Source: Desulfobacteraceae bacterium (GTDB lineage Bacteria > Desulfobacterota > Desulfobacteria > Desulfobacterales > Desulfobacteraceae). Taken from it: 64,000 nucleotides of DNA. The position numbers were made by a program, and so were the translations under genes. Shown here one piece after another: positions 1 to 64,000 of this stretch. The stretch's first letter is position 1; the number at the start of each line of letters is the position of its first letter. The notes under the pieces are model-generated. The model worked only from the letters and a program-made list of their open reading frames with translations. It was not told the DNA's origin and did not search any database. Location of the stretch: positions 127,652 through 191,651 of the forward strand of contig JADGEQ010000007.1 in the NCBI GenBank assembly GCA_016744295.1. The letters run 5' to 3'.

Positions 1-694
1 CCCAGGGTTCCACATAAGTGACCGGAGTGATAAAATAGTCCCCTACCCTACCCAGGACATCCCTTAGAGTGGAGGGTCCAAGCACGGGCAACACCAGGTA
101 AAATCCGTCTCCAATGGCATAGGAGCCAAGGGTCTGCCCCAGATCCTCATCAGAGGTTTTCATATCTAAATGCTTTTGGGCAAACTGGTTAAACCCTAAA
201 ATACCAACGGTTGAATTGGCAAGAAAAATACCGATCTCATCAGAGGCGGACACAAATTTGCCCTGGAAAATGTTATTGATAAATCTGACGGGGAACAAAA
301 GATTCTGAAAAAAATTATTAACCCCGTTACGCAGGGGAGAAGGCGCAATAATTTTATACCCCTGGGCAATGGGTTTTAAAGCATAAAAATATAAAAAATC
401 ATTAAATGAATACATGGCATAATTAAAATAATAGAGGGGATCCGCCACCATTTGAACATCTTCAACCCCATTCTCATACTCATCCAACAGATCCAGATCA
501 AACTCTTCTTCCGAAGTTAAATCCGCCTGGGCCAGGAGGATGGATTCTCCTAAAAGCTGCCCAGTGTTCAAGTCTGGCATATTTTGAAGAACCGGGTTGA
601 TCTGTAGGATATTCTCTTCTGCCAATCCCGTTGAAGCCTTAAAAAAAACGAGGATTACCATCAGGCCGAGCAATACAAGATCTGATTTTTTCAT
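1..694 (-). CDS. mlaA: MlaA/VacJ outer-membrane lipoprotein, N-terminal ~231 codons only (C-terminus lies beyond the window edge)
   Basis: Not in the ORF track because it is open at the window edge. My minus-strand translation starts at the ATG (complement of 692-694): MKKSDLVLLGLMVILVFF...DPLYYFNYAMYSFNDFLYFYALKPIAQGYKIIAPSPLRNGVNNFFQNLLFPVRFINNIFQGK...NSTVGILGF...EDLGQTLGSYAIGDGFYLVLPVLGPSTLRDVLGRVGD. This matches the VacJ/MlaA blocks. There is a 4-nt ATGA overlap with the mlaC stop. Confidence 0.8.
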   Translation of the reverse strand, partial: MKKSDLVLLGLMVILVFFKASTGLAEENILQINPVLQNMPDLNTGQLLGESILLAQADLTSEEEFDLDLLDEYENGVEDVQMVADPLYYFNYAMYSFNDFLYFYALKPIAQGYKIIAPSPLRNGVNNFFQNLLFPVRFINNIFQGKFVSASDEIGIFLANSTVGILGFNQFAQKHLDMKTSDEDLGQTLGSYAIGDGFYLVLPVLGPSTLRDVLGRVGDYFITPVTYVEPW

Positions 695-1368
695 TTTTCA
701 ACCTTTTCCCTAAGTTCCTTGATGATGGCCCCGGGCGTTTGGGATATTTGCTGTCGGTATTGTTCTCTATAATTAGCAGCCATACTTACCCCGGCCACTT
801 GGATATCATAAATTTTCCAGCCCAGGTTCTTTTTTTTTTTCATCCGATAGGTCACAGGGATTTGTGTCTCTCCCTGGACAATCTGTGTTGGAATATCGGT
901 TCTGAAAACATTTTTTTTAGTGGGCAAAAGCGTATTCTCAAAATAAAGAATGGTAATATTTTGAACATCCTGCCCTGCAAGCTTGCCATAGTAGGTATGA
1001 CTGATCAGCTTTGAAAAATAATGGACAAACAGTTCTTTTTGCTCATGGGTAAAAGCGCGGAATTTTCTACCCAGGGCCAGCATGGAAAATGTTTTAAAAT
1101 CAAACAATTCAATGGCCCTGGCATAAAGCAGTTCTTCCTGTTCTTTGGGATCCTGTGCCAATTCCGGATCCTGAATGGCTGCAAGAATTCCATCCACAGA
1201 TTTTTTTAAATAATTCCGGGCCTCAATTTCCATGGGGATACTATCCGCCTGGCTTGCCAGGCTAGGGGAAACCAAGGGAAAACAAAAAAACACACAAAAC
1301 ATGGCAGCAAAACATTTTAAAATGGCTGGGCGGCAGGCCTGTCTTTGAAATATCATTAGATTAATCAT
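691..1368 (-). CDS. mlaC: MlaC / Ttg2D-family periplasmic phospholipid-binding protein
   Basis: 225-aa ORF with a signal-like N-terminus. Toluene-tolerance Ttg2D-like blocks are present (FDFKTFSMLALGRKFRAFTHEQKELFVHYF, WKIYDIQVAGVSMAANYREQY). It sits between mlaD and mlaA. Confidence 0.8.
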   Translation of the reverse strand: MINLMIFQRQACRPAILKCFAAMFCVFFCFPLVSPSLASQADSIPMEIEARNYLKKSVDGILAAIQDPELAQDPKEQEELLYARAIELFDFKTFSMLALGRKFRAFTHEQKELFVHYFSKLISHTYYGKLAGQDVQNITILYFENTLLPTKKNVFRTDIPTQIVQGETQIPVTYRMKKKKNLGWKIYDIQVAGVSMAANYREQYRQQISQTPGAIIKELREKVEK

Positions 1369-1458
1369 TCGTATAGGCTTTTTTAAATTCTAAGGGTTAT
1401 CTGCTTCTATTATTCGTTATGCCCAAGCTTATCAGATTTTAGGGATTATCCGGTTCTA

Positions 1459-1908
1459 TTATTTATTAGTGGAAAAAATAAATTTTCTTACCAGGGATTC
1501 TATATCCAGTGAGGATTCTGTATTTTCGATTTCACTTCCTTCACCCAACATGTCATCGGATCCCCCCGGTGAGATATCTACATATTTCTGGCCTATTATA
1601 CCAGAAGTTTTGATGGAGGCAATACTATCTTCCGACAACTCCATGTCCCCATTGATACTAAATATAAGTTTTGCCACCAGCCGCTCTCTGTCGATCGTGA
1701 TTTTTGAAACTTTTCCAATTTCAACCCCGGCTATTTCCACCCGGGCACCCTGCTTGAGTCCCGTGGCCGAGGAAAAATAACCATATACTGAGTACTGGTT
1801 TTGTGGAAAAAAGTGAAACTCCCCCACGGCCACAATCAGATATACCATGCTGATAAAGCCGGCAATAACAAATAGACCCACATATAATTCAATATTTTTT
1901 TTGTTCAT
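1459..1908 (-). CDS. mlaD: MlaD, MCE-domain inner-membrane protein
   Basis: 149 aa with an N-terminal TM helix (ELYVGLFVIAGFISMVYLIVAV) followed by an MCE-like beta domain (GLKQGARVEIAGVEIGKV). It lies in an operon with mlaF and mlaE. Confidence 0.85.
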   Translation of the reverse strand: MNKKNIELYVGLFVIAGFISMVYLIVAVGEFHFFPQNQYSVYGYFSSATGLKQGARVEIAGVEIGKVSKITIDRERLVAKLIFSINGDMELSEDSIASIKTSGIIGQKYVDISPGGSDDMLGEGSEIENTESSLDIESLVRKFIFSTNK

Positions 1909-1932
1909 ATATATCCTTTATCTGTCGCCGGT

Positions 1933-2688
1933 TCAGGTATCGGTGCCAACAACTTCATCCCCCCGGATGAATCCGGCTACGGTTTCGCTGTGCGTGTGTA
2001 AAATTTCATCTTTACTGCCTTCAAAGGTAATTTTGCCCCCATCCAGCATGGCAATATGCTGGGCAACATCAAAAATTTCCGGGATATCATGACTGACGAT
2101 AACGGCAGTAAACCCAAATTGTTTCTGGTATTCTTCAATCATGGTGTGAACCTTTTTCTTTCTCACCGGGTCAAGTCCTGTGGTGGGCTCATCAAACAAT
2201 ACCACCTTGGGATCGGTGACAAGGGCCCTTGCAAGGGCAACCCGTTTTCGCATCCCCCCGGAAAGCTGGGAGGGAAATTTCAAACCAATGGGTCCCAGAG
2301 CCAATTGATCCATCCTTGTTTTTACCTTTTCTTCAATGACAAACTTTGTATGCGAGGAGGCCTCGGACAGAGGCAGGGCAATATTTTCAAAAACATTCAT
2401 GGAATCAAACAAAGCGTTTTCCTGGAACATATAGCTTAAATTTTTTTTAAAAAGAAGATTGTCCTTTTTAGGCATTTTATGAAGGGGTTTGCCATGGATG
2501 AGAATTTCTCCTGCATCCTGATGAACAAGCCCGATAATATGCTTGAGCAGAACGGATTTACCCGTGCCGCTCTTGCCGATTACCGCCATGATTTCACCTT
2601 TATGGATGGAAAGGTTAACCCCCTTCAGCACCTGGTTTGGACCAAAGCTTTTCTTTACATCTACAAATTGAATCAACGGTAAGCTCAT
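1933..2688 (-). CDS. mlaF: MlaF ABC transporter ATP-binding protein
   Basis: Walker A GKSGTGKS, signature LSGGMRKRVALARAL, Walker B VVLFDEPTTGLD. The stop is 3 nt from the mlaE stop region. Confidence 0.9.
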   Translation of the reverse strand: MSLPLIQFVDVKKSFGPNQVLKGVNLSIHKGEIMAVIGKSGTGKSVLLKHIIGLVHQDAGEILIHGKPLHKMPKKDNLLFKKNLSYMFQENALFDSMNVFENIALPLSEASSHTKFVIEEKVKTRMDQLALGPIGLKFPSQLSGGMRKRVALARALVTDPKVVLFDEPTTGLDPVRKKKVHTMIEEYQKQFGFTAVIVSHDIPEIFDVAQHIAMLDGGKITFEGSKDEILHTHSETVAGFIRGDEVVGTDT

Positions 2689-2691
2689 TGT

Positions 2692-3480
2692 TTAAACCAA
2701 AAAATAAGTTATAATATAATCAACAATCAGTATATAAATACAAGACTGGACCACGGAGTTTGTGGTTGCCATGGATACACCCTTTGCACCATGTCCCTCT
2801 GCTGCTAAATGGGTGTAATATCCGCGATAACAGCAGATGGTTGTCACCACAATTGCAAATACAAATGACTTGAGAAACCCACCGCCTATATCAACCAGGC
2901 GAACACTTGAGATCACCTTATCCATGTAAACCGCCTGGTTAATTCCAAGCATTAATGATCCTGTCAGATATCCGCCAAAGATCCCCACCGCATCGAAAAT
3001 AGCGGTGAGCAGGGGAAAACTGATAAGGGCTGCCACAATCCGCGGTGAAAACAAAAAACGAATGGGATCTATCTGCATGGTTTTCAGGGCATCAATCTGT
3101 TCTGAAATTCGCATTACACCAATTTCAGCAGCCATGGCAGATCCGGCCCTGGCTGTAATCATAATAGCGGAAAGTACAGGGCCTAACTCCCGGATAATTG
3201 TCAAGGCCACGGCAGAGCCCAAGGCAGCTTCAGAACCAAAGGTAACAAGGGTATAATATCCCTGGAGGCCCAGAACCATGCCGGTGAATAATCCGGTCAG
3301 CACAATAACAAACAGTGATTTTGCCCCTACAAACCAGGTTTGCTCAAAAATTTTGTCAAATTGAAACGGACCGGCAAAAATGCGGGTCACCCCTGAAATA
3401 AAAAAGAGAACAATACGACCGATGGATTCAATGCGATCCAGAGTTGCCCCCCCCAGTTTTTCAATATGTTTTGCGACCAT
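2692..3480 (-). CDS. mlaE: MlaE ABC transporter permease
   Basis: The ORF is open to 3603, but the conserved MlaE sequence begins at MVAKHIEKLGGATLDRIESIGR (ATG at complement of 3478-3480). The upstream 41 codons look non-coding. The protein is multi-TM and ends ...VDYIITYFLV. Confidence 0.85.
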   Translation of the reverse strand: MVAKHIEKLGGATLDRIESIGRIVLFFISGVTRIFAGPFQFDKIFEQTWFVGAKSLFVIVLTGLFTGMVLGLQGYYTLVTFGSEAALGSAVALTIIRELGPVLSAIMITARAGSAMAAEIGVMRISEQIDALKTMQIDPIRFLFSPRIVAALISFPLLTAIFDAVGIFGGYLTGSLMLGINQAVYMDKVISSVRLVDIGGGFLKSFVFAIVVTTICCYRGYYTHLAAEGHGAKGVSMATTNSVVQSCIYILIVDYIITYFLV

Positions 3481-3806
3481 AGCACGCCTTATATAAGGTT
3501 TCGCAGTAAAATACAAGATACCAGTGTCAGGGAAAGCAATTCTCGGCGAATGAATACCTTTATATACAGGATAAGGCCTTCTGGAAAAATTTGAAAGACA
3601 CATGACCCTTCACGGGCTTTCGCCAAAGACTCATAAAGCCTAAATGAATGCTTAAAAATCTCTGGCAGCGTATCACAAACAATTGCCGGACAAACTTACC
3701 AATAAACAGATCCAAGACTACCTGCACTATATTATCGCGGATCGAAAGCTTGCATGGAGCACGTGCAATGTCCAATTTTCATGAATAAAGCGATTTTTAC
3801 AAGCAC

Positions 3807-4241
3807 GTGTTGAAAAGGGATCTCAAGTTCCCGGGCAATACGGCAAAGCACGGCTCGCCTTCAGGCTTCAAACATTTGATCAAGATCATCCGGAAAAAGA
3901 AATGGTCCGGTTATGCCAAGGCCCCCTGTTCCGGCCCTGAAAAAGTTCTGGAATACCACTTGAACCTGAGTTTTGATCTAAAACAACCTGTGGCAACGAC
4001 AATGGCTTTAGGCCATACCCATGGGGTGCGTCTTAAATCCGGCACTATAAAGGCAGGTATTTCCTATATCTGGAGAGCAGATGATATGCAGCAGCTCAAA
4101 ACCAAATTTTTGACCATTTACCATCAAAAGTACATCAATTTATCCTTGCGCATCCAGCCAGCAATGGATATAAACCCCATAGTCAAAATAAACGTTACCG
4201 GCCCGGACCAGCGGCACTGTTCACCAACGTTTTATCAATAA
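3807..4241 (+). CDS. hypothetical protein (doubtful ORF)
   Basis: 144-aa ORF with a non-ATG start, no signal peptide, no recognisable motif and no clear RBS. Listed only because nothing else occupies this 780-nt gap. Confidence 0.2.
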   Translation: MLKRDLKFPGNTAKHGSPSGFKHLIKIIRKKKWSGYAKAPCSGPEKVLEYHLNLSFDLKQPVATTMALGHTHGVRLKSGTIKAGISYIWRADDMQQLKTKFLTIYHQKYINLSLRIQPAMDINPIVKINVTGPDQRHCSPTFYQ

Positions 4242-4384
4242 TCCCGCTCGTTGAAACAACCGGTTCAGAACTATCAAAGGATTTTGGTGGACCTAATAGT
4301 CATGCCTTCTTTATGGGCGGGACTATCTGATAAAACGCTTTTAGTTCGGTTTCTTTATTAATATAAACATTAAGGAGAAATTGT

Positions 4385-4918
4385 ATGTGCCTCAAAGTTG
4401 CTAACAACCTACTTAAATCATTTTTTCTATTTTTTTTTCTATCTGGATGCGGCGGAACTTATTTAGTAGTTCCTACGCCCCAAGCGGTAAATCCAAATAG
4501 AGTTGGTGATATTAAATTAAATAATAAAATAAAAGTTGTAAACATCCAGCAATCGAAAACAAATGTCCCAATTGGTGTTTTGAGCTTTGTCGATCATGAA
4601 GCGAATTTGAATGAATGGACAGAAAAATCTATACAATTATTGAAGAATGAACTTATAAAACGAGGTGGAGAGATCTCAGGAGATGGATTAAAGGTTTTAA
4701 ATCTTTCTGTATTGAGTGCACATGTTGAAACCCGTTCAATTGGTTCCGGAACGCGTTGTAATTTAACAATGCGGGTGGAAACAGGGGATGGGTATAGCAA
4801 AGACATTTCAGTTGTAAACAATGCCGGAATTGGTGTTGAAAGACCAGCTGGTGGAGCTATAACTTTAGCAATTACTGAGCTATTAAACGATCAAACCATA
4901 TTGAACTATGTGAAGTAA
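4385..4918 (+). CDS. hypothetical lipoprotein
   Basis: 177 aa with lipobox FLSGC at the N-terminus (FFLFFFLSGCGG). An AGGAG RBS lies upstream (4374-4378). AT-rich relative to its neighbours. Confidence 0.6.
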   Translation: MCLKVANNLLKSFFLFFFLSGCGGTYLVVPTPQAVNPNRVGDIKLNNKIKVVNIQQSKTNVPIGVLSFVDHEANLNEWTEKSIQLLKNELIKRGGEISGDGLKVLNLSVLSAHVETRSIGSGTRCNLTMRVETGDGYSKDISVVNNAGIGVERPAGGAITLAITELLNDQTILNYVK

Positions 4919-4924
4919 TCACAT

Positions 4925-5215
4925 TTTGAGTTGACTTACCATCAACATTTTTAAACTTCAAAATGCGACCTAATCGGCTAGCCTGGGGGAGTAATCCCCC
5001 AGCCCAGACAACACCCTGCATGGGGGTCCGCACAGGGCGTTTCATCAAAGTTACCGGGCCGAGGCCGGGTAATGAATTTTCACCCACTGTTCTTTGAGAG
5101 ATATTAACCCTTGTTCAGATAGCCATTGATTGGTCATGCCGGTCTGTGTTGCTATAGGGGACTTACACCCCATAAGTTCACGCCCATGCTGGGCGTACAC
5201 AAACAAATCAACCGG
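4925..5215 (-). mobile_element. group II intron 3' remnant: C-terminal tail of an intron-encoded protein (stop at complement of 5051-5053) plus a structured non-coding tail
   Basis: The minus-strand translation is ...HGRELMGCKSPIATQTGMTNQWLSEQGLISLKEQWVKIHYPASAR*. This fits the characteristic IEP C-terminal pattern (SP....L.N.W....GL.SL). Downstream is GC-rich structured RNA, including the hairpin CTGGGGGA-TTAC-TCCCCCAG (complement of 4982-5001). No RT domain lies upstream, so the element is truncated. Confidence 0.45.
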
Positions 5216-5334
5216 ACGGAAAATATGTCTGCGCTAAATTGAAAAGCAACATCTAAAATTACGGTGGGTCCCAAAACTAGCATCGCCGCAGCTTATCATG
5301 AACCATTATACCTCTGAAAGGATTATAGAATCCA

Positions 5335-5640
5335 AATACATGCAACAATAGAAACTCATGAAAATCGTTTAAAAGAAGCGATGCTCTCTTCAAACATAGA
5401 AGCGCTTGATCTCCTCCTCTCTGAGGATCTCATTTTTATCGATCACACAGGATCACTTTATTTTAAAAATGATGATATCAATCCCATAAGTCGGGTTTGG
5501 TTTCAATTAGTTCTGTTAATTGTTCCGATCTGAAAATTATTGTTAATAAAGATACAGCGATAGTATCTGTCATAATGGATGTTTGAGGAATGAATGATGT
5601 TCAGAGAGAATTGCTGTGCCAGGGAGTTGGTTTCTATTTG
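5335..5640 (+). pseudogene. DUF4440 / SnoaL-like (NTF2-fold) protein, decayed
   Basis: One frame reads ...ETHENRLKEAMLSSNIEALDLLLSEDLIFIDHTGSLYFKNDDINP. It then continues in another frame as HKSGLVSISSVNCSDLKIIVNKDTAIVSVIMDV*. There is at least one frameshift and one stop. Confidence 0.5.
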
Positions 5641-5786
5641 TGTAAAAATGAAAATAAGTGTAACCCCGGGGGCATACCCATTGACACGTAATTAAAATAA
5701 GTATACGTATCATCATGTGTAAACCTTATTATTAGCACAGCATTATTAATAGACCTGCAATTAAAAATAACCGACAGGAATAAAAC

Positions 5787-6260
5787 ATGGCCCAGAAAAT
5801 AACATTGAGTATTCCGGATTTGCTCCATGAACGACTAAAAGAATGGCGCAAGTCATTCAACTTTTCCAAAATGTTCCAGGAAGCCGTAACAGAAGCGATT
5901 CAAAAGAAAGAGGAATTTCAAAAACGATTTTCCGAAGACTTTGATATGTCGGAAATCATTAAAAGGCTTCATCAGGAAAAGCTGATCTGGGAAAAACAAT
6001 TTTTCAAATCCGGAAAAGATGAGGGAATCAAATGGGCACGGTCTGCCCACTATGAAGAGTTGTTATACGTAATTAACTTTAATGACACGTATGAATTAAC
6101 CAATGAGGATAGATTTAAAGTTTATTTTGAACAGATCCATACCACAAATGAACTGGGAAAATACGCCAGTGACGATGCCGTCGACCATGAACTGATGTTT
6201 ATGGACGGCTGGTTTTTGGGTGTCAATGAATTTTGGACACAGATAAAGGAAAAAATATAA
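5787..6260 (+). CDS. hypothetical protein with a ribbon-helix-helix-like N-terminus
   Basis: 157 aa. The N-terminus KITLSIPDLLHERLKEWRKSFNFSKMFQEAVTEAI has a beta-alpha-alpha RHH pattern. Its stop is 1 nt before the ATG of the 1421-aa gene. Confidence 0.6.
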   Translation: MAQKITLSIPDLLHERLKEWRKSFNFSKMFQEAVTEAIQKKEEFQKRFSEDFDMSEIIKRLHQEKLIWEKQFFKSGKDEGIKWARSAHYEELLYVINFNDTYELTNEDRFKVYFEQIHTTNELGKYASDDAVDHELMFMDGWFLGVNEFWTQIKEKI

Positions 6261-6261
6261 A

Positions 6262-9200
6262 ATGAACGCTCAAATAACCCAGGGGGATGCTATTCTCGGT
6301 ATTGATGTGGGGTCTGTATCCGTCAGCATCGCGGCCATCAATCCAGCAGCCGACCATGGTACAGGACATCTTTTCCATCGGGCCGCAGCCTATCACCACG
6401 GAGATGTAAAGCAGTGTCTTTACAGGCTTTTATCTGATGATGCCCTTAAAAATATCGGATATGTATCAAAAACAACTTCGACCCCCTCATTTATCTTTTC
6501 CCATTCTAATTATGATGAGCAGGTTTCAATCATTCGGGCAGCAAATCACCTCCATGGAAATTCCTTTGATGGCATTTTACACATAGGGGGTGAAAAATTT
6601 TCCCTTAGCCTGTTTGATGAATTGGGTAATTACATCGGTGCAAAACACAACACCTCCTGTGCGGCCGGAACCGGCAGTTTCCTGGACCAGCAGGCAGGGC
6701 GCCTTAATATTAAAGGGTCTGAGCAGATCAGCCAGCAAGGCTTGCTGAACAGGAAGGATCGGCCGGATATTGCGACCCGCTGTGCGGTTTTTGCAAAGAC
6801 CGATTTGATCCATGCCCAGCAGGAGGGATATGGTATTGGACAAATTTGCGACGGCCTTTGTTTTGGTCTTGCAAAAAACATCGCCAACACCTTGTTTAAA
6901 CAAAAAGGGCTGATAAACCCCAAAAAGGGGTTTAATTCAAAAATTCTTTTCTGCGGAGGTGTGGCCAAAAATATCTGCGTAAAAAATCATTTGGAATCCA
7001 TCACTGGTATAGATTTTTTCATGGATGACAGCGCACAATTTTATGGTGCCATCGGAGCGGCCCTGTCTCTTAAAGATCAATTAAATCAAGGTGTCCATGA
7101 ACCCAAAATTTTTAATAAAATTGATGACTATTTCAAAAAAACCGAACAAAAAGAGAGTTATCGTTACCCGGAATTGGCGCTGACCTTATCTGATTACCCG
7201 GATTTCAGCTGTTTTAAATCCACTCTGGCCGAGGGGGTTGAGATGGATATTTATACAAATCCAAAAACCAATCCCAATGCCCATGGTTTTTTAGGACTTG
7301 ATGTGGGCTCCACCAGCACTAAAGCCATCCTGATTGACCCGGAGGGTAAGCCCATTGCCGGATTTTATACCGCGACAGCATCAAGACCTGTTAGCGCCGT
7401 CAAAAAGCTCTTTAAGGCCTGCGATACGTTTTTAAATGAATACCATCCGTCTCTTGAAATCCAAGGCTGCGGCACAACCGGTTCCGGCAGAAGGATGGCG
7501 GGTAAAATTATCGGGGCGGATATTGAACCTGATGAGATCACAGCCCATGCAACCGCCGCAGTGAACCTGAACAAAAACGTGGATACCATTATTGAGATCG
7601 GTGGCCAGGATGCTAAATTTACCCTGTTAAGGGACGGAATGGTAACCGCTTCCACCATGAATACCGTCTGCGCTGCCGGAACCGGCAGTTTCATCGAAGA
7701 GCAGGCAAGCAAGCTGGACTGCCCCCTTTCTGAGTATTCCGCAAGAACCGAAGGCGTGTCTTCACCGGTTTCAAGTGATCGCTGTACCGTGTTCATGGAG
7801 CGGGATATTAATTATTTTTTTGCCGAAGGATATGAAAAAAATGAAATTCTTGCCTCTGTGCTCCATTCAGTCAGGGATAACTACCTGACAAAGGTTGCTA
7901 ATATGGCAAAAATCGGCAACACCATTCTTTTCCAAGGGGCCACCGCCCGGAACAAGGCATTGGTTGCTGCATTTGAACAAAAGCTAAACAAGCCCATCCA
8001 TGTATCCAAATACTGCCATCTGACCGGCGCCCTGGGGGTTGCACTTTTAGTCAGAAACAAAAAAAAGGAAATGAAAATCCAGCAAACCTGCTTCAGGGGA
8101 TTTAATCTTTGGAAAAAGGATATTCCGGTCCGCCAGGAAACCTGCCTCTTGTGCACCAACAACTGCAAATTAACCATCGCAGATATTGATGGAACCCCCC
8201 AGGCCTATGGATTTTTATGCGGCAGGGATTATGCGACTCAAAGAATGGTAGCCGATAAGGAGCGCTATGATCTGCTCAGGCTACGAAGCGGACAAACACA
8301 ACTCAAATGCGACACACCGGTTAAGCATGATTTTACCATTGGAATTCCCGCCAGCCTTCATCTGTTTGAAGATCTGGAATTCTGGGAACATTTCTTTTCA
8401 AACCTTGGGATACAAACCATCACCAGCAAGCGATTAAAAAATCCTGTCCGACTGGGCAAAATGACTGCCAATGCCGAGTTTTGTGCCCCGGTGGTCAGTT
8501 TGCACGGGCACGTATCCCATTTGATGGAAAAAGCAGATTATGTGTTTCTTCCCTTTTATTTTGAGGAAAAATCCAAGGAAAAAGATACCCGGCGGCAGCA
8601 TTGTTACTATACCCAGTTCTCCCCCTCCATCATCTCTTGTTTACAAGCATCGGATCAAAAAAGACTGATATCACCCATTATTCAATATTTGTATACCAGT
8701 TTCCATACCAAAATGGAGCTATACAAATGCCTTAAAGGATTAGGAGAAATTTCTTTTTTTGATATTGTGATGGCCTATGACAGGGCAGTTGAGTTCAAAG
8801 AACAAAACAAGAAAAAACTTTTGACGCTATACCAAAGCCAGAAAAAAGATACCCCCGGCATAAAAGCCGTTTTTCTAGGGCGGCCCTACACTATTCTTGC
8901 TGAATCAATGAACAATAATATTCCGGGCATTTTTTCAAACCTCGGAATAAAAACATTTTTCCAGGACATGCTGGATAACCAAAACCATGACTTCACCTTG
9001 ATCCAACCCTTACTGAAAGAGCTTCACTGGAAACATGCGGCCCAGATTCTTGAGGCCACCTATATTGCTGCTACCACCCAGGATCTTTACCCTGTCTATA
9101 TCTCTTCTTTCAAATGTTCACCAGACTCATTTGTGGTGGATTATTTTAAAGAGATTATGGAGCATTTTAACAAACCCTATCTGGTGCTTGAGTTGGATGA

Positions 9201-10527
9201 GCATGATTCAAGCGTTGGCTATGAAACAAGGATTGAAGCTGCGGTGGGTGCCTTTACCAACCATTATAATCTTACAGAAAACAAACCCGTTCCTGTAAAT
9301 AAAAGTTTCCAGCCGGCCTATGCTTCTTCCCTGGAACAAAAAACCATCATTTTCCCCAATTGGGATCCATTTACTGGCCAATTGCTCGTGGCAACCCTCA
9401 GAAATGAGGGATATGATGCCCTGCTCATGGAAGAAACCCAGAAAACCCTTAAGCAGAGTATCCTGACAAATACGGGACAATGCATCCCACTCAATGCCAT
9501 TGGCGCGGGGTTTATTCATACGGTAAAAAAACATGGGATAGATCCGTCCCAGGCAGTTCTTTGGCTCAATCATTCCGAAATTGCCTGTAATATAAAGATG
9601 TACCCATACCATATCAACAAAATTTTTGAGCGGGAAGAAAACGGGTTTGAGCAGTCACAAATATACCAGGGAGAACTGTCATTATTTGATATCTCTTTTA
9701 AAGCATCCACAAATGCGTATTTTGCTTACATGTTTGGCGGACTTCTGAGAAGCATTGGGTGCAAAATACGACCCTATGAGGTTAACAAAGGCGAGACAGA
9801 CAAGATCCTTGCCAATGCCCTGTCCATCATCGGCGCCGCCTTCCTCACCGGAGGATCCAAGGAAAAGGCTCTGAAGGAAACCATTGCCATGGTCAAAAAA
9901 ATTCAGATCAAAAAAGACCAACCCCGTCCCAAGATTGCCATATTCGGAGATCTCTATGTAAGGGACAATGATACTATGAATCAGGATTTGGTCCATTTTA
10001 TTGAGGACAACGGGGGAGAAGTTGTTACCACCCCCTATTATAAATATGTAAAACTCATTGCCAATTCATATTTTAAAAAATGGTTCAAAGAGGGTAAATA
10101 TATGAGCCTGATTTCAAATAAAGCCCTGCTCACAGCCATGCAGGCGATGGAGAAAAAGTATTATAGATATTTTGAAACCATCCTGGATGAATCTGATATG
10201 GTGGTTACCGAATCCTATGAAACCCTTTTAGACCAATATGGAATCTTGCCTGAACACACCGGAGAATCCATGGATAATATTTTGAAAATTCACCACATCA
10301 TCAATGAGCAACCTGATCTAAGGCTTCTGGTTCAGACCAATCCGGCTTTCTGCTGTGCCGGGCTTGTGACCGAAGCCATGGCAGCCAAAATAGAGGCAAA
10401 AACAAAGATACCCATTGTCAGTATTACCTATGATGTGTCAGGCGGGAATAAAAACAAGGTGATTATTCCTTTTCTCAAATCCCCTAGAAAAGCGTCCTAT
10501 TCCCACAACAGAAAAGTTTCGGTCTGA
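6262..10527 (+). CDS. CoA-substrate-specific enzyme activase family protein: two BadF/BadG/BcrA/BcrD (HgdC-like) ATPase domains fused to a large C-terminal DUF2229-type region
   Basis: Two ASKHA ATPase modules are present (GIDVGSVSVS...NTSCAAGTGSFLDQQ...RCAVFAKTD; GLDVGSTSTKA...NTVCAAGTGSFIEEQ...RCTVFMERD). Each carries the two Cys that ligate the bridging [4Fe-4S] cluster in HgdC-type activators. A Cys-rich segment follows (CLLCTNNCKL...FLCGRDY), then about 800 aa. Confidence 0.85.
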   Translation: MNAQITQGDAILGIDVGSVSVSIAAINPAADHGTGHLFHRAAAYHHGDVKQCLYRLLSDDALKNIGYVSKTTSTPSFIFSHSNYDEQVSIIRAANHLHGNSFDGILHIGGEKFSLSLFDELGNYIGAKHNTSCAAGTGSFLDQQAGRLNIKGSEQISQQGLLNRKDRPDIATRCAVFAKTDLIHAQQEGYGIGQICDGLCFGLAKNIANTLFKQKGLINPKKGFNSKILFCGGVAKNICVKNHLESITGIDFFMDDSAQFYGAIGAALSLKDQLNQGVHEPKIFNKIDDYFKKTEQKESYRYPELALTLSDYPDFSCFKSTLAEGVEMDIYTNPKTNPNAHGFLGLDVGSTSTKAILIDPEGKPIAGFYTATASRPVSAVKKLFKACDTFLNEYHPSLEIQGCGTTGSGRRMAGKIIGADIEPDEITAHATAAVNLNKNVDTIIEIGGQDAKFTLLRDGMVTASTMNTVCAAGTGSFIEEQASKLDCPLSEYSARTEGVSSPVSSDRCTVFMERDINYFFAEGYEKNEILASVLHSVRDNYLTKVANMAKIGNTILFQGATARNKALVAAFEQKLNKPIHVSKYCHLTGALGVALLVRNKKKEMKIQQTCFRGFNLWKKDIPVRQETCLLCTNNCKLTIADIDGTPQAYGFLCGRDYATQRMVADKERYDLLRLRSGQTQLKCDTPVKHDFTIGIPASLHLFEDLEFWEHFFSNLGIQTITSKRLKNPVRLGKMTANAEFCAPVVSLHGHVSHLMEKADYVFLPFYFEEKSKEKDTRRQHCYYTQFSPSIISCLQASDQKRLISPIIQYLYTSFHTKMELYKCLKGLGEISFFDIVMAYDRAVEFKEQNKKKLLTLYQSQKKDTPGIKAVFLGRPYTILAESMNNNIPGIFSNLGIKTFFQDMLDNQNHDFTLIQPLLKELHWKHAAQILEATYIAATTQDLYPVYISSFKCSPDSFVVDYFKEIMEHFNKPYLVLELDEHDSSVGYETRIEAAVGAFTNHYNLTENKPVPVNKSFQPAYASSLEQKTIIFPNWDPFTGQLLVATLRNEGYDALLMEETQKTLKQSILTNTGQCIPLNAIGAGFIHTVKKHGIDPSQAVLWLNHSEIACNIKMYPYHINKIFEREENGFEQSQIYQGELSLFDISFKASTNAYFAYMFGGLLRSIGCKIRPYEVNKGETDKILANALSIIGAAFLTGGSKEKALKETIAMVKKIQIKKDQPRPKIAIFGDLYVRDNDTMNQDLVHFIEDNGGEVVTTPYYKYVKLIANSYFKKWFKEGKYMSLISNKALLTAMQAMEKKYYRYFETILDESDMVVTESYETLLDQYGILPEHTGESMDNILKIHHIINEQPDLRLLVQTNPAFCCAGLVTEAMAAKIEAKTKIPIVSITYDVSGGNKNKVIIPFLKSPRKASYSHNRKVSV

Positions 10528-11333
10528 CGTTTACCGGGAAGGTAGGGTTTGATGTCCGGATATTGAATTAAAAAATTATTTTGAAATTCAATTCGCTGGA
10601 CATTGAACTTATTATGGGTGTCAACAGCCCTGCGATACCTAAGATAATATTCATCATAATTTTTTAAATGTTCCCGGGTTTTTGCCTCTGTAATATTATA
10701 AAAATTGGTGTGGGTATAGGCAAGCAGGGCTTCAAAATTATCCAGATACGCCTGAAGACTTTTATAATGAAGCATAACATTCCGATCTGTGTAAAACAAT
10801 TGAATCTGGTAGACCCAATTTAAATCTTTTTTCACAAAATAAGCTTTATAATCAGTTGTAAATTTGACAAGCCGGTTTATGGATGCCTGATTTTTAGCCA
10901 TAATTATCCTGAGGGTTTGTATAAAATCGATGGTATTGCTCAGCTCCTTGATCCTTGATTCAACCTTTGAAATCAATTCAAGTTTTACCAACCCCTTGTC
11001 CAGATCAATTGTGGTTTGCTTCAGGTCATCGCTTAACCGGATAACCTGGCGGGTGATGGGAGGAAGATGGGCATATTTATTTTTTTCCCTCATGTTGGCA
11101 TATGTATAAAACTCATAGGCTGACATTGCGGTAAAGGAGGACAAAAATATCATAAATAAAATCATCCCTTCGGTCTTCCGGGATTTAAAAATAAAATAGG
11201 GTGTGGTAATGGGAGCCAGAAGAACCACGACTGCCCACCATCTAGGATGTTTTTTCCGATAGCATTCAAAAAGCATAAGACCGGACAGCAGCAAAGCATA
11301 TGGAAAATATATATAATACAAGGTTTCATTCAC
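10497..11333 (-). CDS. hypothetical membrane protein with a PLDc_N-like N-terminal membrane motif
   Basis: 278 aa with 3 N-terminal TM helices, including RWWAVVVLLAPITTPYFIF, then a helical soluble part. Its start overlaps the comEC stop by 8 nt. Its 3' end overlaps the convergent activase gene by 31 nt. Confidence 0.6.
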   Translation of the reverse strand: MNETLYYIYFPYALLLSGLMLFECYRKKHPRWWAVVVLLAPITTPYFIFKSRKTEGMILFMIFLSSFTAMSAYEFYTYANMREKNKYAHLPPITRQVIRLSDDLKQTTIDLDKGLVKLELISKVESRIKELSNTIDFIQTLRIIMAKNQASINRLVKFTTDYKAYFVKKDLNWVYQIQLFYTDRNVMLHYKSLQAYLDNFEALLAYTHTNFYNITEAKTREHLKNYDEYYLRYRRAVDTHNKFNVQRIEFQNNFLIQYPDIKPYLPGKRQTETFLLWE

Positions 11334-13791
11334 CTTTGTGGGTTAAAATGTTGTAGACAATACCATCAGAGGATATGGTAACAGCACCATTATTATCTGT
11401 CCTGAATACCTTATATCCTCTATCCTGGTATCTTTTCACGACATCCGGGTGCGGGAAACCATACTGGTTGCCAAAGCCACAGGATACTATTACACTTTCA
11501 GGGTTTACTTTATCAAGAAAAATTTTACTGCTGGATGTCAAACTGCCATGGTGGGGAGAAAGGAGAACCCTGGATTCAAGATCATTTTCCCTGGCAAGAG
11601 ACCCTTCTCTTTCCCCAAGTATGTCACCGGGAAACATCATGGAAAATTGATTAAACCGAGCCTGGAAAACCAATGAATTATTATTTAGGTTTGGGCCGGA
11701 CAGCCCGGGATCAACTTTAAAAAAGGTCAGATGGGTTTGGTTCAACCCAAGGGCCGGATCCCCATCCGAGGGGTGCCAGATTTTAATTTGCCTTTCCCGG
11801 CAAAGGGCTATCAGATAGTCATAGCTCCTGTTTGAACGGGTATCCTTATTTTTAATCAGCAAATTGACCTTAAAATTTTCAAATATATACAAAAGACCGT
11901 TCATGTGATCGGATTCCGGATGGGTCAAAATAACAGCATCCAGGCAAAGAATATTTTGGGACCACAAAAACGGTCCGACCACGTAACGGCCTATGTCAAA
12001 ACTGGACCAATCTGAAAACCCGCCGCCGTCCACCAAAATAGTTTTTCCTTCAATGGTCTGAATCAGGGCTGCGCTCCCCTGGCCCACATCCAAAATTGTA
12101 ATGGTCATACTTTTAGGGAACAATTTTGTTTTAAGCGCCATTCCAAAGCTGATAGAGCCTGCCAAAACAACCATAAACATGAGCACAAGTCCTGTCTTTT
12201 TTTGGCGCATCAGGATTAAACCGATTGCCCCCAAAAAAAGATACACCATGATCACCGCCTGGATATCAAAGCCGATGATTCTTGACCATGACAATTTAAA
12301 ACCAATTAAAAATTGGATATAACCGATACAAAAAGAGAGGATATGCTGGCAAAGGATAAGCAGAATTTCGGACAACCCAGGGCACACCACAAACAATAAA
12401 AATGCCCCAAGCCCAAGTGGCAGGCAGACAAATCCCATCAATGGCACCAATATAAAATTGGCAAATATCTGCACATAGGAAACAATATTAAAATAATGGG
12501 CAATCAGAGGAAAGGTTCCAAGCCCTGCAAAAATAGTCACCAGGGCTGGGGTGATAAAGATTGTCAAAAAATTCTTTTTGGATTTGTATCCTTGAACTCT
12601 CATCAATGAAAATCCTAGTATAATAAAAGACAAGGCACCAAAGGATAACTGAAAGGATATGGAAAACAGGGCTGTACTGTCAATGATCAAAATGAGGATA
12701 GCTGCCAGTGCCAATGAGTTCAATGGATTATTTTCCCTTTCTCCCAAAAAGGAGAACATAAAAATAGCGGTCATGACAAAGGCCCGCTGGGTGGAGGGAG
12801 AAAATCCTGAAAAGACACCATAGAAAAGCAAGGGGACCAGGGTCAGAATCCCGGCTGCTTTTTTGGCAATACCGCCAATCAGGAACATGGGAAATAGCGC
12901 CAGAAGAAAGTAAAAAAAAGAAACGAAGCCCAGGGCAACAATGGAAAGATGAAGTCCTGAAATCGCAAGGATATGGGACCCCCCTGCCCTTGAAAACGCA
13001 TCTCGTAAGGTTAAGGGAATAGCCTCTTTTTTACCGGTTACAAGGGCAACGATAATGGCTGCGGCGTTTTTGTTATCCAGCCTGTCCATGGTAAAATCAA
13101 AAAAACGATTTCTAAGTTGCTCCAGGACACGGATTGTTTTACTATAAAAACTGATGGGCTGGGGTATCACTCTGATCTTGCCGGCGTTTGCATAGGCCGA
13201 TCCGAACACCCCGGCAAATTTCATCTGTTGTTCATAATCAAATCCATTGGGATTTGAAAAATTTCGAATAGGCTTTAGAGAACTTGTAAATTGGACAAGA
13301 TCCCCATATTGAAAGTTTCCCTCTTTTTTATCATAGATATTCAGGAGTATCCGCCCTTTAACACGGGCAGGTTTCATCCCATTTTTTTCAACAAACTGGC
13401 AGGAAAGAACAACCCTGTTTTTCCGGGGATAATTTTTTGAAAAAGAGATAATTTCTCCGGTAATGGTATATCTGGATGAATCTGTAAATCTTGAGATATG
13501 CTCCAAAGGGGTATCCGGGTTCAACACCCATGAAGTTGAAAAAAAACCCCAGCCCAAGCAGATAAAACCAATACCCATAACAAATGGGTTTAATTCGCGG
13601 ATATAAAACAAACCAAAGAACGAACCGAAAAATAAAACACAGAATACCATTAGGAGGAGAAGAACAAGGGAGCAGGCAAGAAAAATCCCCAATGGCAAGC
13701 CGGGAAAAAAAGACCCGGCCAGAATGCCTGTTATCAATAGAAAAACAACAGGAATAAGCGGTGGGGAAAAATGGATTAAAGGTGTTTTCAC
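11326..13791 (-). CDS. comEC: DNA internalisation competence protein ComEC/Rec2 (with C-terminal metallo-beta-lactamase domain)
   Basis: 821 aa, polytopic, with the competence-domain block (FSRAGGSHILAISGLHL) and an MBL motif (ILTHPESDHMNG). Confidence 0.9.
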   Translation of the reverse strand: MKTPLIHFSPPLIPVVFLLITGILAGSFFPGLPLGIFLACSLVLLLLMVFCVLFFGSFFGLFYIRELNPFVMGIGFICLGWGFFSTSWVLNPDTPLEHISRFTDSSRYTITGEIISFSKNYPRKNRVVLSCQFVEKNGMKPARVKGRILLNIYDKKEGNFQYGDLVQFTSSLKPIRNFSNPNGFDYEQQMKFAGVFGSAYANAGKIRVIPQPISFYSKTIRVLEQLRNRFFDFTMDRLDNKNAAAIIVALVTGKKEAIPLTLRDAFSRAGGSHILAISGLHLSIVALGFVSFFYFLLALFPMFLIGGIAKKAAGILTLVPLLFYGVFSGFSPSTQRAFVMTAIFMFSFLGERENNPLNSLALAAILILIIDSTALFSISFQLSFGALSFIILGFSLMRVQGYKSKKNFLTIFITPALVTIFAGLGTFPLIAHYFNIVSYVQIFANFILVPLMGFVCLPLGLGAFLLFVVCPGLSEILLILCQHILSFCIGYIQFLIGFKLSWSRIIGFDIQAVIMVYLFLGAIGLILMRQKKTGLVLMFMVVLAGSISFGMALKTKLFPKSMTITILDVGQGSAALIQTIEGKTILVDGGGFSDWSSFDIGRYVVGPFLWSQNILCLDAVILTHPESDHMNGLLYIFENFKVNLLIKNKDTRSNRSYDYLIALCRERQIKIWHPSDGDPALGLNQTHLTFFKVDPGLSGPNLNNNSLVFQARFNQFSMMFPGDILGEREGSLARENDLESRVLLSPHHGSLTSSSKIFLDKVNPESVIVSCGFGNQYGFPHPDVVKRYQDRGYKVFRTDNNGAVTISSDGIVYNILTHKGE

Positions 13792-13845
13792 ATATTCACA
13801 CCTGCCAATTTTTTTATTTACAGTTCTGGTTATTTACAGTGCTGA

Positions 13846-15099
13846 TTATTTAATACGCTGGATATCAGCCCCCAGGGCGGAAAATTTATGTTCGAGACCT
13901 TCATATCCCCTGTCCATGTGGTAAACCCTTGAAATCACCGTAGTGCCTTCGGCAATCAGCCCGGCAATGACCAGAGAGGCACTGGCCCTGAGGTCAGAAG
14001 CCATAACAGGAGCGGCCTGAAGCCGTTCTATCCCCCGCACCATGGCATAATTCCCGTTGCTAATGGAGATATCCGCCCCCATTCTCAACAGCTCGTTGGC
14101 ATGGATAAACCGGTTTTCAAAAATAGCCTCGTGGATCATGCTGTTTCCCTTTGCGATGGTCATCATCGCCATGAACTGAGCCTGCATATCCGTTGGAAAA
14201 CCGGGATAGGGCTGGGTTTTAATATCAATACTTTTGATGATATCACTCCCTTTCACCCGAATCTGGTCTTCACCAATATCAAGGGCGGCACCAGTGGCCT
14301 TGAGCTTGTTGATAATTCCGCCGATGTGATCAGGAACACAGCCCTTGATCAACACATCCCCCCGGGTGGCGGCTGCAGCCACCATAAAGGTTCCGGCTTC
14401 TATCCTGTCCGGGATAACCGTCACCCGTGCCGGATGGAGATTTTCAACACCTTCTATGGTAACAATAGCGGTCCCGGCACCTGAAATTTTTGCACCCATC
14501 TGAATCAGGGCCTCTGCCAGACATACAATTTCAGGCTCCCTGGCAGCATTCCGCAATATCGAAGTCCCCTTGGCAAGTACGGCCGCCATCATAAGATTTT
14601 CAGTCCCCGTAACCGTGGGAATATCAAAATAGATTTCATTGCCAACCAGGCGATCGGCTTTTGCTTCTATATACCCATGATCCATGCTGATCGTTGCCCC
14701 CAGGGCTTCAAGCCCTGAAAGATGCATATTAACAGGACGTGCACCAATGGCACACCCCCCGGGCATTGAAACCTTGGCATGGCCAAACCTTGCCACCAAA
14801 GGACCAAGAACCAGAATAGAAGCCCGCATTTTCCGGACAAGATCATATTCTGCTTCGATTTTATTGATGCCGGCCCCATCCACGGTTAAGATGTTGTTTT
14901 CAAAGGCACAGCTTGCCCCTAAATCTTCAAGCAGCATCTGGATGCTTGATATATCCATGAGTTTGGGAACATTTGCAAAGGTTGATGTCCCATTGACCAG
15001 TATGCTGGAGGCGATGAGCGGTAAAGCCGCATTTTTTGCACCACTGATGGTAACTTCACCCGTAAGCCGTCTGCCGCCATTTATCTGAATTTTATCCAT
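13846..15099 (-). CDS. murA: UDP-N-acetylglucosamine 1-carboxyvinyltransferase
   Basis: The 417-aa protein MDKIQINGGRRLTGEVTISGAKNAALPLIASSIL... is collinear with MurA. Confidence 0.95.
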   Translation of the reverse strand: MDKIQINGGRRLTGEVTISGAKNAALPLIASSILVNGTSTFANVPKLMDISSIQMLLEDLGASCAFENNILTVDGAGINKIEAEYDLVRKMRASILVLGPLVARFGHAKVSMPGGCAIGARPVNMHLSGLEALGATISMDHGYIEAKADRLVGNEIYFDIPTVTGTENLMMAAVLAKGTSILRNAAREPEIVCLAEALIQMGAKISGAGTAIVTIEGVENLHPARVTVIPDRIEAGTFMVAAAATRGDVLIKGCVPDHIGGIINKLKATGAALDIGEDQIRVKGSDIIKSIDIKTQPYPGFPTDMQAQFMAMMTIAKGNSMIHEAIFENRFIHANELLRMGADISISNGNYAMVRGIERLQAAPVMASDLRASASLVIAGLIAEGTTVISRVYHMDRGYEGLEHKFSALGADIQRIK

Positions 15100-15131
15100 A
15101 GGAGAGGTATGCTTTTTATTGATTAAAAAAG

Positions 15132-15165
15132 AAGGGTTTTGTTGAACAGCCCAAAACCCTTTTTT
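15132..15165. terminator. bidirectional intrinsic terminator hairpin between tRNA-Leu and murA
   Basis: AAGGGTTTTG (15132-15141) pairs with CAAAACCCTT (15152-15161). It is flanked by an A6 run on the left (T6 on the minus strand) and T4 on the right. Confidence 0.6.
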
Positions 15166-15172
15166 AGTATGA

Positions 15173-15259
15173 TGGTACCTGGGACGAGAATTGAACTCGT
15201 ACAGCCATAAGGCCGAGGGATTTTAAGTCCCTTGCGTCTACCAGTTCCGCCACCCAGGC
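15173..15259 (-). tRNA. tRNA-Leu (anticodon UAA), CCA encoded
   Basis: Reverse complement: GCCTGGGTGGCGGAACTGGTAGACGCAAGGGACTTAAAATCCCTCGGCCTTATGGCTGTACGAGTTCAATTCTCGTCCCAGGTACCA. It folds as a cloverleaf with a 7-bp acceptor stem (G1-U72 wobble), anticodon loop CTTAAAA, long variable arm, and T-arm ACGAG-TTCAATT-CTCGT. Confidence 0.9.
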
Positions 15260-15273
15260 ATAATTCCAGGTTA

Positions 15274-15301
15274 ACTATAACATTTTTTTCAAATTTACAA
15301 G
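15274..15301 (-). promoter_or_regulatory. possible sigma70-type promoter for tRNA-Leu
   Basis: On the minus strand: CTTGTA, 16-nt spacer, TATAGT. The -10 ends 14 nt upstream of the mature tRNA 5' end. Confidence 0.35.
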
Positions 15302-15455
15302 CTTAAAATATCCTTTTCACCTACTTCAAAATCCAAGGGCCGCTCTTTGCCGCACCACAAACATGACCCCCAATATTATTTCCAGGCAAAACATCTCTTC
15401 ATCCCCCAGGATTACACCCTGCTGGATCTGTTGGCCAGGATCACCTGAATACGGT

Positions 15456-15947
15456 TCATCCTTTTGAATCCAGCGACCCTGTTATCATGATTGGAGAGGC
15501 ATCAATATTTTCTGCAGACATCATGGATACCACCCGCTCAAATGAACTTTCAATCATTAATTGCTCCCAGTTCTCCAATTTGGAAAATCGATGGGTGAAC
15601 TGTTCCTGGAGAAGTGGAGGAACCGTCTTGAGTATTGTTTTTCCATTTTCAGTAAGTGCTATATTTGTTTTGCGTTTATCATCCAGGCTTCTTTTCCGGG
15701 TAATATACCCTGTTTTTTCCAGACGCTTAGTAATATCGGTGACAGTTGCCTGACTTAAGCTGATATTTTTTGAAAGCTGTGTCACGGATATTTGGTCAAA
15801 TGAAGATATTGACTGCAGGAGAATAAGCTGGGGGCCGGTCAACCCAAATTTTTTTTTCAGGTTTATGGAGTGCTGATCTATGGCCTGGATAATTTTCCTC
15901 AAGGCGATCAAAAGATTTCTGCACAGCTCGTCATTTGTATTATTCAT
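15456..15947 (-). CDS. MarR-family transcriptional regulator
   Basis: 163 aa with a winged-HTH block (LTGPQLILLQSISSFDQISVTQLSKNISLSQATVTDITKRLEKTGYITRKRSLDDKRK). Confidence 0.85.
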   Translation of the reverse strand: MNNTNDELCRNLLIALRKIIQAIDQHSINLKKKFGLTGPQLILLQSISSFDQISVTQLSKNISLSQATVTDITKRLEKTGYITRKRSLDDKRKTNIALTENGKTILKTVPPLLQEQFTHRFSKLENWEQLMIESSFERVVSMMSAENIDASPIMITGSLDSKG

Positions 15948-16142
15948 CCCACACCCTTTTGTATATCATCAAATTTAAATTTTTTCCGGATTATTCCCGG
16001 CACTAGCGCAAACACCAAAAGCATAGACTGCTATGGGTTCAACTCATTTAAGAATAAGGCTTTACCGATCACATGTCAATCTAAATGGGCATTTGCACAA
16101 AATACCAATTTGACAAATTAATTAGTGTGCGATAGATTTCCA

Positions 16143-16166
16143 TGCAAATCAAACAATTGATTTGCA
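16143..16166. promoter_or_regulatory. palindromic candidate MarR operator
   Basis: TGCAAATCAA-acaa-TTGATTTGCA: perfect 10-bp arms with a 4-nt spacer, in the divergent MarR/methyltransferase intergenic region. Confidence 0.4.
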
Positions 16167-16248
16167 ATAATACTTTGTCCAAATGAAAATCATCGGACAT
16201 TTTTTTTAAAAAAAGTTAGATGTAAGGCTTTCTATCAAGGAGATAACC

Positions 16249-16950
16249 GTGAAGGAATATGACATCGCTGGTGTGCAAAATGACAAAGAGACTTTTTATT
16301 CTAAATTTTCCCAGCGTTATGCTGAAGTATCCCATCAATTTTTACAATCCATTTATACCACTTCATCCCATCCCGGACTCAAAAGCGACACAGATCTTCT
16401 CACCCGCCTAAAACAATTATCCCCAGGGAAAAAAGGCCTTGATGCGGGTTGCGGTGCCGGGGCCAGAGATGTTTATTCCCTATGGGAAGAAGGATATGAC
16501 ATGTGGGGAGTTGACGCGGTAAAAGAAAATATTGAGCTTGTAAGTGAACTCCATCCGGAAATCAAAAATAATGTTTTTGTACATAATTTAGCAGAAAAGC
16601 TACCGTTTAAAGATAATTCCTTTGATTTTACCATGTGTAATGCGGTTATCCAGCACATTGACCCAGAGGATGTCTATGGAACAACCATTCCGGAACTCGC
16701 CCGGGTAACTCGCCCTAACGGCGTCTTGCAACTAATGTTTAAAAGCGGGACCGGAATTGACGCAATTTATGATAAAGACTATGGGGTTCAACGGCATTTT
16801 CTGCTGTATGAACCCGACCAGGTCCTGTTAAGTGCCCAGGCCAACGGCTTATCTCTTATCCAACAGGAGGAAGGTGCTCTTGGGGGAATCATGTCCTTTG
16901 TAGACCCCAAAGGCTCGACCCACACAACCATGTTTCTTGGTAAAGAATAG
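16249..16950 (+). CDS. class I SAM-dependent methyltransferase (GTG start)
   Basis: 233 aa with motif I GLDAGCGAGARD and a Methyltransf_11-like post-I pattern. AGGAG RBS upstream. Confidence 0.8.
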   Translation: MKEYDIAGVQNDKETFYSKFSQRYAEVSHQFLQSIYTTSSHPGLKSDTDLLTRLKQLSPGKKGLDAGCGAGARDVYSLWEEGYDMWGVDAVKENIELVSELHPEIKNNVFVHNLAEKLPFKDNSFDFTMCNAVIQHIDPEDVYGTTIPELARVTRPNGVLQLMFKSGTGIDAIYDKDYGVQRHFLLYEPDQVLLSAQANGLSLIQQEEGALGGIMSFVDPKGSTHTTMFLGKE

Positions 16951-17476
16951 AAAATTACAGCCAGTTTAGAATTATTTATAACCTTTCTTAGAAACCCTTA
17001 ATCCCGGATACGTAATCATCCCATCCGTGGGATGGATGATGTTGGCTGGGATTATTATCAACAATCCGGCTGCTCAAAGGAAAACGCTCTCCTTTTATTT
17101 GGCCGGGCATCCCAGCATCGAAATTAACAGCCCGCATTCCCCATTGGTGTTCTAGGTTCAACAATTTTCATACTAAATGTGATGGTTTTGTGGCAGTATC
17201 GCTTCTCAAATCAGTCCATTTCATAGTATTTATTTTCCATTTGTATTGCAGGTGATGGGTTCAGGTTAAACTCTTCATATCATACTTTGGCGGTGTTACA
17301 CAAAAAGTTGATAGCAGTTTGTCCTTTTTAAAAGCCTGTATTCAAATACTAAAATTTGGTATCATATATCCCCAAGTTTGGGGTTGACACGATATCTTGA
17401 ATATACTAAGAATCCAGGTATTGAGTATTCTGAAGGATACTAAAGTAAGTAATTTAAGATGATATAGAAACCAAAA

Positions 17477-17527
17477 GGCCATGAAGGCTTGCAGATAAGA
17501 ATCTGCAAACCTTCATGGCCTTTTTTT
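17477..17527 (+). terminator. strong intrinsic terminator / attenuator hairpin in the leader of the uptake operon
   Basis: GGCCATGAAGGCTTGCAGAT (17477-17496), loop AAGA, ATCTGCAAACCTTCATGGCC (17501-17520). This is 19 of 20 bp paired (one C-A mismatch), followed by T7 (17521-27). It ends 16 nt before the permease ATG. Confidence 0.6.
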
Positions 17528-17542
17528 ATTGGGTTGAAAGTT

Positions 17543-18583
17543 ATGAAATATAAAAAAAAAGTGTTGAATATCAATGGATGGGCATTACTTGCTTTGCTGG
17601 GAATGATACTTTTTGTGGCGGCATTTTTATGTATGGGAAGAGGGGCGTGCCAGATCAGTTTTCCCTTGGTTATTAAAACCATATCTTCCCACCTGTTTTC
17701 CCTTCCGGATCTATCCTCAATTTCCAACCTTCATCATACCATTATCTGGAATATCCGACTGCCCAGAACTCTTTTGGCCATTTTGGTCGGGATTTGCCTG
17801 GCCACCTCGGGCACGGTTTTTCAAGGATGTTTTAAAAATCCTCTGGTTGAACCCTATATTCTTGGGATTTCTTCGGGAGCCGCTTTCGGGGCGGCATTGG
17901 GAATTGTTTTCCCTTCTTTTTTTTTGTCGGTTCAGGTGCTGGCTTTTTTTTTCGGATTTCTGGCGGTGGCCATTGCCTGTGGAATGGCCCGTGTGAAGGG
18001 GCAAACTCCAGTGGTCACCCTTGTTCTGGCCGGTATCATCACCGGGTCCATCTTTGGTTCGTTGGTGGGGATACTAAAATATGTGGCCCAGGATTCGGCG
18101 TTGCGCGAGATTGTATTCTGGCTCATGGGTGGCTTTTATTATGCCGGATGGCGGGATTTGGCCCTGCTTTTTCCCATCACCCTGGCAAGTTTTCTGATCA
18201 TCTGGATTTGCGGGTGGAAGATAAATGTGCTGTCCATGGGAGAACAGGAAGCCAGAAGTATGGGGATTAACCCTGAAAAAAGCAAGCTGATACTGATTTG
18301 TCTTGCAACACTGATGACGGCTGCTGCGGTCTCTTTTGTGGGGATCATCGCCTGGGTGGGTCTGATGATTCCCCATGCAACCCGGATGATCACAGGGCCG
18401 GACCATCGTATGGTCATCCCGGCCTCGGCACTGCTGGGGGCAACCTATCTGGTGGTTTGTGATACCATTGCAAGAACCCTTACCGATGCAGAGATCCCCG
18501 TTGGTATCATTACATCCCTTGTGGGGGCTCCCTATCTTTTTTATTTGATCAGAAGCCGGGGACAAAGACTGTTAGGAGGGTAA
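17543..18583 (+). CDS. FecCD/BtuC-family ABC permease (iron-chelate / corrinoid type)
   Basis: The ORF is open from 17489, but that extension runs through the terminator hairpin. The likely start is MKYKKKVLNINGWALLALLG (ATG 17543). Conserved FecCD blocks are present (RLPRTLLAILVGICLATSGTVFQ, NPLVEPYILGISSGAA, IPVGIITSLVGAPYFLYLI-like C-terminus). Confidence 0.9.
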   Translation: MKYKKKVLNINGWALLALLGMILFVAAFLCMGRGACQISFPLVIKTISSHLFSLPDLSSISNLHHTIIWNIRLPRTLLAILVGICLATSGTVFQGCFKNPLVEPYILGISSGAAFGAALGIVFPSFFLSVQVLAFFFGFLAVAIACGMARVKGQTPVVTLVLAGIITGSIFGSLVGILKYVAQDSALREIVFWLMGGFYYAGWRDLALLFPITLASFLIIWICGWKINVLSMGEQEARSMGINPEKSKLILICLATLMTAAAVSFVGIIAWVGLMIPHATRMITGPDHRMVIPASALLGATYLVVCDTIARTLTDAEIPVGIITSLVGAPYLFYLIRSRGQRLLGG

Positions 18584-18586
18584 TAA

Positions 18587-19420
18587 ATGCTGTTGGTTGA
18601 AAATTTAAGTTTCGGATACGGCAGGACAAAGGTGTTGAATGATATCAGTTTTGGTCTGGGGCAAGGAGAACTTTGCGGGCTTTTCGGTCCCAATGGGTCC
18701 GGCAAGACAACCCTTTTCAAGTGTTGTCTGAAATTTCTTTGTCCCGATATGGGCCGCATTTGTTTTAACGGTCAGAATATAAAACAGATGAAAACACGGC
18801 AGATGGCACAGCAGGTTGCCTATGTGCCCCAGAGTCATACACCTCCCTTTCCCTTTCGGGTGGAAGAGATGGTTCTCATGGGAAGGACCCCCCATATGAA
18901 CCGGTTTTATCTGTCGAGTAGCAGGGACAGGAAACTGGCTGCCCGGGCCATGGAACTCATCCATATTTCCCATCTTGCCCGGGAACCCTATGATATTCTT
19001 TCCGGCGGTCAGCAGCAAATGGTGCTCATTGCCAGGGCAATTGCCCAGGATACAGACCTGATATTTTTAGATGAACCAACCTCGGCACTGGATTTTAAAA
19101 ATCAGGTTACCATATGGAAAACCTTGAGGAAAATTGCCGACCAGGGCATTGGTATTCTGGCTTGCAGCCATGATCCCAACCATGTGGCATGGTTCTGCGA
19201 TACCACCGTGGTGCTGGGACCGGCAGGAATGCTTGCCAAGGGAGATCCCAAAGAAGTGATTTCCCAAAACCTGATGGACACCATTTATCCCAATACCTGT
19301 CAGGTGATGGATAATAAAAATTTTAAAATGGTGGTTCCCAGCGACTTGGACAGGAACCCGGTTAAGGTTGTAAAATTTCCATTGAACCCAAAAAGAGGAA
19401 AACTATATGGAATACACTAG
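18587..19420 (+). CDS. ABC transporter ATP-binding protein (FepC/BtuD type)
   Basis: Walker A GPNGSGKTT, signature LSGGQQQMVLIARAI, Walker [13 protein letters not shown]. Confidence 0.9.
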   Translation: MLLVENLSFGYGRTKVLNDISFGLGQGELCGLFGPNGSGKTTLFKCCLKFLCPDMGRICFNGQNIKQMKTRQMAQQVAYVPQSHTPPFPFRVEEMVLMGRTPHMNRFYLSSSRDRKLAARAMELIHISHLAREPYDILSGGQQQMVLIARAIAQDTDLIFLDEPTSALDFKNQVTIWKTLRKIADQGIGILACSHDPNHVAWFCDTTVVLGPAGMLAKGDPKEVISQNLMDTIYPNTCQVMDNKNFKMVVPSDLDRNPVKVVKFPLNPKRGKLYGIH

Positions 19421-20282
19421 GTTAAATTGTAATGAGGTAAATTGGAATGATGAATGGAAACATGAGATGGATCTTTGGCAAAACTCCTCGGGCAAGAGCT
19501 GTAAAGAGTTTTGGGCAGATAAAAAATCTGCGGCGGTTTATTCCCGTGAGCATGTGGAACACCATCAAAAGCGGATCGATAAAACCCTTGAGGGACTTGT
19601 TCTTACCCCCCGCACCCGGGTATTGGATATAGGGGCCGGTCCCGGAAATTTAGCCGTCCCCATGGCAAAACGTGTCCAGAGTGTTACCACCATTGAGCCT
19701 TCAGCCGGAATGAATGCGGTAATGAAAGGGTGCATTGAACGGCAGAAGGTGAAAAATATCATCCCCATTGAGAAAACCTGGGAAGCGGTGGACCCGGATC
19801 TGGACCTTACACCTCCCTATGATCTGGTCATTGCCTCAATGTCCCTTGGGATGCGGGATATCCGGGAGGCCATTGAAAAAATGAATCAGGTGTGCCGTGG
19901 GGAGGTGACCCTGTTCTGGCATGCCGGTATTCCCGGATGGGAAGATATGCCCAAAACACTATGGCCTCAATTATTCGGAACAAAATATCACGGGGGTCCC
20001 AAGAGTGATCTTTTGTTCCAGGTGCTCTACCAGATGGGGATCTATCCTCAGATTGAGGTGTTTCCCAGCCATTTTCATGAAGTTTTTGTGTCAATGGACG
20101 CGGCCTTAACTTTTTATTGCAAACGATTTGACCAGATTCAACCCGTCCATCACCCCATGATTCAATCCTATCTTGAGGAAAAATGCGTAAAAACCCAGGA
20201 GGGATTTGTCCATGGGTTTGATCATATTGCCATGAAGTTTTCCTGGAAAAGCAAAGGAGCTTTCCATGAAAAAGCGGCTTAA
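19407..20282 (+). CDS. class I SAM-dependent methyltransferase embedded in the uptake operon
   Basis: 291 aa with motif I VLDIGAGPGNLAVPMA. It overlaps the ATPase gene by 14 nt and the binding-protein gene by 17 nt. Confidence 0.75.
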   Translation: MEYTRLNCNEVNWNDEWKHEMDLWQNSSGKSCKEFWADKKSAAVYSREHVEHHQKRIDKTLEGLVLTPRTRVLDIGAGPGNLAVPMAKRVQSVTTIEPSAGMNAVMKGCIERQKVKNIIPIEKTWEAVDPDLDLTPPYDLVIASMSLGMRDIREAIEKMNQVCRGEVTLFWHAGIPGWEDMPKTLWPQLFGTKYHGGPKSDLLFQVLYQMGIYPQIEVFPSHFHEVFVSMDAALTFYCKRFDQIQPVHHPMIQSYLEEKCVKTQEGFVHGFDHIAMKFSWKSKGAFHEKAA

Positions 20283-21450
20283 TCTTTGGGTGATGGGGGT
20301 TGTTTTGCTGTGGACAACCTTTTGTTTTGCCCAGGCCCTTGCTGGGGTTGTGGTAACAGATTCCAGGGGTAAATCCATTGAGATTCCCCAGTCTGTTTCC
20401 AGAGTTGTCACCATCAGTGATGGCATGATTGAAGCGGTGATGACCCGGCTGGGAGTGGTGGATAAAATTGTCGGACTAGGATCCAGCTGTATTCCGAAAA
20501 CCTGGGCATACTCATACCCCACCATGGGAAGCCTCACCCATGAGTACCGTGACGGGATGAATCCGGTCACCTATTTGAATCCCGGGCTGGTGAAGCTGCC
20601 CCTGGTGTCAAAATTTGGCGCTGGCATTAATTATGAGAAGGTGGTCGCTCTGGATCCGGACCTGATACTGATCCGTACGGGGTCTTGTTCCCTTTGTACG
20701 GGGGAGGATATCCTTGAAAAAAGTATTTTTTTGCTGGAGTCCTTAGGGATCCCCCTGGTGGTCCTCAAGGGGCCGGATACCTTTGACTCCCCGGATATGG
20801 TTACCATCAGTAATGAAATTTTATTGTTGGGACAGGTGTTTCAACAGCCGGAAGAGGCGGGCAAACTTTCCGATTATCTTGAAAACTGTGTTGAGATGAT
20901 CCGGGAACGCACCGCCGATATTCCACCAGCCCAGCAAAAGAAGCTGCTGCTGCTGGGGCTTTCTCCAAACGCCAGAAGCCAGGGTGGGGCCGGTCATGTC
21001 AAAGGATTAGATACCATTCAGACCTATTTTCTGGATCATTTTGTCCATGCAAAAAATGCCTATGACGGCAGTGGGGCATGGAATATCCTGAATACGGAGC
21101 AACTGCTTTCCCTGGACCCCGATGTCATTGTTCTGGTAACTGCCTGGGGATATCATCCCCCTGTGGAGTTGTATGAAGCCCCCTATTATCAGAGTTTAAA
21201 AGATATGAAGGCAATTGCAAACAAAGCGGTTTCCGCCCTGCCCTGGACACCGTGCAATTGTGAAAAAAGACTGGAGTATCCCATTGATGTCATGGTCATG
21301 GCCAAAACAGCCTATCCGGAACGCTTTAAAGATATTCACCTTGGGCAATGGCTGTTAAACTTTTATCAAAACGTGTACCAGGTGGATGTGAAAACCGCCA
21401 AAGAACTCAGGTCCTGCCAGTGGATGGATTGGGCCTGTGAGGAGCAATAA
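20266..21450 (+). CDS. periplasmic substrate-binding protein, cluster-A/type 8 (iron-siderophore / cobalamin family)
   Basis: 394 aa with a signal peptide (MKKRLNLWVMGVVLLWTTFCFAQALAG), then a typical ...VTDSRGKSIEIPQSVSRVVTIS... beginning and the LDPDLILI block. Confidence 0.85.
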   Translation: MKKRLNLWVMGVVLLWTTFCFAQALAGVVVTDSRGKSIEIPQSVSRVVTISDGMIEAVMTRLGVVDKIVGLGSSCIPKTWAYSYPTMGSLTHEYRDGMNPVTYLNPGLVKLPLVSKFGAGINYEKVVALDPDLILIRTGSCSLCTGEDILEKSIFLLESLGIPLVVLKGPDTFDSPDMVTISNEILLLGQVFQQPEEAGKLSDYLENCVEMIRERTADIPPAQQKKLLLLGLSPNARSQGGAGHVKGLDTIQTYFLDHFVHAKNAYDGSGAWNILNTEQLLSLDPDVIVLVTAWGYHPPVELYEAPYYQSLKDMKAIANKAVSALPWTPCNCEKRLEYPIDVMVMAKTAYPERFKDIHLGQWLLNFYQNVYQVDVKTAKELRSCQWMDWACEEQ

Positions 21451-22104
21451 ATGGAATCTTGTGAAACCCATGCTGCCCGAAAAGCCTTTTTCAATGAAAG
21501 GGCGGATACCTGGCTGGATAAATTGTATAAAAATCCGGATACCGGTGACCATGACCGGTATTCAGAACAGATTAAAACAATTATTGCCCCCCTGAATATC
21601 AAACCGGGGGACCATGTTCTGGATCTGGGATGCGGCAGCGGGGTGCTGGTTCCTTATTTGTTGCGGTATCTTGGCGATGCCGGGCGGTTGTTTGAAATGG
21701 ATTATGCTGAAAAGATGATCGCCCAGAACCAGAAAATTCATGGGGACAACAAAATCACCTTTGTTTGCTCCGATGTCATGGACATGCCCTTTAAAGCCGA
21801 TTTTTTTGATTCAATCGTCTGTTTTGCCTGTTTCCCTCATTTTGAAAACAAGGGGGCTGCATTGGAAAAAATGGCCGGCAGTTTAAAGCAAAACCATCCC
21901 CTGATAATATCCCATCTCATGTCTTCACATGAGATTGCCGGTCACCACAGCAGCGAAACCGCTGTTGCACGAGACCAGCTGCCAACCAGAAGCGAGATGG
22001 AAGATTTTTGTGAAGAAAGCAACTTGTTGATCACCAAATTTATAGATGAACCCGGATTTTATTTTTTATCGGCGAAAAAAAAAGGTGCGCTTAATTTAGG
22101 TTGA
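21451..22104 (+). CDS. class I SAM-dependent methyltransferase (Methyltransf_11-like), second one in the operon
   Basis: 217 aa with motif I VLDLGCGSGVLVPYL and post-I FEMDYAEKM. Its ATG abuts the binding-protein stop (TAAATG). Confidence 0.8.
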   Translation: MESCETHAARKAFFNERADTWLDKLYKNPDTGDHDRYSEQIKTIIAPLNIKPGDHVLDLGCGSGVLVPYLLRYLGDAGRLFEMDYAEKMIAQNQKIHGDNKITFVCSDVMDMPFKADFFDSIVCFACFPHFENKGAALEKMAGSLKQNHPLIISHLMSSHEIAGHHSSETAVARDQLPTRSEMEDFCEESNLLITKFIDEPGFYFLSAKKKGALNLG

Positions 22105-22138
22105 CAACAGCGCAACCAATGAAAGTTTAAACTATAAG

Positions 22139-22220
22139 TTTTTTTTAAAAAAAAGGGGAAAACAGGTGTTGATCCCGCAAAGATTTCAGACACCTGTTTT
22201 CCCGTGCCCTCCAGGGAGGA
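22139..22220 (-). ncRNA. candidate ~80-nt minus-strand small RNA (promoter plus terminator predicted, no other support)
   Basis: The minus strand carries TTGACA (complement of 22251-22256), an 18-nt spacer and TATAGT (complement of 22227-22232). Downstream is a 14-bp hairpin (22156-22169 with 22190-22203), followed on the minus strand by C then T8 (complement of 22147-22154). Confidence 0.3.
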
Positions 22221-22325
22221 CGCTCGACTATATCAGCCATCGTCCTTTCCTGTCAAACGGCATTTAATAAAGGAAAATTCGCTCCGCTTGGGAGTGATTT
22301 CCCATAAAAAGGAGAGGAAAAATTA

Positions 22326-24443
22326 ATGACTGTATTTAAGTTACTATATGGCCTGGGAATTATGCTTGCCTGCACTCTTTTGTGTCATCCCATGACGGCA
22401 ATTGCCGGCCAGTCAGATGGCCCGGCAGAGGTCCAAAAAGATTCTCCGGTTGTGGACCTGGGGGAAATGACGGTCATGGCAGCCCAGCCAGGGGTTGAGA
22501 TCACAACGGAAAAGACGGTGATCACCCTGGATAAGTTTGTTAAACCCGGTTCCTTGACAACGGTGACCGATGTTCTTTCGGAGATCGGAGGGGTGGATGT
22601 CCAACGGGCAAACGCTTTGATGGCAAGCCCCGGGGATGAGGTTTCCATCCGGGGGCTCAATGAGGGACGGATGGTCATCGAGATCGACGGGAGGCGGATC
22701 AACCAGACCGGTCATATGGGGCGATATATTGTGGACTGGTCCACCCTGACCCTGGATGATGTGGACCGGATTGAGATTATCAGGGGAGGGCATTCCGTGC
22801 TTCACCCCTTTGCCATTGGCGGGGTGATCAATATCATTACCAAAAAGGGCAGTAAAACCCAAGAAACCAAGGGCAGTGTTCGTGCAGGATATGGCCGGTA
22901 TAACAGCTGGAACACTGCGGCATCGGTTGATGGCAGTATCGGTAAATATACGGATTTTCATTTTTCCGGGGCCAACCAGGAGAGTGACGGATATTTAAAA
23001 AATAATTTTCAGAAAACCCAGTCCGTTAACGCACATCTAAACATTCATCTGCCCAGCCAAGCAAGTTTTGATCTGGGCGTGAAACACTCCCGAGTCGAGT
23101 ATGGAATGCCCGTTATCAATGATCCCAATGATCCCAATCCAAATGTTGCCGCACTCTATGATTCTGATTACCCCATATTTTCAAGGACCAGTGATCAGCT
23201 GCGGCACTTGAATTGGGCCCAGCTGCCGGGGGAGGATACACCAGAATGGGAAAAAAAAACCACCTACCTGGATGCCATTTTCCGGGTGCCGGTGGGGCCC
23301 GGCACCCTAAAAATTCATGGGTTCATGACCGATGGGCGAAGGTGGACAAGCCTTTACGGGAAAAACGGAGAATTTACCCGGGATGAATTCATGGATGACA
23401 GAACCCAGGGGGTGATCCTTGAATACGGTGATGTCCGTCTTTTTGACAACCATTTGTTTACCTTTGGGATGGAATATCAGGAGCTGGGACAGCCTTCGGG
23501 AACCCGGGCTATTTATAATGTTAAATCAGGATATGTACAAGATATCATCACCCTGGGGTCCAAGTGGACTCTGATCCCCGGGGTCCGATACTATCAGGTG
23601 GACAAAGCCACTTACTACTCCTGGACTGAAATGGGGTATGGGGCCATGCCGCCGGGATGGCCGTTCAGTGTCAGCAATTCAGGGAAAACAGAGACAGACT
23701 CAGATTTTTTCCCCAGCCTGAGAGTGGATTATAAACTTAACCAGGATACCACCCTTTATGCTGCTGCCAGCCGGTCCTACCGGCTGCCCTGTCCCTGAGA
23801 TTATTATTGGTGGGCGCGGTGCGCCTCAGAAACAAATACCTCCCTTGATCCTGAAACGGCAGATGAATATGAAATAGGTGTGATTCACAATATAGGCAAC
23901 TGGGTCAGTCTCAGGGCTTCAACCTGGTATTATGATATCAAAAACTTTATCAATGACAACGGTATTACAGCTCCCGGATCCGGTGCTGGTTCCAATTGCC
24001 TGTACAATATTGACAACCTTGAACTGTATGGGGTTGAGCTGGAAACCGCCTTTCAATTTACCCGCAAATTCAGGGCCACCGCATCCTATGTGTTTCAGGA
24101 ATACAAAGTGAGCCAGACAGGCTATGAGCAGGACTGGAGCTATTATCTGCCGGCCACCCTTCCCAAACACAAGGTGAAGTTGATGGGAAAATATGAAATT
24201 ATCCCAGAGGGCTGGCTTCAGCTAAGCGCAAAATATGTTGGCGCCCGGGGCGCCCAAAAAGGGAGCGAGTTAGATGCCTATGTTGTCTGCGATGCCGGTT
24301 TTGAAAAAAAATTCAAGTATGGCGGTCAGGCCTATTCCATGAATCTTTTTGTGAATAATTTTACGGGAACTAATTATCAAGAGATCAGCGGATATACCAT
24401 GCCAAAATATGTGTGGGGGTTGATGATGGGCATTGAGTTTTAA
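22326..24443 (+). CDS. TonB-dependent outer-membrane receptor, 705 codons, interrupted by one in-frame TGA at 23796-23798 (selenocysteine candidate or nonsense pseudogene)
   Basis: Track ORFs 22326..23798 and 23880..24443 are in the same frame. The 27 codons between them (DYYWWARCASETNTSLDPETADEYEIG) are stop-free and continue the barrel. Signal peptide, TonB-box-like LGEMTVMA, plug domain (VSIRGL...IEIIRGGHSVL), and a C-terminal ...GLMMGIEF with terminal Phe are all present. Confidence 0.8.
23810..23827 (+). promoter_or_regulatory. SECIS-like hairpin downstream of the in-frame TGA
   Basis: GGGCGC (23812-17), loop GGT (23818-20), GCGCCT (23821-26). T23811 is unpaired, and G23810 can pair with C23827. 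Confidence 0.35.
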
Positions 24444-24605
24444 CGGGACTGGCCCTCGTCTGCCAAAAAAAGATGTGAAAAGAAATGGATTTTAAATTTA
24501 CAGAATTTTTTGATAAGATTTCCATATTGTCTGCGATATCGAGCAACTCCTGGAAAATCATTCTTTCGGCAAGTTTAAAATGATAATTGTCATAAAAGAC
24601 CATCC

Positions 24606-24635
24606 TTGACTCAGGTCAATGCAATGGTCTATACT
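24606..24635 (+). promoter_or_regulatory. possible sigma70 promoter of the sucrose operon
   Basis: TTGACT (24606-11), 18-nt spacer, TATACT (24630-35), about 100 nt upstream of the fructokinase ATG. Confidence 0.4.
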
Positions 24636-24732
24636 CAGTATACAGAAAAATCTTCGATTTATGCAGTCATCAAAAAGAAAGAAAACAGTAAAAGCTCCTT
24701 TTTGAATTGTTTTTTTTCAAATTAGGTCAGCA

Positions 24733-25626
24733 ATGATTCTTGTTATAGGCGAAATACTCTTTGATCTGTTTGGCGACAACAAAAAGTTAGGTGGGGCACC
24801 CTTTAACTTTGCCTTTCATTTGAAGAAAATGGGATTTCCAGTCCGGTTTGTTTCCCGGGTGGGCAAGGATACGCTTGGCAGGGAAATTTTATATTTTTTA
24901 AAGCAGCATCAATTTGATTTATCCGATATTCAAACAGATCCGGATCATGATACCGGTACGGTTACGGTGACCATGTCCCATGAAAGTCACACGTTTACCA
25001 TAACACCGGATACGGCTTGGGCCCATCTTGCCTTTGACAGGAGGCTTTCATCCCTTTTAAAGCAATCTTGCGATCTTCTTTATTTTGGTAGCCTTATCCA
25101 GCACAGCAAAACGGGAATGGCCCTGATTCAAAAGGTAATGGGCCAAAAACAATCAGGGACAACGGTTTTTTGTGATCTTAATCTACGCCCGGGATTCTAT
25201 GACCCTGGGGGTATCAATGCGGTCCTCAGGGCTTCGGATATCCTTAAATTGAGCAGGGAAGAATGGCTGGAAATCCCAGGCATGAGCGGTGGTGAAACAC
25301 TGAACAGGGAAACCATGGGCCCGTTCATGGCAGCCCATGACCTTGAATTGATTGTTTTGACGCTTGGAAGTCTTGGCAGTCAATGGATTACCCGTAAAAA
25401 AAACCATTTTCACCCCCCTCATTCACTGGAAAAGGTTGTGGATACAGTCGGCGCAGGGGATGCCTATGCCGCCCTATCCGCAGCCGGATGGCTGGAAAAG
25501 CTGCCCATTGAAACCATCATGAACCTTGCCAGTGAATTTGCAGGGCACATTTGCGGGATCAAAGGGGCGTTGCCGGAAGATGATCGTATCTATAATGATT
25601 TCAGACTGAGGATACAAAAAAAATGA
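24733..25626 (+). CDS. PfkB-family carbohydrate kinase (fructokinase-like)
   Basis: 297 aa with an N-terminal IGEILFDLF...GGAPFNFAFH and a C-terminal DTVGAGDAYAA motif. Confidence 0.85.
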   Translation: MILVIGEILFDLFGDNKKLGGAPFNFAFHLKKMGFPVRFVSRVGKDTLGREILYFLKQHQFDLSDIQTDPDHDTGTVTVTMSHESHTFTITPDTAWAHLAFDRRLSSLLKQSCDLLYFGSLIQHSKTGMALIQKVMGQKQSGTTVFCDLNLRPGFYDPGGINAVLRASDILKLSREEWLEIPGMSGGETLNRETMGPFMAAHDLELIVLTLGSLGSQWITRKKNHFHPPHSLEKVVDTVGAGDAYAALSAAGWLEKLPIETIMNLASEFAGHICGIKGALPEDDRIYNDFRLRIQKK

Positions 25627-27830
25627 AGCCCGGGAAAGGTCTATATATCCAAATGTTCAGCATCCACGGACTGGTTCGGGCCAAAAACATGGCACTGGGA
25701 TATGACGCAGACACCGGCGGTCAGATAAAATATGTGGTGGAATTGTGCAAAACTCTGTCTGCCAGTGATCAGATCCGAAAAATAGATTTGTTCACACGGC
25801 TGATCAAGGATAAATCCTATTCCGATGATTATGGACAGCCCATGGAACAGGTGAATGAAAAGTTCCGTATTTTACGGATTCAGTGCGGAGGGAAAAAGTA
25901 TATTCGCAAAGAATTGCTCTGGCCCCATTTGGACGAATTTGTGGATAAAACCATTATTTTTATCCGGCAGGAAAAAGATATTCCGGATATAGTGCACGGC
26001 CACTATCCGGACGCAGGGCATGTGGCCATGGAGCTGGGAAGTTTCTTTGGTGTTCCCCTGGTTTATACCGGGCATTCCCTTGGCCGGTCCAAGCGAGCAC
26101 GGCTACAGGAGGATGGACAGGATCTTCACGAGATGAATCGAAAATTAAAAATTGATCATCGGATTGATACCGAGGAACATATTCTTAAATCCGCAGACCG
26201 GGTCATTGCCAGCACCCGCCAGGAAATTGAAGGTCAATACGGGATGTACCGAAACCGAACTCTGCCGACCTATAGGGTCATACCACCGGGCATCGGCATT
26301 GAGCGGTTTTATCCCTATTACCATGACACCTTTTCCAGCAGCAGGGAAGAAGAAGAGGCGCTGTATGCAAAGGCATCTGTGGTCCAGGAATTAAATCGAT
26401 TTTTTACCCACCCGGACAAACCGTTGATTCTGGTTCTCTGTCGTCCGGACAAACGGAAAAATATCCAGGGACTGGTAAAAGCCTATGGTGAAGATGCTGA
26501 ACTTCAGGCCATGGCCAACCTTGCCGTATTTGCCGGTATCCGGAAAGATATCTCCGATAAAGAAGAAACAGAGCGGAATGTTCTTACGCGAATGCTGTTG
26601 TTAATGGACAAGTACAATCTATATGGAAAAATGGCCATTCCCAAGAAACATGATTTTGAACACGAGGTCCCTGAACTATACCGGATTGCTGCTGAGAAAC
26701 GGGGCGTATTTGTTAACCCTGCGCTGACAGAACCCTTTGGATTGACCCTGCTGGAAGCGCTGGCCTGCGGTCTGCCCATTGTTACCACCAATGATGGCGG
26801 TCCAAGGGATATTGTTCACAACTGCAAGACAGGCACCCTGGTGGATCCCACAAACACGGTTGAAATGGCTTCTGCCATCAAGGATATCATTGTTCACCCG
26901 GACAAGTGGAATCAATTCTCAAAAAACGGCATCCTGAATACCCGAAAATTTTACTCCTGGGCAAGTCATGCCAAATCCTATTGCACGGAAATGAAAGAAA
27001 TTTGCCGCAAATATGAAAAATCCTTTATCACTGCAATAGAACCAAAACAGAGCATTGGCAAACGGCTGGCAAAACTTGATCATATGCTGATCACCGATAT
27101 TGACAACACCCTTTTAGGAGGAAATCTGGAAGAACGCCATCGGCTAATGGATTTGATTAAAAAAAACGCAGGGAAGATAGGGTTTGGTGTGGCCACGGGA
27201 AGAACATTTGAGTCTGCCCTGGATATTCTTAATATTCACGGGATAAAGATGCCGGATATTATTGTTTCCGGGGTGGGCAGCCGGATCAGTTATGGTGAAT
27301 CCCTAAATCATGACAAGGGGTGGGAAACCCATATTTCAAAAAACTGGGACCCAAACCTAATTGCACACCGGCTTAAAGAGCTTGATTTTATTCATCCCCA
27401 GGAAGCAAGTGCTCAAACGGCTTATAAACTCAGTTATACCATGGCACCGGGAAAGGACCAGCTGGCCAGGATTCACCACGTATTGACCCAAAACAGATTC
27501 AAGTATACCCTGATCTATTCCCAGGACCAGCATTTGGATATCTTGCCCTACAGGGCCTCAAAGGGAAAAGCCATTCGGTACCTGAGCTATAAATGGGGCC
27601 TTCCTTTGAAAAACATCCTGGTATGCGGCGATTCAGGGAATGATGCAGAAATGCTAAAAGGTGAATCCTTGGGGGTTGTGGTGGGAAATTACAGTCCTGA
27701 GCTTGAAATGCTCAGATCTGCGAAACAGATATATTTTGCAAAAAAATTCCATGCCGGCGGCATGATGGAGGGTATCCTTTATTATCAATTTATCCAGAAA
27801 GCAAAGGGAATAATGTCCGATGACAATTAA
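25623..27830 (+). CDS. sucrose-phosphate synthase (GT4 glycosyltransferase) fused to an SPP-like HAD domain
   Basis: 735 aa with an N-terminal SIHGLVR...GYDADTGGQIKYVVEL block, the GT-B motif EPFGLTLLEA, and a C-terminal HAD DxDxT motif (ITDIDNTLLG) and GDSGND. ATGA overlap with the kinase gene. Confidence 0.85.
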   Translation: MKPGKGLYIQMFSIHGLVRAKNMALGYDADTGGQIKYVVELCKTLSASDQIRKIDLFTRLIKDKSYSDDYGQPMEQVNEKFRILRIQCGGKKYIRKELLWPHLDEFVDKTIIFIRQEKDIPDIVHGHYPDAGHVAMELGSFFGVPLVYTGHSLGRSKRARLQEDGQDLHEMNRKLKIDHRIDTEEHILKSADRVIASTRQEIEGQYGMYRNRTLPTYRVIPPGIGIERFYPYYHDTFSSSREEEEALYAKASVVQELNRFFTHPDKPLILVLCRPDKRKNIQGLVKAYGEDAELQAMANLAVFAGIRKDISDKEETERNVLTRMLLLMDKYNLYGKMAIPKKHDFEHEVPELYRIAAEKRGVFVNPALTEPFGLTLLEALACGLPIVTTNDGGPRDIVHNCKTGTLVDPTNTVEMASAIKDIIVHPDKWNQFSKNGILNTRKFYSWASHAKSYCTEMKEICRKYEKSFITAIEPKQSIGKRLAKLDHMLITDIDNTLLGGNLEERHRLMDLIKKNAGKIGFGVATGRTFESALDILNIHGIKMPDIIVSGVGSRISYGESLNHDKGWETHISKNWDPNLIAHRLKELDFIHPQEASAQTAYKLSYTMAPGKDQLARIHHVLTQNRFKYTLIYSQDQHLDILPYRASKGKAIRYLSYKWGLPLKNILVCGDSGNDAEMLKGESLGVVVGNYSPELEMLRSAKQIYFAKKFHAGGMMEGILYYQFIQKAKGIMSDDN

Positions 27831-29268
27831 AAATAAAATTCAATTGATTACCTATCCTGACAGTTTCGGTGCCAACCTGCCCGAGCTGCATTATGCATTA
27901 CGCAAATATTTTTTGAAGGCCATTGGCGGGGTTCACCTGCTTCCCTTTTATCCCTCCTCTTCAGACAGGGGATTTGCCCCCTTAACCTATGATGAAGTGG
28001 ACCCTGCATTCGGCACCTGGGAAGATGTGGAAAAGATCGGCAAGGATTTTGATCTGATCATTGATTTTATGGTCAATCACATCTCGCGCCAGTCTGTTTT
28101 CTTCCAGGACTATATTGCAAAAGGGCCTGACAGCGAATATGCAGATATGTTCCTAAGTTTTGATAAACTTGCCCCCAATGGCTGGGTAAAGGATGAGGAC
28201 CTGGAAAAAGTTTACACCCGAAAACCCCGGCCGCCCTATCAGACATTGGAACGGCCCAATGGTACCCTGGAAAAAATATGGTGTACCTTTGATCATGAAC
28301 AAATCGATCTGGATTATAATTCCCCCAAAACCCGGGAAATTATGCGTAAATTTTTGATCCGGTTGGTCAGAAATCGCCCTAAAATGATCCGGCTGGATGC
28401 CATTGCCTATACCACCATAAAACTGGGTACCAATTGTTTTTTTCTGGAACCCAAGATCTGGGAATTGCTGGAGTGGTTCGACGATTATGCAACAGCCTTT
28501 GACACCCAAATCCTGCCGGAAGTGCATGAACATTATTCATACCAGTTAAAACTTTCGGCAAAAGGATACTGGTGCTACGACTTTGCCCTGCCCATGCTGG
28601 TTCTTCATGCCCTGTATATGGGGAAAACCCGGACGTTAAAGTCCTGGATGAAAAAATGCCCCAGAAAACAGATCACAACCCTGGATACCCACGACGGAAT
28701 CGGTGTGGTGGATGTAGACGGTTTGTTGAATCCGGATGAAATTGATCAAACCATAAAAAAATTATATAAAAAAGGCTCCAATGTAAAAGAATCATATTCC
28801 GGACCCGATTATCAGAACCTGGATATTTATCAGGTAAATTGTACCTATTATTCTGCTTTGGGATGTAATGATGACGCCTATATTGCTGCCAGAACCATCC
28901 AGTTTTTTTCACCCGGAGTCCCCCAGGTATATTATGTGGGACTGCTGGCAGGTGAGAATGATATTGAACTGCTGGAAAAAACAAAATTGGGCAGAAATAT
29001 CAACCGCCATAATTATACATTGGAAGAAATTCGGGAAGATATTAAAAAACCTGTAGTGCAAAGACTTTTAAAACTCATGGAATTTCGGAACTCTTATCCT
29101 GCATTTAATGGGGATTTTAACTTGTTTAAATCCAAGAACACGGAGTTGAATTTAGAGTGGACCCATAAAAAACATATTGCCACCGCCTACATCAATGTGA
29201 AATCCTATGAGACAAGAATTACCTATACGGATCCTGTTGCTTCTCGAATTGTCAATTTTGAGGTTTAA
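27820..29268 (+). CDS. sucrose phosphorylase family (GH13_18) enzyme
   Basis: 482 aa: IQLITYPDSFG...GGVHLLPFYPSSSDRGFAPLTYDEVDPAFGTWEDV...DFMVNHIS, RLDAIAY, LDTHDGIGV. Confidence 0.8.
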   Translation: MTIKNKIQLITYPDSFGANLPELHYALRKYFLKAIGGVHLLPFYPSSSDRGFAPLTYDEVDPAFGTWEDVEKIGKDFDLIIDFMVNHISRQSVFFQDYIAKGPDSEYADMFLSFDKLAPNGWVKDEDLEKVYTRKPRPPYQTLERPNGTLEKIWCTFDHEQIDLDYNSPKTREIMRKFLIRLVRNRPKMIRLDAIAYTTIKLGTNCFFLEPKIWELLEWFDDYATAFDTQILPEVHEHYSYQLKLSAKGYWCYDFALPMLVLHALYMGKTRTLKSWMKKCPRKQITTLDTHDGIGVVDVDGLLNPDEIDQTIKKLYKKGSNVKESYSGPDYQNLDIYQVNCTYYSALGCNDDAYIAARTIQFFSPGVPQVYYVGLLAGENDIELLEKTKLGRNINRHNYTLEEIREDIKKPVVQRLLKLMEFRNSYPAFNGDFNLFKSKNTELNLEWTHKKHIATAYINVKSYETRITYTDPVASRIVNFEV

Positions 29269-29312
29269 GACTGCAGGGTTAGTTATTGCCCCCAAACAAT
29301 TCAGCGCAATGG

Positions 29313-30992
29313 TTAAACCTTAAACTGCTTCATCAGGGTCAGAAATTTTTCCGCCATCTCACTCAATGCCGAGGCATTCTCATTAACACTGCCCGAGTTC
29401 TCCTGAACCTGGACAGAGACATCCTGCACCCTGGTAATATCCCTGGCAATTTCCTCAGCCACCTGGGCTCCCTGGTTCACATTTTGGTTCACCTGGGTTA
29501 TTTTTCCAGATACCGCATTAATACTTTTTGCGATTTCCAGAGTGGTGACATTCTGTTCTTCCACGGCTGCTGCTATGCTGGACATGGCATCATCGGAAGA
29601 TTTGACAAGATCTGAAAGACCCATAACCTTTTCAGTCAATGCCCCGGAGGTGGTCTTGATCCAGGCAAGTTTTTCATCTGCTTCAATGGTGGACTGACTG
29701 GTTTTAGTGGCCAGATCCGTAATTTCAAAGGCGACCACGGCAAATCCTTTACCCGCCTCCCCTGCCCGTGCTGCCTCAATCTTTGCATTCAGGGCCAGCA
29801 TGGAAACCTGCTCTGAAATGGACCGAATCTCATCGGTTACCTCATCCACATCATTGGCCCGGGATCCCAATTCTTCAACCATCGAAAGAATGTTGTCAAA
29901 GGCCGCCACCACCTGTTCTATTATAACTTTTGATCCGGTAGAACCCTTGGAAATTTCACTGACAGTGGCACTCATCTCGTCAACGGCAGCCGCAATTGCA
30001 TTCAAAGATTGGGTGGCACCTTCCATTGTCGATGCAATCGTCTGGTTACCCGCACTCATCTCTTCGGCTGCTGCAGATACATTGCGGGTCATTTCAGAGG
30101 CTTCCCGACTGGATGCATTCAAATTATCTGCGATCTGACTCAGCTGACTTGCCGAAGAAAAAATAGTTCCCGAATTATCCACTATCTGCTGAATGGTCTG
30201 TCGAAGTTCCCGGGTGACCAAATTTATTCTGGAAAGGATATGGTTAACTTCATCTCCTTGTTCAATCGTATATTCATGGGTAAAATCCTTTTGCCGCATC
30301 CTGGAGGTGGCATCCAGAACCAGAAGAACCTTTTTGTTTACCAGAAAATGAAAGAACATCCACACAAAAAGTATAATGACACAAAGGCCTGACACTCCGA
30401 TTAGAATACTGGTATTTCTTCCCCTTTGAATACTCTGGTTCATGGATGTCATGGAAGAGAATGCGGAAATCCCCCCCAAAACCTTTCGGTTTTTACCGTG
30501 GCAATGGAAACAGCGGGGTTCGTTGAGAATTGGATCATTTTCCATGGCATAAATTTCCCTGTCCAGAGTCACCTGGAAAGAAGCATTGGATGCCTCACCC
30601 GTTTGCAGCATGGAATCAAGATCCGCTTTAGCTCCCTCTCCCAAATAATTTTCCAACGGTTTTCCCACAGAATGAATATCTGAGCTAAAGGAAATGATAC
30701 CGTTAAAATCATAGACAAAAACTTTAAACCCGTTGATTTTCTCATCGAGCGCCTTGAACTGGCTTCTGACCGTATCATTATCACCAACGGCAAGGGCATC
30801 AAACATCCCCCCCTCAACAGCCAGGGCCATGATCTTATTCTGGCTTGTCAGCTGATCTGTTCCCAATCTGCTTTGAAATGAAATATTGTACCAAATGGTT
30901 AAAAACATCACCAGAATAACGCTCAGAGCGACAGGGATCAATACCCGAAGCCACAGCCTTCTGTTTATAAATCTAAGCACTAATTTGAACAT
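29313..30992 (-). CDS. methyl-accepting chemotaxis protein with a periplasmic CXXCH (c-type haem) sensor domain
   Basis: 559 aa: TM1 (res ~13-35), a ~160-aa periplasmic domain with C161-F-H-C-H165 (complement of 30498-30512), TM2, HAMP, and the conserved MCP signalling hairpin (EEQNVTTLEIAKSI; LALNAKIEAARAGEAGKGFAVVA). Confidence 0.9.
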   Translation of the reverse strand: MFKLVLRFINRRLWLRVLIPVALSVILVMFLTIWYNISFQSRLGTDQLTSQNKIMALAVEGGMFDALAVGDNDTVRSQFKALDEKINGFKVFVYDFNGIISFSSDIHSVGKPLENYLGEGAKADLDSMLQTGEASNASFQVTLDREIYAMENDPILNEPRCFHCHGKNRKVLGGISAFSSMTSMNQSIQRGRNTSILIGVSGLCVIILFVWMFFHFLVNKKVLLVLDATSRMRQKDFTHEYTIEQGDEVNHILSRINLVTRELRQTIQQIVDNSGTIFSSASQLSQIADNLNASSREASEMTRNVSAAAEEMSAGNQTIASTMEGATQSLNAIAAAVDEMSATVSEISKGSTGSKVIIEQVVAAFDNILSMVEELGSRANDVDEVTDEIRSISEQVSMLALNAKIEAARAGEAGKGFAVVAFEITDLATKTSQSTIEADEKLAWIKTTSGALTEKVMGLSDLVKSSDDAMSSIAAAVEEQNVTTLEIAKSINAVSGKITQVNQNVNQGAQVAEEIARDITRVQDVSVQVQENSGSVNENASALSEMAEKFLTLMKQFKV

Positions 30993-31010
30993 GATTTACC
31001 CTCCAGTACA

Positions 31011-31469
31011 TCAATGGGCACCACCGTAGAGGAGCGGTTTAAAATCAAAGGCATTGATTCTGTCTTCACTGTGGCAACTTTTGCAGCTTTCCATGGTAAC
31101 TTCCCGGACTATCGCCTCCGGCTCCTCGGTTTCGGCATGGAGGCTGCCCGGCCCGTGACAAACCTCACAACCCGGATTTTTTAATCCCGGGGTTTGACCC
31201 TCGGATATGAAACCGCCCTTTTGCTTATAGCCGGTTGTATGGCATTCAAAGCAGGTCTGGTATTCCTCGGGCGACAGTTTTTTCTCCATTTTTTTGATAT
31301 GGTCAAAGGAACTTGCTTTTTTCGAATATTTCATAAAATTATCATATTGCTGTTCATGACACTCTTTGCAGACTTCCGATCCCACATAGTTTTTTTCCCC
31401 TGCCGGCAGATCACTGGCAATCGCCAGACCTATTATGCCGGCACAGCCGATTATCAAATATTTATTCAT
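31011..31469 (-). CDS. small periplasmic tetrahaem cytochrome c
   Basis: The track ORF extends to 31769, but that part overlaps the helicase 3' end. The likely start is MNKYLIIGCAGIIGLAIA (ATG at complement of 31467-69) behind a GGGAGGG RBS. Four CXXCH motifs are present: CKECH, CFECH, CEVCH, CKSCH. Confidence 0.8.
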   Translation of the reverse strand: MNKYLIIGCAGIIGLAIASDLPAGEKNYVGSEVCKECHEQQYDNFMKYSKKASSFDHIKKMEKKLSPEEYQTCFECHTTGYKQKGGFISEGQTPGLKNPGCEVCHGPGSLHAETEEPEAIVREVTMESCKSCHSEDRINAFDFKPLLYGGAH

Positions 31470-31519
31470 CCGCCCTCCCAGGGGTGTTGAGCCTTTAAAA
31501 AAACAAATTACAGGTGACA

Positions 31520-31548
31520 TTTTATATTGAAAACAATCTAAAAACGCA
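31520..31548 (-). promoter_or_regulatory. possible promoter of the cytochrome-MCP pair
   Basis: Minus strand: TTGCGT (complement of 31543-48), 17-nt spacer, TATAAA (complement of 31520-25). Confidence 0.35.
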
Positions 31549-31560
31549 AGATCTATATAC

Positions 31561-34560
31561 CTACCATTGAACCGGAATCCGCACCTGGTGTTCAGCCTTA
31601 TTCTTAAACAATAGAAAATGATTTTTATTGCCAAACCGGTACAAATCCCGGGTGACCCTGACATCCTGGGTGCAATATTCAACAATTTTGTCGATTTGGC
31701 CCTGTTTCCACCATTCAAGGGCCAGAAGACCATTTGCACTTTTTTTACAGCCCAGGGTCTGCTGGGCAAGGTGATCCAGAGACAACCGGTAGCCCAGAAC
31801 CTCGTGGACCTTCATGAGAAGATCCAAGGTGGGTAAAGAATTAAAATCAAAATGACTCAGCCCGGACAGCACCTTATAATCAAAGGGGATGATATTAAAA
31901 CCGATCACCAGATCCAGTTCCAGCAAATGCTGACAAAGGGACTGGATATCCGCCTGTAAAAATGTATGAAATTGATCTGATTTAGAATCATAGAGCACAG
32001 CACAACTGACCCCCATGCGCTCGGCCTTGTTCCATCCTCCGACTTCCTGGGCCGACCGACGGGTTTCAATGTCCAGAACACCATATCTTAAGTTCGCTTT
32101 TAAACCAGGTTCAAGATCAGGTTCCAGGATTGGCTTGGGGGAAAGGGCAACATTTGATGGTCCAATCTCTTGGTTTTCTTCTGGTTGTAACACATTGGAA
32201 TCATGTAAATGTGTCCGGGGATACTGTATTTGGGGGAAAGGCTCGAATGCAGTATCCAAGAGTAACATTTCCAGTATGATTTTTGAGGAAAATTTATCAA
32301 TGGGCCTGTTACCGGAACCACATTTTGGAGAGTGGACACAGGCAGGACACCCGGTATCACAGGGGCAGTTGACAATCACATCAAGGGTTTGTTCCAGCAG
32401 GATATCGGCCTTGTCAAAGGCCTGCTTTGACAACCCCATCCCACCGGGAATGCCGTCATAAATAAAAACAGCTGCCCCCCCTGTCTGGGAATGGAAGGGA
32501 GTGGAAATTCCCCCCAGATCATTTCGGTCCGTCATCACCAAAAGGGGCATGATACCGATGGCAGCATGTTCCAAGGCATGGATCCCCCCCATGAAATGGA
32601 GGCGGTCAGACTCAACTTTATCCCTTACCCTATCCGGGATTTCAATCCAGATCCCCTGGGTTTCAAATTCAAGTTTTGGCAGATCCAGGGGGACAATACC
32701 CAATGATTTCCGGGTGGCTGTGAGTTTTTTCTCATAACCGGTCACCTGCTCGGTAATCTTCAAAATACCATATCCCACACGACTTGCCTTTATCATGCAC
32801 CCATCCAGTTGCTTGATTATGGCGGTGGACTTGGAAGATCTTGCCCGGGTGTAATAGGGCATCTCTTTTCTAGTGGCCATCACAATATTTTTTTCATGGT
32901 CAAACCGGGTAATGAGGTAGGATTTTCCATTGTGAAGATAAACCGCCCCTTCATGGGTTTCAAAATAGGACCTGTTTTTATCAATATCCCCGATATTCTG
33001 CTGGGTATCTTCCCGAAAAATGGGGATGGTATTCCCGGTTCCCCTGAGACTGACCTCCCTGTGGGGTGATTTTCTCGGGCTGTACCAGATGCCGCCCTCA
33101 CGGCTTCGAAGCAGCTTTCCCTTGTATTCCATGGAAGTGACCATTTTTCGAACCCTTATATCCTCCAGAAAAGCCTCTCCTTGTTTCAGACTCAGCTCGG
33201 CAGCGGCGCAGGCAAGGTGCTGTTTTAAAATAATGGCATTGTCCGGGTTGATAATGGCTTTTTCCGGAGGCATATTAAAAAAAACATCCGGATGGTTGAT
33301 AAAATACTGATCCAGGGCGTCTTCATGGGCAATGAGAATCATTGCGGAATGTTTACCGTCCCGCCCCACCCGTCCGGCCCGCTGCCAGGTGGACATGATG
33401 GTGCCGGGATATCCAACAAGGACACACAAATCCAGGTTGCCAATGTCAATTCCCAACTCCAGGGCAGAGGTGGACACCACCACCAGCAGCTCTCCTGTGG
33501 CCAGTTTTTTTTCAATGAGACGCCTTTCCTCGGGTAAAAATCCAGCCCGGTAGGCGCAGATTTTATCGGCAAATCCCCTGGCTCTCTGGGAAGCCCAGAT
33601 AGCAATTAGCTCGGTCATCTTCCTGGACTGGGTATAGACAATGGTCCGAAGCTGTCTTGCAACAGCAGAATGGATCAGGGCAATGGCTGTCTTTGCAGCC
33701 CCTTCAAGCCCCCGCATCATGAGAACATCCTTTTGCCCTGTAGGAGCCCCCTGCTCATTTACCACCGCAACAGAAAGACCGGTGAGTTTATGGGCAAGGG
33801 AGGCGGGGTTGGCAATGGTGGCCGAACAAAATATAAAAACGGGTTTTGACCCGTAGAGGCTGCAGATTCGCAGCAACCGCCGAAAGACCCAGGCCATGTT
33901 GGACCCCATCACCCCCCTATAGGTGTGAACCTCATCAATCACCACATATTTTAATTGTGAAAAATAGGTTTCCCAAAGGTGATGGTGGGCCAGCATGGCC
34001 AGATGCAGCATCTCTGGATTTGAAAGTAGCACATGGGGCGGAGATCTTCTGATCTTGGCTTTCTGATAGGCTGTGATATCCCCATCATAGACCGCTGCTG
34101 TGAGCTTCCTAGGTTTTGTGCCAGCTTTTAGTATAGATGGTATATCAGATTTTACATCCAATTGTATACCGGGGGAACCCGCCAGAGTTAGTAAATTCTG
34201 GACCGTATCCAGCTGATCCCTTGCCAGCGCTTTTAAGGGAAAAAGATATAGGGCACGGGATTTGGGGTTTTTCAAAAGTTCATCCACCACGGGCAGGTTG
34301 TAAACCAGACTTTTCCCCGAGGCGGTCGGGGTGGCAATCACGGTGTGAATACCCTTTTTTATCAGATCAACCGCTTTTTTCTGGTGGATATACAGTTGGG
34401 TTATCCCAAGGGCCCCAAGCAAAGGGTCAAGATCATGGGTCAGCCCAAGCCCCGGCTCTGCAAAAACAGGGGGTCTGGGGGCTATTGTCTTGTGGCAGAC
34501 AATATCCCCTGCAAACCCTTTATAGTTTTTAAGGGAATTGATATAGTCGTCAAGACTCAC
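31561..34560 (-). CDS. MrfA/YprA-type DEAD/DEAH helicase with a DUF1998 Zn-finger domain, fused to a C-terminal MrfB/YprB-like RNase H-fold 3'-5' exonuclease
   Basis: 999 aa, GTG start. Helicase motifs I TPTASGKS and II VIDEVH are present, plus the DUF1998 Cys4 cluster CPCDTGCPACVHSPKCGSGN. After a ~70-aa linker, the last ~176 aa (complement of about 31564-32091) carry exonuclease motifs VLDIET, GFNIIPFDYKVL and YCTQDVRVTRDLY. Confidence 0.85.
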   Translation of the reverse strand: MSLDDYINSLKNYKGFAGDIVCHKTIAPRPPVFAEPGLGLTHDLDPLLGALGITQLYIHQKKAVDLIKKGIHTVIATPTASGKSLVYNLPVVDELLKNPKSRALYLFPLKALARDQLDTVQNLLTLAGSPGIQLDVKSDIPSILKAGTKPRKLTAAVYDGDITAYQKAKIRRSPPHVLLSNPEMLHLAMLAHHHLWETYFSQLKYVVIDEVHTYRGVMGSNMAWVFRRLLRICSLYGSKPVFIFCSATIANPASLAHKLTGLSVAVVNEQGAPTGQKDVLMMRGLEGAAKTAIALIHSAVARQLRTIVYTQSRKMTELIAIWASQRARGFADKICAYRAGFLPEERRLIEKKLATGELLVVVSTSALELGIDIGNLDLCVLVGYPGTIMSTWQRAGRVGRDGKHSAMILIAHEDALDQYFINHPDVFFNMPPEKAIINPDNAIILKQHLACAAAELSLKQGEAFLEDIRVRKMVTSMEYKGKLLRSREGGIWYSPRKSPHREVSLRGTGNTIPIFREDTQQNIGDIDKNRSYFETHEGAVYLHNGKSYLITRFDHEKNIVMATRKEMPYYTRARSSKSTAIIKQLDGCMIKASRVGYGILKITEQVTGYEKKLTATRKSLGIVPLDLPKLEFETQGIWIEIPDRVRDKVESDRLHFMGGIHALEHAAIGIMPLLVMTDRNDLGGISTPFHSQTGGAAVFIYDGIPGGMGLSKQAFDKADILLEQTLDVIVNCPCDTGCPACVHSPKCGSGNRPIDKFSSKIILEMLLLDTAFEPFPQIQYPRTHLHDSNVLQPEENQEIGPSNVALSPKPILEPDLEPGLKANLRYGVLDIETRRSAQEVGGWNKAERMGVSCAVLYDSKSDQFHTFLQADIQSLCQHLLELDLVIGFNIIPFDYKVLSGLSHFDFNSLPTLDLLMKVHEVLGYRLSLDHLAQQTLGCKKSANGLLALEWWKQGQIDKIVEYCTQDVRVTRDLYRFGNKNHFLLFKNKAEHQVRIPVQW

Positions 34561-35465
34561 AAAATACTCTTGCCCAAAGCGGACAAGGTGAGTTCCACAG
34601 CCAGTTCCGCTGTTTTATTGGCCACATCCAGAATGGGGTTGACCTCAACAAGATCCATGGATGCGACCTTGCCGGAGTCGGCCAGAATCTCCATCAACAA
34701 ATGGGCCTCCCGATAGGAAATACCGCCGGGCACAGGGGTACCCACCCCCGGTGCCTCCAAAGGATCCAGGGCATCCATGTCAAGGGTCAGATGGATCCGC
34801 TTTAAATGGGCAAATTTCATGATGGCTTTGTTGGCAACCGACGAGATCCCCTGTTCGTCAATATCCCGCATGGTAAAGATGGTGATGCCTGATTTTTTTA
34901 GCCGTTTTTTTTCCGCCGGGTCCAGATCCCGCTGGCCAATCAAAACCACATTTTCAGGATGAACCTTCATGCCGGGCTTGCCCACATTTACCAATGAAGG
35001 GTGGCCCTCTCCTATCAATGCGGCCAGGGGCATACCATGGATATTGCCGCTGGGGGAGGTTTCAGGTGTATTAAAATCACCATGGGCGTCGATCCACACC
35101 AACCCAATGGGCTCATCCCCTGCCACAGCGGAAACCGTTCCCACGGCAATGGAATGGTCCCCCCCCAAAAACAGAGGGAAATGCCCCGTTCGGACCGCTT
35201 CTTGTCCTTTTGTATAAATGGCCTCGCAAATCTGGGTGATCTCATTTAAATATTTATCCTCTGACAGGGGCAACCCTCCATCGGCATCCCGGATGGGAAT
35301 CCGCACATCTCCGCGGTCCACAACCACATGGCCCAGTTCTCTCAGCCGGGAAATCAATCCGGTGTACCTGAGGGCAGCCGGTCCCATGTCCACCCCTCGA
35401 AGAAGCTGTCCAAAATCCATGGGTACACCGATAATGCTGATCTGCTTTGGCATATTAACCTCCAT
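34557..35465 (-). CDS. rocF: arginase
   Basis: 302 aa: ISIIGVPMDFGQLLRGVDMGPAALRYTGL, GGDHSIAVG, DAHGDFNTPETSPSGNIHGMPLA, LDMDALDP. Its stop overlaps the helicase GTG by 4 nt. Confidence 0.85.
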   Translation of the reverse strand: MEVNMPKQISIIGVPMDFGQLLRGVDMGPAALRYTGLISRLRELGHVVVDRGDVRIPIRDADGGLPLSEDKYLNEITQICEAIYTKGQEAVRTGHFPLFLGGDHSIAVGTVSAVAGDEPIGLVWIDAHGDFNTPETSPSGNIHGMPLAALIGEGHPSLVNVGKPGMKVHPENVVLIGQRDLDPAEKKRLKKSGITIFTMRDIDEQGISSVANKAIMKFAHLKRIHLTLDMDALDPLEAPGVGTPVPGGISYREAHLLMEILADSGKVASMDLVEVNPILDVANKTAELAVELTLSALGKSIL

Positions 35466-35510
35466 ACTGATAATTTACCTGGTCTCAAATTGTTTGCCAA
35501 GTTGTTTATA

Positions 35511-35539
35511 TTGACAGCTCCTATACCATAGAGTATGAA
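35511..35539 (+). promoter_or_regulatory. possible sigma70 promoter
   Basis: TTGACA (35511-16), 17-nt spacer, TATGAA (35534-39). A small 5'-UTR hairpin AACCCCC-atga-GGGGGTT (35559-35576) precedes the GGGAG RBS. Confidence 0.4.
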
Positions 35540-35591
35540 ATCTATTCAATAAAAAGATAACCCCCATGAGGGGGTTCGGGAGCCAACACAT

Positions 35592-36275
35592 ATGAAATTA
35601 AAACATGAAGTAAGAGCCAGGCAGACAGTTGAGACCATTAACGGTCTGCTGGATATGGGCATCAAAAAATTATCGATTATCATCCGGCATTCAGATCGTT
35701 TTTTCCCCAAAGAGGCAAGGATGGAACCCTTTATGGGACTGACCGAACAGGGAAAATCCTTTGCCCTGGAACTGGGAAAATCACTTCCTGAACAACCAAC
35801 TCCCCGGCTTTTTTCCTCCACCTTTGGCCGATGCATTGAAACCGCTTATCTGATTGACAAGGGATATACCCAACAGCACAAAGTTCCCGTGTCTCACAAT
35901 ATCACAAGTGAGTATTTGGCCCCCTTTTATATCAAAGACATAGAAAAGGCCGTACACATGGTTCAAGCCCAGGGCAGTGAACTCTTTATCCGCAACTGGT
36001 TTGACAACAAAATTGACACCAACATCATGGAAAATCCGAAAAAAACCGCATCCATTCTAAGCGAGTATATGACAGACCAACTAAAACAGCTTGATGACAA
36101 CGAAATAGCGGTATGCGTCTCCCATGACTGGAATATCTTCCCTTTAAAAGAATTCAAACTTGGGCTTGCCCATGAAACAAAGGGAGATGTGGGCTACCTT
36201 GACGGAGTGGTCTTCTATGAAAAAAGCGGCCAATTTTTTGTGACCTCCTTCCAGTGTGATCCCCACCCCCTTTAA
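35592..36275 (+). CDS. histidine phosphatase (phosphoglycerate-mutase-like) family protein
   Basis: 227 aa with the IIIRHSDR catalytic RH motif near the N-terminus and a VSHDWNI second His motif. Confidence 0.6.
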   Translation: MKLKHEVRARQTVETINGLLDMGIKKLSIIIRHSDRFFPKEARMEPFMGLTEQGKSFALELGKSLPEQPTPRLFSSTFGRCIETAYLIDKGYTQQHKVPVSHNITSEYLAPFYIKDIEKAVHMVQAQGSELFIRNWFDNKIDTNIMENPKKTASILSEYMTDQLKQLDDNEIAVCVSHDWNIFPLKEFKLGLAHETKGDVGYLDGVVFYEKSGQFFVTSFQCDPHPL

Positions 36276-36301
36276 GTTTTAGCAGACCACTTACGCCAGG
36301 G

Positions 36302-37270
36302 TCAGGCCCTGGCGATGAAAACTGCTCTGATTGGCGCAGGATACCCTTCAATGGTCCTGTTCGGATCATTTGGGTCCAGAAAATCCTCCAGGGACTCGGT
36401 CTGAATCCAGTCGGTTCTGCGCTGCTCTTCCAGGCTTGTTTTGGCCACATCCACACAACGGATTTCAGAAAATCCGGCCCGGGCAAGCCAGGATTCCATT
36501 GCCAGAAGATCCGGAATAAAGTAAACATTTCGCATTTTTCCATACCGGTTTCTGGGGAAAAGGCAGAGATTCTCTTTTGAATCAATCACCAGATTTTCAA
36601 GAACGATATGCCCGCCCTTTTTTAAGGAATCGTGGATGTTCTTGAGCATTTCAATGGGGGATTTTCGATGATAAAGAACCCCCATGCAGAAAACCAGATC
36701 AAAATACTGATCCATGCCGGGCAATTGGTCATGGGGAATGGGCAGGCAGAATACATTCGCCTGGCCTAAAAACTTCTGAACTGCCAAATACTGGTAATAA
36801 AAAGAACTCTGGGGTTCCAGCCCCAGAACAAACAAGGGGTTTTCAGCGGCCATGCGGAACATATAGTATCCGTTGCTTGAGCCGATATCCAGGATGCGCC
36901 GTCCCTGGAGTTCCGGCAGATGGGGCAGCAGCCTGTCCCATTTCATCCAGGACTGCCATTCCGTGTCAACCTCCACGCCAAAAAGATTAAACGGTCCTTT
37001 ACGCCAGGGGCATAGCTGGACCAGCTGTTCACGGAGCCTCTCTTTTTCTTCCGGTAAAATATCGGCCTCATCTCCGACACAAACATGGTTTCCCCGAAGG
37101 TCAACTTTGGACGGAACATAATCTTCGAGGCTTTCCACAACAGATTTGAATCGTTGATAATTTCCCTTGGCCTGATCCAGAAATATTCTTTTTTCCGAAA
37201 TTATGGCGCTGAGTTCTTCATACCATTGACCTAACCTGAATTTTTCGTTCTGTTTTAAAAACCGTTCCAT
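36302..37270 (-). CDS. cmoB: tRNA U34 carboxymethyltransferase CmoB
   Basis: 322 aa: LCPWRKGPFNLFGVEVDTEWQSWMKWDRLLPHL, ILDIGSSNGYY, CMGVLYHRKSP. Confidence 0.9.
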   Translation of the reverse strand: MERFLKQNEKFRLGQWYEELSAIISEKRIFLDQAKGNYQRFKSVVESLEDYVPSKVDLRGNHVCVGDEADILPEEKERLREQLVQLCPWRKGPFNLFGVEVDTEWQSWMKWDRLLPHLPELQGRRILDIGSSNGYYMFRMAAENPLFVLGLEPQSSFYYQYLAVQKFLGQANVFCLPIPHDQLPGMDQYFDLVFCMGVLYHRKSPIEMLKNIHDSLKKGGHIVLENLVIDSKENLCLFPRNRYGKMRNVYFIPDLLAMESWLARAGFSEIRCVDVAKTSLEEQRRTDWIQTESLEDFLDPNDPNRTIEGYPAPIRAVFIARA

Positions 37271-37352
37271 CGTATCCTAATTTTAATTTAAATCTTATGT
37301 TTATGCCTGATTTATTCGTCTGGACGTTAAGCAAACAAATAGTAGGAAAAAA

Positions 37353-38090
37353 TTACTTGATGGCTATCATGGAGGCAAAATTAAACCACTTCAGCCAGAT
37401 ATCGACGGCTGAAAAGCCGGCATTGAGAAAACGCTGTTTGTGAACCCCAATCGACTCGGGAATCAAAACCTTTTCCAGGGCATCCCGCTTCTGACTGATT
37501 TCAAGTTCTGAATAACCGTTCTCACGTTTGAACCGCCGATAAAAATCTTGTGCCAGATCATCGATGGAAGCGGTATTGTGAATTATTTTTTCCGTTACCA
37601 GCAAAACCCCGCCGGGTAAAAGTCCATCATAAATTTTTTGAATCAGATGGTCTCTTTTTTTTACATCCAAAAACTGCAGGGTCAGGTTGATCAGCACCAC
37701 CGAAGCATTCTCAATTGCAACCTTTTCAAGCAAACCGCAAACCAGATCAATTTGATGGGAATTTTCAACCTGTTCAAGGCGGGCATGGTATTTCTCAATC
37801 ATGGGCTCAGAACTGTCCACCCCGACCATGGAAAAGGGCGTATTTTTAAATTGTTCCAGAATCAAAATTCCGAGATTTCCATGGGAACATCCCAGATCAT
37901 AGATTCGGGTTTTTTCCTGGAAAAACCCCAGGGTCATCTGGGCCTGGCGCTGGATACTTTCCTTGTACAGGGGCACTGATCTTGTCAGCATATCATCAAA
38001 CACTGCCGTAACTTCCCTGTTAAATGCAAAGGGTTCTATGCGGTCCTTTTTTTCTGCGAACACTCGGTCTTTTTTCATTGGCCTTTCCAA
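37353..38090 (-). CDS. cmoA: carboxy-S-adenosyl-L-methionine synthase CmoA
   Basis: 245 aa: FAFNREVTAVFDDMLTRSVPLYKE, IYDLGCSHGN, NLTLQFL. The start may be the downstream MKKDRVF. Confidence 0.9.
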   Translation of the reverse strand: MERPMKKDRVFAEKKDRIEPFAFNREVTAVFDDMLTRSVPLYKESIQRQAQMTLGFFQEKTRIYDLGCSHGNLGILILEQFKNTPFSMVGVDSSEPMIEKYHARLEQVENSHQIDLVCGLLEKVAIENASVVLINLTLQFLDVKKRDHLIQKIYDGLLPGGVLLVTEKIIHNTASIDDLAQDFYRRFKRENGYSELEISQKRDALEKVLIPESIGVHKQRFLNAGFSAVDIWLKWFNFASMIAIK

Positions 38091-38258
38091 TCTGTAAAAT
38101 TTGCTGGCAATCTATTATAATATTTCGCCAATAAGTGCAAGAACGCTATTGTATCCAGCCAATATTCCTTGACTATCCTTGTCGGTAAATGATATCTACG
38201 TTCTTGAACAAAGCGCTTCAGCTCAAAGAATACACCAGCATATAAATTTTTTGGAGGC

Positions 38259-39422
38259 ATGGACATGGAAATAGTGGGAATCGATGTCGGTTTTGGATAT
38301 ACAAAAGCATATAATGGAAAAAACTCCATCATTTTTAAATCCCTCATCGGTGATGCCACAGAAATCCAGTTCCGCTCTTTTCTCGGAGAGGAGAACTCCA
38401 CGGCCAACCTTCATATTACCCTAAATGATAAATCCTATTTCCTGGGCAATTATGCAGAACAACAATCCAATATCCCTGAATTTACCCTTGACCAGGAAAA
38501 ACTCATTGAAAATTTTGTAAAAATCCTGGCCATAACCGCCGCTGGTATCTGCAGTGATTCCACAGGTCCCATCAATGTAGTGACAGGGTTGCCAGTTGGA
38601 TATCTTAAACGCGATTCCCGGCGTTTAAAAGAGATGATCCAGGGAATTCATGAAATCACCTATCATAATGCAAACGGACAAGATGAAACCAAACGGGTTC
38701 ACATTGATAAAATTCATGTGATTCCCCAGCCCATCGGATCCATTTTTAATCTGATTTTTGATGAATATGGCAAAATCAAAGACAAAAAACTTGCCCTCCA
38801 GAAACTTGGGGTGGTGGATATCGGATTTAAAACCACTGATTTTTCCATATTTGACCACCTCCAATACATTGAACGGGGTTCCTCCACCATGGACACCGGT
38901 ATCTCCAAATGTTTCAGCATGCTTGCCAGCAAGTTAAGACAGGAAAGCAATATCAATATTGAATTGTATCGGATCTTTAAATTTGCATCAGCAGGCATGA
39001 TCAAGATAAAAGGCAAGGAATATAATATCACAAATCTTAAAAAGAGGATCTATACCCATGCCGCAGCAGCCATTGCATCGGATCTGAACCGATTGTGGGA
39101 AAACGATTGGGATATCGACTCCATCATCCTTTCCGGAGGCGGCAGTGTGGAACTAGCTGAATTTTTATCCCCCAATATTGATGGAAATGTCATCCCCATC
39201 CCAAGAAACGTTGACCCACGCTTTAACAATGTCCAGGGCTACTGCAAATTTGGCAGATATAAATGGGGAGCTGATAAAATCAAGGAACAAAAAGTTGCCC
39301 CCCCCAATTCACCCCCGACAAAAGCACAGGCCGATTCCGACGATAATACCCAATCCCCTTCCCCTGGTGAACCCCAGGATAAATCATCAAAAGGTATTTC
39401 CTGGCTTCGACGCCAGAATTAG
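38259..39422 (+). CDS. ParM/StbA-family actin-like ATPase with a low-complexity C-terminal tail
   Basis: ASKHA motifs are present: GIDVGFGYTKA (phosphate 1), VVDIGFKTTDF (phosphate 2), ILSGGGSVELA (adenosine). The last ~48 aa are rich in Pro/Ser/Asp/Gln and end in the basic KGISWLRRQN. RBS spacing favours the third codon (ATG 38265) as the true start. Confidence 0.7.
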   Translation: MDMEIVGIDVGFGYTKAYNGKNSIIFKSLIGDATEIQFRSFLGEENSTANLHITLNDKSYFLGNYAEQQSNIPEFTLDQEKLIENFVKILAITAAGICSDSTGPINVVTGLPVGYLKRDSRRLKEMIQGIHEITYHNANGQDETKRVHIDKIHVIPQPIGSIFNLIFDEYGKIKDKKLALQKLGVVDIGFKTTDFSIFDHLQYIERGSSTMDTGISKCFSMLASKLRQESNINIELYRIFKFASAGMIKIKGKEYNITNLKKRIYTHAAAAIASDLNRLWENDWDIDSIILSGGGSVELAEFLSPNIDGNVIPIPRNVDPRFNNVQGYCKFGRYKWGADKIKEQKVAPPNSPPTKAQADSDDNTQSPSPGEPQDKSSKGISWLRRQN

Positions 39423-39430
39423 AGAAATCC

Positions 39431-40192
39431 ATGAACCAAAAAACACTTACCGAACTTTTATCCCAGGTGGCCCAGGGCAGTATGAGCGTAGCCGATGCCA
39501 GCACCCAATTCAAAGATTTATCCTTTGAAGACATAGATTTTGCCCACATTGACCACCACAGATCCCTGCGGAAAGGATTTCCCGAAGTTATCTTCGGCCA
39601 GGGAAAAACCAGCGGTCAAATCATCGGAATTCTTGAGCGAATGGTCTCAAAAGAAGAGGTTATTCTGGTGACCCGCATTGATAAAGCAAAGGCCGTGGAT
39701 GTGCAAAAAGCCCTGCCCGTTGCTGAATACTTTGAAGATGCCCGGCTGTTAAGAATTCAAGAAAAAGATCCTAGTCCCACGGGTTTTGGAAAAATTCTTA
39801 TCATCTCGGCCGGCACCTCTGATATACCTGTGGCTAGAGAAGCAGCCCTTACGGCCCGGGCCATGGGGAATGAGGTACAAACCCTTTTTGATGTCGGGGT
39901 TGCCGGGATTCACAGACTTTTTGCCCATAAGGACAAAATTTTTAAGGCCTGTGTAATCATTGTGGTGGCGGGCATGGAAGGAGCCCTGCCCAGTGTGGTT
40001 GCCGGAATGGTTAAAGCGCCGGTGATTGCCGTCCCCACCAGTATCGGATATGGCACTAGTTTCAATGGCATGACCGCCCTTCTGGGCATGCTTAATTCCT
40101 GTAGTTCAAATATTGCAGTGGTAAATATAGACAATGGATTTGGCGCCGGGTACATGGCATCATCCATCAACCATGTATCGGTATCTCAATGA
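39431..40192 (+). CDS. larB: LarB (nickel-pincer cofactor biosynthesis; PurE-like carboxylase/hydrolase)
   Basis: 253 aa: an N-terminal domain with DHHRSLRKGFPEVIFGQGK, then the PurE-like ILIISAGTSDIPVAREAALTA...VVAGMEGALPSVVAG block. Confidence 0.85.
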   Translation: MNQKTLTELLSQVAQGSMSVADASTQFKDLSFEDIDFAHIDHHRSLRKGFPEVIFGQGKTSGQIIGILERMVSKEEVILVTRIDKAKAVDVQKALPVAEYFEDARLLRIQEKDPSPTGFGKILIISAGTSDIPVAREAALTARAMGNEVQTLFDVGVAGIHRLFAHKDKIFKACVIIVVAGMEGALPSVVAGMVKAPVIAVPTSIGYGTSFNGMTALLGMLNSCSSNIAVVNIDNGFGAGYMASSINHVSVSQ

Positions 40193-42773
40193 TAAAGGTG
40201 GTGCCTTTTCCCGGTGAGGAAATGACCCTCAGCTCCCCCTTGTGATTTTTAGTCACAATAAAATAAGAGACCGAGAGTCCTAACCCGGTTCCCTTCCCCC
40301 TATCTTTGCTCGTAAAAAACGGTTCAAATATTTTTTCCTGTATTTTCTTTTCCATGCCCGGACCATTGTCGGCTATTTCAATAACAGCCATCTTATTCTT
40401 CACAAAAAACCGAAGGGAGAACCCGGGATTGACTGTCTTGGAATCTCTGTTATCAAACATGGCTTCCGTGCCATTCTTAATGATATTAAAAAAAACCTGC
40501 TGAATTTTACTAGGTTCACAGGAAACCATGGGAAAGTCTGGTTTTTTTTCAATTTTGATACAAATCTGCCTAAAATCAAATTTTCTTTTCAGGCTGTATT
40601 CATTTTTCGCAAGGAAGATGGTTTTTTCCATGAGCTGGACCAGGTTCTCATAGGATTTTTTTCCCTCCCCTTTTTGGGCAAAGGAAAGCATATTGGAAAC
40701 AATTTTGGCAGCATGACAACCGGCATTATGAATATGCTCAAGCTGTTTTATGATCCCCCGGGCTTCCATATAGTTTTGGAGGTTGTCGAAGTTGACGCCG
40801 GCCTTTTCGGCTGCCGCCTGATTGGCAAATATCTTCTTTGTCAGCCGGTTTTGAATCACCTGGGCATTTTGCATCATGCCAGCAAGGGGATTATTAATTT
40901 CATGGGCCATACCTGCTGCCAGCCCGCCGACGGACAACATTTTTTCCGATTGTACCATCATGAGGTCAATTTTCATTTGATCTGTCACGTCATCCATGCG
41001 AATGACAGCGCCCTGACGCTCACCGCCGGTCAAGGGATAGACAGTGATATTCTGATAGCGCACCTCATCATCAATCACTTGTCTGATTCTGTTCTTCCCA
41101 ATCACTTTTTGATCTGCCACAGCGGTCTGTATATTCCGGGTAAGATTTAAACCGGGGAACATTTCATTATAATATCGACCGACTGCCATATTTGCCGAAA
41201 TTTTGGTGACATTTTCGGCCTGTTGGTTCCAATGGGTGACCCTGCCCTCCAGGTCCACCCCCATGAGAATGGAGGGCATTGAATTGAGGATATTGTCAAT
41301 ATATTGTTTTGCCTGCGCAAGCTGCCTGTGCAGCAGCATACTGCTCAACCCGTCACTGACACGCTGACAAATTCCTTTAAACAATTGCCGTTCATCCGAA
41401 GTCCATATCCGCTCGTGGGTACATTGGTGAAGTCCAACTTCCCAGGCTTCCCCCAGCTTGGGAAACACTGCCATAACCATCTGGGAATTCACATGGTATT
41501 TTTCCCGAACAAATTTACGAATACTCTTTTGGGAATTAGGATCATAAACAACAGGCTCTTCGGAAACCAGAACCTCCTGAAGAAGAAGGCGGGTTTCCGG
41601 AGAGATATCCACCCGATAATCTGTTGCTAAAAACCATTCGGGTTTGGTACGCATGAAGGGTACATCATAAAACCGGGCCTCGGGATTACAGGGAAATAAA
41701 ATCCAGGCCCGGTCACAATCAAAAACATGGATCATTGTATCCAGAATCTGATTCAGCATCTTGGGTATATCAACGGCATTGATAATAATTTTATTGATCC
41801 TGTCAAAACAGGAATTATGCAATTCCCTTTGTTTTCTCCGGGTAATATCCCGGGCAAAGGTTAACACGGATATCACCTCATCATCTGAGTTAAACTCAGG
41901 ACATAACAGCCAGTCGATCCAGGTGCCGTCGGGTAATTTAAACTCAACCCGGTTCACCTGCTCTGTTTTGAACACCTGGGTAATGGCTTTTTCCCAGGTG
42001 TCGGCAAGAAATTTGGGGAAATTCAGTTCCCCATGTGTTTTGCCCACCATTTCTTCCGGTGAAAATCCCAATACTTTAATTGCCGGATTTACATAGAGAT
42101 GGCGGCCGTTATTGTCAAACCGAATAATAATGTCATGGGATTTTTCCGCCAGGGTTCTATAGCGCTGTTCGCTCTCCTTTAAGGCTTCATGAAATTGTTT
42201 ACGCTCAATGGCCAGGGCGATATGACTGGAAACCAGAATGAGGATATCCAAATCCTTTTTGCTAAAGGCGTTGGGATCAGAATAATTTTGAACAGCAATG
42301 GCACCAATCACAATATCACCTGCCATCAGAGGAACCCCGATCCAAATCACCGGCAGACTGCCCTGGACCCTTTTTTCCCGATATCGCTGATCCAGCATGG
42401 CTTTGTCCAGAAACAACGGCTTTTTATTTAAAATAACCTCTCCTGTGAGGGAATTTTTTTCAAACAAAACAATGGCGGAATCGTTTCCAACATCTCGCTC
42501 ATCTTTATAGTAGGGAAAATTCAATAATTGTTCGTCCCTGTCATAGATACAAATATAAAAATTGGGTGTATAAATGAGCCGGTTTAAGGACTGATGAATC
42601 TTTTCATACAAATCCTCTAGATGAAGGGGGGTGTTAACGGCATTGGAAATTTCAAGCAATGTTTGATTTATCTTGTCTGCATGCTTTAATGTTTGAATTT
42701 GCTCTTCAAGAAGTGCAATTCTCTCTGAGTCGCGTTGTAACCCCTGGGGGGTATTGGTAGGTTTGTTATGCAA
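40167..42773 (-). CDS. cytoplasmic multi-sensor (GAF/PAS) histidine kinase
   Basis: 868 aa with GAF- and PAS-like repeats, H-box AAGMAHEINNPL, and HATPase_c G-boxes DNGPGM, GTGLGLS. Confidence 0.85.
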   Translation of the reverse strand: MHNKPTNTPQGLQRDSERIALLEEQIQTLKHADKINQTLLEISNAVNTPLHLEDLYEKIHQSLNRLIYTPNFYICIYDRDEQLLNFPYYKDERDVGNDSAIVLFEKNSLTGEVILNKKPLFLDKAMLDQRYREKRVQGSLPVIWIGVPLMAGDIVIGAIAVQNYSDPNAFSKKDLDILILVSSHIALAIERKQFHEALKESEQRYRTLAEKSHDIIIRFDNNGRHLYVNPAIKVLGFSPEEMVGKTHGELNFPKFLADTWEKAITQVFKTEQVNRVEFKLPDGTWIDWLLCPEFNSDDEVISVLTFARDITRRKQRELHNSCFDRINKIIINAVDIPKMLNQILDTMIHVFDCDRAWILFPCNPEARFYDVPFMRTKPEWFLATDYRVDISPETRLLLQEVLVSEEPVVYDPNSQKSIRKFVREKYHVNSQMVMAVFPKLGEAWEVGLHQCTHERIWTSDERQLFKGICQRVSDGLSSMLLHRQLAQAKQYIDNILNSMPSILMGVDLEGRVTHWNQQAENVTKISANMAVGRYYNEMFPGLNLTRNIQTAVADQKVIGKNRIRQVIDDEVRYQNITVYPLTGGERQGAVIRMDDVTDQMKIDLMMVQSEKMLSVGGLAAGMAHEINNPLAGMMQNAQVIQNRLTKKIFANQAAAEKAGVNFDNLQNYMEARGIIKQLEHIHNAGCHAAKIVSNMLSFAQKGEGKKSYENLVQLMEKTIFLAKNEYSLKRKFDFRQICIKIEKKPDFPMVSCEPSKIQQVFFNIIKNGTEAMFDNRDSKTVNPGFSLRFFVKNKMAVIEIADNGPGMEKKIQEKIFEPFFTSKDRGKGTGLGLSVSYFIVTKNHKGELRVISSPGKGTTFIIEIPIHG

Positions 42774-42844
42774 AATTTATCTATAAGTCCCTCTTTAATG
42801 CAAGGGCCTCCTCAAATCAAGAATGGACATCCTCTCGATATCGT

Positions 42845-45532
42845 TCATATCTTGGCTTCCCTGGTAAAAACAGAAAATTCTTTTTCAATATCATACAAAT
42901 TTTTGGATAGCGATTCAAGATTACCCTGATCTGCACCCTGCTCCATGCCCAAGGCTATTTGTTTCAATATATCTGCATTCACATTTCCGGCAGATCCTTT
43001 TAGGGCATGGGCATGGGATCTCACCAATTCAAAATTTTTCTGGTCAATGGCTGCTTTCATATTTTCTATCAGTTCAGGAGCCTCCTGTAAAAATGCATCC
43101 AAAATCATCCGGATCAATTCTTCATCATTTCCAAAACGTTCAAACAATCTGGTTTTGTTAAAACAATTGACCCTATCCGATAGGAAAGAATTTTCCTGTT
43201 CATCTGATTTTTCCGGCTGAGAATTGCCTGGTTCTGAATAGTCCGACCCTGAATAGTCTGGCTCCAGGCTGTCTGATTCCGTCCTGTTGAGAACACGAAA
43301 AAGCACCTTCTCATCAAGGTGCACCTGAATTTTTCTGGCCAAAACATCGGGCTCCACGGGCTTGGCAATAAAATCATCCATCCCGGCCTGAAAGCATTTT
43401 TCCCGGTCACTGTCAAAGGCGTTACCGGTCATGGCAATTATGGGAACCTGGGCAAGCCCCTGCTCTTTTTCATGGATTCGAATCTGCCTTGTGGCCTCCA
43501 ACCCGTCCATTACCGGCATCTGACAATCCATGAGAATCAGATCACAGGGATCCTCCTTATATTTTTGAAGTGCCTGTTCTCCGTTTCTTGCTTCATCAGT
43601 ATAATATCCCTGCTTTCCAATCAAGGCTTTTGCCGTTAAAAGATTGGTCTCCATATCCTCCACAATCAAAATTTTCCGGGATTGTTTTTTGGTCTCTTCA
43701 AGGCTGTATCGGGTAATAATCGGCAGGGAAATTGCCTTACTGCTCCCATGGATGGACAGAACCGCTTTGATGCAGTCTGACAATACCATTTTTTCAACGG
43801 GTTTGCTTAAAAATGCAGAAAACCCCATCTGTTCAAACGCCCTTGCATCCCCCTTCTGACCCACAGCAGTCAAAATAATCATCTTTAAGTTGGCAAACTG
43901 AGGTGCAGCTGCAATCATTTCGCCAAGATGTCTTGCCTGCTGGTCGGATTCCTTGGCCTCCATGATCACCAAATGGAAGGGTATGTTATCATCCTGGGCC
44001 CATTTGAGCATTTCAAAGGCCTCCATATCATCCCAGGCCTGTTCATATTCGATACCAAGGGCTGAAAGGTTGGAATTAAAATTTTTCCCAAGGGAGGTAT
44101 TGTCGCTGATAACCAGAATCTTATGGTCCTTTACCGGTACACGGGTAAGATCAAAGGAAATTTCGCCACAGGATTGTTTTTCCAATGGCAGATCAAACCA
44201 AAAGGTGCTGCCGACCATTTCAATGCTTTCTGCCCCTATATTCCCCCCCATTTTTTCGACCAAAAGCTTTGCAATGGAAAGCCCAAGGCCGGTCCCCCCG
44301 AATTCTTTTGTAATGGATGCATCTGCCTGGGTAAAGGAGGAGAAAAGTGAAAGAATTTTTTCTTCCTTAATACCCATGCCTGTGTCATCCACACGAAAAT
44401 GAAGGCAGGCTAAATTTGTTTCCCGGCCGGGATCATTGCCCAATTCTTGGTTCAGTTCATGGGTGGAATCGTCAAATTTCAAGGTAACACTCAGACTGAT
44501 GCTGCCGGCTTCGGTAAATTTAATGGCATTTCCGGTCAGATTAAGAATGATCTGCCGGATCCGGCCAATATCCCCCTTCAGAAGCCTAGGAACATTGGAA
44601 TCAATGGAATAGGCAAATTCAACCCCTTTTTGACGGGCCTGGAGTTCGGGCAGAGAAACAATATCCTTAATGGCTATCTCAAGATCAAAGGATCGAATAT
44701 CCAGTTCCAGCTTACCTGCTTCAATTTTCGACAAATCAAGGATATCGTTCACAATGGACAACAAGGCACGGGTGCTGTTGTAAGCAATATTAACGTAATT
44801 TCGCTGTTCCTCACTCAGATCAGAATCCAGCAATACATGCATCATACCAATGATCCCGTTCATTGGATTCCGAATTTCATGACTCATATTGGCCAGAAAC
44901 CGGTCTTTAATTTTTAAGGCTGATTCGGCATCCTCGGACACACGTTGAAGATCGGTACGGGATGTTGCCAATGCCCTAAGATCCCTTTTGTTCTGAGCCG
45001 TGATCAACCCCATCCCACCGGCATAGAGGCTAAAAACAATTACAATGAAAAAAAATCGATATTGATTGATGTTCAAAACCCCTGGCCCCCAGTTCGGCCC
45101 TAAATACAAAAAAACCAAGAAAAAAATAACCATACCATTATATATGGCCATTGATTTTTTCCCGGGAAAAAGGCTGGTCAAAACAGGCATAAAAAACAAA
45201 ATCAAAAGGCCGGGGCTATAAAGTCCACCCGTGAAGCAGGAAAACAAGATTGCAAAAATCAAAAACAGGCTGACCAGAATATGGCACCCCTGTTTCTGCC
45301 GATTTTGCAGAATCATAAAATAATGATTGATCCCCCATAAGATCAGCACAGCCCCCCCTGAAACAACCAAGAGGTTAGCGTTAGCATATATCCCAAGACC
45401 GGTCAGAAGAAAAACAATCCCGGAAATAAGATAGGACATTCGCCTAAGATGGATTTTATTTGGCATGGTTTTATTCACGATCACTTGTATCCATTGCAAC
45501 CTAAATGTTTTGCAAAACTTCATTGCAAACAA
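42845..45532 (-). CDS. membrane-bound hybrid sensor histidine kinase with two receiver domains and a C-terminal Hpt domain
   Basis: 895 aa with a polytopic N-terminus, H-box [15 protein letters not shown], HATPase [19 protein letters not shown] with [13 protein letters not shown], and Hpt HALKGSAGN. The true start may be an internal Met (MPNKIH or MSYLISG). Confidence 0.85.
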
Positions 45533-45693
45533 TCTGACTGCAATGGAAAAGGTTGATGGATTAAGTATATTTAGCTCACAAGATATCCTTATTTTCTCCT
45601 GCTAACTATATCCAAATCAACCTTTGATTGTCAAATCTAATTTATCCTCTGTCTGCTGCCTGAATTATTATTTCGGGGTGGTGAATTTTATGC

Positions 45694-45722
45694 TTGACTT
45701 CCATTGTATTTATATATAGTAA
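45694..45722 (+). promoter_or_regulatory. possible promoter of the ilv/leu operon
   Basis: TTGACT (45694-99) followed by an AT-rich region offering TATAGT (15-nt spacer) or TAGTAA (17-nt spacer). The spacing is imperfect either way. Confidence 0.35.
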
Positions 45723-45748
45723 ATATTGTTTATAAAGAGTAAATAAAT

Positions 45749-45832
45749 ATGAAAATAAACTTTATCAACATACTACTAGTCCTTATTATCGTGGAGGTGA
45801 TTATTCTCACCTCCAAGCGAAGGGGCTCTTAG
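45749..45832 (+). CDS. ilv/leu leader peptide (27 aa), Ile/Leu/Val-rich
   Basis: ATG AAA ATA AAC TTT ATC AAC ATA CTA CTA GTC CTT ATT ATC GTG GAG GTG ATT ATT CTC ACC TCC AAG CGA AGG GGC TCT TAG encodes MKINFINILLVLIIVEVIILTSKRRGS. 15 of 27 residues are I/L/V. It lies immediately upstream of a terminator and ilvD. Confidence 0.6.
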   Translation: MKINFINILLVLIIVEVIILTSKRRGS

Positions 45833-45857
45833 TGGCATAAACTTTAAATTAACTTTA

Positions 45858-45898
45858 AAAGCCGTTATCAGCCCCGACAGGGCAGATAACGGCTTTTT
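45858..45898 (+). terminator. attenuator terminator upstream of ilvD
   Basis: AAAGCCGTTATC (45858-69) pairs with GATAACGGCTTT (45885-96). An inner GCCC/GGGC helix also forms, and the stem runs into the T-run TTTTT-CA-TTTTT. ilvD ATG is at 45920. Confidence 0.7.
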
Positions 45899-45919
45899 CA
45901 TTTTTGGAGACAAGCAAAC

Positions 45920-47593
45920 ATGAGAAGCCATATTGCAACAAAGGGAGTCGCAAGAGCCCCCCACAGAAGCCTGATGAAGGCCCTGGGACTGACGGACAGG
46001 GAAATTTCCCAGCCCATGATCGGAATTGCCAATTCAGCCAATGAACTGATACCAGGCCACATGCACCTGGACACCATTGTCCGGGCGGTAAAAGCAGGTA
46101 TCCGCATGGCAGGCGGGACCCCCATGGAATTTTCCACCATTGGCGTCTGTGACGGCATTGCAATGAACCACAAGGGTATGCATTATTCCCTTGCCTCCAG
46201 AGAGTTGATTGCAGACTCCATTGAAGTCACGGCAACAGCCCACCCCTTTGATGCCATTGTCATGGTGCCCAATTGTGATAAAATAGTGCCCGGGATGCTC
46301 ATGGCTGCAGCCCGACTGAACATCCCGACCATCTTTGTCAGCGGCGGGCCCATGTTTGCCGGCAGGCACCCCAAAGACCGAAATCAGAAAATCGACCTGG
46401 TTTCCGTATTTGAAGCAGTAGGTGCTGTTCAGATGGGCCGAATGACAGAAGATGAGCTGGCAAAAATCGAAAATGCGGCCTGCCCCACCTGCGGGTCCTG
46501 TGCCGGCATGTTCACGGCCAATTCAATGAACTGCCTGACCGAAGCCATTGGCATGGCACTTCCGGGAAACGGCACTATTCCAGCCCCCATGTCCGAAAGA
46601 ATCCGGCTTGCCAAGGAGACCGGAATAAAAGTGATGGAATTATTGGACATGCAAATCACCCCGGACAAGATATTCACCCAACAGGCCTTTCTGAATTCCC
46701 TTGTGGTGGACATGGCCCTCGGCTGTTCAACCAATACGGTCCTCCATCTAAAGGGTATTGCCGCCGAGGCCGACATAGAAATCGAGCTTGCCCTTATCAA
46801 TGAGGTCAGCAAAAAAACCCCCCATTTGTGTTCCCTAAGCCCCGGCGGACCGGATCACATCGAAGATTTACATTTTGCCGGGGGTATCCAGGCCGTGATG
46901 AAAGAATTGTCCGACCATAACATGCTGGACCTTACCTGCATGACCGCCACAGGCAAATTGCTTGGTGAGAACCTGAAAGATGTCCGGGTACAAAACCCCA
47001 ATGTGATCAAACCCGTTGAAACTCCCTATCATAAAGAGGGAGGCCTTGCCGTACTCTTTGGCAACCTGGCCCCGGAGGGTTGTGTGGTCAAGCAATCGGC
47101 AGTCCTACCCGAAATGATGTGTCATAGCGGACCTGCAAGAATTTTTGATTGTGAAGAAGATGCCACCACAGCCATCATGGATCGAAAAATCAATCCCGGG
47201 GATGTGATTGTCATCCGGTATGAGGGACCTGCAGGAGGACCTGGTATGCGGGAAATGCTCACCCCCACCTCGGCCATTGCCGGCATGGGATTAGATGATT
47301 CCTGCGCCCTGATCACAGACGGAAGATTTTCCGGCGGCACCAAGGGAGCTTCCATCGGCCATGTGTCCCCGGAAGCCACCCAGGGTGGCCTCATTGCCAT
47401 TATTGAAGAAAATGATGAAATCCGCATTGATATTCCCGCAAAACAGATCGAACTGATGGTTTCCAAAGAAACAATAGCCCAACGGTTTACCCGGTGGACA
47501 AAGCCTGAGCCCAAAATAAAAAAAGGGTATATGGCCCGGTATGCAAAAATGGTCAGTTCCGCCGGCAATGGTGCCGTATTTAAAAATTTCTAA
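45920..47593 (+). CDS. ilvD: dihydroxy-acid dehydratase
   Basis: 557 aa: [23 protein letters not shown]..., [26 protein letters not shown]. Confidence 0.95.
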
Positions 47594-47605
47594 CAGGAGA
47601 AAAAC

Positions 47606-49297
47606 ATGAAACTCACAGGGGCTCAAATACTTATTAGAATGATCAAATCCCAGGGTGTTGACACCATTTTCGGTTACCCGGGAGGTGCCACCATCGACAT
47701 CCATGATGAACTTGCAAAAAATCCTGACCTGCGCCACATCCTTGTCCGCCACGAACAAGGAGCTGTCCATTCCGCCGATGGCTATGCCCGGGCAAACGAT
47801 TCGGTGGGGGTAGCTCTTGTAACCTCGGGCCCCGGTGCCACCAACACGGTTACGGGAATCGCCTCGGCCCATACAGATTCCATCCCCATGGTGGTATTTA
47901 CCGGGCAGGTCCCCACGGCCCTCATTGGCAATGATGCCTTCCAGGAAGTGGATATTGTGGGAATCACAAGGCCCTGCACCAAACACAACTATCTGGTCAA
48001 GGATCCGAACCGCCTTGCGGCAACCATCCAGGAAGCCTTTCACATTGCCCGATCCGGCAGACCAGGCCCCGTACTCGTAGATCTGCCCAAGGATATTCTC
48101 CAGGCCCAGATTGAATTTGAGATGCCCGAGGACACCGCATTAAGGTCATATAAACCCAATTATGACCCCAACAAAAAACAATTGGCCAAGGCTGTCACCA
48201 TGTTAAAAGAGGCCAAACGACCGGTTATTTTTGCCGGGGGCGGGGTAATCCTGTCCAGGGCGTCCGAAGAGCTCACCCAGATTGCCAAGATGGCGGATAT
48301 TCCCGTTACCGGCTCTTTGATGGGGCTTGGGGGTTTTCCAGGATCCCACCCCCTGTGGCTGGGGATGTTGGGAATGCACGGCACCTATCGGGCCAACATG
48401 AGTATTGGCAACAGCGATTTGATCATTGCCGCCGGCGTCAGATTCGATGACCGGGTAACCGGAAATATTGAAAAATTTGCCCCCCATGCCAAAATTATCC
48501 AGATCGACATTGATCCCACCTCCATCCACAAAAACATTCCGGTTCAATGCCCCATTGTTGGGGATTGTAAGGCTGCTTTGGCGGGGATACTGGAACTTAT
48601 GGAAAAGGAAAAATCCGAGGATTTTAAACAGGAGCGGACTGCCTGGCTTGACCAGATAGAGGATTGGAAACAGACCACCCCCTTAAAATATGACCAGGGC
48701 ACAAAAATCATCAAACCCCAGTATGTGGTTGAAAAACTATACGAAGCCACCAATGGAGAGGCCATTATCACAACAGAAGTTGGCCAGAACCAAATGTGGG
48801 CGGCCCAATTTTACCATTTTGACAAACCCAATCATTTTATCACCTCCGGGGGTCTTGGGGTCATGGGATTCGGACTGCCAGCAGCCATCGGGGCCAAGGC
48901 GGCCTGCCCTGATAAAATGGTGGTGGATGTGGCAGGAGACGGCTCCATCCAGATGAATATCCAGGAGCTGATGACAGCCATTGAATCCCGTCTGGATGTA
49001 AAGATTGTCATTCTCAACAACCGCTTTTTGGGTATGGTACGGCAATGGCAGGAATTTTTCTATGACAAGGCCTATGCCTCCACAAACATGGAAAATGCCC
49101 CGGATTTTGTATTGCTGGCCCAGGCCTATGGCGCAAAAGGATTTAAATGTGATGACCCGGCAAAGGTTTGCCAGACCCTGAAAATGGGCCTTGAAACCCC
49201 GGGTACCGTTATCATGGAATTTATTGTGGAACGGGAAGAATCTGTTTATCCCATGGTACCGGCGGGCGGGGCCATCACTGAAATGCTGCTGGTTTAA
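47606..49297 (+). CDS. ilvB: acetolactate synthase large subunit
   Basis: 563 aa with a ThDP-enzyme pattern (GYPGGATIDIHD, GPGATN, GGLGVMGFGLPAAIGAK, GDGSIQMNIQEL). Confidence 0.95.
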   Translation: MKLTGAQILIRMIKSQGVDTIFGYPGGATIDIHDELAKNPDLRHILVRHEQGAVHSADGYARANDSVGVALVTSGPGATNTVTGIASAHTDSIPMVVFTGQVPTALIGNDAFQEVDIVGITRPCTKHNYLVKDPNRLAATIQEAFHIARSGRPGPVLVDLPKDILQAQIEFEMPEDTALRSYKPNYDPNKKQLAKAVTMLKEAKRPVIFAGGGVILSRASEELTQIAKMADIPVTGSLMGLGGFPGSHPLWLGMLGMHGTYRANMSIGNSDLIIAAGVRFDDRVTGNIEKFAPHAKIIQIDIDPTSIHKNIPVQCPIVGDCKAALAGILELMEKEKSEDFKQERTAWLDQIEDWKQTTPLKYDQGTKIIKPQYVVEKLYEATNGEAIITTEVGQNQMWAAQFYHFDKPNHFITSGGLGVMGFGLPAAIGAKAACPDKMVVDVAGDGSIQMNIQELMTAIESRLDVKIVILNNRFLGMVRQWQEFFYDKAYASTNMENAPDFVLLAQAYGAKGFKCDDPAKVCQTLKMGLETPGTVIMEFIVEREESVYPMVPAGGAITEMLLV

Positions 49298-49331
49298 CAG
49301 ATTCTGGTTTAATAGATAAGGATACATAAAA

Positions 49332-49823
49332 ATGGAAACAAACAGATACTTACTTTCAATTCTTGTGGATGATGAACCCGGCGTACTTTCCAGAATTGCC
49401 GGACTTTTTTCCGGCCGGGGCTTTAATATTGATTCTTTGAGTGTTGCCACCACAGCCGATCCCGATGTCTCCCGGATCACCATGGTGACCAATTGCGATG
49501 CCCATATCATTGAGCAAATTAAAAAACAGCTGAACAAGCTGATCAATGTTATTACGGTGACGGATCTTACCGAAAAAAAATATGTAGAACGGAAGCTGGC
49601 CCTGATCAAGGTCCATGCAAAACCGGAAAAACGGGCTGAAATTTTAAGAATTGTGGACATATTCCGGTGCAAAATTGTGGATGTGGCCCATTCCCATTAT
49701 ATCATTGAAATGTCGGGTAACAGCGAGAAACACAACGCTTTTATCTCTCTTTTACAACCCATGGGGATTGTGGAAATAGCATCCACAGGCGCCATTGCCC
49801 TGGCAAGGGAAAACGGGAAATAA
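49332..49823 (+). CDS. ilvN: acetolactate synthase small (regulatory) subunit
   Basis: 163 aa with the ACT domain LSILVDDEPGVLSRIAGLFSGRGFNIDSLSV. Confidence 0.9.
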   Translation: METNRYLLSILVDDEPGVLSRIAGLFSGRGFNIDSLSVATTADPDVSRITMVTNCDAHIIEQIKKQLNKLINVITVTDLTEKKYVERKLALIKVHAKPEKRAEILRIVDIFRCKIVDVAHSHYIIEMSGNSEKHNAFISLLQPMGIVEIASTGAIALARENGK

Positions 49824-49825
49824 CA

Positions 49826-51445
49826 ATGAAAACAACGATGGAAACAGCACTTTTATATGATACCACCCTCAGGGACGGGATGCAGGGAGAGAACATCTTT
49901 TTCTCCCCGGAAGACAAATTAAAAATAGCCAAAAAGTTAGACGAAGCCGGTATCCACTACATTGAAGGCGGATGGCCCGGTTCAAACCCGGGGGCCCAGC
50001 ACTTTTTCGAACTGGCAAAAAACATTGAATTTAAAAATGCCAAAATTGCCGCCTTTGGTTCCACCCGGCGCCAGGGAAAAAGCTGTGAACAGGACGGTAA
50101 TCTAAAAGCCCTGATTGATTCCGGCGCACCGGTGATTACCATATTTGGCAAATCCTGGGATCTCCATGTGGAAGCCATCATGTCCAACACCAAAACGGAA
50201 AACCTGGCCATGATCCAAGAAAGCGTGGCCTATCTGCTGGCTCAGGACCGGGAGGTGCTCTATGATGCCGAACATTTTTACGACGGGTACAAGGCCAATG
50301 CACCCTATGCCCTTCAAACTCTGGAGGCTGCAGTTGAAGGCGGCACCACCTGCCTGGTACTCTGTGACACCAACGGAGGGTGCCTGCCCTGCGAGATTGA
50401 CTGTATCACAAGAGCCACGGTTGACCACTTCAAAACCCGTGGCCGTAAGGATATTCTATTTGGCATCCACACCCACAATGACTGCGCCATGGCAGTTGCC
50501 AATTCCGTAACCGCCGTACACGCCGGAGCCTCAATGGTCCAGGGCACCATCAACGGCTATGGGGAACGATGCGGCAATGCCGATCTTACGGCAATCATCC
50601 CCATCCTTTTGCTTAAAATGAAACGCAACTGCATGAGTGATGAAAACCTTAAAAAACTATTGAACCTGTCCCGGTTTGTTTCGGAAACCGCCAATATGCC
50701 CCCGGTCAACTCAAGGCCCTTTGTGGGAAAATCTGCCTTTGCCCACAAGGGCGGGGTCCATGTATCGGCCATCATGAAAAACCCCAAAGCCTATGAACAC
50801 ATATCCCCTAGTCTTGTGGGCAATGAACGCCGTGTTCTCGTCTCCGAGCAGTCGGGCAAAAGCAATATCGCCTACAAGGCCCGTGAACTGGGGGTTGATC
50901 TGGGAGATGATGAGCGGAAAAAAGGACTGATTGTCGCCAGTATCAAGGAACTGGAAAATGACGGATTTGAATTTGATGCTGCAGAAGGTTCCCTAAAACT
51001 GATCATGGAAAAACTCACGGACCAGTTTGTCTCCAACTTTGAACTGGAATCCTTCAGGGTGGTGGTGGAAAAGGACAAGGAAAGACCCTGCTACTCCCAT
51101 GCCATGATTAAAATTAGGGTAGGGGACGAAACAGAGATCACCTCTGCCGAAGGGGACGGGCCGGTATCAGCTCTGGATAATGCTTTGCGGAAAGCCCTGA
51201 CCACCATTTACCCCCAGATTGACGATATGCATCTGGTTGACTTTAAAGTCCGTGTTATTGAAGGATCCGACGGTACAGACTCAAAGGTAAGGGTTCTCAT
51301 CGAATCTAGAGATACCAACAACATCTTTTCCACCATCGGGGTGTCGGAAGATATTATCGAAGCAAGCTGGCAGGCTCTGGCCGACAGTTTTCAATATAAA
51401 CTTTCACTTGATAATAAAACCAAGGGACAAACCACAAAAGGGTAA
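49826..51445 (+). CDS. cimA: (R)-citramalate synthase (LeuA-family, CimA type)
   Basis: 539 aa with LYDTTLRDGMQ, HTHNDCAMAVANS, and the C-terminal LeuA dimerisation/regulatory domain. It is distinct from the adjacent canonical leuA. Confidence 0.8.
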   Translation: MKTTMETALLYDTTLRDGMQGENIFFSPEDKLKIAKKLDEAGIHYIEGGWPGSNPGAQHFFELAKNIEFKNAKIAAFGSTRRQGKSCEQDGNLKALIDSGAPVITIFGKSWDLHVEAIMSNTKTENLAMIQESVAYLLAQDREVLYDAEHFYDGYKANAPYALQTLEAAVEGGTTCLVLCDTNGGCLPCEIDCITRATVDHFKTRGRKDILFGIHTHNDCAMAVANSVTAVHAGASMVQGTINGYGERCGNADLTAIIPILLLKMKRNCMSDENLKKLLNLSRFVSETANMPPVNSRPFVGKSAFAHKGGVHVSAIMKNPKAYEHISPSLVGNERRVLVSEQSGKSNIAYKARELGVDLGDDERKKGLIVASIKELENDGFEFDAAEGSLKLIMEKLTDQFVSNFELESFRVVVEKDKERPCYSHAMIKIRVGDETEITSAEGDGPVSALDNALRKALTTIYPQIDDMHLVDFKVRVIEGSDGTDSKVRVLIESRDTNNIFSTIGVSEDIIEASWQALADSFQYKLSLDNKTKGQTTKG

Positions 51446-51450
51446 ACATT

Positions 51451-52995
51451 ATGAACGATGACAGAAAAATAATAATTTTTGACACCACCCTGAGGGATGG
51501 GGAACAATCCCCGGGTGCGAGCATGAACCAGCCGGAAAAACTGCGTATTGCGACCCAGCTGGAAGCCCTTGGGGTGGATGTGATTGAAGCGGGATTCCCC
51601 GCGGCATCAGACGGTGATTATGAAGCGGTTAAAATCATTGCCGAAACCCTGAAAAAATCCCAGATTGCAGCGCTCTGCCGGGCCAGTGAGCAGGATATCC
51701 GACGGGGATGGGATGCAATCAAAGATGCTGTTCACCCCAGGATCCATACCTTTATTGCCACCTCTGAACTCCACATGAAATACAAGTTGCAGATGGAACC
51801 TGCCCAGGTATTAAAACAAGCAGTGGAATCGGTAAAGCTTGCCGCATCCTTTACTGACAATGTGGAATTTTCCGCCGAAGACGGGTCCCGGTCTGATCGG
51901 GACTTTTTGTGCACGGTTTTTGAATCGGTCATCGATGCCGGTGCCACCACGATCAACCTGCCGGACACCGTGGGCTATGCCATCCCCGAAGAATTTGGCG
52001 AGCTGGTCAAATATGTCATGGAAAACACCTCCAACATTGACAAGGCTGTCCTAAGCGTCCACTGCCACAACGATCTGGGCCTTGCCACCTCCAACACCCT
52101 CACCGCAATAAAAAACGGGGCACGCCAGGTGGAGGTAACCATCAACGGCATTGGCGAGCGGGCCGGCAACACCGCTCTGGAAGAAGTGGTCATGTCCCTA
52201 AAAACCCGACCCAATTTTTTCCCCCATACCACGGGCATAGATACCACAAGGATCTACCCCACCAGCCGGCTGGTTTCCATGATCACCGGTATCCTGGTCC
52301 AGCCCAACCGGGCCATTGTGGGGGCCAACGCCTTTGCCCATGAAGCTGGTATCCACCAGGACGGGATGCTGAAAAACCCCATGACCTATGAGATCATGAA
52401 GCCTGAAACCGTGGGGATCAGCAAAAACAGCCTGGTTCTCGGAAAACATTCCGGCCGCCATGCCCTGAACGCCCATATCCAGGCCATGGGCTACAACCTG
52501 TCCGACGATGAACTGAAACTGGTATTTAAAAAATTCAAGAACCTGGCAGACAAGAAAAAAAGCATCCAGGACGAGGATATCGAAGCCCTCATTAACGAAG
52601 GGGTCCTCAGATCCTCGGAAGTTTTTGGCCTGGAATACATCCATGTGCTGAGCGGCAATACGGTCTTTCCCACGGCCAGTATCCAGCTCAAAATCAATGG
52701 CCGGCCGGTCCAGGGAGCCACAGATGGCAACGGACCCATTGATGCAGTCTACAACATTATTTCAAAACTCACCGACACCAAGTCCGAGCTGCTCAGGTTC
52801 ACCATTTCCGCCCTGACCGAAGGCACCGATGCCCAGGGAGAGGTAACGGTCCGCCTCAAAGAAGACGGCATCACAGCCCTGGGTAAAGGGGCAGATCCTG
52901 ATATCATCACGGCGGCAGCTCTTGCCTATATCAACGGGTTGAACCGGCTTGAGTATCTGAAAACCCATCCCCCAAAAGAGCAGGCCCTGCTCTAG
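51451..52995 (+). CDS. leuA: 2-isopropylmalate synthase
   Basis: 514 aa: IFDTTLRDGEQSPG, HCHNDLGLATSN, C-terminal regulatory domain. Confidence 0.9.
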   Translation: MNDDRKIIIFDTTLRDGEQSPGASMNQPEKLRIATQLEALGVDVIEAGFPAASDGDYEAVKIIAETLKKSQIAALCRASEQDIRRGWDAIKDAVHPRIHTFIATSELHMKYKLQMEPAQVLKQAVESVKLAASFTDNVEFSAEDGSRSDRDFLCTVFESVIDAGATTINLPDTVGYAIPEEFGELVKYVMENTSNIDKAVLSVHCHNDLGLATSNTLTAIKNGARQVEVTINGIGERAGNTALEEVVMSLKTRPNFFPHTTGIDTTRIYPTSRLVSMITGILVQPNRAIVGANAFAHEAGIHQDGMLKNPMTYEIMKPETVGISKNSLVLGKHSGRHALNAHIQAMGYNLSDDELKLVFKKFKNLADKKKSIQDEDIEALINEGVLRSSEVFGLEYIHVLSGNTVFPTASIQLKINGRPVQGATDGNGPIDAVYNIISKLTDTKSELLRFTISALTEGTDAQGEVTVRLKEDGITALGKGADPDIITAAALAYINGLNRLEYLKTHPPKEQALL

Positions 52996-53010
52996 AATAT
53001 TATAATACCA

Positions 53011-53042
53011 AAGGGCGGGGGGAGCATCCCTCTGCCCTTTTT
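53011..53042 (+). terminator. intrinsic terminator after leuA
   Basis: AAGGGCGGGGGGA (53011-23), loop GCA, TCCCTCTGCCCTT (53027-39) with two G-U pairs, then TTTGT. Confidence 0.5.
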
Positions 53043-53256
53043 GTCACTCTAATTGTTCAGGGGCATTGCACCCGTGATTTCATTAAAAATTTCATCTTGT
53101 CATCCGGGCTTCACACAAATCCATTACATTTCTATTAGGGTATATTTTAAAATCGGCTTGTGAAATTATTGGTGAACCATGCCAAAATCAGCAAAAATTT
53201 TATACTTTTTGATCTTTTCAATCAAAATCCAGCCTACTGCCTTCTCTCCCCTATAG

Positions 53257-53301
53257 TTGCTTTATTTTATTTCAGAATAATTGCTTTATTTTATTTCAGA
53301 A
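53257..53301. repeat. 24-bp-period tandem duplication
   Basis: TTGCTTTATTTTATTTCAGAA occurs at 53257-53277 and again at 53281-53301, separated by TAA. Confidence 0.9.
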
Positions 53302-53341
53302 ATCTTTTGACTCAACTCTTTAATAATAATTGAGAAATGTC

Positions 53342-54742
53342 TTACTTCATGTTGGTTGCCAGTCTTAAGATATCGGATGCAGATAAATCAATATCCCCAT
53401 AGCTTGTTTTATATGAGCATACACTTATACGCATAACGGATTTTCCCTCCCAATTAGCTCCTCCAAGCCAGCAGACACCAGACTTTTGGATGTCCTGGAT
53501 CAGCTTGTTTGTCAGGTCGTCAGTTTGGAATCGAACCAGTATTTGATTGAAAACCACCTCATTTAGAACTTCCAGACCCCCTTTTTTCAACAGGTCTGCA
53601 AAATATACCGCTTTTTGATACAGCTCCCACACAAGTTCGGACACGCCTGTCTTGCCCAAGCCCTTAAGGGTGGCCCACAGATCAATTGCTCTGGCTCTTC
53701 GTGACATTTCTGCCGTATAGAGCATATTGTCCCGATCCTCGCTCAAGATGATATAGGACCCGGCCATGTGCATGGAGTCGATGAGCATTTTTTTATGCCT
53801 GCACAGGATGATACCGGAATCATAGGGGGTGTTGAGTGTCTTATGTCCGTCAACAGACCAGGAATCTGCCAGTTGAACTCCACGGGTCAAATGATCAAAT
53901 GCTGGGTTAGCTGCCGCCCACAGACCAAAGGCACCATCCACATGGACATAGGCCCCAGACTCTTTGGCGTAGTTGCACAAAGATTCAAAATTGTCAAAAT
54001 TACCTGAATTTACATGTCCCGCCTGTAAAATTAGTAAGGTTTTATCATCCAGTTTCGGTAATTTTTCCGCCCGCATACGGCCCTGATCATCTGTTGGCAC
54101 TCTGATCGCACAATCAGAGCCAAGGCCGATAATGGATAAGGCCTTGTATACGGTGGAGTGGGCGCCCTCTCCTAATACAATTTTAATCGGGGGCGCATCA
54201 ACCAGCCCCTTTTTGAAAATGTCATATCCCATTTTTTGGAGCAGATAATTTCTTCCCGTTGTTAATCCGATGATGGTCGCGGTTGAGCTTCCGCTTACAT
54301 AGCCTGCCACCGTCTCTTTTGGAAGTCCCAATAAGTCGACAATCCACTTTTCGGTAACAGCTTCAATCTTTGAGGCGATAGGAGAGAGAACATGCATTGC
54401 CGGATTCTGATCCCAGGTGTCCGTGAGCCATTTGGATACCAGTGCCGAAGGCAAAATACCACCACAGACAAATCCAAAGTACCGACCCCCGGTTTGGGCA
54501 ACCGTAGCCGGGCTTCCATAATTGTGCAGTTGATCTATGATGTCTCGGGTTGACTGGGGATAATCCCCCAATGCTTCATCAAATAGTTTTAAGTCATCAA
54601 TGGCTTTTTTGGGTGGAAATACAGGCATGTCATCCACGGAATTCACATAATCCAGGGCGTACCCATGGACCAGTTCAAGGTCCTCTTCCAAACTTTTATT
54701 TCGAATTTTTTCTAAAATAGGGCTGGTATATTTATGGGGCAT
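53342..54742 (-). CDS. group II pyridoxal-phosphate-dependent decarboxylase (aromatic amino acid / DABA decarboxylase family)
   Basis: 466 aa with the PLP-lysine block SWSVDGHKTLNTPYDSG and HVDGAFG. Confidence 0.85.
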   Translation of the reverse strand: MPHKYTSPILEKIRNKSLEEDLELVHGYALDYVNSVDDMPVFPPKKAIDDLKLFDEALGDYPQSTRDIIDQLHNYGSPATVAQTGGRYFGFVCGGILPSALVSKWLTDTWDQNPAMHVLSPIASKIEAVTEKWIVDLLGLPKETVAGYVSGSSTATIIGLTTGRNYLLQKMGYDIFKKGLVDAPPIKIVLGEGAHSTVYKALSIIGLGSDCAIRVPTDDQGRMRAEKLPKLDDKTLLILQAGHVNSGNFDNFESLCNYAKESGAYVHVDGAFGLWAAANPAFDHLTRGVQLADSWSVDGHKTLNTPYDSGIILCRHKKMLIDSMHMAGSYIILSEDRDNMLYTAEMSRRARAIDLWATLKGLGKTGVSELVWELYQKAVYFADLLKKGGLEVLNEVVFNQILVRFQTDDLTNKLIQDIQKSGVCWLGGANWEGKSVMRISVCSYKTSYGDIDLSASDILRLATNMK

Positions 54743-54917
54743 TTCTCTGTCTCCTTATCAATCCAGTGGCTTTAAACTTGAAAAAATATAAAATACAATT
54801 AAACTATATAACCACATGATTTAAGAAACAATATCAATATTGTATGCAAGACAAAAAGAGGCGAAGATGATCGATTATTACGGCACCACCATCACCTGGG
54901 TTCCCATATAGGTGATT

Positions 54918-55935
54918 CAACCCTTCCCATCTACAAGCAAATTGCTCATTGTATTGAAAAAGATATCCAATAGGGTATTTTAAAAACCGGCTTCCGATTG
55001 CCCCCCCAGCGTATTATCGCCCAATACCTTAACATTAATCACAGCACCGTGACCAGGGCGTATAAAGGTTGTGAAGAAAAGGGGCTCATCAAGGGAATCA
55101 TAGGCAAGGGCACCTTTGTGAGCAGCACGGCCGGTATCCCTGAGGAGATATTGTCCCATTCATCCAACTCATTCATCGACATGGGCCTGACACTTCCGTT
55201 ATACGTGGCCATGTTTCAAAAGGCAGACCGTCTTCTGGCTGATCAATACACCTATACCGGGCTCAAAAGCCTGGCCAAGCTGTTGGGCATTATCCTGGTT
55301 CCCGTGGCAAGTGACTCAAAGGGGATTGATCTTAAGGATCTGGAACGTAGTTGCAGAAGGGAGAGTCCCAAGGGGATCTATCTGATTTCAGACTACCATA
55401 ACCCCACGGGAGTTGCACTTTCCATGGAAAAAAGGGAAAGGATCCGTGAGCTCATAAAAAAACAGCACTTCCAAGGCGCTTAATCCCAGCCTGAGGATTT
55501 CTTATCTTGACACGCCGGAAATCTATTTCAAAAGACTCAAAGTCAGCCTGAACCATTTAACGTGGATGGCCTCTCCCCTAACGGCTGAAATTTTCTCATT
55601 ATTCATCCGGACAGGTGCCTACGAATCCAATATTAAAGCAAAGTATCGCTGCTTGAAAGAGAGAAATGAGCTCTTTGATCGGCTCGTGACCCAATTTGGG
55701 GCCTCAGCCTTCCGTTAGAGGTGTATTCAGGTATCTGACCCTGCCCAGTCATTGGAATGATCTTGTGATTGAATATCTCGGACTTGAAAAAGGAATTCAG
55801 GTGTTTTCCTCCCATCGCTTTTCCGTGGGAACAGAGTCCCACAGCCCTGGGCTCAGAATTTCCATCAGCGCTCCGCAAACCATTGAGGAATTGGAAAAAG
55901 GGCTTATGATTCTTATGGATGTGCTTGGATCATAG
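54918..55935 (+). pseudogene. MocR/GabR-type (GntR HTH + aminotransferase-fold) regulator, decayed
   Basis: The HTH part reads DSTLPIYKQIAHCIEKDIQ*GILKTGFRLPPQRIIAQYLNINHSTVTRAYKGCEEKGLIKGIIGKGTFV, with an in-frame TAG at 54971-73. The aminotransferase part has an internal deletion and spans at least 3 frames (...ISDYHNPTGVALSMEKRE.../...LNPSLRISYLDTP.../...GLRISISAPQTIEELEKGL). Total span is ~345 codons versus ~470 expected. Confidence 0.6.
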
Positions 55936-56366
55936 GAGCGAGACTCGCATATCATCGTTTAATAAATATGCATATTTTCTTAAATAGCTTAATTTCATCA
56001 CCTCTGATCTGTAAAAACTGCTGGCCAGATATCGAATCAATGAATTGAGGATAGAATTTAATTTATCTTCCAAAAAAAGCCCGAACTATAGCGGGAAAAA
56101 CAAACACTGATTCTGATAAAATCATGGCTAATGTTTTCTATCTGACAAATCCGGAAATTCGTGATCCCAAAAAAAACACCGTAAAAACTGATATCAATAA
56201 AATTGTCCTGAAAACCTCTATGAGAATTAATCCCTTTCTGACCCAGCTGAACAAAAAATACGCGTTAATCGGATGAACCTCTTTTTGTCTATCGATATCT
56301 TCTCTACAACATCAGGGTCATCATTTTTTTTGCTGAATAGTTGGGAGTCGATCATCAAAAAATGCC

Positions 56367-56413
56367 TTGACTTACTGACCAACAGTCATTAGATTAATGA
56401 CTGTTGGTCAGTA
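56367..56413. promoter_or_regulatory. TetR promoter overlapped by a perfect 19-bp inverted repeat (operator)
   Basis: TTGACT (56367-72), 17-nt spacer, TAGATT (56390-95). The inverted repeat is TACTGACCAACAGTCATTA (56373-91), gat, TAATGACTGTTGGTCAGTA (56395-56413). Confidence 0.6.
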
Positions 56414-56429
56414 TAGCATAAAAATACAA

Positions 56430-57062
56430 ATGGAAAAAAAAATGAAAAAAAAACAAAAGAACGAGAGCGCGAGCCAAAAGCGCCGCAGACTGAGCCCAGA
56501 AGCCCGCCGAATTGAGCTGTTGGAGGCCGCTATAAAAATGCTGAACAAACTGGGTCCCACCCATGCGCGTGTGGAAGATATCACCAGGGCCGCGGGAGCG
56601 GCAAAGGGAACCTTTTATCTCTATTTCCCGTCTTGGGAGGACATGCTGGCTGCGGTCCGAGAGCACATCCTCACCAAATACGTGGCCGAGATACGAAAGA
56701 GATTTACCTGCCCAACATCTTTGGACTGGTGGCCCGCCTTTTCAAACGAGTGCGTGGAATTCATCCATTTTCACGAAGATCTCGGAAAACTGCACGAGGC
56801 CATTTTCCATGGAGTAATTGCGGAACGTCCCATCGACCCCGCCCTATCCACCGGAACAATTTTGGGATGGATGCTGAAGAAAGGAATCGAAATTGGCGCG
56901 TGCCGTAACCTTGATGTCGACGTGGCGGCCCAGCTTGTTTTCTCGGTGATGCACACCATGGCAGATAATATTATCCGGACCAAAGAACGTGAACCCTATC
57001 TCAACACCACGCTTGATCTGCTGCGATCCTGGCTTTGCGTTCCTAGGCCAAAGACCAGATAA
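56430..57062 (+). CDS. TetR/AcrR-family transcriptional regulator
   Basis: The track ORF starts at 56397, inside the operator palindrome. ATG 56430 (MEKKMKKKQKNES...) is more plausible. HTH block: RRIELLEAAIKMLNKLGPTHARVEDITRAAGAAKGTFYLYF. Confidence 0.85.
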   Translation: MEKKMKKKQKNESASQKRRRLSPEARRIELLEAAIKMLNKLGPTHARVEDITRAAGAAKGTFYLYFPSWEDMLAAVREHILTKYVAEIRKRFTCPTSLDWWPAFSNECVEFIHFHEDLGKLHEAIFHGVIAERPIDPALSTGTILGWMLKKGIEIGACRNLDVDVAAQLVFSVMHTMADNIIRTKEREPYLNTTLDLLRSWLCVPRPKTR

Positions 57063-57096
57063 CCGAAAGTAATTTTCAATAATAGAGACATGAAAA

Positions 57097-57228
57097 ATGA
57101 TTGAACAAGCAGAGTTGACATGGGTGCCGGAAATCAATTCGAAACCTTGCAAGGGCTGCGGCAGTTGTATTGAATTCTGCCCAGAGCATGCCATACGCAA
57201 AAAAAACATAGACCCTGAGGTGTGCTAA
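57097..57228 (+). pseudogene. 4Fe-4S ferredoxin stub (43 codons, only one complete cluster motif)
   Basis: My translation is MIEQAELTWVPEINSKPCKGCGSCIEFCPEHAIRKKNIDPEVC*. It has one CxxCxxCxxxCP motif and stops exactly where a second motif would begin. There is no convincing RBS. Confidence 0.35.
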
Positions 57229-57257
57229 AAGGTTCAGGGATAAGGAGAATCAAACAG

Positions 57258-58814
57258 ATGAGCAAAGAAGAAATAATAATGACAAAAGAAATGGAAAAGA
57301 CATATTCACGGAGGTGGCTCGCTTTTTCAGTGTTGGCCTTAACTGTCCTGATCGTTGTGCTGGACCATATGGTACTTAATGTTGCCCTGCCGACATTGCA
57401 GCGTGAATTGAGAGCGACGCTTCCTCAGTTGCAGTGGATAGTCGATGCCTATATTCTGGCTTTCGCTTCCTTGCTGATGACCATGGGAGCCCTTGGCGAC
57501 CGCATTGGCCATACGACCATGCTCCGGGCCGGGATGTCGGTCTTTGGTCTGGCAAGTTTAATCGGGGCATTTTCCGGTTCCGCGTGGCAGCTGACGGTGG
57601 CGCGGGCCCTTATGGGCGTGGGTGGCGCCATGGTCGTTCCTTGCACCCTGGCGCTTATTTCTATCATCTTTCCTCCCCAGGAAAGGGGCAAAGCCATTGG
57701 CCTGTGGGGAGCAATGAACGGTCTTGGTGTAGTGCTCGGTCCGCTGCTTGGCGGTTTGCTGCTTGAACATTTCAACTGGAGCTCCATATTTTTTATAAAT
57801 ATCCCCATCGTCATCGTTTCGCTGGCGGCTGGAATGTTTTTACTCCCCAAAACCAGCCCTCGGGTCCGGCGACGCATTGACCTGCCCGGAACTGCGTTTT
57901 CGGCGGCAGCTGTTTTTTTGCTGGTTTTCAGTATTATCAAGGCAAATGAAGTGGGCTGGGCGAGTCCCCTGGTTTATGTAAGTTTTGTGTCGTCTTTTCT
58001 GTTCGGTTTTCTGTTTATTCTCCATGAGAAAAACACCGACGCCCCCATGCTGGATCTTACTCTGTTTAAAACCCCTGCTTTAACGGCCGGCAGCGGCAGT
58101 CTTGCTATGATGACCTTTACCATGTATGGGGTTTTGTTTGCGCTAACCTTGTACTTGCAGTTTGTTAAAAGCTACTCGCCCATGGAAACCGGTCTTTGTT
58201 TTCTTCCGGTGGCTGTCGGCTACGCCCTGGGCAATATTTCCAGTTCAGGGAATGTCACTCGCTGGGGCACAAAAGCCGTTATCTCCGCGGCCTTTGCGGG
58301 CACTGCACTGGCAGTTTTGCTCATCGCTTTCTGGAAAGTTTCAACACCTTTCTGGCTTATCGGCCTGAATCTAGGCTTCATGAGTTTTTGCCACGGAAAC
58401 ATCATGGCGCCCTCGCTTAATTCCGTACTGGGATCGCTGCCTAAAGAGAGAGCTGGGGTAGGTTCCGCCATCGGTAACATCTCCTTTCAGGTGGGGGGCG
58501 CTTTAGGTGTGGCGGTTCTGGGTTCAGTGCTTGGCGGTATCTACCGCCTGGGAATAGACGATGTGCTTATGGCGGCCGTTGGCTTCCCAACACAAGTGAT
58601 TGAAGGGGCCAGAGAATCCCTAGGTGCGGCGGTTATCCTGGCCGGCGGGTTACCGGTGGAAATTGGACAAAAGTTGTTAGAACTGTCCCGACAAAGCTTT
58701 ATGGATGCCTGGCTGACAGCCTTCCCGATTGTTTGCATGGTTGGCGTAATAGGCCTGGTTTTTGTCCTGAAATTCATGTCACCGCATGTTTATTGCGTTA
58801 CAAAAACAAAATAG
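57258..58814 (+). CDS. MFS drug/H+ antiporter, DHA2 (EmrB/QacA, 14-TMS) family
   Basis: The track ORF starts at 57222. ATG 57258 sits 10 nt after AAGGAG. Typical LDHMVLNVALPTL, MGALGDRIGH and WRWIFFINIP-like (NWSSIFFINIP) blocks are present. Confidence 0.9.
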   Translation: MSKEEIIMTKEMEKTYSRRWLAFSVLALTVLIVVLDHMVLNVALPTLQRELRATLPQLQWIVDAYILAFASLLMTMGALGDRIGHTTMLRAGMSVFGLASLIGAFSGSAWQLTVARALMGVGGAMVVPCTLALISIIFPPQERGKAIGLWGAMNGLGVVLGPLLGGLLLEHFNWSSIFFINIPIVIVSLAAGMFLLPKTSPRVRRRIDLPGTAFSAAAVFLLVFSIIKANEVGWASPLVYVSFVSSFLFGFLFILHEKNTDAPMLDLTLFKTPALTAGSGSLAMMTFTMYGVLFALTLYLQFVKSYSPMETGLCFLPVAVGYALGNISSSGNVTRWGTKAVISAAFAGTALAVLLIAFWKVSTPFWLIGLNLGFMSFCHGNIMAPSLNSVLGSLPKERAGVGSAIGNISFQVGGALGVAVLGSVLGGIYRLGIDDVLMAAVGFPTQVIEGARESLGAAVILAGGLPVEIGQKLLELSRQSFMDAWLTAFPIVCMVGVIGLVFVLKFMSPHVYCVTKTK

Positions 58815-58891
58815 CTCTGGCAAAAACAGATCAGATATGACTTTTCAGTTTTACGACCCCATGCAGGGTAATGCCTCGCTGATTCAAAAGT

Positions 58892-58908
58892 GGGGGGGGG
58901 GGGGGGGC
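58892..58908. repeat. G17 homopolymer
   Basis: Direct count from the sequence: 9 G at 58892-58900 plus 8 G at 58901-58908. Confidence 0.95.
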
Positions 58909-59087
58909 CGGTATCTGGAAAATGGACGAAACAGCCTCGATCACTGCCAAGCTGATTCCCATGCTGGAGAACCTTCCCCAGGTTAGGGCCATCAGCTTCG
59001 GAACGTGCCGATTCAGGTGATCTGATCGGAACAGCCCCTTACGGGTTTGAAAGCCAGGACAAATGCCAGCTTCATTTCAGGAACCGA

Positions 59088-59429
59088 ATGAATCCGCATA
59101 TTGGCCTGGAGTTCACCAAGTACATCCATCTTTCCATTGGCACCATTGACGGTCACACAATGATGGTGATCGAGTGTGAGCGAGCAGATGCCCTGATTTT
59201 TCTGATCAGCAAAAAAGACGAATCGTTTTATGTGGGCAGCGGCCCCTCCAGCCTGAGCCTCAGCATGCGGCAAATGCTCAGATACCAGAAATCCAGAACA
59301 TTAGATTGCTGTCTGGATGATGGATATTTGGAAGCCCGCCCGGGGCAGAAGATTTTCTTGCCATTTTTAATAAAAACATTTACAGTCCTTCGCTTGTTGC
59401 ATAAGGTGCCTGATCAAAAAATCACGTAA
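59088..59429 (+). pseudogene. possible remnant of an AlbA_2 (Schlafen-type DNA-binding) domain protein
   Basis: IGLEFTKY...TMMVIECERADALIFLISKKDESFYVGSGPSSLSLS resembles the LEFK ... FYVR.GSST pattern of AlbA_2 domains. The usual C-terminal ATPase part is absent, and the tail is low quality. Confidence 0.3.
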
Positions 59430-59479
59430 CTTAAATAGCTCAAAGATTTATTTTTAAAATTAAAGGAAATTATTTTATT

Positions 59480-60217
59480 ATGTTAAAAAAATGCTTAATG
59501 ATTGTTCTGACCTTGCTCATGTTCGTACCCAGTGCATTTTCTCAAACCGTTATCACCGTTGCCTCTGACGCCACATGGCCCCCAATGGAGTATATCAACA
59601 AAGATAAAGCCATCACAGGCTTCACGCCTGAACTGCTGGCTGCCATGGAAAAAGTGAGCGACATTAAATTTAACATCCGGAACACAGCCTGGGACGGCAT
59701 TTTTGCAGGTCTTGCTGCCGGTAAATTCGACATGATTGCATCCTCTGTTTCCATTACCGACGTCCGTAAAAAAGTGATGAATTTCAGTGATCCTTATTTT
59801 GAAGTTAAACAAGGGGTTATCACTAAAAAAACAGCGAACATCAAATCCAAGGCAGATTTAAAAGGCAAAAAAGCCGGTGCTCAGATCGGCACCACAGGCT
59901 TTTTGGTGACAAGAAAGATTAAGGGTGTCACCATGAAATCCTACGATGAAATCGGCCTTGCCGTGGAAGATTTATATAACGGACGTACAGATGCCGTTGT
60001 GTGCGATGATGCTGTTGCAGCGGATTATGCCCTTACAAACAAACAATATTCCAAAAAGTTGACCCTTGCCTTTCTGCTAAAGTCCGACAAACCTGAATAT
60101 TTGGGTTTTGCTTTCAAAAAAGGAAAATCCCAGGACAAACAAAAACTTGTTAACGAGGCCCTGGCAAAAGTAAAAGCATCAGGTGAATACGATAGAATTT
60201 TTAAAAAATGGTTCTAA
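59480..60217 (+). CDS. amino-acid ABC transporter substrate-binding protein (PBP type 3)
   Basis: 245 aa with a signal peptide, then ITVASDATWPPMEY, WDGIFAGLAAGKFDMIASSVSIT and SDPYF. Confidence 0.85.
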   Translation: MLKKCLMIVLTLLMFVPSAFSQTVITVASDATWPPMEYINKDKAITGFTPELLAAMEKVSDIKFNIRNTAWDGIFAGLAAGKFDMIASSVSITDVRKKVMNFSDPYFEVKQGVITKKTANIKSKADLKGKKAGAQIGTTGFLVTRKIKGVTMKSYDEIGLAVEDLYNGRTDAVVCDDAVAADYALTNKQYSKKLTLAFLLKSDKPEYLGFAFKKGKSQDKQKLVNEALAKVKASGEYDRIFKKWF

Positions 60218-60235
60218 TTTATTAAATTTTTTATA

Positions 60236-60271
60236 AAATCCCTGGCAAATCCTTTGATTTGCCAGGGATTT
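60236..60271 (+). promoter_or_regulatory. perfect 15-bp intercistronic hairpin between the binding-protein and permease genes
   Basis: AAATCCCTGGCAAAT (60236-50), loop CCTTTG, ATTTGCCAGGGATTT (60257-71), followed by TGAATTTG (weak T-tract). Confidence 0.5.
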
Positions 60272-60327
60272 TGAATTTGTCAGCAAGAAAATTTAGATAA
60301 TGATTTTGAATTATTGGAGTAGCCAAT

Positions 60328-61125
60328 ATGGCAGACAAGAACCATCCCATTAATATAGAAGTAGGCGACGGTGCCGCCATTCCTGTAAAAAAGGACAAAG
60401 GCCTGGTAAATGCCTGGTCCATATCCTTTGTTGGCGCCATTGGCTGTATTTTATATTTGTGCCTAAGCGATCCAGACATGTATTGGGAAGTATTAAAATT
60501 TTTACCAGATGGTATACTGGTCACCTTTCAGGTCACCGTTGCTTCCATTTTTCTGTCTTTGTTTATAGGCCTTTTTACAGGTCTGGGACGTATATCAGAC
60601 AACAAAATAATAAATACCATTGCATCAACCTATGTTGAGGTTGTGCGGGGTATTCCTTTGTTGGTCCAACTCTTTTACATTTATTACGCCCTGGGACGAT
60701 TTGAATTCCTGCAGATCTCAGAACTGCCATCGGCCATCATTGCCATGGGAGTCTGTTATGGTGCGTACATGGGAGAAGTCTTCAGAGCCGGCATTATGTC
60801 CATTGACAAAGGCCAGGGCGAAGCAGCCCGGTCTCTTGGGTTTAACAAAATCCAAACCATGTTCATGGTTATTCTGCCCCAGTCATGGAAAACCATTCTC
60901 CCGCCTGTGGGCAATGAATTTATCGCCCTGTTAAAAGACAGCTCCCTGGTTTCCATACTTGCGGTTGCCGATATATTAAGACGCGGGCGCGAATTTGCCA
61001 GCGTTACCTTTAGTTATTTTGAAGCCTATACCATGGTTGCGCTGGTATATCTTGTGATCACTCTTATTTTATCCAAAGCGGTAAGCAAAATGGAAGAAAG
61101 GTTAAATTATTATGACGGACACTAA
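60328..61125 (+). CDS. amino-acid ABC transporter permease (His/Glu/Gln/Arg/opine family)
   Basis: 265 aa: [40 protein letters not shown]. Confidence 0.85.
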
Positions 61126-61852
61126 TTCCATTATTCAAATAAAAGACGTTTATAAATATTTTGGTAATTTATGCGCTTTGAATAAAATCAATCTTGAAAT
61201 CAACCCGGGCGAAAAAGTGGTTGTGATCGGCCCTTCCGGATCCGGCAAATCAACCATACTCCGTTCCATTAACCGGCTGGAGGAAATCGACAAGGGACAG
61301 ATTATCATAGACGGGCAGGATATCAATGACAAAAGCAACGATATCAATGCCATTCGCCAGGAACTGGGAATGGTCTTTCAAAGCTTTAATCTCTTCCCCC
61401 ACAAAACAGTGCTGGGAAACCTTACCATGGCGCCTATGAAACTCAAGAAACTCTCAAAGCATGAAGCTGAAAAAGTTGCCATGGAGCTGTTGCACAAAGT
61501 TGGTATCAGTGAAAAAGCACATGTATACCCCAAAATGCTGTCCGGTGGCCAGCAGCAGCGGGTGGCCATTGCCAGGGCCCTGGCCATGAACCCTAAAATC
61601 ATGCTCTTTGACGAACCCACCTCCGCCCTTGACCCGGAAATGATCGGTGAAGTACTGGATGTCATGGTAAATCTTGCCAAAGAAGGGATGACCATGGTGT
61701 GTGTAACCCATGAAATGGGTTTTGCAAGGGAGGTTGCCGATAAAGTGATCTTTATGGACAAAGGTAAAATCATTGAAACCGGAACGCCGGAACACTTTTT
61801 CAGCGCTCCGGAACATGACAGGACCAAACTGTTTTTATCTCAGATATTATAA
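61112..61852 (+). CDS. amino-acid ABC transporter ATP-binding protein (GlnQ-like)
   Basis: Walker [38 protein letters not shown]. Confidence 0.9.
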
Positions 61853-61986
61853 TACAGGCCAGGAATTTTAAAAAGGACAATCCCATCAACAATAGTTGCG
61901 GGTAGCCTATCCTGTAAACAAAAATAAAAAAGAGGACAGCGGTTTTAATGGGAGTCGATGGCTTAACCATTTGCCCAAATAATATT

Positions 61987-62023
61987 AAAGGACCGTTGGC
62001 TTTATGTCAGCGGTCCTTTTATT
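61987..62023 (+). terminator. intrinsic terminator after the amino-acid ABC operon
   Basis: AAAGGACCG (61987-95), 15-nt loop, CGGTCCTTT (62011-19), then TATT. Confidence 0.5.
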
Positions 62024-62189
62024 AGGGATGTTTTTTTTAAAGGTACAAACATAGAGAATTACCGACGCCTGCTTGTGACCACCCACTTCACCAAAATTGC
62101 AAAAGACAAGAAAGGTATCCAATAACCTGCCAACCATGACCGGTTTGCAGGGGCCCTAGCGCTGAATTAAAACCCTCCATCAAAAGCCC

Positions 62190-62218
62190 TTGCATATTTC
62201 CCATACCACTGATATTAT
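62190..62218 (+). promoter_or_regulatory. possible sigma70 promoter of the XRE-cupin regulator
   Basis: TTGCAT (62190-95), 17-nt spacer, TATTAT (62213-18). Confidence 0.45.
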
Positions 62219-62271
62219 TCATCTTTTATTTTTTGACATCACCAAACAAAGTTTAATAGAGGTAAAAATAC

Positions 62272-62832
62272 GTGGACAAAGAAAATCCTGTTTATAAAGA
62301 GATTGCATACAGGCTGAGGGGACTTCGGGATGCATTGGGAATCTCCCAAGAAGAGATGGCTGAAAAACTGGATATGACAATTGCAAGCGTCATGGAATTT
62401 GAATCAGGAGAGATTGATATTCCGGTGAGTTATCTTTTTTCCGTGGCCAAAACATTTGATATGGACCCAACCGTACTCATGTCCGGCGGCGAATCCCATC
62501 TCCAAAACTACTCTTTGGTAAAAAAAAACAAGGCCATGGCTGTAGACCGGCGTAAAGACTATGACTACCACAGCCTGGCCTACCGGTTTGCTGGACGGAA
62601 AATGGAGCCGTTCTGGGTGACTGTCCCCCCCAAAGAAGAGAGTGAAATGACCTTTAACGATCATCCCGGCCAGGAGTTTATCCATATGCTGGAAGGCCGG
62701 CTTGAGGTGATTCTCGGCACCCGAAAAATCATCATGGAATCCGGTGACAGCCTCTATTTTGACTCCCATATTCCCCATGCCATGCGCAGCCTTGACAGTA
62801 AAAACGCCAAATTTCTGGATGTTCTGTCCTAG
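62272..62832 (+). CDS. XRE-family HTH + cupin domain transcriptional regulator (GTG start)
   Basis: 186 aa: HTH_3 (IAYRLRGLRDALGISQEEMAEKLDMTIASVMEFESGE) and a C-terminal cupin (HPGQEFIHMLEGRLEV...GDSLYFDSHIPH). Confidence 0.8.
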   Translation: MDKENPVYKEIAYRLRGLRDALGISQEEMAEKLDMTIASVMEFESGEIDIPVSYLFSVAKTFDMDPTVLMSGGESHLQNYSLVKKNKAMAVDRRKDYDYHSLAYRFAGRKMEPFWVTVPPKEESEMTFNDHPGQEFIHMLEGRLEVILGTRKIIMESGDSLYFDSHIPHAMRSLDSKNAKFLDVLS

Positions 62833-62882
62833 CCCCTATTCCCAGACAAAATAATAACGACCAGATACCGGAGCAACAGCCC

Positions 62883-64000
62883 ATGCAAAAGCTAAGACCC
62901 GAAAATTACAATGAATTTCTTCGTGACTATTCCGTCAACACACCCGATACTTACAATTTTGCCTTTGATTTTTTAGACGCCAAAGCAAAGGAAGACCCGG
63001 GCCAGCAGGCCATGATCCATGTGGACAACAAGGGCATGACCCGAACCTTTGATTTTAAATATTTCTCCGAAGAATCCGCAAGGCTGGCAAATGTCCTCCA
63101 AAAGAAAGGGATTCAAAAAGGGGACAGGATCATGATCATTCTCTACCGTCGGGTGGAATTCTGGACGACCATGCTGGCTCTCCACAAGATCGGAGCCGTT
63201 GCCATCCCCTCCCCCTTCCTTCTTACGGGAAAGGATATTGAGTATCGGGTCAACTTTGCCAACATCAAAGGGATCATTGCGGAACACACGTTAAACAAAG
63301 CCGTCCAGGATGCCCGCAAACAATGCCCAAATCTCAAAATTTTTCTGGAATTAGGCCGGGACACCCCTTCCGACGGGTGGGAGGATTTCCACGCCCTTTG
63401 CCGGAAAGAATCCCCCCGATTTACCCGGCCCGATAATAGTGCCGGCGGTGAAGACCCCCTTTTAATCTTCTTCTCTTCCGGCACCACAGGCGCCCCAAAG
63501 ATGGTAGAACACACCCATACCTACCCCATGGGGCACCTGACCACAGGGCTTTACTGGCACAACCTGGAACCGGGTGATATCCAACTAACCCTTGCCGACA
63601 CTGGATGGGGTAAAGCCGTGTGGGGTAAATTTTACGGCCAGTGGATGGCCGATGCCGTGGTATTTGTTTTTGACTTCAGGGGTAAATTTGATCCGGCCCA
63701 GCTGCTGCAGATCATGTCCAGGCACAAGGTCACCACCTTCTGCGCCCCACCCACCGTTTACCGTTTTCTAATCCAGCAGGACCTGTCCCCTTACGACCTG
63801 ACAAGCCTCAAGCACTGTACCACCGCAGGAGAACTTCTCAATGACAGCGTGTTTAAAACCTGGAAAAAAGAGACAGGGCTGCCCATTTATGAAGGATATG
63901 GTCAGACAGAAACTGCCCTTCAGATCGCGACGTTTCCCTTTATGACCCCCAGGCCGGGTTCCATTGGCAAACCATGCCCGGGCTGGGATATCATCCTCCT
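62883..64000 (+). CDS. AMP-forming acyl-CoA synthetase (medium-chain/ACSM-like), partial: runs off the window end
   Basis: Not in the track because it is open-ended. My translation from ATG 62883 is MQKLRPENYNEFL...IFFSSGTTGAPKMVEHTH...EGYGQTETA...GSIGKPCPGWD. It carries the AMP-binding signature motifs. Confidence 0.85.
   Translation, partial: MQKLRPENYNEFLRDYSVNTPDTYNFAFDFLDAKAKEDPGQQAMIHVDNKGMTRTFDFKYFSEESARLANVLQKKGIQKGDRIMIILYRRVEFWTTMLALHKIGAVAIPSPFLLTGKDIEYRVNFANIKGIIAEHTLNKAVQDARKQCPNLKIFLELGRDTPSDGWEDFHALCRKESPRFTRPDNSAGGEDPLLIFFSSGTTGAPKMVEHTHTYPMGHLTTGLYWHNLEPGDIQLTLADTGWGKAVWGKFYGQWMADAVVFVFDFRGKFDPAQLLQIMSRHKVTTFCAPPTVYRFLIQQDLSPYDLTSLKHCTTAGELLNDSVFKTWKKETGLPIYEGYGQTETALQIATFPFMTPRPGSIGKPCPGWDIIL

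Follow-up and report, generated by a model that had tools for sequence, protein, structure and literature searches.

The in-frame TGA at positions 23796-98 of the 64,000-nucleotide stretch of DNA analysed here (the window) is very probably a selenocysteine (Sec) codon lying within one intact gene, whose predicted product is a 705-residue TonB-dependent receptor of the PCPU motif-type. This reading, raised as a possibility by an earlier note on the same DNA, is now supported by the conservation of the TGA among homologous loci, by a conserved SECIS-like hairpin agreeing with the bacterial consensus, by the presence of Cys at the same column in a distant relative (P0138) and by a full-length match, above the curated cutoff, with the NCBIfam model NF049947. 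In terms of annotation, the locus would thus represent one gene, instead of a truncated receptor followed by a separate fragment. The in-frame TGA is a real observation and an already known one, commonly annotated as two ORFs, and an equal mis-call affects more than 100 public homologues, including those of the cultured Desulfobacter latus and Desulfonema magnum.

Structure of the receptor gene and family assignment

The two ORFs at 22326..23798 (490 aa) and 23880..24443 (187 aa) were confirmed to share a common frame, with the TGA at 23796-23798 as the sole interruption; the 27 codons between them read DYYWWARCASETNTSLDPETADEYEIG, and the local reading at 23781-23813 is ...YRLPCP-TGA-DYYWW. 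The joined 705-aa receptor is complete, as had been claimed from the translation, with both the Pfam Plug and TonB_dep_Rec_b-barrel domains present and Phe as last residue, and the match with PF00593 consists of one unbroken stretch that spans the TGA. The features of the gene are as follows:

22326..24443, + strand: complete receptor gene of 705 codons, one of them for Sec, in a single frame with one internal TGA; terminal TAA at 24441-24443
22326..22409, + strand: predicted signal peptide, approximately residues 1-28 (MTVFKLL...TAIAG), read by eye from the translation
22455..22481, + strand: TonB-box-like segment DLGEMTVMA, residues 44-52, read from the translation
22497..22826, + strand: Plug domain, residues 58-167 (Pfam PF07715, 53.6 bits)
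23064..24359, + strand: beta-barrel domain TonB_dep_Rec_b-barrel, residues 247-678 (Pfam PF00593, 130 bits)
23790..23792, + strand: Cys489 codon TGT, which opens the Cys-Pro-Sec motif; invariant in the 11-sequence full-length and in the 17-sequence site alignments
23796..23798, + strand: UGA read as putative selenocysteine, residue 491; TGA at this codon in 17/17 distinct homologous loci
23820..23822, + strand: Cys499 codon TGC, 8 residues past Sec and inside the hairpin; invariant Cys
23997..23999, + strand: Cys558 codon TGC, in predicted extracellular loop L8; invariant in the full-length alignment and mapped on the model of a relative (P0129)

The (E/V)(I/M)TV(M/I)A core of the DLGEMTVMA segment, which presumably corresponds to the TonB box, is kept across the full-length alignment of 11 sequences. 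As for the cysteines flanking the TGA, the Cys expected on the downstream side is indeed present (Cys499), eight residues after the TGA and not nine as originally counted. The codon of Cys489 is split between TGT and TGC (7 to 10) among 17 loci, and since this variation is synonymous while the residue is invariant, Cys489 appears to be constrained at the protein level. The Cys499 codon is TGC in 16/17 loci, the lone TGT going together with a CGG to CAG change in the locus L017.

When compared with NCBIfam, the receptor scored 1183.2 bits (E = 0; curated cutoff 800) against NF049947, "TonB-dependent receptor, PCPU motif-type", with residues 18-705 matching profile positions 9-685 of 685 when Sec was written as Cys. 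The Pro-Cys-Pro-Sec motif with in-frame TGA, from which the model takes its name, is present in the window receptor, together with the plug, the barrel (13 + 9 strands in the P0129 model) and the C-terminal Phe typical of the receptor architecture, and no difference between the window receptor and NF049947 was found. Judged from the profile match, the window gene is therefore a member of the PCPU motif-type family, already known and curated by NCBI. The family, although recognised by curators, is uncharacterised: our literature search found no paper describing it and no experimental work on the PCPU type. Cultured carriers do exist.

Conservation of the TGA and of the downstream frame

A gene that is intact but for a lone stop is the expected picture of a fresh nonsense mutation, and the treatment of the locus as two ORFs in public gene calls also agrees with a pseudogene arisen by recent nonsense mutation, or with a TGA due to a sequencing error. 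The comparison with homologues leaves this explanation next to no probability. Among the best 120 database homologues (49-100% identity, ≈470-490 aa), 116 stop exactly at ...RLPCP, namely at the TGA site. At the DNA level, TGA occupies the equivalent codon in all of 17 distinct homologous loci, which span 47-94% identity, with examples from Desulfobacula, Desulfocicer vacuolatum DSM 3385, Desulfospira, Desulfonema magnum and Desulfobacca MAGs; single-protein scans of sequence collections gave 8 and 6 relevant loci. The homologue from Desulfobacteraceae OB14 is 94% similar and that from Desulfobacula 86%. Given this range of identities and the different genera, the loci are not assembly copies of one sequence, and because the TGA is common to all 17 of them it cannot credibly have arisen separately in each lineage, or by error in each assembly. 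The motif itself is nearly constant, with a PCG-TGA variant in one of the 16 other loci and PCP-TGA in the rest.

The frame downstream of the TGA is likewise intact, with 212-215 in-frame codons in the 17 loci and either Phe or Tyr as last residue, and it is under selection: dN/dS was 0.07-0.13 for the 214 codons downstream of the TGA and 0.08-0.17 for the 300 codons upstream, indicating that, at the level of sequence, purifying selection is equal on both sides. The leaning of the earlier note towards a very recent nonsense mutation is thus refuted, both by the TGA in every homologous locus and by the selection acting downstream of it. That leaning had drawn on the impression of several other decayed genes in the window, of which a scan for TGA-split ORF pairs within the window gave no other convincing case. 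A reassignment of UGA similar to genetic code 4 was also considered and rejected, as TGA ends 11 of 36 window genes (TAA 18, TAG 7).

Candidate SECIS element and decoding of the UGA

Immediately downstream of the TGA, the following element was identified:

23809..23828, + strand: SECIS-like hairpin, with core stem 23812-17 paired with 23821-26, apical loop GGU at 23818-20 and unpaired U at 23811

The hairpin GGGCGC (23812-17)/GGT/GCGCCT (23821-26) was confirmed as first described and, with the U of UGA numbered 1, its unpaired T lies at position 16 and its GGU loop at 23-25. The published bacterial SECIS consensus asks for an apical loop of 3-9 nt, an upper stem of 4-16 bp, a G in the first two loop positions, a UGA-to-loop distance of 16-37 nt and an MFE <= -7.5 kcal/mol (PMC13188914). 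The window hairpin falls within all of these bounds, with a 3-nt GGU loop, a 6-bp stem, a spacing of 19 nt and -8.7 to -9.2 kcal/mol. Agreement with this consensus is necessary and not sufficient: about 2% of all TGA trinucleotides of the window precede a hairpin that passes an equal simple SECIS filter, and the fold of 23796-23860 has no extra stability with respect to shuffled sequence (z = 0.2), so that the hairpin alone is not significant. In Rfam, at the gathering threshold, tRNA only was retrieved, with no riboswitch or known element near the receptor gene.

The significance of the hairpin rests on its conservation among the homologous sequences. Of the 45 columns past the UGA, 23 are invariant in the 17 loci, columns 16-22, 24-26, 28 and 29 among them. 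The stem is frozen even at its synonymous sites, and Ala+6 (GCG) stands alone, among 115 invariant degenerate amino-acid columns, in being written with a single codon. A single compensatory pair, with G23-C27 replaced by A23-U27 in L017, is the sole covariation seen in the 17 loci; the observed score was reached by 34/500 shuffles, slid controls pair well too, and the GCGC palindrome permits two pairing registers of equally good fit. The covariation support for a SECIS element is hence to be regarded as thin at the sequence level.

In the fdhF gene of E. coli, the SECIS is a hairpin located in the coding sequence directly after the UGA, whose small 4-nt apical loop exposes a G and a U. The window hairpin resembles it in being placed in the coding sequence directly past the UGA, with a G/U loop about 20 nt away and, in one of the pairing registers, a single unpaired U on the 5' side of the stem. 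It differs in its unrelated sequence, in the loop of 3 nt (GGU or GUG) instead of 4 and in the ambiguous register. In the mechanism we propose, the GC-rich hairpin, starting 13-16 nt past the UGA, would serve as a bacterial SECIS element whose apical loop presents G and U at +24/+25 and which would recruit SelB with Sec-tRNA(Sec); the ribosome would insert Sec and then translate the remaining 214 codons.

Looking for Cys in place of Sec, we found that the sequence LPGCCD of P0138, a full-length relative of 668 aa (26% identity, E = 5e-27), aligns without gaps to LPCPUD of the window receptor; in this alignment, P0138 is a distant Cys form at the Sec column. Most of the distant full-length relatives carry Pro or Met at this column. 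No Cys form within the PCPU family was found among 120 N-terminal and 78 C-terminal matches, nor was a Cys form of the PCPU receptor found in the representative library at >=47% identity.

The absence of a Cys form in these close relatives and the thin covariation would be compatible with a UGA that is conserved for reasons other than Sec, that is, either for an intended termination, the C-terminal third being produced on its own to give a split barrel, or for a hairpin-stimulated read-through in which a near-cognate tRNA (Trp, Cys, Arg) decodes the UGA. We consider this improbable. As to the split barrel, purifying selection also acts on the 27 codons that lie past the UGA and before any possible start (dN/dS 0-0.19), and gene callers placed the restart at differing sites in the public records, with downstream fragments of 130-204 aa, which indicates that no internal start is conserved; both observations disfavour a separate initiation. 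Moreover, judging from the strand count of the P0129 model, a receptor barrel cut past strand 13 would not be expected to close. Against any non-Sec decoding stand also the position and G/U loop of the hairpin, matching the bacterial SECIS consensus, the Cys-x-UGA context in the vicinity of further invariant Cys residues, the Cys of P0138, the modelling of the PCPU family as a selenoprotein by NCBI curators and the known use of Sec in the clade (PMC8318568). Indeed, SelA, SelB, SelD and tRNA-Sec were reported in Desulfobacula-related bacteria, one reconstructed genome of this group having 34 putative selenoproteins (PMC8318568). Within the 64-kb window, the Pfam survey and the tRNA search retrieved none of selA, selB, selD and tRNA-Sec, a tRNA-Leu being the only tRNA.

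Predicted position of Sec, related receptors and possible role

In an AlphaFold model of P0129, a full-length relative (32% identical; pLDDT 84), the site corresponding to the TGA falls between barrel strands 13 and 14 and is followed by nine strands, with short turns alternating with long loops. From this strand count and alternation, Cys489-Pro-Sec491 is predicted to lie at the start of extracellular loop L7, with Cys499 also in L7 and Cys558 in L8. Sec is usually found in cytoplasmic redox enzymes, and for an outer-membrane transporter to carry it in an extracellular loop, as predicted here, would be unusual.

A Sec residue in an outer-membrane beta-barrel, called unprecedented in the earlier note, does have precedents among predicted proteins: a TonB-dependent receptor of Desulfosarcina sp. 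BuS5 was predicted in 2025 (PMC12013277), and four models of Sec motif-type TonB-dependent receptors are present in NCBIfam. The BuS5 receptor is a computational prediction (deep-Sep) for which TGA- and Cys-containing homologues were reported (PMC12013277); in a 2026 review it appears as NF049945, "FCYXU motif-type", and a further beta-barrel selenoprotein of the outer membrane, from the MtrB/PioB family, is listed as well (PMC13188914). The BuS5 receptor is akin to the window receptor in being a COG1629 TonB-dependent receptor with in-frame UGA from a sulfate reducer of the Desulfobacterales, whereas it belongs to another subfamily, with a CxxU motif (F-C-Y-x-U) instead of CxU (P-C-P-U). Accordingly low was the score of the window receptor against NF049945 (223.2 bits; cutoff 825). 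The nearest sister models are NF049944 (PUIUD motif-type; 460.7 bits, cutoff 850) and NF049946 (CU motif-type; 422 bits, cutoff 700), both likewise scoring below their cutoffs and having a Sec/Cys layout unlike PCPU, with two Sec residues in PUIUD and an adjacent Cys-Sec pair in CU. The motif names and the P0138 sequence suggest that NF049944 and NF049946 have Sec at the loop position that it has in PCPU, immediately ahead of a conserved Asp.

Foldseek analysis of the P0129 model returned the TonB-dependent transporter fold, with the copper transporter OprC of Pseudomonas aeruginosa (PDB 6fok, 6z8q and others) among the structural matches (TM ≈0.72). OprC is a TonB-dependent transporter in which the side chains of Cys, Met and His bind a metal ion directly, and it may be taken as a provisional parallel for a chalcogen-based binding site, bearing in mind that its identity with the window receptor is ≈14%, that it contains no Sec and that its metal site is not known to match L7.

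The most likely role that we can infer for Cys489, Sec491, Cys499 and Cys558 is to form, on the side of the barrel where the ligand binds, a selenol/thiol cluster, which might bind a soft metal or metal-chelate substrate, to be handed on to the adjacent BtuCDF-like ABC importer, or might form a redox-switchable selenylsulfide. A more detailed version of this proposal remains tentative and on balance rather doubtful: Sec491 with Cys489 and Cys499 in L7 and Cys558 in L8 could compose a cluster at the cell surface that, in sulfidic sediment, directly captures a soft metal or a substrate of the metal-tetrapyrrole/corrinoid type, or that gates the channel via a reversible selenylsulfide, with the accompanying methyltransferases modifying the imported substrate. 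If true, the cluster would represent an extracellular-facing catalytic or ligand Sec, of which, to our knowledge, there is no characterised example.

The genes preceding the receptor are the following:

16249..22104, + strand: methyltransferase, BtuC/FecCD-type permease, ABC ATPase, methyltransferase, periplasmic binding protein and methyltransferase, in this order, from Pfam and NCBIfam matches

None of the NCBIfam matches on these neighbouring genes reached the curated cutoff, and the first methyltransferase (16249-16950) has a counterpart in none of the compared loci. The five genes from the permease to the third methyltransferase are also found upstream of the receptor in L001-L005; for L011 and L012, with only 3 kb of upstream flank, counterparts were seen of the last three (second methyltransferase, periplasmic binding protein, third methyltransferase). 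Methyltransferase genes go with the receptor in both conserved gene contexts.

The receptor gene, its in-frame TGA and its family

Translation of 22326-24443 yields a single 705-residue protein, the TonB-dependent receptor, whose sole interruption is the TGA at 23796-98 (residue 491), in the context ...SRSYRLPCP-TGA-DYYWWARCASETNTSLDPETADEYEIGV... The elements concerned are:

22326..23798, + strand: ORF upstream of the TGA, 490 aa
23880..24443, + strand: ORF downstream of the TGA, 187 aa, in the same frame as 22326..23798
residues 58-167, + strand: Plug domain (Pfam)
residues 247-678, + strand: TonB_dep_Rec_b-barrel domain (Pfam), one match spanning the TGA uninterrupted

The YncD/PqqU alignments (PDB sequence matches) also span the TGA. 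Both the ORFs and the translation agree with the earlier note, which had described two ORFs in one frame with this TGA alone between them; the downstream Cys, there placed nine residues past the TGA, is actually at a distance of eight. The receptor is one gene and its annotation needs to be corrected.

NCBIfam scan of the receptor with Sec written as Cys
NF049947, PCPU (Pro-Cys-Pro-Sec) motif-type: 1183 bits, cutoff 800, entire profile covered
NF049944, PUIUD motif-type: 461 bits, cutoff 850, below
NF049946, CU motif-type: 422 bits, cutoff 700, below
NF049945, FCYXU motif-type: 223 bits, cutoff 825, below

A Sec-containing TonB-dependent receptor was predicted in Desulfosarcina sp. BuS5 by deep-Sep in 2025 (PMC12013277) and is assigned to the FCYXU type in a 2026 review (PMC13188914); a literature search for 'PCPU' with 'selenoprotein' retrieved no paper. 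By the NF049947 match, the receptor belongs to an already recognised family; a sister type is published, and the previous description of Sec in an outer-membrane beta-barrel as unprecedented is out of date. Being an instance of a curated family, the receptor is of low novelty, the value left residing in the corrected annotation and in the family as a subject for experimental study. More than 100 PCPU-type receptors are deposited as two proteins, an N-terminal one of ~480 aa and a fragment of ~190 aa (including the homologues P0006, P0013, P0054, P0208 and P0235), under names such as Desulfobacter latus, Desulfonema magnum and 'TonB-dependent receptor (fragment)' of Desulfatiglans. This two-protein deposition is a systematic mis-annotation.

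Conservation of the TGA and alternative explanations

Queried with the joined receptor sequence, a set of 5.8 billion protein clusters yielded 584 matches. The best 120 of these (49-100% identity) are all merely 421-544 residues long, and 116 of them end exactly at ...RLPCP. As for the four exceptions, two end ahead of the motif (P0024 is 'partial' according to its source), the third is a frameshifted read-through, with TGA-GAC-TAC-TAC-TGG-TGG translated in another frame, and the fourth is a PCG (Pro-Cys-Gly) variant. Homologue DNA was taken from collections of genomes and metagenomes and by assembly look-up, and comprised 17 distinct sequences; Desulfobacteraceae OB14, Desulfobacula, Desulfobacterium, Desulfocicer vacuolatum DSM 3385, Desulfospira, Desulfonema magnum and Desulfobacca are among the named sources. 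All 17 loci (47-94% amino acid identity to the window) carry TGA at the same codon, with TAA or TAG in none, followed by 212-215 in-frame codons and a C-terminal Phe or Tyr.

dN/dS (Nei-Gojobori) of three receptor segments
300 codons upstream of the TGA: 0.08-0.17
27 codons preceding the earliest possible restart: 0-0.19
214 codons downstream of the TGA: 0.07-0.13

The conserved TGA, together with the selected downstream frame, excludes a sequencing error as well as the very recent nonsense mutation towards which the earlier note had leaned. The several other decayed genes it mentioned did not emerge when the whole window was scanned for ORF pairs split only by a TGA: no other convincing TGA-interrupted gene or selenoprotein candidate was found, and the remaining pairs were all antisense to, or within, larger ORFs. 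A deliberately split gene is strongly argued against by the dN/dS of the 27 codons and by the lack of a conserved internal start, since the C-terminal fragments proposed by gene finders have scattered starts (lengths 130-204 aa). A reassigned UGA code is ruled out, TGA being an ordinary stop in 11 of 36 window genes (TAA in 18, TAG in 7).

The in-frame TGA finding in this receptor is real, and the bolder interpretation, a Sec codon, is very probably right in view of the conserved UGA, the downstream selection, the hairpin and the NF049947 membership. In the best explanation, which is very probably right, the hairpin at ~23809-28 would direct SelB-dependent insertion of Sec at UGA 23796-98 and so yield the full-length receptor, in which Sec491 and the neighbouring Cys residues would form a surface-exposed selenol/thiol site. 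The analysis shows that the UGA and the consensus-type hairpin are conserved, that the downstream frame is under selection, that the receptor belongs to the family and, by homology model, that the site lies in L7; selenium incorporation, the presence of sel genes in this genome and the chemical role of the Sec491/Cys site are inferred. No sel genes were found within the 64-kb window; relatives of the lineage are reported to carry them (PMC8318568). The terminal stop of the receptor (24441-24443 in the window) is TAA in 15 of the 17 loci, TGA in one and TAG in one; this usage may serve to keep a second UGA out of a message that decodes Sec.

Comparison of the Sec column among orthologues, as previously proposed, found TGA in 17/17 loci, a Cys in a distant relative and no full-length Cys-form among close relatives. 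Matches to the C-terminal part of the receptor were fragments in 78 cases out of 78, and full-length relatives, among 1.84 billion cluster representatives, did not exceed 35% identity over the matched stretch of the C-terminal third. Most of these distant relatives have RFPT-x-P-E or RLPTAME there, which puts Pro or Met in the Sec column; P0138, a full-length distant relative, reads LPGCCD and has Cys opposite Sec (ungapped BLASTP alignment, E = 5e-27).

The SECIS-like hairpin

23812-26, + strand: hairpin GGGCGC/GGT/GCGCCT, in which U +16 is unpaired and GGU (+23 to +25) forms the loop (U of UGA as 1)

The hairpin and its position counts are present in the sequence as formerly described. Folding of the region showed no stability gain over shuffles (z = 0.2), and about 2% of the window TGA trinucleotides precede a hairpin passing the same simple SECIS filter; taken alone, the hairpin is unremarkable. 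The window hairpin agrees with all features of the bacterial SECIS consensus (PMC13188914, Fig 2A legend).

Bacterial SECIS consensus and window hairpin
Apical loop: 3-9 nt; window hairpin 3 nt
Upper stem: 4-16 bp; window hairpin 6 bp
First two loop positions: at least one G; window hairpin GG
UGA-to-loop spacing: 16-37 nt; window hairpin 19 nt
Minimum free energy: -7.5 kcal/mol or lower; window hairpin -8.7 to -9.2

From the UGA onward, 23 of 45 columns are invariant in the 17 loci, including U16-C22, G24-G26, G28 and C29. Among 115 invariant amino acid columns with degenerate codons (mean codon entropy 1.21 bits), just one uses a single codon throughout, namely Ala+6 (GCG; residues counted from Sec), within the stem, and the Cys+8 codon is TGC in 16/17 loci, whereas synonymous sites vary freely at the neighbouring invariant R-5, L-4, P-3, C-2, D+1 and Y+2. 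These frozen codons therefore point to a probable RNA-level constraint added to the protein constraint.

The loci fall into two pairing registers: with C at +30, as in the window, G17-C22 pairs with G26-U31 (loop GGU), and with G at +30, G17-G23 pairs with C27-C33 (loop GUG); the apical loop holds G24 and U25 whichever the register. The PCG variant, locus L017 (4438-4497), reads Pro-Cys-Gly-Sec followed by DYYFWAQCAS. Its CGG to CAG and TGC to TGT changes convert G23-C27 of the second register into A23-U27, a compensatory pair. Formal covariation support is weak: paired cells amount to 86-88% in either register, this compensatory pair is the only one, the observed score is reached by 34 of 500 shuffles, and structures slid by two columns pair nearly as well, owing to the GCGC palindrome.

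Location in the barrel and gene neighbourhood

The model used was that of the full-length relative P0129 (32% identity), with 35 aligned full-length relatives as input (mean pLDDT 84, pTM 0.84), and with PqqU, YncD, FoxA, FecA and OprC as Foldseek matches. Thirteen barrel strands lie ahead of the site and nine beyond it, the latter joined alternately by connections of 2-4 and loops of 13-20 residues; the model therefore places the Sec site in the long strand 13-14 connection, the predicted extracellular loop L7. Window residues were placed on the model through pairwise alignment, and Cys489-Pro-Sec491 maps to the N-terminal end of a short L7 helix. Two further family-invariant residues are:

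23820-23822, + strand: Cys499, further along L7 in the model
23997-23999, + strand: Cys558, in L8 in the model

Together with Cys489 and Sec491, they would bring the conserved chalcogen residues of the outer face to four. The sole disulfide of E. coli FepA, C487-C494, is presumably in the loop equivalent to L7, which we consider a lead.

16249-22104, + strand: co-oriented cluster upstream of the receptor (Pfam and NCBIfam matches)

In this cluster a class I SAM methyltransferase, a BtuC/FecCD-type permease, an ABC ATPase, a second methyltransferase, a Peripla_BP_2 binding protein and a third methyltransferase precede the receptor, so that three class I SAM methyltransferase genes interleave with a BtuCDF/FecCDE-type ABC importer. 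L001-L005, the closest five genomic loci, keep the order from the permease onward. The 3-kb flanks fetched for L011 and L012 take in just the second and third methyltransferases with the binding protein between them. The first methyltransferase had no match in any fetched locus. No receptor neighbour reached an NCBIfam cutoff, the methyltransferases showing weak likenesses to DVU_1556-family, CpaM (corrinoid-protein-associated), ArsM and TehB methyltransferases. More distant members (loci L018-L026; e.g., L023, 6007-13335) have a second context, ExbB, ExbD, TonB, receptor, TP_methylase, DUF4198 and amino-acid permease, the TP_methylase-fold protein (~316 aa) being precorrin-4 methyltransferase-like, below cutoff. 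Both contexts thus include methyltransferases, which, together with the BtuCDF-like importer, give a hint of a substrate of metal-chelate or corrinoid-like type.

Directly 3' of the receptor, 24733-29268 (+) encodes a PfkB-family sugar kinase, a 735-aa fusion of a sucrose-phosphate-synthase (SPS)-like glycosyltransferase with a sucrose-6F-phosphate phosphohydrolase, and an alpha-amylase-family protein, and looks like a sucrose synthesis/turnover module in a presumed sulfate reducer; the PfkB and SPS genes had no match in any fetched locus. A 1421-aa ORF at 6262-10527 (+), with BcrAD_BadFG ATPase domains and DUF2229, encodes a CoA-enzyme-activase-type protein.
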